Position numbers and translations under genes: made by a program | The notes under the pieces: model-generated | Seen by the model: the letters and a program-made list of their open reading frames with translations, nothing else | Told to the model about the DNA's origin: nothing | Databases searched by the model: none | Assembly (NCBI GenBank): GCA_052327205.1 | Contig: CM126209.1 | Span: forward strand, 60,636,001 to 60,700,000 | Length of the DNA stretch: 64,000 nucleotides | From: Somniosus microcephalus | Lineage: Eukaryota | Direction: 5' to 3' | Shown here: in pieces, positions 1 to 64,000 of the stretch | How positions within the stretch are numbered: position 1 is the first letter of the stretch | Layout: each line of letters starts with the position of its first letter

Positions 1-675
1 CCTGCATACTCTAGCTATATGTCCAAGCTTACCACATGTTCTGCATTCTTGGTTTTTAAACCAACACTGGTTCTGATCATGCGTTGTCTTTCCACAACGA
101 TAACATTTAACAGAACTCACACCCAATTTGTGTGCACTGAGCTCCGGAGACCGTAGCTGCATTACTGCCGTGCCTCTCGCTGCGGCTTCGTGTGCTGCTG
201 CCATAGTGACCGCCTTCTCAAGCGTCAGCTCATTCTCCTCGAGCAGTCGCTTTTGTGTATCCTGTTTAAATAAACCACACACAAATTTGTCTCGTAGTGC
301 ATCTGTCAGTCCCGTTCCAAACTGGCAATATTTCGCTAATTTACGCAATTCCAGCAAATATTCAGCATTGCTTTCATGCTGTAGCCGCCTTCTGTCGTAA
401 AATTTAAATCGTTCCGCTAGCATCAGCGGCGTGGGGTTTAGATGATCTTTCAGGACAGTAACAATCTCATCGAACGTCTTATCCGCCGGTTCATCTGGTG
501 ATAACAGGTGTTTCAATTGCCCGTATGTCTTCGCACCCATTAAATTTAATAATGTTAGAGCTTTATCTTGGTCACGAATTTTATTGGCCTTACAATAATT
601 TTTTACTCTTTCAACATATATGGCCCAATCTTCGAGGTCACTATCAAAGGTGCTAATATTCCCGTGTTTAGGCAT
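1..675 (-). CDS. Gag N-terminal part with two CCHC zinc knuckles; open to the window edge
   Basis: Manual translation MPKHGNISTFDSDLEDWAIYVE...LKDHLNPTPLMLAERFKFY...CYRCGKTTHDQNQC...CRTCGKLGHIARVCR, no stop; homologous to the gags starting at 11989, 21834 and 29982. Confidence 0.9.
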   Translation of the reverse strand, partial: MPKHGNISTFDSDLEDWAIYVERVKNYCKANKIRDQDKALTLLNLMGAKTYGQLKHLLSPDEPADKTFDEIVTVLKDHLNPTPLMLAERFKFYDRRRLQHESNAEYLLELRKLAKYCQFGTGLTDALRDKFVCGLFKQDTQKRLLEENELTLEKAVTMAAAHEAAARGTAVMQLRSPELSAHKLGVSSVKCYRCGKTTHDQNQCWFKNQECRTCGKLGHIARVCR

Positions 676-1433
676 TGTAGATTTGCAATTTTTCAGATTT
701 TCTTTTCTTTACTTGTTATCAAAGATGGCGGCTTCCCGCTCTTGCCGTCATCCTCCGCCCACAAAATGGCGGTTTTCCCACGCTTGGCGGTCTTCACCCG
801 TCCCCCGACGCCATCTCCCTTCAGCCCCCGAGTGCGGCCCTTATCTTCGCCGCGATCGCCCGAGTGCGGCCCTTATCAGCGGATGCGATCGATGGCCCGG
901 CTGCGCCTCGCACTTGAAAGCGGCCCGGCCCTTATCAGTGCTTGCGATCGATGGCCCGGCTGCGCCTCGCACTCCAAAGCCCTTATCTCCCGATCGCTAT
1001 CGCCCTGTACCTCTCTCTTCCCCAGTCCTGTCTTCTACTCCGGTTCACAAGCTGATGGAGGCTTCAGGGTCCTAATGCCTGTCGCATCCAGTGGGGTGGT
1101 GAGTGGTGAGGTTTGAAACCTCTCTTCAACCGCCGTGGAATAACTGCCGCAGGGTAAGAACCTGACTCGTCGCCAGTGTTAAGTATGTGTATTGTATTGA
1201 ACAATTAACACAAAGACTTAAACGTATAACTCAAACAGGTCTTTACTGGTTGGAGGTAGGGACTGCACGTAGGTCTTTACTTCATGCCCACAGGCGGGAA
1301 CTGAGGGGAGATCAGTACCCACAGTACTATTTATACCCCTATGGCCAGGAGTGGTACTGCGTATCACTGCGCCCTACAAGTAGTGCAGTCCTGTCCATAG
1401 GTTCAAAGTAGCACACATATTACATACACAACA
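1..1433 (-). mobile_element. Gypsy/Ty3 (Mag-like) LTR retrotransposon, 5' part only; runs off the left edge
   Basis: LTR 1177-1433 (TGTT...AACA); PBS TGGCGACGAG at 1175-1166, complementary to the tRNA-Ser(GCT) 3' end; GC-rich repetitive leader; gag. CR1 ORF1-end sequence resumes at 1434. Confidence 0.9.
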
Positions 1434-2710
1434 GTTGGGAAGGATTTAAACTAGTTTGTCAGGGGGCTGGGAACCTAAGTGTGGGCCCAGAACAGAGAGA
1501 AACAAAGCTTAGAAAAGTAGGCAGGAAAACTAGTAGGGAGCAGAAACAAATTCCAACTGTAAAGAGGGTCAAAGTGCAGAAAAATATTAAACAGGCAAAG
1601 TTGAAGGCACTTTATCTAAATGCATGTAGTATTCGCAACAAGGCGGATGAATTAATGGTACTAATAGAAGTAAATGGGTATGATGGAATTGCCATTACAG
1701 AGACATGGTTGCAGGGTAACCAAAGCTGGGAACTGAATGTTCCAGGGTACTCAACATTTAGGAAGCACAGACAAAAAGGAAAAGGAGGTGGCATAGCGCT
1801 GTTAATAAGGGATAAGATCGGTACGGTAAAGATAAAAGATCTTGGCTCGGCAGATCGTGATGTAGAATTGGAATCAGTTTGGGTGGAGCTAAGAAACAGC
1901 AAAGGGCAGAAAACATTGGTGGGAGTTGTGTATAGGCCACCAAACAGTAATGGTAATGTAGGGCACAGTATCAATCAAGAAATTAGAAGTGCATGTAACA
2001 AGGGCAATACGGTAATTACGGGGGACTTTAAATCTACATATTAACTGGGCAAATCAAATTACCACTAATGGTGTGGAGGACGAATTCTTGGAATATATGC
2101 GAGATGGTTTCCTGGATCAGTACGAGAAGGAACCAACCAGGGAACAGGCTATTCTGGATCTGGTACTGTGTAATGAGAAAGGGCTAATCAATAATCTTGT
2201 GGCAAAGGGGCCTTTAGGGACAAGTGGCCATAATATGATTGAATTTTACATTAAGTTTGAGAGTGATGTAGTCCAATCTGAAACTAAGGTCTTCAATCTA
2301 AACAGAGGAAACTACAAGGGCATGAGGGACAAGTTGGCCATGGTGGATTGGGAGACTACACTAAAAGGTATGAAGGTGAACATACAATGGCTCACATTCA
2401 ATGAAATAATGCATAATTTGCAACAAACATATATTCCGCCAGGGCATAAAAACCCAAAAGGAAAAGTGATCCAACCATGGCTAACAAAAGAAATTAAAGC
2501 TAGTATTAAGTCAAAGGAGGAAGCTTATAAAGTTGCCAGAAAAAGCAGTCAGCCTGAGGATTGCGATCTTTTTAGAAATCAGCAAACGGGGAACCAAGAA
2601 ATTGATAAAGAAAGGGAAAATGGAATATGAGCACAAACCAGCAAAAAATATAAAAACTGATTGTAAAAGCTTCTACAGGTATGTGAAAAGGAAAAGATTG
2701 GCGAAGGTAA

Positions 2711-5700
2711 TAGGGATAAAAGCAAAAGATAGGAAGGAGAAAAACAAAAGTGGCAGTCAGAGAAATCAACGGTTTAAATCAAACGTGGCCACAGTAAATA
2801 ATAATTCTAATAGGTCTAAGTGCGTTAAAAAAACAAGCCTGAAGGCTGTGTGTCTTAATGCGAGGAGCATTTGTAATAAGGTGGACGAATTGGCTGCGCA
2901 ATAGAGGTAAACGAATATGATTTGGTTGGGATTACGGAAACGTGGCTCAAGGATGGCCAAGACTGGGAACTCAACATCCAGGGGTATTCGATATTCAGGA
3001 AAGATAGGCAAAAAGGAAAGGGAGGTGGGGTAGCATTACTGGTTAAAGAAGGGATTAATACAATTGTAATGAAGGATATTAGCTCTGATGATGTGGAATC
3101 TGTATGGGTAGAATTGAGAAATACTAAGGGGAAAAAAATATTAGTGGGAGTGGTATATAGACCTCCCAACAGTAAGGCGGAGGTTGGGGATGGCATTAAA
3201 AGGGAAATGAAAGAAGCGTGCAATAAGGGCACAGCAGTCATCATGGGTGATTTTAATCTACATATAGATTGGGCCAACCAAATTAGTAACAACACTGTGG
3301 AGGAGGAATTCCTGGAGTGTTTACGGGATGGTTTCCTGGACCAATATGTCGAGGAACCAACCAGAGATCAGGCCATCTTAGACTGGGTATTATGTAACGA
3401 GAAAGGATTAATTAGCAATCTTGTTGTACGAGGCCCCTTGGGTCTGAGCGATCATAATATGATCGAATTCTTCATTAAGATGGAGAATGAAGTAGTTGAC
3501 TCAGAGACTAGGGTCCTCAATTTAAATAAAGGAAACTACGATGGTCTGAGGAGCGAGTTGGGTAGGATTGATTGGGGAATGGCGCTCAAAGGGTTGACGG
3601 TGGATAGGCAATGGCAAACATTCAAAGACCGAATGGATGAGCTACAGAATTTGTTCATCCCAGTTTGGCATAAAAATAAAACAAAAAAGGTGACTCAACC
3701 GTGGCTAACAAGGGAAATTAGGGATAGCATAAGATCCAAGGAGACGACATATAAATTGGCCAGAAAAAGCAATAATCCTGAGGATTGGGAGCAGTTTAGG
3801 ATTCAACAAAGGAGGACAAAGGGATTAATTAAGAAAGGGAAAATAGAATATGAGAGAAAGCTTGCAGGGAACATAAAAACTGACTGTAAAAGCTTTTATA
3901 GATATGTGAAGAGAAAAAGATTGGTGAAGTCAAGCGTAGGTCCCTTACAGTCAGAATCAGGGGAATTTATAATGGGAAACAAAGAAATGGCAGACCAACT
4001 AAATTCATACTTTGGTTCTGTCTTCACAAAGGAGGACACAAATAACCTCCCAGAGATGCCGGGGAACATAGGGCCTGATGAAAGGGTGGAACTGAAAGAA
4101 ATCAGTATTTGTAGGGAAATGGTGTTAGGAAAATTGATGGGACTAAAGGCCGATAAATCCCCAGGGCCTGATAATCTAAATCCCAGGGTACTTAAGGAAG
4201 TGGCCCTGGAAATAATAGATGCATTGCTGGTCATCTTCCAGAACTCGATAGACTCTAGAACAGTACCCATGGATTGGAGGGTAGCTAATGTTACCCCACT
4301 ATTCAAAAAAGGTGGTCGAGAAAAAGCGGGGAATTATCGACCGGTAAGCCTGACATCGGTAGTGGGGAAAATGCTAGAATCTATTATAAAAGGTGTAATA
4401 GCAGAGCACTTGGTAAGCAGTGACAGGATCGGACAAAGTCAACATGGATTTACAAAAGGTAAATCATGCTTGACTAAACTACTGGAATTTTTTGAGGATG
4501 TAACTGGTAAAATAGATAAGGGAGAGCCAGTGGATGTGGTGTATTTGGACTTTCAGAAGGCTTTCGATAAGGTCCCACATAAGAGATTAGCGTGGAAAAT
4601 TAAGGCACATGGGATTGAGGGCAAGGTATTGACTTGAATAGAGAACTGGTTGGCGGACAGAAAGCAAAGAGTTGGAATAAACGGGTCATTTTCCGAGTGG
4701 CAGGCAGTGACTAGTGGGGTACCGCAAGGATCGGTCCTAGGACCCCAGCTGTTCACAATATATATTAATGATCTGGACGAGGGAATTGGATGTAATATCT
4801 CCAAATTTGCAGACGACACAAAGCTGGGTGGGAGGGTAAACTGTGAGGAGGATGTCGTGAAACTCCAGTACGATTTGGACAGGTTGGGTGACTGGGCAGA
4901 AACATGGCAAATGCACTATAATGTGGATAAATGTGAGGTTATCCACTTTGGTGGCAAAAACAGGAAGGCAGATTATTATTTGAATGGCAATAGATTGGGA
5001 GAAGGGGAAGTGCAAAGAGACCTGGGTGTTCTTGTGCACCAGTCGCTGAAGGTAAGCATGCAGGTGCAGCAGGTGGTTAAGAAGGCAAATGGTATGTTGA
5101 CCTTCGTAGCAAGAGGGTTCGAGTACAGGAACAAGGATGTCTTGCTACAGTTGTACAGGGCCTTGGTGAGACCGCACCTTGAGTAGTGTGTGCAGTTTTG
5201 GTCGCCTTACCTGAGGAAGGACGTTCTTGCCATGGAAGGAGTGCAGCGAAGATTCACCAGGCTGATACCTGGGATGGCAGGAATGACGTATGAGGAGAGA
5301 TTGTGTCGATTGGGCTTATACTCACTGGAGTTTAGAAGATTGAGAGGGGATCTCATCGAAACCTATAAAATTCTGTCAGGCCTGGACAGACTAGATGCAA
5401 GAAGGATGTTTATGATGGCCGGGGAGTCCAGAACCAGGGGTGATTGTCTAAGGATAAGGGGTAAGCCATTTAGGACTGAAATGAGGAGGAATTTCTTCAC
5501 CCAGAGAGTGGTGAACCTGTGGAATTCTCTGCCACAGAGGGCGGTGGAGGCCAGTTCATTAAATATATTCAAAAAAGAGTTGGATATATTTCTTAAGGCT
5601 AAAGGGATCAAGGGATATGGGGAGAAGGCAGGGACAGAGTACTGAATTTGGATGATCAGCCATGATCTCATTGAATGGCAGAGCAGGCTCAAAGGGCCGA

Positions 5701-5743
5701 ATGGCCTACTCCTGCTCCTATTTTCTATGTTTCTATGTTCTAT
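2711..5743 (+). mobile_element. CR1 LINE copy B, 5'-truncated, near-complete ORF2 with in-frame stops; nested in copy A
   Basis: EN-RT ORF pieces 2922-4637, 4650-5186, 5190-5645; (TTTCTATG)n tail; GTAA present at both junctions (2707-2710, 5744-5747). Confidence 0.93.
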
Positions 5744-5827
5744 GTAAATGTAGGTCCTTTACAGTCAGAGACGGGAGAATTTATAATGGGGAATGAGGAA
5801 ATGGCAGGGAAAGTAAATAAATACTTT

Positions 5828-6580
5828 GGGGTTGATTTTCCTGGAGCCGTCAGGCGGGGTTTCAGGTGTGTGGGGGGGGGGGGGGGGGGGAAATCCTGAA
5901 TTCGGGGGTCCCGACACCATCCCGCCCAAAACCCCGCAAGTTTCAGAGGCGGCGGGTACGCGCCCCGCACTGGGACCCGCCGACCCCAGGCAGGAAGGGA
6001 TTAGTGCCAATTAACTGCCTGTTAACAGGTAGTTTTTAGCCTAATCCCTATTTTGAGGGGTGTCGTGTGGGATTCCCGACGGCTCCAAACCACGCCAGGT
6101 TAGAGCAGGCGGGCCGTCAGGTTGAAGGAGTTGGAGGGGTCGTGATGTCAGTATTCAGGTGAGTGATGGGTGCATGAGTGCAAAGGTAAGTGTGTTTGGT
6201 GTGTTTAAAGTGTGTAAAGAACTTTTACTTACCTCTACTTACCATAACAGCCTTTCTTCCTGCAGGCGTCGGGAGCCCATCTGTCAGCCGGCACTTAAAG
6301 CTGAATGGCTGCGATCGGTGAAAAGTGACAGCCTTCAGCTTTGAGTGCTGCTGAGAGTTCTAACTGAGTCTGTGCAGAACTCTTGACAGATGAAATTGCA
6401 GTCTGTGACGTCACCTGTTGCCAGGTGGCCCTTAATTGGCCTGCTGAGCCCACTGGGCGGGTTTAACAAGGTCAATCAAGGGAAAATCGCGTGGATTGAC
6501 CGGACGTCGATGTAGGCGGGTCTAAAACCCGAAAGTTGTAGTCCCGCCTTCTTCCCGACAGCTTCGGGAAAATCGACCCC
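5828..6580. mobile_element. Non-autonomous TIR element (MITE, PIF/Harbinger-like)
   Basis: Imperfect 27-bp TIR beginning GGGGTYGATTTTCC (about 5 mismatches); TTT duplicated at 5825-5827 and 6581-6583; removal restores the CR1 frame KYFVSVF. Confidence 0.85.
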
Positions 6581-7737
6581 TTTGTTTCTGTCTTCACGGA
6601 GGAAGACACAAAAAACCGCCCAGAAATACGAGAAAATCAAGGGTGTGATGAGAATGAGGAACTTAAAGAAATTATTAGTAAAAAAACAGTACTAGCATAA
6701 TTAATACGATTAAAAGTCGATAAATCCCAAGGACCGGATGACCTACATCCTAGGATTTTGAAAGAGGTGGCCATTGGAATAGTGGGCGCATTGGTTGTCA
6801 TCTTCCAAAATTCTACAGATTCTGGGATAGCAAATGTAACCCCCCTATTTAAGGAAGGAGAGAGAAAACGGGGAACTACAGACCTGTTAGCCTCACATCA
6901 GTAGTTGGGAAAATACTGGAATCTATTATAAAGGATGCAATAACTAGGCACTTAGAAACGAATAGTAAGATTGGGCAGAGTCAACATGGACTTATGAAAG
7001 GGAAATCCTGTTTGACAAACCTATTGGAGTTCTTTGAGGATGTAACTAGTGAAGTAGACAAAGGGGAACGGGTAGATGTGGTGTATCTGGATTTTCAGAA
7101 GGCCTTCGATAAAGTCCCACACAAGAGGTTGGTGAACAAAATTAGGGCACATGGAATTGGGGGTAATATACTAGCATGGATTGAGAATTGGTTAACAGAC
7201 AGAAAAGAGAGTAGGGATAAATGGGTCTTTTTCAGGATGGCAGGCTGACTAGTGGGGTACCACAAGGATCAGTGCTTGGGCCCCAGCTATTCACAATCTA
7301 TATCAATGATTTGGATGAGGGGACTAAATGTAACATTTCCAAATTTGCTGATGATACAAAGCTAGGTGGCAGCGTCAGTTGTGAAGAGGCTTCAAGGGGA
7401 TCTCGCCAGGCTCAGTGAGTGGGCGAGAACATGGCAGATGTAATATAATGTGGATAAATGTGAAGTTATCCACTTTGGTAGAAAAAACAGAAAGGCAGTG
7501 TATTTTCTAAATGGTGAAAGATTGGGGAATGCAGATGCTCAAAGGGACCTTGGTGTCCTTGTACACGAGTCACTGAAAGTGAATGTGCAGGTGCAGCAAG
7601 CCATTAGGAAGGCAAATAGTATGCTGGCCTTCATTACAAGAGGATTTGAGTACAGGAGTAAAGAAGTCTTACTCCAATTATATAGGGCCTTGGTGAGACC
7701 ACACCTGGAGTACTGTGTACAATTTTGGTCTCCTTAC

Positions 7738-10700
7738 TGTTGTATCCTTGTGTTAATGGAGACACGGAATGCAGGAGTTGGTTTAACAGGTGTTTACTGA
7801 ACAAAGTCTGGAGGTGAACTAAAAGATACAAGACGCTATACAGGCTTATATACCAGAGTGGTCACTACCAGTACACAGGGGCTCTTAAAAAAGGTACATA
7901 CACTACAATTCCTCCCCTTTTAGATAATTAGTACATAACATTTTAAGTAATCATTAATTAACATGTTTACAAGAACAATAATCTACACATTTGCTGCAGT
8001 TAATCAATTATAAGTCAGTCTCTCTGGAGGCTTCCTGACTCGGTCCAGATAACGCCTCGGTGGTGTAGTAGTTTTCGGTGGTGTAGTAGGTTCTTTTGGC
8101 AAGGTCGATTCAGCTTGAATGCCAGTGTCGGGTTCATCTGGTTCCAGTATCACCGGATCGGAGGTAGATACTATGGGTATCTCTGCTTCATCATTAGGCG
8201 TATAGAGTTGTGGTGTAGGTTGTCCCTTTTCGGATGACTCTATGATCTGGTCAGCATGGCGCCTTATTATACTTTCACCAATGTCCACGGTATACATCAG
8301 CGGTCCTAGTCGTGTGCAAATAGTTCCAGGCTGCCATTTCTCGGTACGGTAGTCCCGGGCCAAAACTTGTTGACCTATCTGGAAGGTTCTAGTTGGCCTT
8401 TCATTCATGCCTTGAAATTGCCAGTTCTCTACGCCCCTTCTGATGTTTGGCTTGATCAAACCCAGCCGGCATTAGTCTTCTATTGAAAAACATCATGGTG
8501 GGAGTTTGGTTTGTAACCACGTGTTGCATTCCTGTATGCAAACAAGAAGTTATCTACCTTATGTTGTAGATTTATGTCTTCATTACCCATGGCCTTTATG
8601 GCCTTCTTGAAGGTCTGGACAAATCTTTCAGCTAATCCATTGGTGGCGGGATGGTATGGGGCGGACGGGTAGTGCTTAACTCCATTGTTCTTTAAGAACT
8701 TCCTGAATTCTTCGGACACAAATTGCGGTCCATTATCAGAACAGATCTGTTCAGGCAGCCCATTCCTGGCAAATATGGTCCTTAATACTGTGATGGTTTT
8801 TCCCGTGGTGGTGGAGGACATCTTTATTACCTCCGGCCACTTGGAGTGTGCATCAACCGCGATTAAGAACATGGAGTCCATAAATGGACCAGCAAAGTCG
8901 ATGTGTACCCTTTGCCATGGAGATGAGGGCCACTCCCATGGATGTAGAGGGGCTTGTGGTGGGGCGTTTTGGACCTTCTGGCATCCTAGACAGCTCTTGG
9001 TCATTTCTTCGATGTCTCCATCGATACCTGGCCACCACACAAACGCTCTGGCTAGGTTCATCATTTTCACTCCACCCAGATGCCCCTCGTGAAGCTCCTT
9101 TAGCACTTTATCCTGGAGTTTGGGTGGAATCACCACTCTGGATCCACACATCAAGGTTCCTCGGCACACTGACAGCTGTTCTCTTCTTTGCGAGAATGCT
9201 GGCAACAGTGGTTCGCCATGTGCTGGCCATCCCTTCACCGTTAAATTGTAGACTCGAGAGAGAGTCGGGTCATTTCTCGTTTCCTTTTCAATGGTAGAAT
9301 TTGTTACTGGTAGACATTCTACTATGGTTGAGTGGAACATCTCCACTGGGTCCACTGTAGGTGCCTCTTCTACCGTTGGCAACGGTAGGCGCGATAAACA
9401 GTCAGCATTCCTATGCTGTTTTGATCCTTTGTATTCTATGTCATATTGGTGTGCCCCTAGGAAAAGGGACCACCTCTGTAGCCTTTGCGCTGTCATAATG
9501 GGAACGCCCTTTTTAGGGTTGAATATGGAGACGAGGGGTTGATGGTCAGTCAACAAGGTAAATTTTTGTCCGTGTAGGTAATGGTTGAATTTCTTCACTC
9601 CCCACACCAGGCTGAGTGCTTCCCTGTCGATCTGGGCATAGTTACGCTCAGCTGAGTTCAATGAGCGTGACGCAAAAGCTATCGGCCGCTCCGAGCCATC
9701 AGGGAATCTATGCGATAATACCGCTCCTACGCCGTAAGGGGATGCATCGCACGCCAGTCTGATTGGCAGTGATGGGTTGTAATGAGCCAACACTTCCTTG
9801 GGCGTGATCAAGCCTTTGCATTTATGGAAGGCACGTTTACAGTCTTCGCTCCATTTCCAAATTACTCCCATTTGTAGCAGTGCATTAAGAGGGTGCAGAA
9901 CAGTTGACAAGTTCGGTAAAAATTTATGATAGTAATTTATCAATCCCAGGAATGACCTTAATTGTGAGACATTTTCGGGTGCTGGGGCTTTTATGACCGC
10001 TTCAATTTTTTCAGGTGACTTATGCAACCCTTCTTCGTTAATTATATGGCCACAATATGATATTTGTTTCTAGAAAAATTCGCACTTGGGGCGATTTGCT
10101 CGTAGGCCCCGTTCTCTCAGCCTAGTGAGCACCTGCTCCAAATTGGCAAGGTGCTCGTTGTCGTTTTCTCCTGTTACAAGGATGTCGTCTAGGTAGCATT
10201 GAGTCCCCGGAATCCCTTGCAGGACTTGCTCCATAGCTCTTTGCCAGATAGCTGGAGCTGATGCTACTCCGAAAACTAGTCGATTGTACTGGTACAGGCC
10301 TTTGTGTGTGTTTATCGTGAGATACTTTTTAGAGGCCTCTTCAACCTCCATCTGTAGATATGCCTGTGCCAAGTCAATTTTGGTGAAACGTTTCCCTCCG
10401 GATAGTGAGGCGAAAATATCTTCTATCCTCGGAAGAGGATACTGTATCGTGTGAAGGACCGGGTTTACAGTCACCTTGAAGTCCCCACAGATGCGAATTT
10501 TTCTCTGTTCTTCAGATTTATCATTATTCAACATTTTCTTCATGATCGGGACGATGGGTGTTGCCCACTCGCTCCAATCTACCTTGGATAACACGCCTGC
10601 TTTTTCCAAATTCTCCAGCTCTGCCTCGACTGCTGGACGAATTGCGTATGGCACCGGCCTTGCCTTAAAAAACTTGGGAATTGCCGCATCTTCCACTTTT

Positions 10701-12614
10701 ATTGAGGCGGTGACGCCTTTCAAGGTTCCTAGTTCCTGTTGAAACACTTCTTTTGCGTTAGCCAAGATGTCTTTTAATCGTTCAGGTATGACGTCATCAT
10801 CATTTTTTTTCTTACTGGTCACTGTCAGTGCCTGAATGGAGTGCCAGTCTAAACGTATCTTCCTGATCCATTCACATCCCAACAACGGTGGACCACCATT
10901 TTGCAGAACGTATAAATACAACTTCTGTATTTCCTTGCCGTTGTATACAACAGGCACCTTTATTTTCCCTTTGGGGTATACTTTCTGCCCCGTATATGTC
11001 TTCAAGATAATGGATGTGTCTTTCAAAGGTATATGCGGAAATAGCCGCACGTAATCCTGTCGACTTATGACAGTCAGAGCTGATCCTGTATCTAGCTCCA
11101 TTTTAACTGGGGACCCCGCTATCGTGAGGGTAACCCAAATGGTCTGGTAATCTTCTTTGGCAATTACATTATGTAATTTGAGACAGCTTAGTCTCTTGTT
11201 TCCGGAGTCGCTATCGCTCTTCTGGTCTTCGGAGCTACTGTCCGTCATCATTTGTACCTTTCTGTACTTTCCCTTATTGATTTTTTTTCTTTCAGTGGAT
11301 TTTTTGTTTCCAGATCGGCATACACGTGCAATGTGCCCCATCTTTCCGCATTGCCTGCATGCTTTGTCCTTGAACCAGCAGTCCCTCTGGTCATGGGTGG
11401 ATCTGCCGCAGCGATAACATCTCTCGAAACCCCGTGTAATTTCATGGGTGCCGAAGTCCTGTGGCTTTTGCTGTATCTCTGCAGCTCCTCTTGCTGCTGC
11501 TTCCTATGATACAGCCACACTGAAAGCCTTGTCCAGTGTCAAATCTTTCTCAGAAAGTAGCCTTTTCTGTGTTCCTTCACTTAAGAGACTGCAGACGAAT
11601 TTGTCTCGTAGAGAATCTGCCAGTCCTGCCCCGAATTGGCAGTGCTTTGACAGCTTTCTTAATTCGGTGAGGTAATCAGTGTTACTTTCATTCTTGTGCT
11701 GATTCCTCATGAAGAATTTGAATCGTTCCGCTATCAGCAGCGGTGTTGGGTTTAAGTGCTCCTGTAGGGTATCAACAATCTCCTTAAAATTCTTGTCCAT
11801 CGGTTTGGCTGGAGTGATTAAGTTTCGTAACAGCCCGTATGTCCTTGTGCCCATCAGATTTAGAAGTACCGATGCCTTTTTATCATCCTCTACTTCATTT
11901 GCTGTGCAATATACCTCCACTCTTTCCACATATGTGGTCCAATCCTCTATATCACTATCGAAAGCAGTAATATTGCCAGTCTTAGGCATCCTGAAAATCA
12001 AAAATGGCGCCTCCTGCGCTTTCCTTTCTTCCCTGCCGAGAAAAAAATGGCGCCTCCCACGCTTTCCCGCCGCTGTTTTTATTTACACAGATATTTTTAA
12101 TAGTTGGAGACTCGTTCCCGCCGGACTCTCTGGGACTTTTCCCTCCCTCTGCTTGGTCCGAATGCCGACCTGCTTTGCAGCGCCGGCCGTCTCCCGAGTG
12201 CTCCACCCTCCATCTCTGTTTGCCTCCGCCTTCCGACTCGCTGCTCGGTCCCGCTGCAGAGCCACCCGATCGAGCCCCAGCCCGCCGCCCAGGAAGGATT
12301 AGTGCAGTACCTGCCACCAGCCCGGCTAGCTGGTGAAACCACAGTTTTTTTCTTTTTTTTTTTTCTTCGACCTTCGTCTGAGGAATCGATCTCCTTGAGG
12401 TGCTGCCGAATTGCAGGTAAGTCCGTTTCCAATTCGTCGCCACTGTTGTATCCGTGTGTTAATGGAGACACGGAATGCAGGAGTTGGTTTAACAGGTGTT
12501 TACTGAAGTCTGGAGGTGAACTAAAAGATACAAGACGCTATACAGGCTTATATACCCGAGTGGTCACTACCGGTATTACAGTACACAAGGGCTCTTAAAG
12601 GTACATACACTACA
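7738..12614 (-). mobile_element. Gypsy (Mag-like) LTR retrotransposon A, full length
   Basis: LTRs 7738-7907 and 12444-12614 (~170 bp); TSD CTTAC (7733-7737, 12615-12619); PBS TGGCGACGAA 12442-12433; PPT AAAGGGGAGGAAT next to the 3' LTR. Confidence 0.96.
8004..11989 (-). pseudogene. gag-pol polyprotein (Gag-CCHC, protease, RT, RNase H, integrase), disrupted
   Basis: LDTGS protease, YLDD RT, CDAS RNase H, HIDFAGP/SDNG/AER integrase motifs; broken near 11505, 10070 and 8520. Confidence 0.93.
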
Positions 12615-15267
12615 CTTACCTAAGGAAGGATATACTTGTCGTAGAGGGAGTGCAACGAAGGTTTACGAGATTGATTCCTCGGATGGAGGGACTGTTGTAT
12701 AAGAGATTGAGTAAACTAGGCCTGTATTCTCTTGAATTCAGAAGAATGAAAGGGGATCTTATTGAAGCATACAAAATTATTACAGGGCTTGATAGGGTGG
12801 ATGCTGGGAGAATGTTTCCCTTGGCTGGGGAGTCTAGAACCAGGGGCCACAGCCTCAAGATAAAGGGTAGGCCATTCAGGATAGAGATGAGAAGAAATTT
12901 CTTCACACAGAGGGTGAATCAATCTTTGGAATTCGCTATCCCAGAGGGCTGTGGAGGCTCAGTCATTGGGTATATTCAAAACAGAAGTCGATAGATTTCT
13001 GACTAGTATAGGCATCAAGGGATATGGCGATAGGGCCGGTGAATGGAGTTGAGGCAGAAGATCAGCCATGATCTCATTGAATGACGGAGCAGGCTCGAAG
13101 AGCCAAATGGCCTACTCCTGCTCCTATTTCTTATGTTCTTATGAACACCAACTAAAGCTACAACAGATGTCTAATCAGTATAGTCAATTATGTTTCTTTG
13201 TTTCTCTCATGCATGCACTCATTCTCATACTCTGCTAAGAAGAAAACAGTCAATATAAATTTTGCCTGAAGGAGTGAAGTTTGCACTCAGGGTAAATCCA
13301 ATGACAGACACATACAAAAACACTTACAATCTGTTGTTTATGTATAGGTCTTTGCATTTCAATGGATATTGATTTTTTTCAGAAACAAGAGTGCATTCAA
13401 GCTTTTTTCACTGAACTTGTACGGACCTCCAAAAATTATGTGCTACTTGTTCTTATGCTAAATTGTATTTTTTGCTATTTTAAGTAGCTGCTTAAAACAC
13501 CCAAGTAGAACCTATGTAAAAGCACGACAGAGGCCACACACACAGTACAATGTTCAGGTTTGCTCACTATTTACAAAAAGACAGAACTGAAGGATTTGCG
13601 GGCAAACGCACTACCTGGTGTACTATGCCAAATAAACCACGAATGTCCCAGTTTTGATTTCTAACCAGTTCATGTTGAGTTAGCAGATCTCAACCAGCAC
13701 TACTTGTTTCACACCCCAACCCAAGCCAATGCCTTTGGAAGAAAATTAAAATGTTTAAGAGAACTGAAAGAATTCAAAAAGTTAAAAACTTACTTTAGAT
13801 TATAGTAAAACAAGCTCAATTTATTGTTTTTTAAAATGGGGACAATTACCATAAACTTTTGAACATTAAGTAACTCACTATTGAACCCTTTTTATCCCCA
13901 ACTTGTAAGTCAATGCAATTATACAAATCCAACTATTTTAGCCCCATTAGCTAGATTACTTCTTAAAAATAATCTGAGATCATTAAACAGGTAAATTTAG
14001 ACCCAAGTGACAGCAGCAAAAAAACAAAGTTGACCACAAAGTCTTTGCATTTTCCTCCCAAATGGTTATCAAGAATCTGAAACAAGAATATACAGCTGTA
14101 AAATAGCTTAAACTCAAAATGGTAGCGTGTGGTATTCAGCACTGAAATAGGTATCATTGGTAAATTGCCAAATTGTGTACAGCCTGTGACATCTCCCAGC
14201 TATGTGCCTCTCTGCAATATATATGTAAATCCATTCATACGAATTCAGAGGACATGCATTGAAGCAGCCGGATAAAGGACACAAATTGTTTATTTACTCA
14301 TTTCCCGCATTTACTGTCTCAAGGGCTCTTGTCACGAACTTCCTAATTTGTAGTTTACTTAGTTATTATTGATATCAATTAGAACACATACTTGGATTCC
14401 AGAATCAGCTGCAAAGCTCCAGTTTCTTATTGCCAACACTGCACCAAATAATTACGTACATTTCTACTTTTGACCTGATATGTGGTTGAAAGTGTTAGCA
14501 CGTACACAATGTAATATTACCATGTGGCAGTGCAACGATTAGCAATTCAAAGGTGGTCTTTCCTGTGGGGGCTAATTAAAATTCAACAAACTGCAGTGAT
14601 TTTTTTCACAAAGAAAAATAAATTCTCTGTCTTTCAGTTTAATAGTTAAAAATCTGGGTCATTGTATTAATATTCAGTGATAAGATGTGAAAAGTACTGT
14701 ACTGGCCTCGCTAGACGTGCTCCTATCTAGTTATCCAGCAAGTTAAACACTTATTCAAAATAATTCCTCGTGAAGCCGTTTGCTGTTTTGAAGCTTTACT
14801 TGAACAAATTTGTGAAACTGTAAACAAAGACAAAGTATGTTTTGTACATAAACTGAGTACTATACATTTGATATTACATAAGATATAAACATATTTACAA
14901 CAGTAGAATAGATTAATTGTATAACTAACTAACATTTGGACTAACTTCTGTAACTATCAAATATTAACCTTTTATAAACATAGTGTTATCAAAATACTAC
15001 TCTGACAACGTTGCTATTATGCTAACAAACAAAGATACTCAGATATTGCGCTTGGCCTAACATAGATGATCAGATTACATTGGATTGCAAATCCCTCATG
15101 GAATTCTCCATTACTCAAGCCAGGTTTTTCCTGGAATTCCACTTCCTGGGTCACACAGGAAGAAAGGTACCTCTCACACAGACACTGTTAACACATAACC
15201 ACCACCAGAGGGTGCTATCTGCATGTAAAATGTCCATAATGTCCAGAACACGCCCCATCTGGGGTCG

Positions 15268-18200
15268 TTAACGACTCCACATAGTCCGAATTCTACTTGT
15301 CACTGGAGTCCTCTGGCGACAAAAGAAGAACCACCTTGGAGACGGTCCATCGGTGTCGATGATAGGATGCAGCTTCCGTAGACTGTGAGGGGGTAGGTTG
15401 CGTTCGTTTACGCACAGTTCCAATCTGGGTATGGCGAGGTCTGGCTGGGGTGCCAATTTGCCTCTATCAAAGACGAAGCCAATTTTGCTTTGTCCTTCTT
15501 GAGTGGTGACCTTTAGATAAGCCACACTTACAATGGCCTCAGCGGATGCGTCTGCAAAGACGCAAAGCTCTTTGAATTGGGCATTTAAGGGAGAGAAAGA
15601 TGAATAGCAGCGAGGTATTTGGATCTCCTGCAAGTCTTGGAGTGAGTCTCTCCATCTGTCCCACTCTGCTTCCATCTCTTCAGGGAGAGGTGAATCCCAC
15701 TCTTCAGCGCATGTGGAGAGTTCCCTGAGGAGCAGCCTGCCTTGTATGGTGACAGGGGCTAAGAAGCCAAGAGGGTCGTATAGGCTGTTGACTGTAGAGA
15801 GCACTCCTCTACGTGTGAAGGGTTTCCTGGCATCTAAGACTTGGAACGTGAACGTGTCTGTTGCTATGTTCCAAGACACTCCTAGACTATGCTGTAGGGG
15901 GAGGTCAACAGTGAAGAGGTCTAGGTCCTTGACGTCCTTAGCACGATCTTCAGGGGGGAATGCCTCCATCACTGCTGGTCTGTTAGAGGCCATCTTGTGC
16001 AGCCTGAGGTTGGATAGTGCAAGTAGTTCCTGAACTCGTCCAAGGGTACTGATGGCCTCTGCTTCGGTCGGGAATGACTTCAGTGCGTCGTCGACATAGA
16101 ACTCTCGTTTGATGAACCCTCTCACATCACTGCCAAAGTCGTCGTCTTCCTTGGCAGCCCTCCTTAGTCCATATATGGTGACAGCAGGGGATGGGCTATT
16201 CCCAAAGACATGGACACGCATTCTGTAGTCCACAATGTCTCTATTGGGGTCATTGTCCCGATACCACAGGAAGCGGAGGAAGTCTCTGTGGTCTTCTCTC
16301 ACCACGAAGCAATGAAACATGTGCTGGATATCGGCAGTGATGGCGATGGGCTCTTTCCTGAATCTCATGAGTACTCCCAAGAGGCTGTTGTTAAGATCGG
16401 GCCCTGTGAGGAGTACGTCGTTAAGAGAGACTCCCTGATATGGTGCACTGGAGTCAAACACCACGCGGATCTGTTTCGGCTTTTTGGGGTGATAGACTCC
16501 GAAGGGAGGTACCAACACTCTTGGCCTTCCTGGAGTGGAGGAGCTATCTCTGCATGATCGTTGACAAGCATTTTCTTGACAAATTCTAGGAAGTGTGCTT
16601 TCATCTTTTCAGATTCCTGGCGACGTCCTACAGGGTACACATTAACGAGGCATATCTTGGAGCATGCTCTTGCGCTCACTCCTTCTCCACACAACTCGGT
16701 GCACCTGGATGTAATCTCCGGACCGGCAGCTCCCTCTCTCTCCCCGCCGTGCTCGGAGGTGGGAGAAGGCGACTCGGACTTCCAAGGAGCTGGGCCTGGG
16801 TGGAGTGCCGAAATGTGCCGATCACTTTCACATTCAGTGCATTTTGCATCTACCTTGCAGTTCTCGGCGAGCTGGCTCGTGGATGAGCAGCACTTGAAAC
16901 ATAGAGTTCTCTTTAAGATATTGTTTCCGATCTTCCAGGGACATCTCCCTGAAGCCTCTGCACTTTAATGGATGGGGCTTCTTGTGGATAGGGCATTGTT
17001 TGCTCATATCCTCAAGTTTCTTCTGAAACTTTGTGTTCTCAGTTGAAGACACTTGCATTTTGTTGACAGATATTGGTGTCTTTCCATGTCTGTTGAACTT
17101 GTCTCTTCTGGCAAGTGCTGTGTGGGAGAAGAGGAGGTTGAAGCTGGGGTCGTTCCTGGCTTTGGCTTCTTTACGGATGAATTTGACAAAAACGCAGAGA
17201 ATGGTGGGAAGGCCACGTTGTGCTTTAGCTTGAACTTTGATCCAAACGTTATCCACTTCTCCTGCAGGTTAAATGGAAGCTTCTCAATGATGGGACTTAC
17301 CCCTCTGGAAGTGTCTAAGTACGATAGACCGGGTAGGTAGCCATCCTGCTTTGCGGCTTTGAGTTCCGACAGCAGATCTCCAAGGTCGCGGAGCTTCTGG
17401 GGTTCCTTACTCGTCAACCTCGGAAAGTTCTCCAACCTGTCAAAGAGAGCCCTTTCAATGGGTTCGGGCGAGCCGTAGCTTTCTTCCAGCCTCGCCCAAG
17501 CCATCTTCAACCCCTCTGGCAGCTGTCCCACATTGGCCACTTTTATCCTGCAGGCCTGTCCGGCGGACTCTGGGCCGAGCCATTTGATAAGGAGGCCGAG
17601 CTCCTCTCCTGCCAACAGGTCTAAGTCCGATATGGCATCGTGGAAGCCGGACTTCCAAGCCGGATAATTCTCCGGCCTGTCATCGAATTTGGTTAACCCT
17701 GTAGTCACCAGCTGGGTACGTGCAAGGTATTTGGCAAGGTCGTAGGTGCTGGGACCTGTGCCAGGGTTGCCTTGGCTAGGGGCTCTGTTGGGGGTCTCAA
17801 GGAAATGAGAGGGGATTTGCTGCTGACTTTCTCTATTCAGTGTTCTATTCCTCTGCACTGTGTCTTCTGTTCTGCTGGGGGAGACTCTGCGGCTTGAGGC
17901 ACGCTGTCTACTTTGACCTTGGTTGGCAACTTGGGGCATGTTATACGAAGTGCTTGCGTCTGTAGAGATGTGCGGGCCTTCATCCCTTTCTCCTGTAAGC
18001 TGTATGTCAGCATGGTCGCTCACGTAATCTACGGTGCGCTGTCGTGGACTCTGCCACGAAACGGGAATTAAAGGTTTGTAAGCTGTCTCAGGATCAGCTC
18101 CCTCCAAAATTGCTTCGAATACTTGCGTCTCAGCTAATGCAGCATCTATCTCTTTTTGTTGCTGCAGAGCGTCTAATGTGGCGTGGAGACGGGCCTGTTC

Positions 18201-18653
18201 AGCCTGGCGTTCAACTTGGTGACGGGCCTGTTCAGCCTGGCGTTCAACTTGGTGACGGGCCTGTTCGGCTTGGAGTCGGGCCTGTTTGGCTTGGGATTCA
18301 GCTTGGAGTCAGGCCTGTTCGGCTTGGGATTCAGCTTGGAGACGGGCCTGTCTTACTTTTATTTCTATTTCACTGTTCGCATGCGCAGCTCTGGCTTGCG
18401 CTGCCACTAGCTTAGCCTGTGCTCTGGCGATGGTCACGCTTACTCTAGAACCACCTGATGACCGTGAACCAGCTTGCGATCTGACGTAACCGGAGCTTAT
18501 AGACCGATTGTCACCTTCTACAGTTTTATCTGCCCGTTTAAGGTCTTCTTGCTGCAAAGCATTCTCGTTATTATCTTCTGACATGTTGATGTGCGGTAGG
18601 TGAGTTCTACGAGGCCAAGGCTTACACTGGGTTCCTCTTGCTCCGCTCTTCAC
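15268..18653 (-). pseudogene. BEL/Pao gag-pol remnant
   Basis: ORF pieces 18309-18653, 17004-18107, 16834-17256, 16365-16694, 15268-16518; gag Cys/His motifs; frameshifts and deletions. Confidence 0.88.
18186..18350. repeat. Coding tandem repeat (27-33 bp units) in the BEL gag N-terminus
   Basis: GACGGGCCTGTTCAGCCTGGCGTTCAACTTGGT-type units repeated about 5 times. Confidence 0.8.
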
Positions 18654-19776
18654 AGCTAGCCGTGTTGCTATCTTTTCACTTTATCTTTTCACTGTACTGG
18701 CCTCGCTAGACGTGCTCCTATCTAGTTATCCAGCAAGTTAAACACTTATTCAAAATAATTCCTCGTGAAGCCGTTTGCTGTTTTGAAGCTTTACTTGAAC
18801 AAATTTGTGAAACTGTAAACAAAGACAAAGTATGTTTTGTACATAAACTGAGTACTATACATTCGATATTACATAAGATATAAACATATTTACAACAGTA
18901 GAATAGATTAATTGTATAACTAACTAACATTTGGACTAACTTCTGTAACTATCAAATATTAACCTTTTATAAACAGTGTTATCAAAATACTACTCTGACA
19001 ACATTGCTATTATGCTAACAAACAAAGATACTCAGATATTGCGCTTGGCCTAACATAGAAGATCAGATTACATTGGATTGCAAATCCCTCATGGAATTCT
19101 CCATTACTCAAGCCAGGTTCTTCCTGGAATTCCACTTCCTGGGTCACACAGGAAGAAAGGTAGAAAGGTCAAATGACCGCTCACACAGACACTGTTAACA
19201 CATAACCACCACCAGAGGGTGCTATCTGCATGTAAAATGTCCATAATGTCCAGAACAAGTACAATTAGATATTTAAACTGTAAGGGGGAGAAATTCGGTT
19301 GGTTGCGCCAGCGATTAGCGCCTAAAGAGGCCGAGAAGTGGGGCATTAGCCAATTTTCACCCATTTTCGCCCGTGCACAGTGGACCCAGCGCCTCTTGCT
19401 ATATTGAGTGGGTTTTAGCGCCCGCTCGTGGGCACAGGCAGATCATGACATAATTTCAGTGTGCAATGCCTTTTTGGCGCCCCGGACTGGAAATTGAGTG
19501 GCGCCCGCCTCCGTTCCGCCTGGCGCTAATAGTGACAGCTTGCTGGAAAGTTCCCAAGTCCTTCTCAGGCTAGGGGGGTGCTATTTAAAGGGGGCTGCAC
19601 TAGTATAAAAGCGGCAGCCATTTTGGGTGGGCATCTTGCTGGTTGTTGGAGAGAGTTGCTGACCTTCAGTAGGAGAGCACACTTTTCATTGAGCCAGCGG
19701 TGCCTTTGGACCTTCAGCCCTGTCCACAACAGTTTGCTGGTGAGATATTACTGCATCTTACTTCTTTCACATTATA

Positions 19777-20866
19777 ATGGGAGCTGCTTTGGAGGGGAAC
19801 ATCCTGCTGGCTGAACATAAGGCAAGGGCACAGAGGCGGAGGGAGAGGGGGCCAGGAATGGCCAGAAGGAGGAGGGGCAATGGACGTCGCCAAATGCGAC
19901 CGTACGCTGCCAGGATTTCAGGCAGCAGGTGTCATACATTGCCATGTTGGAGGAGCAGTGTATGCGAAGGCTCCGATTCGGAAAGGATGTGGTGACTGAC
20001 CTGTGCCACCTGCTTGCTGAAGATTTGCAGCTGCGGTTACGGTGCAGGACCTCTCTGTCGGTGGCCGTCAAAGTCACTGTTGCCCTAAACTTTTTCGCCA
20101 GCGGCTCATTTCAGGCAGCAACTGGGGACATTGCAAATATTTCTCAATTTGCGGTGCATTGCTGCATCTGGCAAGTTACAGCTGCCCTATATAGGAGGCG
20201 GGAATTAATCACCTTCCCTTTGACCCTGGAGAAGCAGGGGGAGCGCGCGCACAGGGCTTCGCGGGTATAGCGGACTTCCATGGTGCAGGGTACCATTGAT
20301 TGCACACACGTGGCTTTGCGGGCGCCATTACAGAATCCCGAAGAGCTACGCAACCGCAAGGGGTTCCACTCCCTCAATGTGCAGCTGGTCTGTGACCACC
20401 GGCAGATGATCATCGCGGTCAACACCCAATTCCCTGGCAGCAGCCACGACGCGTTCATCTTGCGGCAAACCTCAGTGGCTGACCTTTGAGGCCTCGGCTC
20501 ACCCACGAGGCTGGTTTCTTGGCGACAAGGGCTATCCTCTCTGCCCATGGCTCATGACCCCGCTCCGTTTGCCCAGCACCCCGGCAGAAGAGCATTATAA
20601 CACCAGCCATCAGGCGACCAGGAACATTGTGGAGCACACAATCGGTGTGCTCAAGCAGCGGTTCCATTGTCTCGACCATTAGGGGGGGCGCCCTGCAGTA
20701 CGCGCATCGTCGTGGTCTGCTGCATGCTCCACAACCTGGCCATCCGACGCACCCAGCCAACCTTGAAGGTCCAGCAGAGCAGGCGGATGAGGAGGAGGAG
20801 GAAGACGAGAGGGGTCCAGAAACTGAAAGGGCCGTCCGTCAGAGGCTCATAAGGACTCAGTTCTAG
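19777..20866 (+). pseudogene. Harbinger (HARBI1-like) DDE transposase, disrupted
   Basis: [68 protein letters not shown]; several stops and frameshifts; AATAAA near 20970. Confidence 0.92.
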
Positions 20867-21031
20867 GCCCCTCTGACGGAATGCTGGGTGTAATTGGAAC
20901 AGTGCCCTCCAGTTCGCCCAAAGCCTATGAAGGCCACCATGCTTGTAAATAGTCTAGAGTTCCAGTGTAAATAAAACATTTTCTTTATTTTCCAAAAAGT
21001 GCTTCCTTCCAGCATGACAAAGCAATGGCAA

Positions 21032-24000
21032 TGTAGTGTAGTGTAGTGTATGTACCTTTAAGGGGAGAACTTTTTACAGCTCCTGTATACTGTAGTACCG
21101 GCAGTGACCACACCTGTATATAAACCCTGAGTAGGGATCTGTACTGTTAGTTTTAGAGTAACCCTCATCCAGTAAACACCTGTTGATTGTTCCTCTGCAG
21201 TCTCTGTCTATAAATTGAAGGACACCATACAGCAAGATTCAAGGATTTAACATTGGCGATGAGTCGATTCGAACCTACCTGCAACTCTGCAGAAGGCGGC
21301 CGATTCCACCAGCACGGGCGTCGACCATCCAGCGGAGACTCCAGCGAGACGGGCTGGCAACAGGTACGGTGCAGACCCTTCCCGCACAGCGGCGGCTAGA
21401 GCCGACCGACGGCACAGGAAAAGGCCGAGCAGCGTCGACGGGAGCAGAGACAGGATAAAACGCACAGGGCGCAGCCGGGGTTGAAGACCGAGCGGCGTTG
21501 ATGGGGAAAAAAAAAGAGGGTAAAGCGCACAGGGCGCAGCCGGGGTTCAGGACCGAGCGGCGTCAACGAGAGGCGCGCGCAGGAAAATGCGCAGAGCGCG
21601 GCCGGTGTTCAAGGGCTGAGCAGCGTCCGCGGGGAAAGAAAGGAAGCGTGGGAGACGCCATTTGAGCCGCAGCGGAGAAGAGAGATCGCGGGAGACGCCA
21701 TTTTTGAGCCGCAGTGGAGAAGAAGGGAGAGCGCGGGAAGAAAGGAAAGCGCAGGAGACGCCATTTTGAGCCAGCGGAGAAGAAGGGAGAGCGCGGGAGA
21801 TGCCATTTTAAGCCAGTCTAACCACACCCAGGGATGCCGAAGAGTGGCAGTGTCACAGCGTTCGACAATGAAGTCGAAGATTGGGCGACATATATAGAAC
21901 GCATAGAAGTGTACTGCAAGGCGAATGAAGTGCCAGATGCCAGGAAAGCACTGGTATTGTTGAATTCCATGGGTGCAAAAACGTATGGCTTACTGCGAAA
22001 CCTAGTAACCCCAGAGAAGCCAGTGGAAAAGGATTTTGAAAGCATAGTGGCAATCCTACAGGACCACTTAAACCCCACACCACTGCGGATAGCAGAAAGA
22101 TTTAAGTTTCACAAAAGGAACCAGCATAAAGACGAAAGTAATGCTGAGTATTTAACGGAACTGCGCAAGCTATCGAAACACTGCCAGTTTGGAACGGGAC
22201 TAGCAGATACTTTAAGGGACAAGTTTGTGTGTGGGCTTCAAAGTGAAGGAACCCAGAAACGGCTTCTATCAGAAAAGGATCTTACGCTGGACAAGGCTTT
22301 CAGCATGGCAGTATCACACAAAGCAGCCGCACGGGGCGCTGCAGAGATACAACGGAGACTGCAAGAATATGGCACAAATGAAATGTCATATGGAGCAGTG
22401 AAGTGTTATCGCTGCAGCAGAACAACACACGACCATAAGGATTGTTGGTTCAAGGACCAAGTGTGCAGACAGTGTGGAAAAGTAGGACACATAGCAAGAG
22501 TCTGCAGGTCAGGAAAGAAAACCAGCAGCAAGAAATCTCCACAGGAGAAGTACAAAAAGGTACATAAGGTGACGGAGAGTAGTTCAGACAAACAGAAAAG
22601 TGACACAGACTCCGGAAGCAAGGAGCTGGGTTGTCTGAAACTACATAATGTAATCAAAATGGAGGATCACCAAACTATCTGGGTCACGCTCAAGATAGCA
22701 GGAGTCCAAGTGAAAATGGAATTGGACACAGGATCAGCCCTAACAGTCATAAACCGAAGGGACTACAAGCGGCTATTCTCACATATACCCTTGAGAGATA
22801 CAGAGATTGTCTTGAAGACGTACACGGGGCAAAAAGTCTACCCCAAAGGAAAAATAAGGGTGAACGTGATATACAACGGCAAGGAAACACCAAAAATGGA
22901 CCTATATGTATTGCCAGGTGGAGGACCACCACTACTCGGACGTGAATGGATCCGGAAGATACAGCTAGATTGGCATTCCATACAAGCACTGACGGTAGAT
23001 GCCAAAAAGGATGACGACGTCACACCTGGACGACTGTCAAAAATGCTAACTGACGCACAAGTGTTCCAGGAGGGACTCGGAACACTAAAAGGCATAACAG
23101 CGACGATCAAAATAGAGGAAAATGCAAGCCCAAAGTTTTTTTTTTTTTTTTTTCTTTTTTTTTAAGGCCAGACCGGTGCCTTATGCGATCCGCCCAGCCG
23201 TCGAAGCAGAGCTGGAAGGATTGGAACGTTCTGGAGTACTGTCCAAAGTGGACTGGAGCGAGTGGGCTACACCCATCGTTCCTGTAATGAAGAGGTCATT
23301 GAGTAAAACGCCTGGGGAACCAAAGAAGGTTCGCATCTGTGGGGATTTTAAGGTGACAGTGAACCCAGTCCTTCACACGGTACAATATCCACTTCCACGG
23401 ATTGAAGATATTTTCGCCTCGCTATCTGGAGGAAAACGCTTCACTAAGATTGATCTGGCCCAGGCGTACCTGCAAATGGAGGTAGAAGAAGCCTCGAAAC
23501 AGTACCTCACGATCAACACTCACAAAGGTCTCCACCAATACAACCGGCTGGTGTTCGGGGTAGCATCAGCTCCGGCTATTTGGCAAAGGGCAATGGATCA
23601 AGTCCTGCAAGGGATTCCAGGGACCCAGTGTTATTTGGACGACATCCTGGTCACGGGCAAAAATGACAGGGATCACCTCGCCAACCTGGAGCAGGTGCTC
23701 ACTAGATTGAAGGAATATGGGCTCCGAGCTAAATCGCCACAAATGCGAGTTTTTCCAGAAGCAGATCTCGTATTGTGGCCACGTTATTGATGAAGAGGGG
23801 TTACATAAGTCCCCTGAAAAGATTGAGGCAGTAGTCAAGGCTCCAGCACCGGAAAAATGTGTCACAACTGAGGTCGTTCCTCGGGCTGGTGAACTACTAC
23901 CATAAGTTCTTGCCGAATTTGTCTACAGTACTACACCCACTGAACACCATACTGCAAACGGGGGTACCATGGAAGTGGAATGACGAATGTAAACGAGCTT

Positions 24001-26103
24001 TCCAGAAGTGCAAAGAATTGATCACATCAAAAGAGGTGTTGGCTCATTTCAACCCAGCACTACCAATTCGGTTGGCGTGTGATGCATCACCCTATGGTAT
24101 TAGAGCGGTGCTGTCGCACAAATTCCCGGACAGCTTGGAGAGGCCAGTAGCCTTTGCGTCTCGGTCACTAACCTCAGCCGAGCGCAACTACGCCCAGATT
24201 GACAGGGAGGCCCTCAGCCTAGTGTGGGGAGTGAAAACGTTCAACCACTATCTGCACGGGCAGAAGTTCACCTTGCTGACTGACCACCAACCACTTGTCT
24301 CCATCTTTAATCCAAAGAAGGGCGTTCCTGTGATGACTGCGCAACGGCTACAAAGATGGTCCCTTTTTCTAGGGGCGAACCAATATGAAAGAGAGTATAA
24401 GGGCACGAAACAGCATGGAAACGCTGATGGGCTATCACGCCTGCCATTGCCTACTGCGGAGGAAGCACCAGCAGTGGACCCTGTCGAAATATTTTATTCG
24501 ACTATAATTGAACGCTTGCCAGTAACTAACGCAGATATAGAGGAGGAGACCCGAAATGACCCGACACTGTCTCGGGTATATGATTTGACGGTGAAGGGAT
24601 GGCCAACACATGGCGACTCACTGTTGCCAGCATTCTCATCCAGAAGAGAACAGCTGTCAGTATGCCAGGGGACCTCGATGTGTGGATCCCGAGTGGTAAT
24701 TCCACCCAAGTTAAGGGAGAGAGTGCTCAATGAGCTTCACGAAGGCCATCTGGGAGGGGTGAAAATGAAAAGCCTTGCTAGGGCTTGTGTGTGGTGGCCG
24801 GGGATCGATCAGCAAATCCGAGGACCTGACAAAGAGCTGCTCAGGATGCCAAAAGTTCCAAAATGCACCACCACATGCCCCTCTACACCCATGGAAGTGG
24901 CCCTCCTCTCCATGGCAATGGGTGCATATTGATTTTGCTGGTTCATTCATGGACTCAATGTTCTTAATAGCAGTGGATGCGCACTCGAAATGGCCTGAGG
25001 TGATCAAAATGTCCTCCACCACCACGGAGAAAACGATTGCAGTCCTACGGACCATATTTGCCAGGAACGGCTTGCCAGAGCAGATTTGCTCTGATAACGG
25101 ACCACAGTTTGTGTCCGAAGAGTTTCGGAAATTTATGAGAAGGAATGGGGTAAGGCAATGCACATCCGCCCCGTATCATCCAGCCACAAATGGATTGGCT
25201 GAGAGGTTCGTACAAACCTTTAAAAAGGCAGTAAGGGCCATGTGCGATGATGACATTCCACTGCAGCATAAGGTGGACAATTTCCTGTTAGCCTACAGAA
25301 ATGAGTCACATGCAGTTACCAACCAGACCCCGGCCATGATGTTCTTTAACCGAAGGTTGAGATCTCGTCTGGATTTGCTCAGACCAAATGTACGAAGAAA
25401 TGTTGAGAATAAGCAATTCCAGCACATCAATGAGAAGCCGACAAGGAGCTTCAATGTAGGGCAACCAGTCTTGGCCCGCGACTACCGAACAGAGAAATGG
25501 CAACCAGGAACGGTATGCACACGGCAGGGGCCACTAATGTACACAGTGGATGTTGGGGAGAACATTGTGAGACGCCATGTCGACCAGATCCTAGCGTCAC
25601 AGGAACGAGTCAACCCCATGTCTCGCGTACCTGGTGATGAACCCGACATACAGGTAGCATTTACCCCAGAAACATTAGCATCAGAAGCTGATGAACCAAC
25701 CGACGACAGGGGGGCATAATCGTCTCCGCACCAAGAGCAAGACACTCAGGAAAGGCGCTATCCAGAAAGGATCAGGAAGCTGCCCCAAATACTGAATTTA
25801 TAAATGGACTATTTTCAGTTAATGTTGCATGTTAAAAGTGTTAATTGTTAAATGAATGTTATGGTACTGTTAATCTAAAAAGGGGAGGAATTGTAGTGTA
25901 TGTACCTTTAAGGGGAGAACTACTTTTTACAGCTCATGTATACTGTAGTACCGGCAGTGACCACACTTGTATATAAACCCTGAGTAGGGATCTGTACTTT
26001 TAGTTTTAGAGTAACCCTCATCCAGTAAACACCTGTTGATTGTTCCTCTGCAGTCTGTCTATAAATTGAAGGACACCATGCAGCAAGATTCAAGGATTTA
26101 ACA
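21032..26103 (+). mobile_element. Gypsy (Mag-like) LTR retrotransposon B, full length
   Basis: LTRs 21032/21042-21252 and 25892-26103; TSD GGCAA (21027-21031, 26104-26108); PBS TGGCGATGAG 21254-21263; PPT AAAAAGGGGAGGAAT before the 3' LTR. Confidence 0.96.
21834..25803 (+). pseudogene. gag-pol polyprotein, frameshifted
   Basis: Gag with 2 CCHC knuckles, LDTGS, YLDD, CDAS, HIDFAG...SDNG; frameshifts at the poly-T (23136-23163) and near 23730, 23855 and 24815. Confidence 0.93.
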
Positions 26104-27088
26104 GGCAACAGAAAGCATAACTAACACATAACTGTCTGGCAAACCTGCGACACTACCCAAAACATGACCAACATTCAAAGCAGGTGTAGACGGCCTTGAA
26201 TTCTACAAATGAGACGTCTCAACAGCTCCCTCTACTCTTTACCCCTTGATGGAGATCTACTTCTCTTACGAGATCGGCCCCTTCCCTCCCTGCAGCTCCT
26301 CCATAATTGGACCCCAGTAGCTGCGTCAAGGCTGGGGGACGCCTGCTGAGTGTCCGAAAGCGCAGAAGCCCGAGGGACGGCCTGGACGACCTCTGGGCTT
26401 GGAGGGCCCGGTGTAAAGTCTGTGGGTTGTGCAGTTAATAAATACACAGACTTCAGAAGTAACAAACAAACAGGTCTTTACTATTCGAAGGTCCGGGCGA
26501 ATCTGCCCCAGCAATCCTGCCACAACACTTATATACTGGTGTGGTCACTATCAGTATTACAGTATACAGAAGCCAAACAAATAGTGCCACACCTAAAGTA
26601 GTTCTCTTAAAGGTGAACGGTTACATTCAATAGTTCCCTTAAAGGTAGACGGGTACATACACTACAATCCTCCTTTTTTAGCTTATTACTTAGAGTCCCC
26701 GTTAAACATACATAACTTCAACTTCCTATAAAACAAATTACAGATATAATCTCGGTGGAGTCAATGTCATATAAAACAATTTACAGATATAATCTTGGTG
26801 GGAACAGTTCACAGGTTCAGTCTCTGCGGAAACAGTTCATAGAGTCAGTCTCTGATCTTGACTCGTTCCAAACAACATCTCTTTGGTGTAGCCGGTTCAC
26901 ATGGCTAGAGTGACTCCTCCATAGCCTTTTTCTTGACGTAACAGCTTGAACTTTCGTCCTGTTGAACCAGCAGTGCGGACTTTTACAACCAACTGGCTGT
27001 CTTGACATTTTCCAGTTTTTCAACTAATTTAGCTCCTCTCGTAGTGTCCCGCCTGAGATGGTAGAAGTGCTAATATTTTAGACAGTTA

Positions 27089-27345
27089 TTATCTTCTGCT
27101 TCTTCTTTTTCTTTTCTGCCTTTTTGAAACTCTCGGAGCTCCTTTCTCGGCTGCCAGCTGTAGCGCCACCAACTCTCTATGTTCCTTAGACCTTAAGTGC
27201 TTCATCCGGATTTCAGCACTTCGGGAGTTTTCATCACAAGCTGGGCAGACCACATCCTCGTAATATTCAGTGTCACTCAACAGGTCATGGTAATATTCGG
27301 GTTCGTCCTGAGTTAGGCCAGCGAGAGAGCCTTCTTCCTCCTCAC
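27089..27345 (-). pseudogene. Captured C2H2 (JAZ/matrin-type) zinc finger plus basic tail resembling DNAJC21
   Basis: EYYEDVVCPACD...MKHLRSKEHRELVAL...APRVSKRQKRKRR resembles recalled DNAJC21 ELYDDLYCPACD...KNHEKSKKHREMVAL...APKQKLSKKQKKKK. Confidence 0.68.
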
Positions 27346-27742
27346 CCGTCTGGACGTTAGCTGACGGTGGTTCCTTCCCTAGACATCTTTCTTGAAAAGA
27401 CTTCTTCATGCATTCATATTCATCCCGCTCTTCCTGGGTTATCTGCCATTCCTTCACGACGGACCTCATTTGTGAGTTCAATACCTTCCCTTCCATCGGG
27501 AATTGCGTTATCAGGCTATTTAATCCTTCTACTGAAGTAACGGTTTCCACATTCTTCTGTTCACCTTGACGTGATTCAACGTACTTTTGGCATCCTTGTA
27601 CAATTTGTGTTGCCACCTCAGCTATCTCCGTGACTTTTGAGAGCGCCGAACTCATTCCCCCTGAAGATTGAAGCTCGTGTTCAGATTGTCCCCCTTGCAG
27701 AGTCTTGTCCTTCAGCATATGAAGGAGTTGGCTGACCGTTAA

Positions 27743-28462
27743 CTCTTCCCTGGGAACACGGTGGATCAGAGTCTTCTCCATTTCATCCACCTTTTCCTCC
27801 AATACTTCCACCTTCTGTTCCTCTTGAACTTTGGCTTTCAGCGCTCGGAAAAGTTGCGCCCTGATGCTCTCTAGTTCATGTTCAGGGACCATTCTTACAG
27901 TCTGAGTTTCTTGCAGTTTCCTTTTCTTCCACTGAAAGGATTCCCAGTTGAATCTGTTCTTCAAGTTGTTGAACCTCGGTCATTGCCGCCTCATATTTGT
28001 CTTGGGTGTCCTTCAATGTTTTTATGAGTTCTTGGACATCCTGTCTTTCATGCTCTGCCATGTTTTTCCCCTCTAATTTCTCATCTATGGATGGAACTTC
28101 TACCGATGAGTCTGTCTTGGCCTTGAGCTCATCAAGAATTTCCTGCAGCCTTTGGACTTCTTGCTCATGTTCAACCTTTAGTTGTTCATATGCTTCTACT
28201 GAAACTAGCTTTTCGGAGGTTGCCGAGTTAACCCCCTCCAGAATTGTAGCCTGAGCCTGTTCATACTGTTCTTTCAACTTCTCACACTCTGCTTGTAAGG
28301 AGTCGTAGAGAAGAACTGGGATAAAATCCTGGCTTCCTGAAGATTCCTCTTCCTTTGGTTCGTTCTGTAAATATTCTAGTTCCTGAACAGCATCAGGGGA
28401 ATGTGATTGGTATTTGGCCACGATGGCTCTATGGTCGCTCTCTGCTTGAGCTAGCTGTCTGT
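27743..28462 (-). pseudogene. Captured coiled-coil fragments resembling the ANKRD24/RAI14/UACA family
   Basis: FIPVLLYDSLQAECEKLKEQY resembles recalled human ANKRD24 [49 protein letters not shown] resembles recalled RAI14 [28 protein letters not shown]. From memory, not a search. Confidence 0.7.
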
Positions 28463-29982
28463 TGTCTTTCCAGGTTCTCCCATTCGGTGTCCCAGAACTT
28501 TTCCATATTTTTCATCTCTTGTACGAGACGGTCACTCAACTGTTCTAATTGTTGTCGTACTTTGACATAAGTTTGAGTCCGAACTCGGTGTTCTTCCGTC
28601 GTGGATGAATCCTTTGCTTGAACAGGCTCAGAATTCTCTGTCAACCTGGAGTTCTGCTCTGCAGCTTTATTCTTCTTGGTAACATAAGTCCTTCTGCATG
28701 TCTTCGTTTTCTTCCCCATCGTCGGCAAGTCCCTTTTTGCCTTGTCTTCCATATTCGAATTGGTCTTATCATCATCCATTTCAGAATCTGAGCTAATAGC
28801 TTGCACCGAGTCCTCCCTCATTATGGCTTTTAGGTAATGCCCTTCCATGTCTATTTTCTTAATCCACTCCCGCCCTAGAAGTGGTGGTCCTCCCTCAGGT
28901 AATACGTACAAGTTCATTCTTGGGTGTTCTTTACCCCTATCTCTCACCTTGACTCTTATTTTCCCCACGGGGTATACGTTATGCCCAGTGTATGTCTGTA
29001 ATACGAACTTGGTATTTCTTAAAGGTACGTGAGAGAATAGCCGGTGGTAGTCCCTTCGGTTGATGACTGATAGAGCTGATCTAGTGTCCAGCTCCATTCT
29101 TACTTGGACTCCAGCTATTTTTAGTATGACCCAGATGGTCTGTAGATCCATTTCTTTACCCACATTGTGGATTCTCAGACTACCCAGCTCCTGGTTGTTT
29201 GGGTCTGAGTCTGAATTCTGTTCATCTGAACTCTTCTCAGCCACCTTGTGTACCTTTTTGTACTTTTCTTGTGGTGGCTTCCTTTGATTGTTGGTCTTTT
29301 TCCCGGACCGGCATACCTTCGCGATGTGACCCAGTTTGCCACATTTCCTACACTCTTGGTTCTTAAACCAGCATTGATTCTGATCATGCGTTGCCTTCAC
29401 ACAACGGTAGCATTTTGTTGTGCTTGAAGTAATTTGGTCCACCCCGAGTGCCGCCGCCTTTAGTTGCATTTCCGCCGTTCCTTTCGCTGCGGCTTCATGC
29501 GATGCAGCTATAAGGACAGCCCTGTCCAGTGTGAGGTCGTTCTCTTCCAGTAGTCGCTTCTGCGTCCCTTCTTTGGACAATCCGCATACGAACTTGTCCC
29601 GCAGCGCTTCTGTCAGATTCCCTCCGAACTGGCAGTATTTCGCTAGCCTACGCAGTTCGACCAAGTATTCCGCATTGCTTTCGTCTTTCCTCTGCGTTCT
29701 TGCGTAGAATTTGAATCGTTCAGCCAGCATCAATGGTGTGGGGTTCAAGTGGTCCTTCAGCACAGCCACAATCTCTTCGAATGTCTGATCCGCTGGTTTA
29801 TTTGGTGCTATTAGATGCTTCAAGAGCCCGTATGTTTTTGCCCCCATCGAGTTTAGCAATGTTATCGCCTTGTCGTCTTCCTCTATTTTGTTGGCTTCGC
29901 AATAGATCTCTATGCGTTCCACGTACGTGGCCCAGTCTTCTATTTCAGAATTAAAGTCGTTAATGTTCCCTCGCTTAGGCAT
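28429..29982 (-). CDS. Gag (2 CCHC) plus aspartic protease (DTR variant) plus non-retroviral charged/coiled-coil extension, 517 aa
   Basis: Aligns to A and B up to PPLLGREWIKKI, then diverges completely; catalytic DTG reads DTR. Confidence 0.9.
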   Translation of the reverse strand: MPKRGNINDFNSEIEDWATYVERIEIYCEANKIEEDDKAITLLNSMGAKTYGLLKHLIAPNKPADQTFEEIVAVLKDHLNPTPLMLAERFKFYARTQRKDESNAEYLVELRRLAKYCQFGGNLTEALRDKFVCGLSKEGTQKRLLEENDLTLDRAVLIAASHEAAAKGTAEMQLKAAALGVDQITSSTTKCYRCVKATHDQNQCWFKNQECRKCGKLGHIAKVCRSGKKTNNQRKPPQEKYKKVHKVAEKSSDEQNSDSDPNNQELGSLRIHNVGKEMDLQTIWVILKIAGVQVRMELDTRSALSVINRRDYHRLFSHVPLRNTKFVLQTYTGHNVYPVGKIRVKVRDRGKEHPRMNLYVLPEGGPPLLGREWIKKIDMEGHYLKAIMREDSVQAISSDSEMDDDKTNSNMEDKAKRDLPTMGKKTKTCRRTYVTKKNKAAEQNSRLTENSEPVQAKDSSTTEEHRVRTQTYVKVRQQLEQLSDRLVQEMKNMEKFWDTEWENLERQQTASSSRERP

Positions 29983-31569
29983 CTTTCTTCCCTTGGGAGC
30001 AGCACCAGTATTTCTTTAAGTATTCTTATTTATTTGTTTGTTTCTAAGATGGCGGTTTTCCCGCGAAATCGGCGGTTTCCCGCTCTTCCTTTCTTGCCCC
30101 GCCCACTTCAATGGCGGTTTCCCGCTTCTGGCGTCTTCTCCGCCTAATGGCGGCTTCCCGCGTTTCTTCCCGGTGGAAGGGGTACGCTTCCCCCACAGCG
30201 GATAGATTCAGCCGCTGGCTGGCTTCCGCACAGCTCCCCTTACTCGGCTATGTCTTTTCCTCCCGCCCGCACGGCTCTACCGGCGCTGGGTACACCCCGT
30301 TAACGGAGGACAGTTCAGCCGCTGGACTGGCTCTCGCGCAGTCTCTCTCTCCATACCCGGCTCTGTCGCTCCCTCTCCCGCACGTTCGGTTCTACCGGCT
30401 CTGGGTACCCCGCTGGTGGAGGACAGCTCAGCCGCTGGACTGGCTCTCGCGCAGTCTCTCTCCCCTTGCTCGGCTCTGTCTCTCTCTCCCGCCCGCACGG
30501 TTCCTGTTCGCCTCCCAGCCCTCTCGCAGACCGGTGTTTCCCTCCCCGGCTGCGGCTGGGTTTCTCTTCCCGCGCCTACTCACAGTCTCAGCGCTTCGTG
30601 GCTGCGGTCGCTGCCCGGTTTTCCCGCCGATCGAGGTCCGACTGTCTCACGACGCCGTTGGACCCGACTTTCTGACCGGCTCTGTTCCCCCTCTGGATAT
30701 TCTCTACACCTTCCCCTACTCACAGTCTCCGCGGCCGCCTTGTTTCCAGCTGATCGGCTCACTCCGCACCGTGGTAGAAGGGTAGTCAGTGCCTGTTGCA
30801 GATGGAAGCTTTTATTGCTAAAGTCTTCCTCCTTCCTCCTGCTGCAGCCTCGTGTTTTCTTTCAGCAGCACGACGAGGGCGGTTGCCTCTCTTCGACGCT
30901 CTTCATTGCTTTGGTAGTCTTGCCGCAGGGTACGATCGGACTCGTCGCCACTGTAAAGTCTGTGGGTTGTGCAGTTAATAAATACACAGACTTCAGAAGT
31001 AACAAACAAACAGGTCTTTACTATTCGAAGGTCCGGGCGAATCTGCCCCAGCAATCCTGCCACAACACTTATATACTGGTGTGGTCACTATCGGTATTAC
31101 AGTATACAGAAGCCAAACAAATAGTGCCACACCTAAAGTAGTTCTCTTAAAGGTGAACAGTTGCATTCAATAGTTCCCTTAAAAGGTAGACGGGTACATA
31201 CACTACACCCGGATGCTGACTGCTCCAACTGTGCATGGTTGGAAGCAGTCTGTCCTGCAGGTGGTGGCAGCTGCAGTGGAGACGTGCCAGCGGTGGCATC
31301 AGGAATGCTTACATCCTGAGAGCGGACACCTGCTCCGTGGTCGGCTGACACACTGGCATTCTGACGGTGCAGCACCGCAGAATGCGCCACAATCGGCTGG
31401 TCCACAGATTGATGGCCTGCTGTGGTGCTGCAAGGGCCCCGGGTAATCCTGCCTGAGCCAGCTAGGGTGGCAGCAGTCAGTGTTCGCGTGGCCTCAATCT
31501 GCGTGTGCAGGAGGCCAGCAAGTGACTGCGTGGCAGCACTGAGCACTTGCGTGGCAGGTGCCAGTGCTT

Positions 31570-31805
31570 CGGAGAAGCCCTGGACAGTCCTTGCCACTGC
31601 TTCGGACAAGGCTGGGACAGCCCTTTCCACTGCTTCGGACAAGGCCGGGAGAGCCCTTTCCACTGCTTCGGACAAGGCCGGGACAGCCCTTTCCACTGCT
31701 TCGGACAAGGCCGGGACAGACCTTTCCAGGGCTGGCCTGAAGCCCTGGACAGTCCTTTCCATTGCTGCCCCGAAGCCCTGGACAGTCCTTTCCATTGCTG
31801 CCCCA
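31570..31805. repeat. 33-bp coding tandem repeat (~7 units) in the Myb/SANT gene
   Basis: CCCTTTCCACTGCTTCGGACAAGGCCGGGACAG-type units, encoding ALSEAVERAVP / GFGAAMERTVQ. Confidence 0.9.
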
Positions 31806-33422
31806 AAGTCCTGCACACTCTTTGCCTCGATGGAGTCAGGCATCCTCCCCACTGCAGCCATCAGCTCAGTGTGCCTGAGCCGAGCCTGGGCACTCATTTC
31901 TGAACAGCTACGCACCTCCTCTGCACTCTGTGCAGCAGTCATCATGGCCTGCCTCGCCCTCCGGGGAGACGGCCCCCGAGCTTCCCTACCCCCCTCGCGT
32001 TGCTGCAGCCCGCTGGTTCCTGCAACTGGTTCCTCATCAGAGACCCCCCCTCCCCTCCAGGGACCTACTATCCCCAGTCTCCAGATGGGCTGGCTCCCGA
32101 GGCTGGCATGGATGTTCCGGCTTCCTCCTGCTCGTTGCCTCCGGAGGCAGTGGCACTGGCAGCTTGAGGGCCCGGCTCCCGAGCTGGTGATGCAGCATCT
32201 GAAAGCAGGGAGGTTGAAGAGTGGCTTTAGCGAAAGGACAGGGTGGCAGCAAGGGATGCAAGATTGCTGCAATGCTATGACATGGGTCCAGAGTGAAAAA
32301 GCATGCTGGTGGGGGGGAACAAGAGGAAGGAGACAGCTCAAAAAGGTGAGGACCATACCATCACTGTGCACAATGGGGTCGGCAGCTCCAGTGGTGACAG
32401 GACCAATCATACGGCCTCCAACAATCTGGTGGACTTTCTCTTCGAGATCCGTGAGAGTCTGGAGTTGAGGACGTCCTCCTCCGGTGCGAAGCTGCTCCTT
32501 GCGGTTCCTCGCCAGCTTGGCCTGCAGGAAAAAGGACGGGAAGTGATGAAACATGATGCCCTGAGTTGTCATCTCATGCCCCCCATGGTGGAAGAACCCT
32601 TACATCATGCCCTGAGTTTAATGTGCATGTATGTTCCCAGAAAGGGCCATGGGTGCTTGCTGACAGATGGCCAATGGGGCATCGCGCTCCCTCTGGTCAT
32701 AAAGTCAGGTGCAGATGGAGGGATGAAGAAGTTTGACGAAACACCACTCACCCTCACGGCCCGAGTAAGGTCATTTAATTTCTTCCTGCACTGCACAGGG
32801 CTCCTGGTCACCATGCTGTTGGAGTTGACCTTTTGAGAAACTTCCCTCCAAGCTCTTCGGTATTCCTTCTGATTAGGCCTCCTGCCATTGTCGGGGTACA
32901 GCACATCTCGCCGGCGCTCCACTGCGCCTACCAATTCATCCAATGCCCCATTGGTAAAGCGCTCCGCTCTCTGCCTCACCCTCTCCATCTTCTCAAAGTT
33001 TGTAACACCACAGAAAGGCCAGCTCTGATTTTGAGGCCTACAAGGCGCAGAGTGTGGCTGCTGATCCTTACTGACCCACCCCTTTAAGAGCTGGCCGGTG
33101 CCTGAAAGTCTCGTGGTCATCGGTAATTGACAGCACCTGCGCTGCGCCCGCCCGCCCCTATATGGAGTAGCGCTGCCAGGTTAGCGCCTTAGGAGTCCCA
33201 TGTAACGCCCGATTTTGTGCCTCAATCACCTTTAGGGGCGCTGCAACCCAATATCGTGCGAGGTGGCGATAAGTTGCGTCTGGCTATAAAATTTGCGCAG
33301 CGCCAATTCTAACGCCCCAAGCGGGGCTATACCCAATTTCTAGGCCTAAATGTTTCATTTAAGTATTCCTTCACCATGCAACTCCCACCATTTCTCACTA
33401 AGATGCCTGCTCCAGACTTGTC

Positions 33423-35537
33423 AGAAACATAGAAACATAGAAGATAGGAGCAGGAGTAGGCCATTTGGCCCCTCGAGCCTGCTCCGCCATTCAATGCGAT
33501 CATGGCTGATCATCCAAATTTAGTACCCGGTCCCCGCTTTCTCCCCATACCCCTTGATCCCTTTAGCCTTAAGAAATATATCCAACTCCTTCTTGAATAT
33601 ATTTAAGGTATTGGCCTCTACTGCCTTCTGTGGTAGAGAATTCCACAGGTTCACCACTCTCTGGGTGAAGAAATTCCTCCTCATTTCTGTCCTAAATGGC
33701 TCACCCCTTATCCTTAGACTGTGACCCCTGGTTCTGGACTCCCCGACCATCGGGAACATCCTTCCTGCATCTAGTCTGTCCAGTCCTCTCAGAATTTTAT
33801 AAGTTTCAATGAGATCCCCTCTCATTCTTCTAAACTCCAGCGAGTACAAGCCCAATTGACCCAATCTCTCCTCATATGTCATTCCTGCCATCCCAAGTAT
33901 CAGCCTGGTGAATCTTCACTGAACTCCTTCCATGGCAAGAACATCCTTCCTCAGATAAGGCGACCAAAACTGCACACAATGCTCAAGATGTGGTCTCACC
34001 AAGGCCCTGTACAACTGCAGCAAGACATCCTTGTTCCTGTACTCAAACCCTCTCGCTACGAAGGCCAACATGCCATTTGCCTTCTTAACCGCCTGCTGCA
34101 CCTGCATGCTTACCTTCAGCGACTGGTGCACAAGGACACCCAGGTCTCGTTGCACTTCCCCTTCTCCCAATCTATTGCCATTCAGATAATAATCTGCCTT
34201 CCTGTTTTTGCCACCAAAGTGGATAACCTCACATTTATCCACGTTATATTGCATCTGCCATGCTTTTCCCCAATCACCCAACCTGTCCAAATCATCCTGG
34301 AGTTTCTCGGCATCCGCCTCACAGCACACACGCCCACCCAGCTTTGTGTCGGCTGCAAATTTGGAGATATTACATCTAGTTCCCTTGTCTAGATCATTAA
34401 TATATATTGTGAATAGCTGGGGTCCTAGCACCGATCCCTGCGGTACCCCACTAGTCACTGCCTGCCACTCGGAAAAAGACCTGTTTATTCCAACTCTTTG
34501 CTTTCTGTCTGCCAACCAGTTCTCTATCCAAGTCAATACCTTGCCCCCAATCCCATGTACCTTAACTTTACACGCGAATCTCTTATGCGGGACCTTATCG
34601 AAAGGCCTTCTGAAAGTCCAAATACACCACATCCACTGGTTCTCCCTTATCTATTTTACCAGTTACATCCTCAAAAAATTCCAGTAGATTAGTCAAGCAC
34701 GATTTACCTTTTGTAAATCCTTGACTTTGTCCAATCCTGTCACTGTTTTCCAAGTGCTCTGCTATTACATCTTTTATAATGGACTCTTTGCATTTTCCCC
34801 ACTACCGACGTCAGGCTTACCGGTCTGTAATTCCCCATTTTCTCTCTACCACCTTTTTTGAATAGTGGGGTAACATTAGCTACCCTCCAATCCATGGGTA
34901 CGGTTCCAGATTCCATCGAATGTTGGAAGATGATCAGCAATGCATCTACTATTTCTAGGACCACTTCCTTGAGTACCCTAGGATGTAGATTATCAGGCCC
35001 ATGGGATTTATCGGCCTTCAATCCAGTCAATTTCCCTAACACCATTTCCCTACAAATACTGATTTCTTTCAGTTCCTCCCTTTCATCAGACCCTATGTTC
35101 CCCGACATCTGTGGGAGGTTATTTGTGTCCTCCTTTGTGAAGACAGAACCAAAATATGTATTTAATTGGTCTGCCATTTCTTTGTTCCCCATTATAAATT
35201 CCCCTGATTCTGACTGCAAGGGACCTACGCTTGACATCACCAATCTTTTTCTCTTCACATATCTATAAGAGCTTTTACAGTCAGTTTTTATGTTCCCTGC
35301 AAGCTTACTCTCATATTCTATTTTCCCTTTCCTAATTAATCCCTTTGTCCTCCTTTGTTGAATCCTAAACTGCTCCCAATCCTCAGGTTTACTGCTTTTT
35401 CTGGCCAATATATATGTCCTCTCCTTGGATCTTATGCTATCCCTAATTTCCCTTGTTAGCCATGGTTGAGTCACCTTTTTTGTTTTATTTTTATGCCAAA
35501 CTGGGATGAACAAATTCTGTAGTTCATCCATGCGGTC
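33423..35537 (-). mobile_element. CR1 LINE copy C, 5'-truncated
   Basis: RT ORF pieces 34740-35612, 33916-34632, 33520-33891; (CATAGAAA)n tail on the + strand. Confidence 0.93.
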
Positions 35538-36531
35538 AGTAGTCAGCTTCAGCTTGCAATTAAGATAGTAGACTTGTATTGACTGCAAATTTCCCTCACT
35601 GTGGGAAGCCATCTCTTACTACACAATACACACATGGTAAAGAATTCAGTGAGTGAATCTGCAGACATAAATTCTAACTATACCTATAACATAACAGAGA
35701 CTCCATATATCAAACTATGATAGAGATAAAAACAAAACATGGATTGAAGCTTTGAAGGGGTTCCAGGCTCTAGACCTCACGTTGTATTGAATTTAACTTT
35801 GATTTATTGATCTAAAACCCAAATAGCGTGAAGCATTTTTTTTGGGCTGCAATGCCCATTCTTTACCTTACTGATGCTTTGTAACAAAGCCAAGCCCAGG
35901 ATCAACACATGGTGTACTGAGCCACATGCAATTTTTTGTGGACACAACAAATGAATCAATGGCAATAGTGTGCATGTGATTCATCACACCTATTGCAATT
36001 GCTGTTTGTTTTGATGTTGCAGTAATGAAACAGAAATGGCAAAGCAAAAGCACATGAAAATTGCAGCAGTTAGCTGCTATTGAGGAGGTTCACACCTGTA
36101 CCAAGAAAATTGAAGTTGCTCAAGTATTGCCACCAAATACACCGTCAACGTGGCTCAAGATGGGGTTGAGCTCTGCCGAAGTACAAAATGAATGGCAATC
36201 TCAAAGGGCTAAAGAAAAGTCAATTTCCCTAAATAGCAGTAGTGATAAATAGTTTAAGAGGAGAACAAAGTACAACAGTCAGTGGTGTTTTATTCATGAA
36301 ATAAAGGCAAGCCTGTTACCAAACAGCTTCATTTTGCTCAGGAAGACTTCAGAGGAAGCATTGACTGGCTTCAGAAGCATGGCATAGCATTTTCAACAGC
36401 AAAGCCAATTCTATAATGGCAGAAATGGCTAATGATTGGTGCCAAATGAGAGTGGTTACTGTTTACAGCCTGTTTTAAATGCAGAATATTTTGAAGCCAA
36501 GTGTTCTGTTTGGTGAGAATTCTAACAGGCC

Positions 36532-39500
36532 AACATAGAAACAAAGAAGATAGGAGCAGGAGTAGGCCATTCGGCCCCTCGAGCCTGTTCCGCCATTTAA
36601 CGAGATCATGGCTGATCATCCAAATTCAGTACCCTGTCCCCGCTTTCTCCCCAGATCCCTTTAACCTTAAGGAATATATCTAACTCCTTCTTGAATATAT
36701 TTAATAAGTTGGCTTCAACTGCCTTCTGTGGTAGAGAATTCCACAGGTTCACCACTCTCTGGGTGAAGAAATTCCTCCTCATCAGTCCTAAATGTCTTAC
36801 CCTTTATCCTTAGACTGTGACCCCTGGTTCTGGACTCCCCCACCATCGGGAACATCCTTCCTGCATCTAGTCTGTCTAGTCCTGTTAAAAATTAATACGT
36901 TTCAATGAGATCCTCTCATTCTTCTAAACTCTAGCAAATATAAGCCTAATCGACCCAATCTCTCTTCATACATCATTCCTGCCATCCCAGGTATCAGTCT
37001 GGTGAATCTTCGCTGCACTCCCTCCATGGCAAGAACATCCTTCCTCAGATAAGGTGACCAAAACTGCACACAATACTCAAGGTGTGGTCTCACCAAGGCC
37101 CTGTACAACTGCAGCAAGACATCCTTGCTCCTGTACTCGAATCCTCTCGCTATGAAGGCCAACATACCATTTGCCTTCTTAACCGCCTGCTGCACCTGCA
37201 TGCTTACCTTCAGCGACTGGTGCACAAGGACACCCAGGTCTTGTTGCACTTCCCCTTCTCCCAATCTATTGCCATTCAGATAATAATCTGCCTTCCTGTT
37301 TTTGCCACCAAAGTGGATAACCTCACATTTATCCACATTATACTGCATCTGCCATGCATCTGCCCAATCACCCAACCTGTCCAAATCATATTGGAATTTC
37401 TTGGCATCCTCCTCACAGCACACACGCCCACCTAGCTTTGTGTCATCTGCAAACTTGAAGATATTACATCTAGTTCCCTTGTCTAGATCATTAATATATA
37501 TTGTGAATAGCTGGGGTCCTAGCACCGATCCCTGCGGTACCCCACTAGTCACTGCCTGCCACTCGGAAAAAGACCCGTTTATTCCAACTCTTTGCTTCCT
37601 GTCTGCCAACCAGTTCTCTATCCAAGTCAGTACCTTACCCCCAAATCCCATGTGCTTTAACTTTGCACGCCAATCTCTTATGCGGGACCTTATCGAAAGC
37701 CTTCTGAAAGTCCAAATACACCACATCCACTGGTTCTCCCTTATCTACTCTACCAGTTACATCCTCAAAAAATTCCAGTAGTCAAGCATGATTTACCTTT
37801 TGTAAATCCATGTTGACTTTGTCCGATCCTGTCACTGTTTTCCAAGTGCTCTGCTATTACATCTTTTATAATGGACTCTAGCATTTTCCCCACTACCAAT
37901 GTCAGGCTTACTGGTTTATAATACCCCGTTTGCTCTCTACCACCTTCTTTAAATAGTGGGGTTACATTAGCTACCCGCCAATCCATGAGAACTGTTCCAG
38001 AGTCTATAGAATTTTGGAAGATGACCAGCAATACATCTACTATTTCTAAGGCCACTTCCTTAAGTACCCTAGGATGTAGATTATCAGGCCCTGGGGATTT
38101 ATCGGCCTTCAATGCTGTCAATTTCCCTAACACCATTTCCCTACAAATACTGATTTCATTCAATTCCTCCCTCTCATTAGACCCTATGTTCCCCGACATC
38201 TCTGGGAGGTTATTTGTGTCCTTTGTGAAGACAGAACCAAAGTATGTATTTCATTGGTCTGCCATTTCTTTGTTCCTCATTATAAATTCCCGATTCTGAC
38301 TGCAAGGGACCTACGCTTGACTTCATCAATCTTTTTCTCTTCACATATCTATAGAAGCTTTTACAGTAAGTTTTTATGTTCCCTGCAAGCTTACTCACAT
38401 ATTCTATTTTCCCCCTCTTAATGAATCCCTTTGTCCTCCTTTGCTGAATCCTAAACTGCTCCCAATCGTCAGGTTTGCTGCTTTTTCTAGCCAATTTATA
38501 TGTCCTCTCCTTGGATCTTATGCTATCCCTAATTTTCCTGGTTAGCCACGGTTGAGTCACCTTTGTTTTATTTTTATGCCAAACAGGGATGAACAAATTC
38601 TGTAGTTCATCCATGCGATCTTTAAATGTTTGCCATTGCCTATCCACCGTCAACCCTTTAAGTAACGTTCCCTAATCCATCCTAGCCAACTCGCGCCTCA
38701 TACCATCGTAGTTTCCTTTATTTAAATTCAGGACCCTAGTCTCCGAGTCAACTACTTCACTCTCCATCTTAATGAAGAATTCTATCATATTGTGATCGCT
38801 CTTCCCCAAGGGGCCTCGCACAACATTGCTAATTAATCTTTTCTCATTACATAAACCTAGTCTAAGAAGGTTCCTTGACATATTGGTCCAGGAAACCATC
38901 CCGTAAACACTCTAGGAATTCCTCCTCCACAGTATTGTTACTAATTTGGTTAGCCCAATCTATATGTAGATTAAAGTCACCCATGATAACTGCTGTGCCC
39001 TTATTGCACGCATCTCTAATTTCCCATTTAATGCCATCCCCAACCTCAGCATTACTGTTTGGGGGTCTGTATACAACTCCCACTAATGTTTTCTGCCCCT
39101 TGGTATTCCTCAGCTCTACCCATACAGATTCCACATCATCAGAGCTAATATCCTTCCTATTGTGTTAATCTCCTCTTTAACCAGCAATGCTACCCCACCT
39201 CCTTTTCGCCTGTCCTTCCTGAATATTGAATACCCCTGGATGTTGAATTCCCAGCCTTGGTCACCCTGGTGCCATGTCTCCATAATTCCAATTACATCAT
39301 AACCGTTTATATCTATTTGCGCAGCTAATTCATCCATCTTATTACGAATGCTCCTCGCATTAAGACACAAAGCCTTCAGGCTTGTTTTTGTTGTTGTTTT
39401 TTTTAACACTTAGTCCTTTTAGAATTATTATTTACTGTAGCCGTTTGATTTACACACTTGATTTCTCTGCCGTCCACTTTTGCTTTTCTCCTTCCTGTCT

Positions 39501-40900
39501 GTTTCTATCCTTACTTCCCTTTCTTCTGTCTCCTTGCACAGGTTCTCAACCCCCTGCCATTTTAGTTTAAACCCTCCCCAACAGCACTAGCAAACACTCC
39601 CCCTAGGACATCGGTCCTGGTTCCACCCAGGTGCAAATTGTCCAGTTTGTACTGGTCCCACCTCCCCCAGAACCAGTTCCAATGTTCCAGAAATTTGAAT
39701 CCCTCCCCCTTGCACCATTCCTCTAGCCACGTATTCATCGGAAATATCCTTCTCTTTCTACTGACTCGCACGTGGCACTGGTAGCAATCTTGAGCTTACT
39801 ACCTTTGAGGTCCTATTTTTTAAATTTACCTCCTAACTCCCTATATTCAGCTTTTAGGAACTCATCCCATTTTTTAACCTATATCGTTGGTACCTATATG
39901 CACCATGACAACTGGTTGTTCACCCTCCCCCAGCAGAATGCCCTGCAGCCGCCCCGAGACATCCTTGACCCTTGCACCAGGGAGGTAACATACCATCCTG
40001 CAGTCTCGTTTGCAGCCGCAGAAATGCCTATCTATTCCCCTTACAATAGAATCCCCCATCACTATAGCTCTTCCACTCTTTCCTCCCGTCCTTTGCAGCA
40101 GAACCACCCATGGTGCCAGGAAGTTGGCTGCTGCTGCCTTCCCCCGATAAGCCATTTCCCTCAACAATATCCAAAGTGGTATATCTGTTTGAGGGGGATG
40201 GCCACAGGGACCCCTGCACTACCTGCCTGCGCCTACTACTCTGCCTGGTGGTCACCCATTCCCTTCCTGCCTGTGCAGCCTCTACCTGCGGTGTGACCAA
40301 CTCCCTAAATGTGCTATCCACAATGTCCTCAGCATAGCGAATGCTCCAGTATGTATCCATTCGCAGTTCCGCGCCGCAATGCGGTCTGTCAGTAGCTGCA
40401 GCTGGATACACTTCCCGCACACATGGTCGTCAGGGACACAGGAAGTGTCTCTGATTTCCCATATAGCGCAGGAGAAGCATGCCACGGGGCTGAGCTGTCC
40501 TGCCATGACTTACCCTTTAATTAATTTAAATTAATTTAAATGAAATGAAATCAAATCAAAACCACTAATTACACTACAATTAAATGATATACTCAAGGGC
40601 CCTTGGTTACTAGCACTCCGATGCACAACAGAGACCTTAGAAACTAGAACCACAAAAATTAAGACCTTCTAAATTTTATAAACTATTAATCTTAACTGTC
40701 AAACTATAGAGTAATATAAATACTCACCTGGCTGTACTCACCCAATCAGCTGCTTCCTCTTGCCCGTGTCACTTTTTGAATCGTGACGTGGCTCCGGAAC
40801 GCCGCCGCCAGTCTGAGAGATTGGTAAGCCTCTGAAAGAAAGCCCGCGAAAGTGAGTTTAAGTACTCACTGTACCGCCGCTCTCTGCTCCTCCCGACACC
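36532..40900 (-). mobile_element. CR1 LINE copy D, near full length (5' UTR, ORF1 esterase-like, ORF2), degenerate
   Basis: ORF1 from 40506 (CxxC...CxxC; GDSIVRG, HIGTNDIG, LHL SGNH-esterase motifs, ending AVGEGLN*); ORF2 EN-RT pieces 39409-36902; CATAGAAA tail. The 5' boundary is approximate. Confidence 0.9.
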
Positions 40901-41449
40901 GGCCCAAACGGGAGAATTAATAAGGAAAAACAGCACATTGTCTTACGGTCCTGGCATTAGTCAGCAAAAGTCACAAGTAAAGCTTTCTAATTTCCATTGC
41001 CAATGACAAAAGTATCTAAAAGGCTTGATCAGGTCTCCAAAATTCCTCTGGGGTTCTGCTGGTCGACTGGTGGAACGCCCAGGGAAATGGTGGAGACGGC
41101 CACTGTATCCAGGTGTTGCCTTGCAAAAGGCATAACTTCAGTCTGCTCCTTACAATGGCAAATGATGACAAGATGGTGGCTCATTATGCCAGGAGTTTTC
41201 ATTCCTTAGGTTCACTAGGGACCCAGCATATCAGTGGCGACTGGTACGTTGAGCGAGGCGAGATGTAGTATATCCTAGGGTCTCGGCCAGCCAAGATATC
41301 TGGACCCACTTCCTCAGGATGAGGGGCACATAGTCAATGTCGGGGGAGGACTCTGCGTAACACCCCTCCCTATGGGCAGGCAGAGGCCAAAGTTTCTAGT
41401 GTAAGAAGTCACACAACACCAGGTTATAGTCCAACAGCTTTATTTGAAA

Positions 41450-41486
41450 TCACAAGCTTTCGGAGCGCTGCTCCTTCTTCAGGTGA
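41450..41486 (-). ncRNA. Minimal type I hammerhead ribozyme motif (intact core) in the Penelope pseudo-LTR
   Basis: UCAC-CUGAAGA-A-GGAGC-AGC-GCUCC-GAAA-GC-UU-GUGA: stem I UCAC/GUGA, stem II GGAGC/GCUCC, palindromic AGCU stem III. Confidence 0.8.
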
Positions 41487-42281
41487 AGTGGAGAAATGCA
41501 TAAAGACACAGCTTATATAGTCAGAGAATCATGTCAGATGTTTACAGGTAACCTTTCCAACTGCCATTTATCACACCTCGGCAGAGAGCTAATCACAGCA
41601 AAGGTGTGAATGGTGTCCAAACAGGTCAGTCAGGGAAACATTACATCAAAGAACAATGAGGTGGGGTCACAAGGGGTCAAATATTGCAGATACTGGGGTC
41701 TGTATGAAAAACAAAAAAAAGACAAAAAAACATTTTTTGGCTGGAAATCACAGCAGGTCCGGCCGCATCTGTGTAGAGAGAACAAGCCAATGTCGACTCG
41801 AGTCTGGATGACCCTGCATCAGGTGGGGTTACATGTAGCGTGACATGAACCCAAGATCTCGGTTGAGGCCGTCCTCATGGGTGCGGAACTTGGCTATCAG
41901 TTTCTGCTCGACGATTTTGCGTTGTCGTGTGTCTCGAAGGCCGCCTTGGAGAATGCTTACTCGAAGATCGGAGACTGAATGTCCTTGACTGCTGAAGTGT
42001 TCCCCGACTGGGAGGGAATACTCCTGACTGGCGATTGTTGCGCGGTGTCCGTTCATCCATTGTCGCAGTGTCTGCATGGTCTCGCCGATGTACCATGCTT
42101 CCTTTCCTGCAACGTATGAGGTAGGCAACGTTGGCCGAGTCACATGAGTATGTACCATGTACCTGGTGGGTGGTGTCCTCACATGTGATGATCGTATCTG
42201 TGTTGATGATCTGGCATGTCTTGCAGAGGTTGCTGTGGCAGGGTTGTGTGGTGTCGTGGTCGCTGTTCACCTGAAAGCTGG

Positions 42282-42318
42282 TCTCCTGACAAAGGAGCAG
42301 CGCTCCGAAAGCTTGTGA
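42282..42318 (+). ncRNA. Hammerhead motif copy, mutated (CUGACAA)
   Basis: Same motif at the 5' start of the forward Penelope copy; core change and altered stem I. Confidence 0.65.
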
Positions 42319-42405
42319 TTTCAAATAAAGCTGTTGGACTATAACCTGGTGTTGTGTGACTTCTTACATTTGTCCACCCCAGTCCAACTCCAGCATCTCC
42401 ACACC

Positions 42406-45060
42406 ATGGCTACTATCGACACCACAAACTGCCGGCTCAAAGTGGAGAGGATCTCCAAGAAGTTCGCGCATATCGACACAGACATCAAGTTTCTACAGAG
42501 ATGCAAGAAAGCAGACAAGATCCTGAAAGGACTACAGATCACGAACCCACTCAAGTCGACCTACAACACAGACTACGCTGAGAGACTCTGCCGTCGTACC
42601 TCCCGTACACTCCTCAACCATCTCGTACACCAGCTCTACAGCAGACGCCGCAACCTCGAAACCGAGACGGAGTCCATGTTCTCAGCCTGTGCTCAGGACA
42701 CAGCAGACCAGCTACGAGACACCGCCAAACAGACGAGGCAACGGAACTACGCTGCCTACATGCACACCAAGAACAGGAAGCTTGAGAAACTCGGCATCAC
42801 CAGCAGCAGCAACCAAGCCTCCCCTGGTACCACAGTTGAAACCACAGGGAAGTTCATCTTCAACCTGTCCGACTACACCCTTCAACCAGATGAAATTGAA
42901 GTTCTCAGCCGAGGGCTCAATTTCTGCCCCACCACCAAAATGGACCCCATCCATCTCGCGGCAGACACAGAGGAATTCATCAGGAGAATGAGGCTCCGGG
43001 AACTCTTCCACAAATCCCAAGATGTCAGCAGTGAACCCAATGAGACAATCAATGATCCGGAACAGCAGACAGAGGGATCCGCAGTGCAGCAACCGAAGAA
43101 ATAGTCAAATTGGACCCCTCCGGAGGGTCGCTGCCCTAAGCTTGACATGTATGCTCAAGCTGTCAGGAGATGCATCAACGCCAGATTCATCAGCCGCACT
43201 CACAAGACAGTCCAGAATGTCACCCGAGCACAACGCAACACCATCCAAGCTCTCAAGACCAACCGCAACATCATCATCAAACCAGCAGACAAAGGAGGAG
43301 CCATCGTCATGCAGAACAGAACGGACTATTGCAAAGAAGCATACCGACAACTGGACAACCAGGAACACTACAGACAGTTACCCACAGATCCGACCAAAGA
43401 ACACATCCGCCAACTCAACAGACTGATCAAGACCTTCGATCCAGACCTTCAAAGCATCCTACACGCTCTCATCCCACGTACTCCCCGCGTGGGAGACCTC
43501 TACTGCCTCCCAAAGATACACAAAGCCAACACACCTGGACGTCCTATCGTATCAGGCAACGGAACCCTGTGTGAGAACCTCTCTGGATATGTCGAAGGCA
43601 TCCTGAAACCCATCGTACAGGGAACCCCCAGCTTCTGTCGCGACACTACAGACTTCTTACAGAAACTCAGCACCCACGGACCAGTTGAACCAGGAACACT
43701 CCTCGCCACGATGGACGTCTCGGCACTCTACACCAGTATCCCCCACGATGACGGCATCGCTGCGACAGCCTCAGTACTCAACACCAACAACAGCCAATCT
43801 CCAGACGCCATCCTACAACTCATCCGCTTCATCCTTGACCACAATGTCTTCACCTTCGACAACCAGTTCTTTACCCAAGCACACGGAACAACCATGGGGA
43901 CCAAATTCGCACCCCAATACGCAAACATCTTCATGCACAAGTTCGAGCAAGACTTCTTCGCTGCACAGGATCTCCAACCAACGCTATACACCAGATACAT
44001 CGATGACATTTTCTTCCTATGGACCCACGGCGAAGAATCACTGAAAAGACTACACGATAACATCAACAAGTTCCATCCCACCATCAAACTCACCATGGAC
44101 TATTCCACAGAATCGGTTTCATTCTTGGACACATGAATCTCCATCAAAGACGGACACCTCAGCACTTCACTCTACCGCAAGCCCACGGACAACCTCACGA
44201 TGCTCCACTTCTCCAGCTTCCACCCTAACCACGTTAAAGAAGCCATCCCCTATGGACAAGCCCTGCGAATACACAGGATCTGCTCAGACGAGGAGGAACG
44301 CAATGGACACCTACAGACACTGAAAGACGCCCTCGTAAGAACGGGATATGACGCTCGACTCATCGATTGACAGTTCCGACGGGCCACAGCGAAAAATCGC
44401 ATAGACCTCCTCAGAAGACAAACACGGGACACAACCAACAGAGTACCCTTCGTCGTCCAGTACTTCCCCGGAGCGGAGAAACTACGCTGTGTTCTTTGCA
44501 GCCTTCAACATGTCATCGATGACGACGAACACCTCGCTAAGGCCATCCCCACGCCTCCACTAATCGCCTTCAAACAGCCGCCTAACCTCAAACAGACCAT
44601 CGTTCGCAGCAAATTACCCAGCTTTCAGGACACCACACAACCCTGCCACAGCAACCTCTGCAAGACATGCCAGATCATCAACACAGATACCATCATCACA
44701 CGTGAGGACACCACCCACCAGGTACATGGTACATACTCATGTGACTCGGCCAACGTTGTCTACCTCATACGTTGCAGGAAAGGATGCCCCGGAGCATGGT
44801 ACATCGGCGAGACCATGCAGACACTGCGACAACGGATGAACGGACACCGCGCAACAATCACCAGGCAGGAGTGTTCCCTCCCAGTCGGGGAACACTTCAG
44901 CAGTCAAGGACATTCAGCCTCCGATCTTCGGGTAAGCATTCTCCAAGGCGGCCTTCGAGACACACAACGCAAAATCGTCGAGCAGAAACTGATAGCCAAG
45001 TTCCGCACCCATGAGGACGGCCTCAACCGAGATCTTGGGTTCATGTCACGCTACATGTAA
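42406..45060 (+). pseudogene. Penelope RT plus GIY-YIG endonuclease ORF with in-frame stops
   Basis: KPADKGG, LPKIHK, RPIVS, DVSALYTSIP, GTTMG, RYIDD, CHSNLCKTC, VVY...WYIGET...RMNGH...GLN; stops at 43102, 44134 and 44368, all in one frame. Confidence 0.93.
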
Positions 45061-45407
45061 CCCCACCTGATGCAGGGTCATCCAGACTAGAGTCGACATT
45101 GGCTTGTTCTCTCTACACAGATGCGGCCGGACCTGCTGTGATTTCCAGCCAAAAAATGTTTTTTTGTCTGTTTTTTAGTTTTTCATACAGACCCCAGTAT
45201 CTGCAATATTTGACCCCTTGTGACCCCACCTCATTGTTCTTTGATGTAATGTTTCCCTGACTGACCTGTTTGGACACCATTCACACCTTTGACTGCTGTG
45301 ATTAGCTCTCTGCCGAGGTGTGATAAACGGCAGTTGGAAAGGTTACCTGTAAACATCTGACATGATTCTCTGACTATATAAGCTGTGTCTTTATGCATTT
45401 CTCCACT

Positions 45408-45444
45408 TCACCTGAAGAAGGAGCAGCGCTCCAAAAGCTTGTGA
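45408..45444 (+). ncRNA. Hammerhead motif copy, mutated (GAAA to AAAA)
   Basis: TCAC CTGAAGA AGGAGCAGCGCTCC AAAA GCTT GTGA, followed by AATAAA. Confidence 0.7.
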
Positions 45445-47065
45445 TTTCAAATAAAGCTGTTGGACTATAACCTGGTGTTGTGTGACTTCTTACATTTGTC
45501 CACCCCAGTCCAACGCCGGCATCTCCACACCAAAGTTTCTAGATACATGGAACAGGCAAGTACGAGAGATGCACCTGTAATGATACTTGCACCCATCTGC
45601 CCTATGCCAATTAGATTCCCTTCCATATCACAAGCAGCAGCAGAGGCACTAGTGGTGGCACGATCCTGGCTTAAAAGCCAGCATCACTGAGGAATTTCAG
45701 CACCCAGAACTTTTCACAGAAAGCATCCAGACAGGAACATGGTGAAACAGAACACAAAGGTTATTCCACTCATGGGCAATTGGCCTGATCACCAGAGACA
45801 CATTTGGCAACTTATGAGTATCAATGAGTCTCCACCAGATCCCAATTACAATGTGCCACAATCAAGCTTATGAATTAAGGTGCAGCACAAAATTTCAAAA
45901 GGTGCTTAGTGGTGCTAGTTAATGAGCAACATGATTGTACAGATGGAAGGAGAGGGATAGGCAACATTCCCGTCATGTAGGCTGTGCAGATTGGTCACTG
46001 TATATGAAATGAGGTCTCTGAGTAGACCATCAGAATCTACTATCCTTATTAAACCACCAAAGTAGTAGAAAAGCCTCCTTCTGAGGTCAAAACCCATGTT
46101 GAGCTTAGAGACAGAAAAAATACCTATTACAGGAGAAAAGATTGAAAAAGAGAAAGAGGACAACAAATGTATGCATGAACTGGTCATTCACACAAGTGGG
46201 ATATTGATGACGGTGAATAAGGTGCTCTGATTTTCTCAACATTAAATGAAGATGCAAATGCCTCAGTGCACTACAGACTGTGCCAAGAATAACTGCCAGA
46301 GGGAAAACAAAAATAAATTTTAGTGGAGTGTTATCTTACCCACTGCAGTTTCAATAAAAGTTACTGCAATGCTACACTGTTTAATTGCATTTAAATAAAC
46401 CAGTTTATTTTGTTCGGCAGCGTAATGAGTTTTTATTTAAAAAAGTACAGCCCATAGCAGTTTCGCAGTACCAAGTATTTAATTTGAGGGAAAGATTAGA
46501 TAGTTTGCTTCTGAACATGCAAGATTACAAGTGACATTTCTCAGAATGTTAGAATAGAGTTGCACTTGCTAATCATCACACTGTCCCCAGTCACTTTAGG
46601 ATGATGTGCTGAGCATGGGCTTGCTAATCTCCCCTCCCCTCAGGAAGATCAGTGAGACATTTATCCAGTGCCCAGTTACAGAACAAGACTGATGAAAGCT
46701 TAAGAACCAGTCTCTAGCCTGAGGGAAGTATGTAGCACAGGGAGACTTCACAAATGAGGAAAAAAAATCTAAAATGATCAATAGCTACCTTCCTTTAATT
46801 TTTTTGAATACTTTAACAGAAATAGAAGTACAGTGGAGTCTCCAAATATCAAGGTTGAAGGAACTTGAAAACTATGTTGATGTATCAAAACTTCTGAATA
46901 TTTAAAAACTTTATATGAAATCTTTGATGTATTGAATTTTAAAATAGATACACTACATTTTTCAAAAGGAGATTAAATGCTTGCACACAAGTTCAGTTGT
47001 AGTCTAGAAAGTTTTGATGAATATAAACCATTTCTTTTGTGAGCTGTTCGGTGCTCAAATACATT

Positions 47066-47790
47066 TGGCTCTAATGATACCACAGCTTCTAAAATGTCCT
47101 TTTTCCTCAGCCGAGGATTCCCCTACACGGTGGTAGATAGTGGCCGTAACCGTATCCGTCCCATTTCCCACACTTGCACCCTCATCCCTTCTCCTCTCTC
47201 CCAGAACCATGATAGGGTTCCCTTCCACCTCACCAGTCTTTGCATTAGCTGGATTAACCTCTGCCATTTCCACCACCTTCAATACAATACCACATCTTCC
47301 TCTCCCCCTTCAGCATTCTGAAGGGACTGTGCCCTCTGTGGCAACCTGGTCCACTCCATTATCCCAAACACCTGCTCCCCTTCCACCAGAAGCTTCCCCC
47401 ACAAGTGCAGTAGATGCAACACTAGCCCTTTCCAGTACCACTGTCCAGGGCCCCAAACACTCATTCAGGGTGATGCAGAAGTTTACTTGTACTTCTTCCA
47501 ACCTAATATACTGTATTCACTGCTCACAATGCAGTCAACTCTATACAGGGAGACAAAACACAGATGAGGTGATCGCTTTGCTGAACACTTCTGTTACGTC
47601 CGCAAGTGCGATCTTGAACTTCTGATCACTTGCCACTTTAATTCTCCGTCCGAATCCCACATGGACCTCTCTGTCCTTTGCCTCCTGCACTGTTTTAATA
47701 AAACTCACGCAAGCTCGGGGAACAGCTCCTCATCTTCCTACTATGCACCTTACAGCCCTCTGGCCTTAACATTGACTTTAACAACTTCAG
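47066..47790 (+). mobile_element. Older degenerate Penelope-like fragment (3' part, GIY-YIG region)
   Basis: FFLSRGFP, NHDRVP and FTCTSSNLIYCIHCSQCSQLYTG motifs in shifted frames. Confidence 0.75.
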
Positions 47791-48479
47791 ACTTTAACCA
47801 CATATTCAATTTTCTCTCTGGCAGCAAGTAATGATAATGTAGGATGGGTGCACCAACGCATACAGGAGGGGGGGGGGGGAATGTTGTGGGCTGGTGTTTG
47901 GGATAGGGATTCCCCATCGGTACACAGGGAACCACCAGGGTAGTCGGCTCCACTGGTGTCAACTTGCCTTTTTATTGTCACACTCCCAGGCTACTGGAGC
48001 CTTCTTCGTTTTGCCAGATTTTCCATGCTCACCACCGCCCCCCCAATTTTGATGTAACCATTCACACATCCTCTGGGTCTTAGATAGGTATCTTTTATTT
48101 CTCTAACTTCTCACATTATTGCCCCCTTTTGTCTTACACTATCATTTCTGTTATTTAAAACTTGGTTCTAATGCTGTCACACACTGTCTCACTTGTTCAT
48201 TGTACCTATCCTTACTAACTTTCAAAGGTTCCTGTCTCCCAGTGCTCCAAATTCAAAACCTTTGTTCTTATCTGTAAATCCCTTAATGACCATTCTTCAC
48301 CCTAGCTCTGCAACTTTCTCCAGCCCTATGTCCCAGACTGCATCCTATGGTCCTCCAACTCCCAGGTGTTTCTCACTTGGGTGTCAGAGCTTTCAGCTGT
48401 CTAGATCAACCCTCTGGAACTCTCTCCCTAAATGTCTCTGCTTTGCCACTTCTCAGTCAATTTTTCTAATTGTCCTACT

Positions 48480-49846
48480 GCTTGGCCTTGTATATTTATT
48501 ACATTAAATCTTCAAGTCGTTTTTACCTGATTTACAAAACAATAACCAAGTTTTCATATCGACACCCTCACATTTGCCAAATACAAAGATTTAAAGAAAG
48601 CAAGGTTACATTAAGATTGTTCTCCACAGAGATCAAAATACACTGGAAACAACTACAGCAGCGACACTAAACATATATACCATTAACACTTAAGTTCACA
48701 TACATTTCTAATCATTGTGAAAGCGTAAAAGGCCTCAAGTTAACCTCTGGTTAAGTCCAGATCAAACTGGTACACTGACTCATTGTCTACGCCATTCTTA
48801 ACAAACAGTGAACAAGGCATGAATGAGGCTTCAGTGGAACATTTTTATACTACGCTAGCTCATCACCCGTGCCGTTGCACACAGGGAATCAAGACAAAGT
48901 GTATTAAGTAAATCCAAGTACAAAGTTATCTCGATTTAACATCTACAATTATCTCCAGGTGAAGTACAGATGTAATTCAATTCCTATATTAATAGATTTA
49001 ACAAATAGAAAGAAAAGCTTAAAATAAGCTGGAGTTGTAATATTCCTGAATTAATATTGATCAAGTCTATCATTATAAATTGAATTTGATTTTTCAATGA
49101 TTCCTTCAAATTATTTAATACAGATAAGATATCTGTACCATAAAGTATTGCAGCTGTCAATGTACTCCCATTACTCAATTATTATACATATAAATGTAGA
49201 TACTGAAGAGTGATCAACACATTCAAATTCATGCAATTAGGTCTTTCAACTGAATTTTATTTTCGATCCAAGGAATGCCATGGATTATAATACTCAATTT
49301 CAGAAGTTTTTTTTAAACCCAAGTACAAAGTTATTTCTATTTAACATCTACAATTATCATAGATCTGCAAGTAAATTGAAAGCTATCACTAATACGCAGC
49401 AAAGAATCAGTCAATTTCCACTGTGGAAAAAGTGGAGGAGGTCTGTGTTTTAAATCAAATTCTGGTTGTGCACTCGTGTACAGCAAGTTACTGTATCATA
49501 CATATGTCACATAATGGCATAAATTTCCTTAACTGTAGGAAAATATTTTCCTCAACAACAAGTTCTTTGTTTCCTAAGACATCAAAGAATGTTGCTTCAA
49601 GTATATCTGCTCTGAATAAATGTCTAAATGTAAAACAGTGCAAATAACTAAGCCTGGATAACTATTTGCTCTACTTTTTTCTGAACCAATGGTTTTTGAA
49701 ATATCCATTTTATGCTCGCTCTTTTCAAATGCCTGTATTTACACATTATTCTCAGCATTTAATTATACGTCTCTGAAACTTGCTGAATATCAGCAGAACA
49801 ATCCTGTGACAGTGACATGGCTTAGCTGCGATTATGCAAGTACATT
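48480..49846 (-). other. BTAF1: Probable BTAF1 3' UTR
   Basis: AT-rich unique sequence after the stop codon; candidate AATAAA at 48500-48495. The end point is inferred. Confidence 0.5.
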
Positions 49847-49987
49847 TTATTTCAGCGAATGCATGAAATTATCCAAGTTATATTCTGTGTCATATTGTTG
49901 CTGATCCCAAAGTTCTCCAAGGTTTTCCAAGATTGCTTTCACAGATGACTTCTCAGTGGATCCCGATCCCTTATCTTCTTGGCCATC
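49847..49987 (-). CDS. BTAF1: BTAF1 (Mot1, TBP-associated SNF2 ATPase) last coding exon
   Basis: AG|DGQEDKGS...ILENLGELWDQQQYDTEYNLDNFMHSLK*. Confidence 0.93.
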   Translation of the reverse strand, partial: DGQEDKGSGSTEKSSVKAILENLGELWDQQQYDTEYNLDNFMHSLK

Positions 49988-52076
49988 CTTAAAAAAGTTT
50001 TAAAAAGTGTAACCAGAAATGGAGATACCTTGTTAAAACACATCACATATCAACTCGATCATAAGCACCAACCAGTAAGTAGCCCAATCCTTTAATTAAG
50101 CAGCAGTAGGTCAAGGTTCCTCCTATAATAGCACAAGGCAGTTTTACCTTCAGGGAGTGTTGCTGACTGCAGACACACAGTTTTCCATAAATTATAATTA
50201 AGTGTTCTGATCTCTGGAGACCCAATATTACAAACCCAAATTTTCATGGCCTTTGTGTTCTGCCATTGGATTAAGTGCCTCCTTCTGTTTTCCTAAATGC
50301 ACAAAACCACTTTGTGCCCTTGCGTCACACTATTTCATAGAACAGCAATGGCTCTGCATTGATTCAGATCTCCTTTGACTGCTTTAAAAAAAAACAGAAC
50401 TTTGTTGGAGGCGTTCAGGTTAGCGTATTGACGCTATCGTTAATTCAGACCTATGCCTATTGAGAGAGAATTTTTTTCCTCTTTACTTGCCTCCTCATTC
50501 TAACTTCCCAGCCCTAACCAGCATGTGTCACAACCTACAACTGTGTTATGACATGTTTTTCAAGCCACATCTGAAACAACCTCCAAGGGATCTACAGCAA
50601 AAGTGGTATAGAGATCATAGATATCTGTATGAATACTGCTCTCTCAAGATGCTAATATTAAGGTAAAAATGCTATAAAGGAGGTCAAATTTATGTTGAAG
50701 ACCTTTCCTTCATAACAGAAAAAAATTAAAGCTCAGTAAAGCTCAATTTCTCATGATAAACTATTATCCTTTATCTAAATGTAAACTATTACTAACAAAT
50801 TTCCATCCATGTTCATTTGGGATACAATTTAAATTATATCATACTGGTTCATTACAAGTCCCTATGGCTTTAATCCTTCTAGTAAGTGAACATTTAAGAA
50901 AAGCTGCTACTTTGGTTTGCTGAAGATGGTGATAAAATATGAAAACCCACATACAAAAAACATTGTCATCTGCCATCACAGGGGTCCTTAGCATACCTCA
51001 GGAAGTTTTACACTGGTGTTACACAAGATTTGCAGAATCATTACCCAGGGTTCTTCTCCTTATATAAAAATTGAAGAAGGAAAATCTAGATACATCTTAT
51101 TTTGTTCAAAGTGTACCCTCTATTGCATTTTGAAAAAATATATTGCCACAAAAATACTTTGACTTGTTATTTTCTCACCTCCATGGAGACTCAGGAGGCC
51201 ATGGCTCTTCACTGCTAGGCGCTCTAGTGATGTCACTAATGGAAGACTTATGTATTAGAGTAGGTCCATTGCTTGAACAAGCATGACCAATCAGGTACTG
51301 TTGGACCCCCACAGAAATATGCTCTAAATTTTAGAGTCAAAAACTTGTTTTGCGATATATAGCATTGGCAGGGAAATGAATGGCTCGGGCTAATCTAAAG
51401 GTGCAGCCCCCAAAGCAGCTGCATCTGTACTTCCTTTACTGGGCTACATGGAACACTTTCACCAAACGGGGCAGTAGCAGACAGATTATCTACTGCATGC
51501 ACAGATCAACAGCTAGTTCAATAATTAAATAAAAATTTAAATTCTTGCTTCCGCATGAATGTGCTGAGCATCGGAATTCCAAAGACAAAAACGGAAAGCA
51601 TTAATCTAGCATGTGGGTAACTGAGTGCTCCAGCAAGATTCAAAGCAATAGTTCACTGCATCACCAAAACTAGGTGATACTTTGCTGCAATTTGTGCACC
51701 TATAGCACAGTTTCTTAGGGTTAAGTGCGCACAAGCCATAGGCTAGTCTGAAGTTGCAGCCCCTTCTGTTTCCTATGGAGCTGCTCCACGGTGCACAGGG
51801 AACTTCCAGCCAGTGACATCGCGGGTGCAGCCTAGCAGAGGGAGAAAGAGAACTGACTTGATGGGTCACCAGGAAGGCAGTAAAATTCATGTTCTGACTT
51901 AAGATGGCAAAAAGAATTCTGGTATGTACATATAGTTTCTTCTATAAAAAAGGGGAGAACTTTGAAAGAGAGATTTCCCCCAGACTTTCTTTCCCCTTTA
52001 AATGTTATGTTCAATTTAATAGGTGTAAACAATACATTCTTTGCATGGAGAACAATTTAATATTTTTCTACTTTAC

Positions 52077-52247
52077 CTTGTCAAGAGTGAATAAATCCAG
52101 AAGCTGGTCTGTCCCCATGCTCTGGAAACTTGCATTCTCTTGGCTAATGATAGTATTTGCAATGCTCATTTTAAACTTCTGTAATCCCATGATTTTCTCT
52201 TCTAATGTTCCTCTTGTTATTAATCGGTAAACATTAACAACTCGTTT
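52077..52247 (-). CDS. BTAF1: BTAF1 exon
   Basis: KRVVNVYRLITRGTLEEKIMGLQKFK...DQLLDLFTLDK; AG/GT flanks; 171 bp. Confidence 0.95.
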
Positions 52248-52574
52248 CTGGAAAATAAAGAAAAAATGTTTAAATATTCAAATTAATGACTTTTCACCCA
52301 GGTTCCTGGGCTGCTAGAGCCTGCATCAGCTTGTCAGTTTTCCATGGTTATATTTCTACTTGTTTTACACCTTCCTGTGTCTTGTAAATATCTAATTTCT
52401 CTCATTATGCCTCATGTTTATATCACTTCAACCATTAAGCCAATTCCTGTTTCCAATTTAAGCACTTTACAGGTCATTCTATTTCTTCTTTCGTGTGTTT
52501 CCATCTGCATGCATTTTCTTTCCTTCCCTTTACCTTTATTCTATTCCTTTTAAATGTTGTTCATCTGTAACATC

Positions 52575-52675
52575 TTCCAATGCTGATGAAGGGGCCACAC
52601 TTGAAACATTAACTTGCTTGTTCTCTTCACAGATGCCAACTGACCGGAGTGTTTTGAGCATTTTCTGTTTTTGTT
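52575..52675 (+). repeat. Degenerate Penelope pseudo-LTR-like remnant with a decayed hammerhead-like core
   Basis: CTGATGAAGGG...TTGAAACATTAAC...CACAGATGC...GACC resembles the pLTR sequence at ~45100-45180. Confidence 0.45.
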
Positions 52676-54859
52676 TAAGGACTATTTTTTCTCAATTTTA
52701 TTTGTATTCAGTGGAATGTCAGTTGAGACAGGCCAAAGTCAGCGTATTCAAATGAACAGGTAAGTCACAACCAACAAAGCAAATCACTTCCTAAGCCAGA
52801 ATCAGTCAAGCGCATAGCAATACTCAGGCAGCAGAGTTAGGCAACACCAGGAACTTTGCAACAAAGATGTTGTAGACCAGAGTCAGTTCGATTGAGGTCC
52901 TCTAAAAACTGAGTATAACTGTATAATCTGAAATATTGGTTCCAGAGCTTAGAACATTAAGACTTATGCTTTAAATTGTTAAAAATATAGTTTTATGTGG
53001 GGAACCTTGATGGTAGTGGGGAAGGAATAGAGAAGATTGCTTTTCATTAAAAGCACTCGCTATTCTCACCTACAATGACTTCAGTTCCATCAGTCTAGGC
53101 TGGATTCCAACACAATTCAAAATAGACTGCATTCTAACCCATTGCAGCATTCACTCAGTTAAATTTGTATTTTTATGGCCGTCAGAACTTTCAATATTGA
53201 ACCTTTAATATTGTTCTGTAAAAACTTAACTTTTGCATGCTGCTCAAACTGCTCTCCCTACTAACTATACTGCTTGCTTTTCTGTGATCAATCCCACTTT
53301 GCCCAGCAACAGGCTAGAGCCAACAGCGGCAGAGCAAAAGGGGCTGATGATGTTAGTGTCTCCTCACTTGATGAGCAGAAGGGGGAAATTACACACCATT
53401 GTAGACTGGCCAGATCAAACACATTACAGAGCATCAGATGAAGTATTTAAAAGTGAACTAATAAGAGGAAATCCAAATTTTGGGAATTCCTGAAATATTA
53501 CTCTGCTGGTTTCATCTGTAATAAGAGGAGCACTTTGAAGTGCTTCTCTGAGTTAGTATGTTAGTATTGAGAAGTTCTCCGTGTAACAGGATGATCGACA
53601 GGTACGGCAAGGTACACCTTGCTGCACTGCAAAATTAGCCCTGGTTACTTCGCATCTGTGGAATTAGAACAATGTTGGCTACAATTAATTGATCAACTAT
53701 AGGGGAGCAAATGTTCATTAAAAAAAAAGTGCAAGGCCACCGGAGGACTTAATGTGTTTCCATGCAAGGTTTCATCCAGGTTGCTCAAAACTCAAATTCT
53801 ATTGAGACATTTTAATGGAAATGCTAGGCAGCTCCAATCATGAGATTTAGAAACATGCCCTCCACAGCTCTCAGTACTAGACTGTTAAAGAAAATTCATG
53901 AATTTGTTAACACCATCTCTTGTGGGTGAATAATTATCCACCTCAAATACTTTCAGATAGACATGATCTCTACACTAATGTGACAAAAGTAGGAACTTCT
54001 GTCTTTAGTTTTACATCATTTCAAGCAGATTGGGAATTAAAACTCAGACTGTTATCTTAACTCAATACAAATTGGAAGGCAAGAGACAACCAAGGGAAAG
54101 ATTTTTTTGATCTGGGATCAGTTAAGAAAATGACTTTGCTGGCTGAAATAGATGTTTAAAATATTAATACAGGCAGCCTGACAGGCTGGGATGTAGTTTC
54201 CATTGTAGTCCACGTGTGAAAACCAGTTTGGAAATATGAGGTTTGTCAGACAGAATATTTTTCTTCAAGATTGATTGCTGATTCGTATTGAGAACACTGC
54301 AAGTACTCCCCAGCCTTCCTCTTTGAATGGTTTCAAATCATTTTTTGTTAATGTTTTGTGAATGGGCCTGTAGCTCCCTGGGTCACAATCAGTTGCGCTT
54401 TTGCACAAGGTTTGCTTGCTTCTAGCCTGCAAAATCTCACCAATGCCCAAAAATTCATTCATCATCACATTTACTATGAAAATTTCCATCACAACCTTCC
54501 ATCTAACTCGGGGGTTTTTATTAGTCTAAATTTCTTAAATTTATCAAGTATCTCTGGCACGCAGGCTTCAAATTCCTCTAGGATATTGGGGGGGGTGGGT
54601 ACTACAAAAATTGGATAGCACCTTAGTGGCATCCTCTTTAATGAATACTTCTAGAAAATATTAATTTACTATTTTAACTTTTACTTCTTCAGTTATAGCA
54701 ACACGTTTCATCTTTTCGAATTTCATCTTCCTAGCTATTATTTAATTGTTATGATACTGCAAGAATGTCTAGTGATTTCTCAGCATCTTTTGCTACCCTC
54801 ATCTGTTGGTTGCTACTCGCACTAGCAAAAACAGTGATGGAAGCAGAATTAATAATAGT

Positions 54860-54998
54860 TTTTAAAAGTGGATCAACATTTGGGGGATAAAATGGGTTCG
54901 GAGAACAGACAGTGGAATACGACTAAGTGGATAGTTGTTTGAGAGTTAGCACAGGCACAATGGGCCCCATCCTGTGCTGTAAAATTCTGTTTCTATGA
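54860..54998 (+). repeat. Short degenerate CR1 3' end
   Basis: GGCACAATGGGCC...TGTGCTGTAA...TTCTATGA resembles the CR1 tail at 57500-57572. Confidence 0.5.
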
Positions 54999-55329
54999 TG
55001 TCCTATGGTGTCTCTAATGCAGGAAACAAATTGAAGGACCCAAGGTTATACTGTATCTAGATTAATATCAGAAGACACGCAAGTTGGCATTTGTCAAGCA
55101 TGTTTGAATAAGTATACACATTCCTGTTCACTGGATTAGGTTATAATTTAATCATTATTTTAACATTCCTTCAAAATATGGACCCTCGTATAAAATAAAT
55201 TTATTCTCAACTTGCACATAAATATTAATTCTCCAACTTTATCGCTCTATAGAGGTGAATCTTTATTGCATGGTATTGGGAGTATTTTGCATAATTTGTT
55301 CCAAAGAATGTTCTTGCAACACATTGTTA

Positions 55330-55662
<333 letters not shown>

Positions 55663-55751
55663 TTAATTAGTACATATAATCCAACAAGATGTATTTCATG
55701 CTATATTCACAGTTGTGCTTAAAATATTTTGTTCAAAAGCAAAATTACATT

Positions 55752-56440
55752 GGCCCAGAAATTCAGGTCTCCATGGGTGAGTGCGCACGGGGTACTCACC
55801 CGTAGGCCCAATGGAAGTGCCGGTTTCGTGCATGCACTGCATATGCGTGGGAAACCGGAACTTCCGTTCCCTTGAAAGAAGGGGTTCAGAGGTGGAACGC
55901 GTGCGCCGGAGAGGCAGCGCGTGCGCATTGAACTTGCGTTTTTTCCAGGTTTTTCCGGGAGAGTAAGTCTCCAGCAGTTACACATATAAAGCAAGGCCTG
56001 CTTTTAACAAGGTAAGTGGTGAATTAATTAAAATTAAAACATTTTTTCCCCCATAGGTTTATTATTTTAAAATACTTTAAGGAAAGGTAAGTTTATTTTT
56101 AGCCCCGTTAGAAAATGTAATTAATTTTTTCAAAAATTTAAATTGTTTAAAATAGTTATTTTATATAATTTATAGTTATTTTAAAAATGTGATTTAAAAT
56201 TTTTTTTATTTGAAGTTTGTGATTTTTGGGGCTTATAGTATTTATGGTTTTGACAGCTCTTCCTGTCAATTTTATGAATGGGCATTTCCCTGCTACCACT
56301 GGCTCTCCATGGCCCACGTGATCCCAGGGGACGCATCGAATTAACTGCGCCCCTGGGATACGCAAGCACTGCGCGCCGGCAGTTGGAGCAGGCCCAGGAT
56401 TGGAATCCCACGCGGAGCCACAGGATAGGAGTGAAAATCC
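55752..56440. mobile_element. Probable Harbinger-type MITE remnant
   Basis: Starts GGCCCAGAAATTC, like the other Harbinger TIRs here; GC-rich arms around an AT-rich core; no right TIR found. Confidence 0.45.
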
Positions 56441-56557
56441 TCACTGATCTTTTTCTTCCCTTGTCTAGGGTGCTGAAGCTAATTGTAGCACACTAGGTGG
56501 CCAAGACCAACTAACTTAGTACAAACCAGGGATGGAAACTGGAATCTTCTGGTCTGT

Positions 56558-57572
56558 GTATTCTATAGGCCACCAACTAGTGTGAAGGATATAGAGGAGC
56601 AAATTTGCAGGGAAATTACAGAGAGGTGCAAGAGCTATAGAGTAGTGATAATGGGGGACTTCAACTATCCTAATACAGACTGGGACAGTAATACTGTAAA
56701 GGGCAGAGGAGGAAGAATTTGAGGTGTGGTCAAGAGAACTTTCTTGATCAGTACGGTTCCAGCCCAATGAGGAAGGAGGCATTGCTGGATCCGGTTCTGG
56801 GGAATGAGGTGGGTCAAGTGTCAGTAGGGGCACATTTAGGGAACAGTGATCATAGTATCATAAGGTTTAGATTAGCTATGGAAAAGGACAGGGAGCAATC
56901 TAGAGTAAAAATATTGGAGGGAGGCCAATTTCAGTGGGTTGAGAATGGATCTGGCCCGGGTAAATTGGAATCAACGATTGGCAGGCAAAACTGTAATCAA
57001 ACAATGGGGTGTCTTTAAAGAGGAGATGGTTCGGTTACAGTTGAGGTAATTCCCACGCGGGGGAAAGGTAGGGCAACCAAAGTCAGAGCTCCCTGGATGA
57101 CGAAAGAGATAGACAGTAAGATGAAGCAGAAAAAGGGGGTGTATGACAGATGTCAGGTTGAGAATACAAGCGAGAACCAGGCTGAATATAGAAAGTTCAG
57201 AGGCAAAGTGAAAAAGGAAATAAGAAGGGCAAAGAGAATGAGAATAGATTGTCAGCTAACATAAAAGGAATCCAAAAGTCTTCTATAGGCATATTAAATA
57301 GTAAACGGGTAGATTTAAGGTGATTGGCAGAAGAACCAAAGGCGACATGAGGAAAAACTTTTTTACGCAGCAAGTGGTTAAGATCTGGAATGCACTGGAG
57401 GTAGATTCAATCATGGCTTTCAAAAGGGAATTGGATAAGTACCTGAAGGAAAACATTTTGCAGGGAAAGGGCAAGGGAGTGGGACTAGCTGAAGTGCTCT
57501 TGCAGAGAGCTGGCACGGGCTTGATGGGCTGAATGGCCTCCTTCTGTGCTGTAACCATTCTATGATTCTATG
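56558..57572 (+). mobile_element. Degenerate, internally deleted CR1
   Basis: YRPP, MGDFNYP, LGNSDH, then a jump to RKNFFTQ...FKRELDKYL; TTCTATGA tail. Confidence 0.85.
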
Positions 57573-57676
57573 TGTGGCCTATTGCAGGACACTGTGTACT
57601 TAACCACTAAGTCATGGGAGCCCTTACACCAAGTGTCATTACACTGCAGCTATCAGTTTTTAGGTATCTTGCCTAC

Positions 57677-57888
57677 CTTGCCACAATGGAATGTCTCTGG
57701 CCTGCAGGCACGCTGCCATCCAGTCTTAAGTAAGTAATACTTGACATCTGAGGTTTGAGCAAATCATGTTCTACAATGTCCAACATGCTCTTCAATTGAC
57801 AGAAAATGAGAACTCTATGTTGAGCTACAACAGACTCAGTACCATTTTCTGAAGCTCCACTATTGCCAAGTCCACAGTCAAGCAGCAA
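57677..57888 (-). CDS. BTAF1: BTAF1 exon
   Basis: LLLDCGLG...QHRVLIFCQLKSMLDIVEHDLLKP...YLRLDGSVPAGQRHSIVAR; 212 bp; AG/GT flanks. Confidence 0.96.
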
Positions 57889-58720
57889 CTAGAAAAAATA
57901 AATTAATTATAGAATATAATTTTTTTACCCAGTCACAGAATCAGTCATTTCAAAAGAGCATGAATTCAATGTGGGAAATTGAACAAAAGTAGAATGTCAT
58001 GGTAACATGTTGAGGACTCGGTCTTCAACCTTCAAGTCTTTCAAACTCATCTGCCTTCATGAAGCAAATTCCTTCGGTCCTGCACCTTGGCTAGGTTTAG
58101 ATAAAAAGTAGTAAGCCAGCAAGTATATTGAGAAAGATAAGAAAAACGGTCAGGTAACATTTGTAGCAGACAATCCCGATTTCACAATTAAGTGGGTTGG
58201 GTGGGGATGCGGGGTTGCAGGAATGTAGCTTAAGGAGACACCAGAGCCTGAAAAAGGTGGAAAATAATCACATTTTCCAAATCATTCCAGCAAATCCTAG
58301 TAATGATTTTAAAATTAGTGAGGCACTGCTATTCCTCTTCCAAATGATGACAATTTAATCCAGGACCTCTGTTAACACCAGGTTCTGTATGGCACTTGAG
58401 AGTAGCAGAGTTAACTAATGTATACTCTGTACACTTTCTCCTTCTCTAACCACCACCCCGCAACTGGCCTGCTTCATTTAGGAGGTGTGCGCGCGTGTGG
58501 TGGGGTGAAAAAAAAAAAATCACATTAAAATCCTGTGTGCAACTCCTTGGTATACAATTTCAGAACCATTTGCACAAAGTTTTTAAATAGCACTAAAATA
58601 TTTTTAAGGACTACTAGTGTAATTTAAAAGTACTTCAAATTGGTCTCGACCAATAATCATCTCCAAGCACAATGCAACACAAGTCCAAAGGAAAAGACAG
58701 TACTAAATTTCAAACAATAC

Positions 58721-58873
58721 CTGCTTTAAAGCAGAGAGCTTTGGAGCATGCTGAATATCATGAAGAGATGAATTTTGAGTAGCAAGCTGGTCTAGAATAT
58801 GCTGAAATTCTGGATGTTGTGAAGTCAGTACCAGTGCTGGATGATTGCAGAGTTTCCTCAAGTACTGTAAAGC
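58721..58873 (-). CDS. BTAF1: BTAF1 exon
   Basis: ALQYLRKLCNHPALVL...DIQHAPKLSALKQ; 153 bp; AG/GT flanks. Confidence 0.96.
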
Positions 58874-59009
58874 CTAGAAACAAAGAGTCAATTCAAATAT
58901 GCTACCATGTTTTCCCTTTACTATCATTGCTTCTGTAAATCTCAGAATCAAAATGTTGCATCGGAATATTTATGTAGTCGTTTGCTTTTGACATTTCATT
59001 GAATATTTT

Positions 59010-59721
59010 GGGCTAAAAATTCAGTTTGGGGCGCCAAGCTCGCCTGGGCGCCGGAATTACCGCTGCGCGCGGAGCCACTTGCAACATCGGGATATTCAGT
59101 TTCAGCGCCCCAAGTGGAATCCGGCCGCTAAACAAGGCTTCGGCGCCCCGCTTGGGGCGCTGAAACTGAATATCGGCGCGCAAAGTGCCGCAGCGCCACC
59201 CGCTGCGGCACGGCAGGCTGCGGTACTGCAGGCCTGCCTCCCACTGTTAAGGGGGAGGTGCCTGCAACAGCACGATCCCCGCTCGCGAGTGCCGGCAAAT
59301 GAGCCCGGCACCAAGGAGAAGTGCCGGGCTCTCGGGAAACAGCCGGCAATGCCGCGGGGGGGGGGGGGGGTGTGTGTGTAGGAGGCCGGGGACGGAGGTG
59401 CGGGCAGGCGGCCGCCGAAAAAGCGGCCAGCTGCACCTCCACCTTAACTCGCCCCACTACCGCCACAGGTAGGCCCGTGTACCGGTCGGTCGCTATTTGC
59501 GGCCGGCGCGGAGGAGGCGGGCGCGACCAAATATGGCCAGCGGGGCGATAGCGGGGCGCTGTGCACACCGATGACGTCATCGGTGGCGGCGCAGCGCTAC
59601 AGGCTAATGCCGCCATTAGCGCTCTGCTAAATATCGCGGTAGGTGTGGCCAGTGGCGCAAAAGCCACTTAGTGCCCTCTTTGGGCGCAAACTGGTGGCGC
59701 AGGCCACTGAATTTCTAGGCC
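59010..59721. mobile_element. Harbinger-type MITE in a BTAF1 intron
   Basis: TIRs GGGCTAAAAATTCAGT and GGCCTAGAAATTCAGT (14/16); TTT on both sides; GC-rich. Confidence 0.85.
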
Positions 59722-61179
59722 TTTCTCTCTAAATTTATTATGCAGCAGACACTTCCTGTGCTTACAGGAAGGTTACACCACATTATGTTAGTTTTAAGCT
59801 GTAAAGTATGTATACGGTATGTATACTTACCTTTATGTCCTCTTAAAGCTGGATGGCAATATATTTCACAGTGCCACCTGCTTCATGAAGCTCTCCTGTT
59901 TCTCAGTGCACTCGCCCCCAATTCTCACACGCAACTTCAGCTGCCTGTCCTCACCTTGCCCGTTGCTCCCCGCACTGCTATCTTCAGCCTCAGCCAATAG
60001 GTTTTCTACCTCATTTCCCCTCCCCACCATAGACCTCCTGCCACCTCTTCACCGGTTTCCAACACCAGAGAGCTGGGAAACTGGCCGTTTAATTTTTGAA
60101 GAGTTAATTTTGTTATAACGTACAGTCAACAGCAAAGCTAGTAGGGTGGGGGAGAGAGGCAGAAGACGTTACAGCAAGGGTGGGATGATGGAATGGGGAG
60201 AGGACAGGAGGCAAAAAGAGAAGAGCAGGGAAGGATCAAGGTGCAGGGAGGGGAAGAAGATGCAGCAAAGGTGGAGGAGAGAAGAGCGCGAGAAAGAACA
60301 CGATAAAAATCATAACAGACTATAGTGATTACACATCTTATACTCAACTTCAAAAAGCATATTAAGTTGAGGGGCAAAAGGTGTCTTTTCCAATCCCAAT
60401 TTGAGATCTTCAAAAGAGAGTTTAATTTCAAAAGCAAGCAAAACCTCTTAATTATCATTTGTGTTTTGTTGCTAATTAGAAAATGTAAACATTCTAATTC
60501 TAACATGAGAAAGAGAGAACACGAGAGGGAGCGCGAAAGAGATCACGCATGCGAGAGAACAAAAACAAGGGTGTGAGAGAGTGTGAGCGAGGCAGTAAGA
60601 GCGCGAGAGACGGGCACACACACACTTCCAGGAACCAATCACAAAACACCAAATTTAATGTTCGTAAAGATCTCACGGAAAGTTACAAACCAGTACTGCC
60701 AGACTCAGACCTCCACCATATTTAGTAGGATGAGGCCCATGTTTTCACCCTCCCCTCACTACTGGCAGGCACCAGTAAGCCAAATCCCACATTTCATCCA
60801 AGTTCTGTCAAATCACAGGTTCCCTCCCCATATCGCCATATGACAGTAGTCCTAGCACACTGCTGCTAAAGCCCAAAACAGTCCAGAGTGCTACTAAAAT
60901 GCAGGGCCACCCCTAGTGTAGCTAAACACCACACCCCTCATCTAGTACAGCTAAATACTAGAGCACTAAAATTCCAGACAGGAAGAGGTCGGTGATGTTT
61001 TCTTGATAGGAGACAATCATGTTAAACTTTAAATCTCTCTTCCCAGGCCTTTAGCAACTCTAGATGCCAGGGATGCACAGGTGTCATTTGTACCAATGTT
61101 GTTAGGACGTAAACAGAAGAAAATACAGCACATGATATAGTTTCCTCATTTGCATGGCCCCATAATACGCCCGTGCTCA

Positions 61180-61940
61180 GATCCACCAGACTGCACTCCT
61201 TCTCCATCAACAAGCATTTACGCATCACCTTTAATATGCAAAAACATCCCCAGGTGCTTCACAGATGCATAAGGAAACAAATGGACCCTGAGTAGGAGGG
61301 GTGAGAAAAAGCTTGGCTAGAGTTGAGTTTGCAGGAGGGTCATAAATGGAGAGAAAGGTAGAGAGGCAGAGAGGGTTAGGGAGAGAATCTTAGTGTTGGG
61401 CCTAAGCAGCTGAAGGCATGGCTGCCAAAGGTGGGGCAATGCACAAGAGGCTGGAGTCAGAGGAATGGTGAGTTTGGGGGAGGTGGATTTTAGCACCAGG
61501 AGGTTTTAGAGATAGGGAGGGGTGAGGCCATGGACTGAATTAAACATAAGAATGAGAATTTTAAATCGGAGGTGTTGGGGGGAGTGTCAGCCAATGTAGG
61601 TCAGTGAGCACAGGGGTGATGGTGAGAAGGACTTGGTGCGAAATAGGATACTAGTAGCAGAGATTTTGATCAGCTGACATTTATAGACGGTGGAGGATGA
61701 GAGGCCAGCCAAGAAAGCATTGGAATAGCCGAGTCTGGAGGTGACAAAGGCATGGATGAGGGTTTCAGCAGCGGATGAGCCGAGGTAAGGATGGAGACAG
61801 GCAATGTTACGGAGGTAGAAGTAGGGAGGCTTTCTGATGAGAGGGGATGGGGGTCAGAAACTCAGCTTGGGGTTGAGTAGGTTGCTGAGGTAGTGAACAG
61901 TCTGATTCAGCCTAAGACAGTGGCCAACAAGTGGGATGAA
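61180..61940 (-). mobile_element. Degenerate L2-like LINE 3' region
   Basis: Purine-rich + strand with L2-type motifs (GGAATAGCCGAGTCTGGAGGTGACAAAGGCATGGATGAG, reading LIHAFVTSRLGYS on the minus strand). Confidence 0.65.
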
Positions 61941-62371
61941 GCATGTTGCCTACATCCAAAGACAAAAAAAAGAGGAAAGTGACAGAAAAAACTATATAAA
62001 AAGGGTTAAATGTTAACATGTTATTGATTTGGCCTCAGCCCCAGGAACTCGTCTGATCCCGCTTCAACCAGATGAACACTTCTGCTCTTAGTCTCAGCCC
62101 CTGGACTTTAGCATGCTATTACTGAGGAACAAAACTGAACCCATTCAATCATTTTGGGCCTCATGTTTCACCCTATCACACTCCATCTCGTCGTTCACCA
62201 AATTGCTCCACTCCTCAATAACTATCCAATACTCTGCTTCCATTCCTGTGCTGCATTCCTTAACTTGTATCCAAGCCTACCCATGAGCAAAGTCACATGA
62301 GGTCTACTAGTTATTAAAATGAAATAATGGCATTCAAATGCTTCAATGTGTGAATTCACAGCTTTAAAAAA

Positions 62372-62865
62372 GTGTGTTCTCGCTCAGGCCAACATCCCCA
62401 GCATCGAAGCTTTGACCACGCTCAATCAGCTCTGATGGACGGGCCACATCGTCCGCATGCCCGATACGAGACTCCCAAAACAAGCGCTCTACTCAGAGCT
62501 CCGACACGGCAAGAGAGCCCCAGGTGGGCAGAGAAAACGCTTCAAGGACACTCTCAGCCTCCTTGAAAAAGTGCAACATCCCCACCAACACCTGGCCCAA
62601 AACCGCACGAAGTGGAGGAGAAGCATCCGGGAAGGCGCCGAACACCGAGTCTCTTCGCCGGGAGCAAGCGGAAGCCAAGCGCAAACAGCGGAAGGTGTGC
62701 ACGTCAATCCAAGCACCCCACCCACTCGCCCCTTCAACCACCATCTGCCCCACCTGTGACGGAGACTGTAGGTCCCGCACTGGACTCATCAGTCACCTGA
62801 GAACTAATTGTTAGTGTGGAAGCAAGTCATCCTCGGCTCTGAGGGACTGCCTAAGAAGAAAAAAA
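62372..62865 (+). mobile_element. RTE (BovB-like) LINE 3' fragment
   Basis: GHIVRMPDTRLPKQALYSEL...GGQRKRFKDTL; terminal CPTC...GLISHLRT; AAG/A-rich tail. Confidence 0.85.
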
Positions 62866-63148
62866 GCATGGCTAGATGAAGTCTGATGTTTTACTCTGCA
62901 TATTGATCCACCGGTCACAATGCAGGAACAGAATAGTCTGTAGGTTATTAAGGTGTTTGGAGGCAAAGCCTTATATGAGCATCTATTACTTCCATCAGTA
63001 GTTTAGTAATCCAGAATTGATCCAAAGCAAACAGCAAACTAAATGTAATGTACTTAACTCTTTCAGAACTAGACCGACCTAGTATTAGCCTCAAGTACAG
63101 CTCTGTTTGGTGTCAAGAACCTGGGAGAATCTCAAGAAAAACATTTAC

Positions 63149-63274
63149 CTGAAATACATGTCCAGTAGCCTTCAGTTTAGGTTTTTCATTTTCTTCCGAG
63201 AGTGTACCTGTAGATATTGTTTCTTCAACGTCACACTTAGCACGAGATTTGGCAAAATCTTCATATAGTTGTAC
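63149..63274 (-). CDS. BTAF1: BTAF1 exon
   Basis: VQLYEDFAKSRAKCDVEE...KATGHVFQ; 126 bp; AG/GT flanks. Confidence 0.95.
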
Positions 63275-63581
63275 CTATAAATAAAAGATTATAGTGTCTA
63301 AGTGAACATAAGACAGCAAGGAACAAGAAAATATCATTGGTCCATCAAACATATTTGTCCTACAGAACATTCTCCATTTTGGTAGGTCATTTCAAAAATC
63401 ATCTACATTTCTTGTGAAATTATTTATAGTCCTCAGTTTTCTCACCATGATTTCCAAACAATTTTCCTGGATTTCTTAAGCTTTCTACTCAGTATCTGAT
63501 TAAATTCAGGTCACATCTAAATTGTTGACGCAAAATATTAGGTGTCTTTTTTCATGATATATCTGTAATATTACAACATAC

Positions 63582-63712
63582 CTGTAAAGTACTGAGATTA
63601 CAGTAATAGTCTTGAATAATCTTGGGTGGAAGATCCTGAAGGACATCTTCCTTCATTCTGCGAAGCAGGAATGGAAGTACTTGTCGATGTAATGCTTCCA
63701 TTGCAAGAACAC
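63582..63712 (-). CDS. BTAF1: BTAF1 exon; the gene continues beyond the right edge
   Basis: VLAMEALHRQVLPFLLRRMKEDVLQDLPPKIIQDYYCNLSTLQ; 131 bp; AG/GT flanks. Confidence 0.96.
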
Positions 63713-64000
63713 CTATGGTATGTGCATTGCATAATGGACAATGTTAGTTAAAAATCAGCAATTCAGAGTAATGCACGAATAGGAAATTGAAATCGGAAAT
63801 CTCACTACACAGAATTACTTTAATACATTCATTACTATCTTTATCAATCAAAAACATTGATAGTCATTACAACAGCTTGAAGATGATGAAAATAATAAAA
63901 TTATAAACTATCAATTGAAGCACTCATTTAATAAACAAGTTTTAAAGTGAAGTACTTTCATATACTTCATTACTTTCATATACTTGATTTAAAAAAGAAT

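Follow-up and report, generated by a model that had tools for sequence, protein, structure and literature searches.

A non-autonomous shark Gypsy family carrying a Gag-fused mosaic of four host mRNAs, two of them probably copied from circular RNAs

Introduction

In acutely transforming retroviruses, which are replication-defective and helper-dependent, Gag runs on in frame into spliced host sequence. The shark LTR element described here shares the in-frame fusion of Gag to host sequence and, because its pol is missing, presumably also the dependence on a helper. It differs from these viruses in having no env and no sign of infection, and in that its cargo consists of fragments with no activated signalling domain, the kinase domain being absent from the kinase piece.

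LTR-mediated retroposition in animals was described by Tan et al. 2016 (PMC5131818), with a median of 6 bp shared at template switches. To judge from the available text of that study, the shark element is alike in that internal ORFs are swapped for mRNA pieces from several parental genes, in that short sequence is shared at the switches (6 bp median against 7–8 here), and in going through more rounds as a non-autonomous element. In contrast, the word ‘circular’ is absent from its main text, and the shark family comprises thousands of copies with a maintained ~970-codon Gag fusion and traceable captures. On the text consulted, the closest architectural match is maize Bs1 (PMC13317346), an LTR element that has joined segments from three host genes into a single chimeric ORF, which is translated. 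Bs1 is a plant element for which that text mentions no back-spliced source, whereas the shark family is from a vertebrate, draws on four genes and has >2,700 copies, translation of its own chimeric ORF being predicted.

Exon–exon junctions reversed in genomic DNA, as in the shark element, were reported by Dong et al. 2016 (PMC4897178), who describe 33 mouse copies of circRFWD2 with an enrichment of LTR sequence in their flanks. In the accessible part of that paper the copies are called pseudogenes, the mechanism ‘remains mysterious’, and the way in which circular RNAs return to genomes is left open. The shark junctions, in contrast, lie inside a complete LTR element (PBS, PPT and TSD) in frame with Gag, and the entry and exit points of the lap are visible. 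Finally, the wheat pair RLG_Quinta/RLG_Cereba (PMC11302176) and other semi-autonomous wheat families (PMC9744471) include a non-autonomous partner that keeps Gag and has LTR, PBS and PPT motifs in common with the Pol donor. Host cargo is not mentioned in the portions of these two papers available to us, and RLG_Cereba supplies all proteins, whereas the candidate shark donor lacks about 90 Gag residues. A literature search conducted outside most subscription journals and repeat databases returned no account of the shark family, and none of circRNAs being captured within a mobile LTR family. Here we describe a non-autonomous Gypsy family in which pieces of four host mRNAs, two of them likely derived from circles, have taken the place of pol, by our reading in steps.

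Results

The window is the 64,000-nt stretch of shark DNA that was analysed. A broken, non-autonomous copy of the Gypsy element spans 26412–31207 on the minus strand, with the following features:

31208–31212, unstranded: TSD, 5′ side (CCGGG on the minus strand)
30952–31207, minus: 5′ LTR, 256 bp; identity with the LTR of L133, a Pol-bearing family, is 91%
30941–30950, minus: primer-binding site TGGCGACGAG
29983–30940, minus: 5′ leader with internal repeats; copies differ in length
28820–29982, minus: Gag with capsid and zinc knuckles, plus aspartic protease, whose active-site motif is altered in the window copy
28453–28819, minus: STK10/SLK-family kinase mRNA piece, parts of exons X, Y and Z (host gene G000:C8:167.19 Mb)
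28449–28457, minus: final 9 nt of ANKRD24 exon C, with exon D spliced on; shares some positions with the kinase piece (switch point)
28383–28448, minus: ANKRD24 exon D, complete (66 nt), joined at 28383/28382 by its donor end to the acceptor end of upstream exon B
27742–28382, minus: opening ~640 nt of ANKRD24 exon B (coiled coil); identity with the exon in the host gene (G000:C13:62.86 Mb) is 93%
27340–27748, minus: optineurin mRNA piece, 3′ border approximate (host gene G000:C17:85.88 Mb)
27093–27330, minus: DNAJC21-like C2H2 zinc-finger and basic piece (host exons G000:C1:4.79 Mb)
27089–27091, minus: stop codon of the fused frame
26914–27117, minus: remainder of the kinase lap, end of exon W spliced to start of exon X, now mostly 3′ UTR
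26667–26682, minus: polypurine tract
26412–26666, minus: 3′ LTR, 255 bp
26407–26411, unstranded: TSD, 3′ side

The copy has the TG...CA LTRs, PBS, PPT and short TSD of a non-autonomous LTR element. Its 256- and 255-bp LTRs differ by 3 mismatches and 1 gap, the TSD is 5 bp, and we take the PBS to match tRNA-Ser; no tRNA gene was found in the window. These intact cis signals had been described in an earlier note made from the letters alone, as had three ORFs, which lie where that note placed them, and two frameshifts, which we located near 28460, at the end of the kinase piece, and near 27903, in ANKRD24 exon B. A Pfam search (E≤1) of the element returned weak Gag, zinc-knuckle and protease matches and nothing else, and thus no RT, RNase H or integrase, as had been claimed; both RT and RNase H are present in A and B, the two elements with which the earlier note compared it. 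The Gag–protease homology to Gypsy is real, but it does not end at GREWIKKI as first thought and continues ~10 codons further. Gag–protease is akin to that of elements of PR-RT-RH-INT order, while RT and integrase of its own are absent, and intron-less host sequence stands in place of the internal ORFs (pol). Neither space nor a Pfam match for env was found in the element or its candidate Pol partner. An env-like or accessory ORF as the cargo was ruled out, since nearly all of the cargo is explained by host exons.

The exact ANKRD24 D|B junction has 2,712 matches in the 6.4-Gb genome and none for the reversed control, and 36 of 40 scored matches to the element stood at 97–100%. Among 37 loci examined for TSDs, two had no 5′ LTR in the fetched sequence; in 31 of the remaining 35 the 5-bp TSDs were exact and all different, and 34 of 35 loci contained the D|B junction. 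The independent insertions and recent mobility that had been predicted are therefore seen, and a separate insertion of the cargo or an assembly chimera was ruled out by the copy matches, TSDs and junction count. Of 30 loci fetched, one of them the window copy, 17 have an unbroken Gag–protease–cargo frame of 963–966 aa, so that the single open frame expected by the earlier note occurs in natural copies with no need of frame repair. The protease active-site motif is canonical in 28 of the same 30. We are all but certain that the element belongs to a transducing family. The element is transcribed: two RNA runs gave coverage across the body of one subfamily-2 copy, with a strong strand bias in one run, and 183 and 78 reads, which pool many copies, span the passage from the kinase piece to exon D.

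From its matches to host exons, the cargo is an in-frame mosaic of spliced host mRNA from four genes, namely an STK10/SLK-family kinase, ANKRD24, optineurin and a DNAJC21-like zinc finger, and the four source loci were located in the genome. The proposal of captured host coding sequence fused in frame to Gag–protease is thus upheld, the source exons having been found with their introns gone. Joins C|D, D|B, Y|Z and W|X and those in optineurin coincide with host exon borders, each piece keeps its host reading frame, and all pieces are coiled-coil rich. The kinase piece is circularly permuted relative to the host exon order; Y|Z is spliced, and the passage from X to Y is an internal deletion at a 4-nt match, which leaves the kinase lap incomplete. 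A database search with the 70-aa kinase piece gave no match, and it was identified via Pfam, sister elements and the host gene. Three optineurin exons were mapped without introns in the window copy, and the start of a fourth in sister elements. Host exons of the zinc-finger gene matched 27206–27160 and 27133–27093; the source of 27330–27207 was not located, and upstream exons of this gene were not found in 50 kb. We presume the gene to be DNAJC21-like, in line with an Atlas lead: Atlas gave weak zinc-finger leads for the tail of the window family, and the sister version of the tail scored 0.89–0.94 with DnaJ/ZUO1-type clusters. A PDB search returned generic C2H2 matches, and the gene located by PF21884 was rejected as the source, being another gene. 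A profile-free search with the whole cargo returned nine proteins, unnamed except for ANKRD24 and optineurin entries. Read by eye, five switches between genes share 7–8 nt; shared sequence at the optineurin-to-zinc-finger switch was not resolved.

Two joins run against the host exon order. In ANKRD24 the donor of downstream exon D is joined exactly to the acceptor of upstream exon B, and in the kinase the back-splice Z|W, lost from the family in the window and retained in a sister family, is exact in 9/9 sister loci and has 916 genome matches. The exon order was absent from the earlier note. Backward joins at exact splice sites suggest copying from circular RNAs, and we consider it likely, from the arrangement of the exons, that the ANKRD24 and kinase pieces were copied from circular (back-spliced) RNAs. 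The cargo includes ANKRD24 exons B, C and D only; exons A and E are absent from it, and exons upstream of A were not located. For the kinase, the cargo likewise has no exon from outside the circle, on a check that covered the 80 kb fetched. In both RNA runs the depth over the last exon of host ANKRD24 was zero, which left the circle test blind.

A linear origin, by trans-splicing of two pre-mRNAs or by forward splicing of a rearranged pre-mRNA copy in the element, would yield the same exact joins and also a full lap, and sequence alone gives no separation of a circle from a trans-spliced linear dimer. Back-splicing, however, is the common source of reversed exon joins. The linear route would be needed in two genes, no ANKRD24 exon outside the presumed circle was captured, and everywhere else in the cargo splicing is complete, no trace of an intron having been seen; we regard this route as improbable, even though other routes to non-colinear joins are noted in the available text of Dong et al. 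(PMC4897178). Backward jumps of RT on ordinary linear mRNA, at short matches that chance to lie at exon ends, are already close to refuted. D|B shares 4 nt, all other joins were made by template switching and the internal deletion used a 4-nt match, but only 1 of 3,785 in-frame backward joins with at least 4 nt shared among ANKRD24 exons A–E falls on exon borders; Z|W shares only 2 nt (both values by eye, against the 7–8 nt between genes), and two occurrences would be required. If blocks of exons had been duplicated in tandem in the host genes long ago, linear mRNAs with identical junctions would result. We hold this to be just as improbable, because each host exon was seen once in the 90 kb inspected around ANKRD24 and the 80 kb inspected for the kinase, and the Heptranchias protein aligns without a repeated B–D block.

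Gag and protease are strongly conserved (dN/dS between subfamilies of 0.06–0.08 and 0.14–0.17), and the cargo is open yet weakly constrained (0.51–0.69). The overall cargo value below 1 that the earlier note anticipated was obtained (p 5e-5 to 0.03, averaged over non-independent pairs), suggesting that some protein-level constraint remains. About 10–12 stops would be expected in the cargo and none occurs; in one of the pairs compared, each of the two indels has a length divisible by 3. Since dS is well above the cargo value in Gag (0.42–0.56 compared to 0.15–0.18), recombination is suggested and the region-by-region comparison is weakened. Weak constraint makes filler likelier than an oncogene, and we lean towards the cargo being filler rather than working cargo. 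The label oncovirus-like thus holds for the architecture, a Gag–host fusion, but not for the cargo pieces, which are weakly constrained fragments.

A possible though doubtful alternative is that the cargo is selected as protein, with the Gag-fused coiled coils and zinc finger aiding particle assembly, nuclear entry or evasion of host control (an optineurin decoy, for example), in keeping with the oncovirus analogy of the earlier note. The retained host frames and coiled coils of all pieces, transcription of the element, a frame still open after about 176 substitutions and the lower dN/dS of the basic zinc-finger tail (0.31–0.42) are consistent with such selection. However, the ANKRD24 and optineurin blocks are indistinguishable from 1 (0.59–0.80, p 0.08–0.51), sister families with different cargo also spread, and in-frame host coding sequence is the easiest stop-free filler as well.

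The source of Pol had been sought in helpers of the A or B type. Their LTRs do resemble those of the element, though loosely (49% and 54% of aligned columns agree), Gag–protease identity is 58% and 65%, and both elements are broken; they were rejected as helpers, and a much better fit is a family that has Pol and whose LTR identity is 91%. This family, L133, was found by one strict pattern with 5 matches and has a PBS and PPT of the same type. Gag residues ~9–99 are missing in 4/4 L133-type copies, and the PR-RT-RH-INT frame is open in 2/4. The LTR, PBS and PPT resemblance makes L133 a fairly likely Pol partner acting in trans. With about 90 Gag residues missing from the candidate donor, each family may depend on the other. 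There may also be an unseen autonomous parent that is complete.

Discussion

Sister families without the later cargo pieces record, as we read their sequences, a stepwise gain of cargo. Host RNAs would have been co-packaged in the particle, with RT switching template at short shared sequences. RT would first have gone once round a kinase circle, entering at exon X nt 146 and leaving at nt 159; later switches would have placed optineurin and the DNAJC21-like piece inside the kinase lap, and part of an ANKRD24 circle would then have been added by switching. RT would thus have moved onto co-packaged circular RNAs twice. Retroviral Gag packages circular RNAs, according to the available text of a preprint (bioRxiv 10.64898/2026.01.21.700838). 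The family would have spread with working Gag–protease and all cis signals while borrowing RT and integrase, most likely from the family with near-identical LTRs and truncated Gag, and the cargo would serve mainly as filler, by which the frame stays open and the RNA close to its full length. More broadly, we tentatively suggest, at slightly short of an even chance, a vertebrate Gypsy lineage that repeatedly copies host circRNAs in its particles, builds Gag-fused mosaics of ~1,000 codons in thousands of copies, and is split from a Gag-crippled Pol half.

An entry point, back-splice and exit point preserved in an LTR element, for two genes, would give the return of circular RNAs to the genome a named, testable mechanism, and the junctions would be a record of circular RNAs that the shark germline likely contained. 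In the sister families exon shuffling can be followed step by step, with copies numbering in the thousands. Gene-family counts for the PKK domain, the jaz-type zinc finger, ANKRD24 and optineurin will be inflated by these copies, and false back-splice calls are to be expected from them in shark RNA-seq.

The element and its family

The copy in the window is a Gypsy element in which host coding pieces (the cargo) follow Gag and protease:

31207-26412, minus strand, element with LTRs, target duplication, PBS and PPT

Its LTRs (256 and 255 bp) differ by three mismatches and one gap, the target duplication is CCGGG, and both PBS and PPT are present. Its three ORFs gave weak matches to Gag, zinc-knuckle and protease, and RT, RNase H and integrase were not found among these matches. 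With frameshifts near 28460 and 27903, it is a damaged member of its family.

When the 6.45-Gb genome was searched with cargo DNA, 3,418 candidates came up and 40 matches were scored, 36 of them at 97–100% and four at 86–87%. Two LTRs were found in 35 of the 37 loci examined for ends, and 31 of these 35 carry exact TSDs, all different, as independent copies should according to the earlier note. LTR pairs differ at 0–4 sites in 33 loci (two were misparsed), the loci having been chosen from the best matches and thus biased towards young copies. The single open Gag–protease–cargo frame that had been proposed exists: 17 of the 30 best loci hold it unbroken at 963–966 aa, and 28 of the 30 have the canonical protease motif. 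There are two subfamilies of 966 and 977 aa, ~85% alike. We conclude that the transducing Gypsy family is real, that it is young and that its copy number is high. The kinase-to-exon-D join of the cargo also stands in contigs of two runs (X2 and X4) whose organism labels differ, and related species may therefore share the family. Two identical-scoring copies 4.7 kb apart (L010 and L011, G000:C8:137.03 Mb) probably form a tandem pair, and L155/L156 resemble them.

Host sources of the cargo

The cargo is spliced host mRNA. Four host sources were found, with introns gone and all four pieces lying in the host reading frame, bearing out the earlier claim of captured host coding sequence; the closest proteins are from sharks. 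ANKRD24 (named 'ankycorbin' in entries of several sharks) matches at 76% over 220 aa, with a second, C-terminal piece of 27 aa placed ahead of it; its host gene at C13 has DNA identities of 94% and 87% to the pieces of subfamily 1 and 96% to subfamily 2. Optineurin matches at 55% over 152 aa, and three of its host exons (C17) map onto the cargo without introns at 74–93%. The STK10/SLK-family kinase gene (C8) is 68–90% identical to the element family and 97–99% to sister elements. The C2H2 finger and basic tail match two host exons on C1, a source that may be DNAJC21, as an Atlas lead suggests. At L099 (G000:C3:354658271-354658909), the 3′ coding end of the kinase gene occurs as a copy free of introns; this copy does not match the element.

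Reversed exon joins

Three ANKRD24 host exons, all with AG/GT borders, are involved:

C13 62861849-62863360, exon B
C13, ending at 62866666, exon C
C13 62873348-62873413, exon D

The element runs from the end of exon C through the whole of exon D to exon B from its first base. C|D is an ordinary splice; in D|B the donor of a downstream exon meets the acceptor of one upstream. D|B is present in 34 of 35 loci and has 2,712 genome matches compared to none for the control. The kinase piece begins within exon X, continues to exon Z and takes up again past the other cargo, where exon W, from upstream, is spliced onto the start of exon X. The exact Z|W join was found in all nine sister-element loci (916 genome matches), where the kinase sequence is entered at nt 146 of exon X and left at nt 159, and thus reads as one lap with an internal deletion X–Y. 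Read by eye, between-gene switches lie within exons and share 7–8 nt; at the two reversed joins, which lie at splice sites, the shared sequence is 4 and 2 nt. In ANKRD24 exons A–E (start of A approximate), one of 3,785 in-frame backward joins sharing at least 4 nt falls on exon borders. We infer that the templates were back-spliced RNA, and the two captures likely came from circular RNA; a trans-spliced linear dimer is also compatible with the sequence.

A subfamily-2 copy lies antisense within ANKRD24 intron C–D (L051/L052, G000:C13:62867070-62871962) with its own TSD, CTCAC; we estimate the chance of a hit in this exon block at ~0.3% from copy number alone.

LTR-mediated retroposition (PMC5131818) and maize Bs1 (PMC13317346) have the same architecture as the element, and circRNA-derived pseudogenes likewise hold reversed junctions in DNA, their mechanism being left open there (PMC4897178). 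Circular RNA is described as packageable by retroviral Gag (bioRxiv 10.64898/2026.01.21.700838). The combination seen here had no match in the literature searched, and supplements of the compared papers may hold similar cases.

Proposed order of capture

The order may be read from the pieces that each family has. Elements that carry just the kinase lap, or Ig domains, would come first; optineurin and the zinc finger would then have been placed within the lap; and in the element family an ANKRD24 circle fragment would have replaced the sequence from exon Z as far as the middle of optineurin.

Besides Gag-protease, the sister family (L100-L108, L129-L132) has the kinase lap, with its Z|W back-splice exact, and frequently contains I-set immunoglobulin insertions, presumably titin-like; L104, L108 and L101 carry an extra block with a CxxC motif between protease and kinase. 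PF12474 gave 16,568 first-look candidates in the genome. An intermediate family (L154-L162, L168-L174) has kinase, optineurin and zinc-finger pieces without ANKRD24, its open frames often reaching 960–1,000 aa; a zinc-finger pattern has 509 matches, the host exon among them.

Selection and a candidate source of Pol

We compared 13 unbroken natural copies of one subfamily with nine of the other. For these non-independent pairs, with ranges spanning two transition weights, dN/dS is 0.06–0.08 for Gag, 0.14–0.17 for protease and 0.51–0.69 for the whole cargo, which is below 1 as the earlier note had anticipated; by block it is 0.59–0.80 (ANKRD24), 0.60–0.80 (optineurin), 0.44–0.62 (kinase) and 0.31–0.42 (tail). 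The cargo frame is maintained while its residues drift, because no stops were seen against ~10–12 expected from 176 neutral changes and both indels (one pair aligned) are in frame. Such a pattern suggests filler, for instance guarding against decay of early-stop RNA, and the likeness to transduced oncogenes is wrong or unproven; a role of the cargo as protein is possible. The higher dS in Gag than in the cargo hints at recombination.

Elements A and B, previously proposed as Pol helpers, are poor candidates, with LTR identities to the element of 49% and 54% compared to 91% for a Pol-bearing family. A protease-to-RT junction pattern gave five matches, four in this family (L133, L134, L175, L176) and a distant fifth. 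These four are young (0–2 LTR mismatches, own TSDs), with PBS and PPT of the same type as the element. In two of them, one open frame of 1,243 aa covers protease, RT, RNase H and integrase, and all four lack Gag residues ~9–99 (about 90). The element family's Gag and the Pol of this Gag-deleted family could complement each other, which, if it occurs, would account for the strong selection on Gag. In wheat, Gag-keeping partner elements are known (PMC11302176, PMC9744471). A complete autonomous parent outside the five matches may exist.

RNA reads and other elements in the window

Two RNA runs, read to 24% and 31%, whose organism label may differ from that of this genome, were mapped to a subfamily-2 copy and host exons D–E. 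Reads cover the element body, and in X20 the strands (~41–288 versus 4–35) fit element-sense RNA, assuming the usual stranded library; the bias is weaker in X21. Depth is near zero in unique intron bins. Host exon E has zero reads, too few for a host circle to show.

The window copy splits a region (26320-26406 and 31208-33180) that has a Myb/SANT domain and an array of 33-bp repeats and is probably Harbinger-derived; the frame of this region continues beyond the TSD with an AT-hook-like motif. A further Gag, a close relative of the element family, runs off the window start (1-1300), and a broken LTR pair (14696-19162) encloses ORFs that are, by their motifs, presumably BEL/Pao-like. Also by motifs, we take 1412-7800, 33400-38700 and 42319-45541 to contain a Penelope-like element that has terminal repeats, alongside several copies of CR1-like LINEs.
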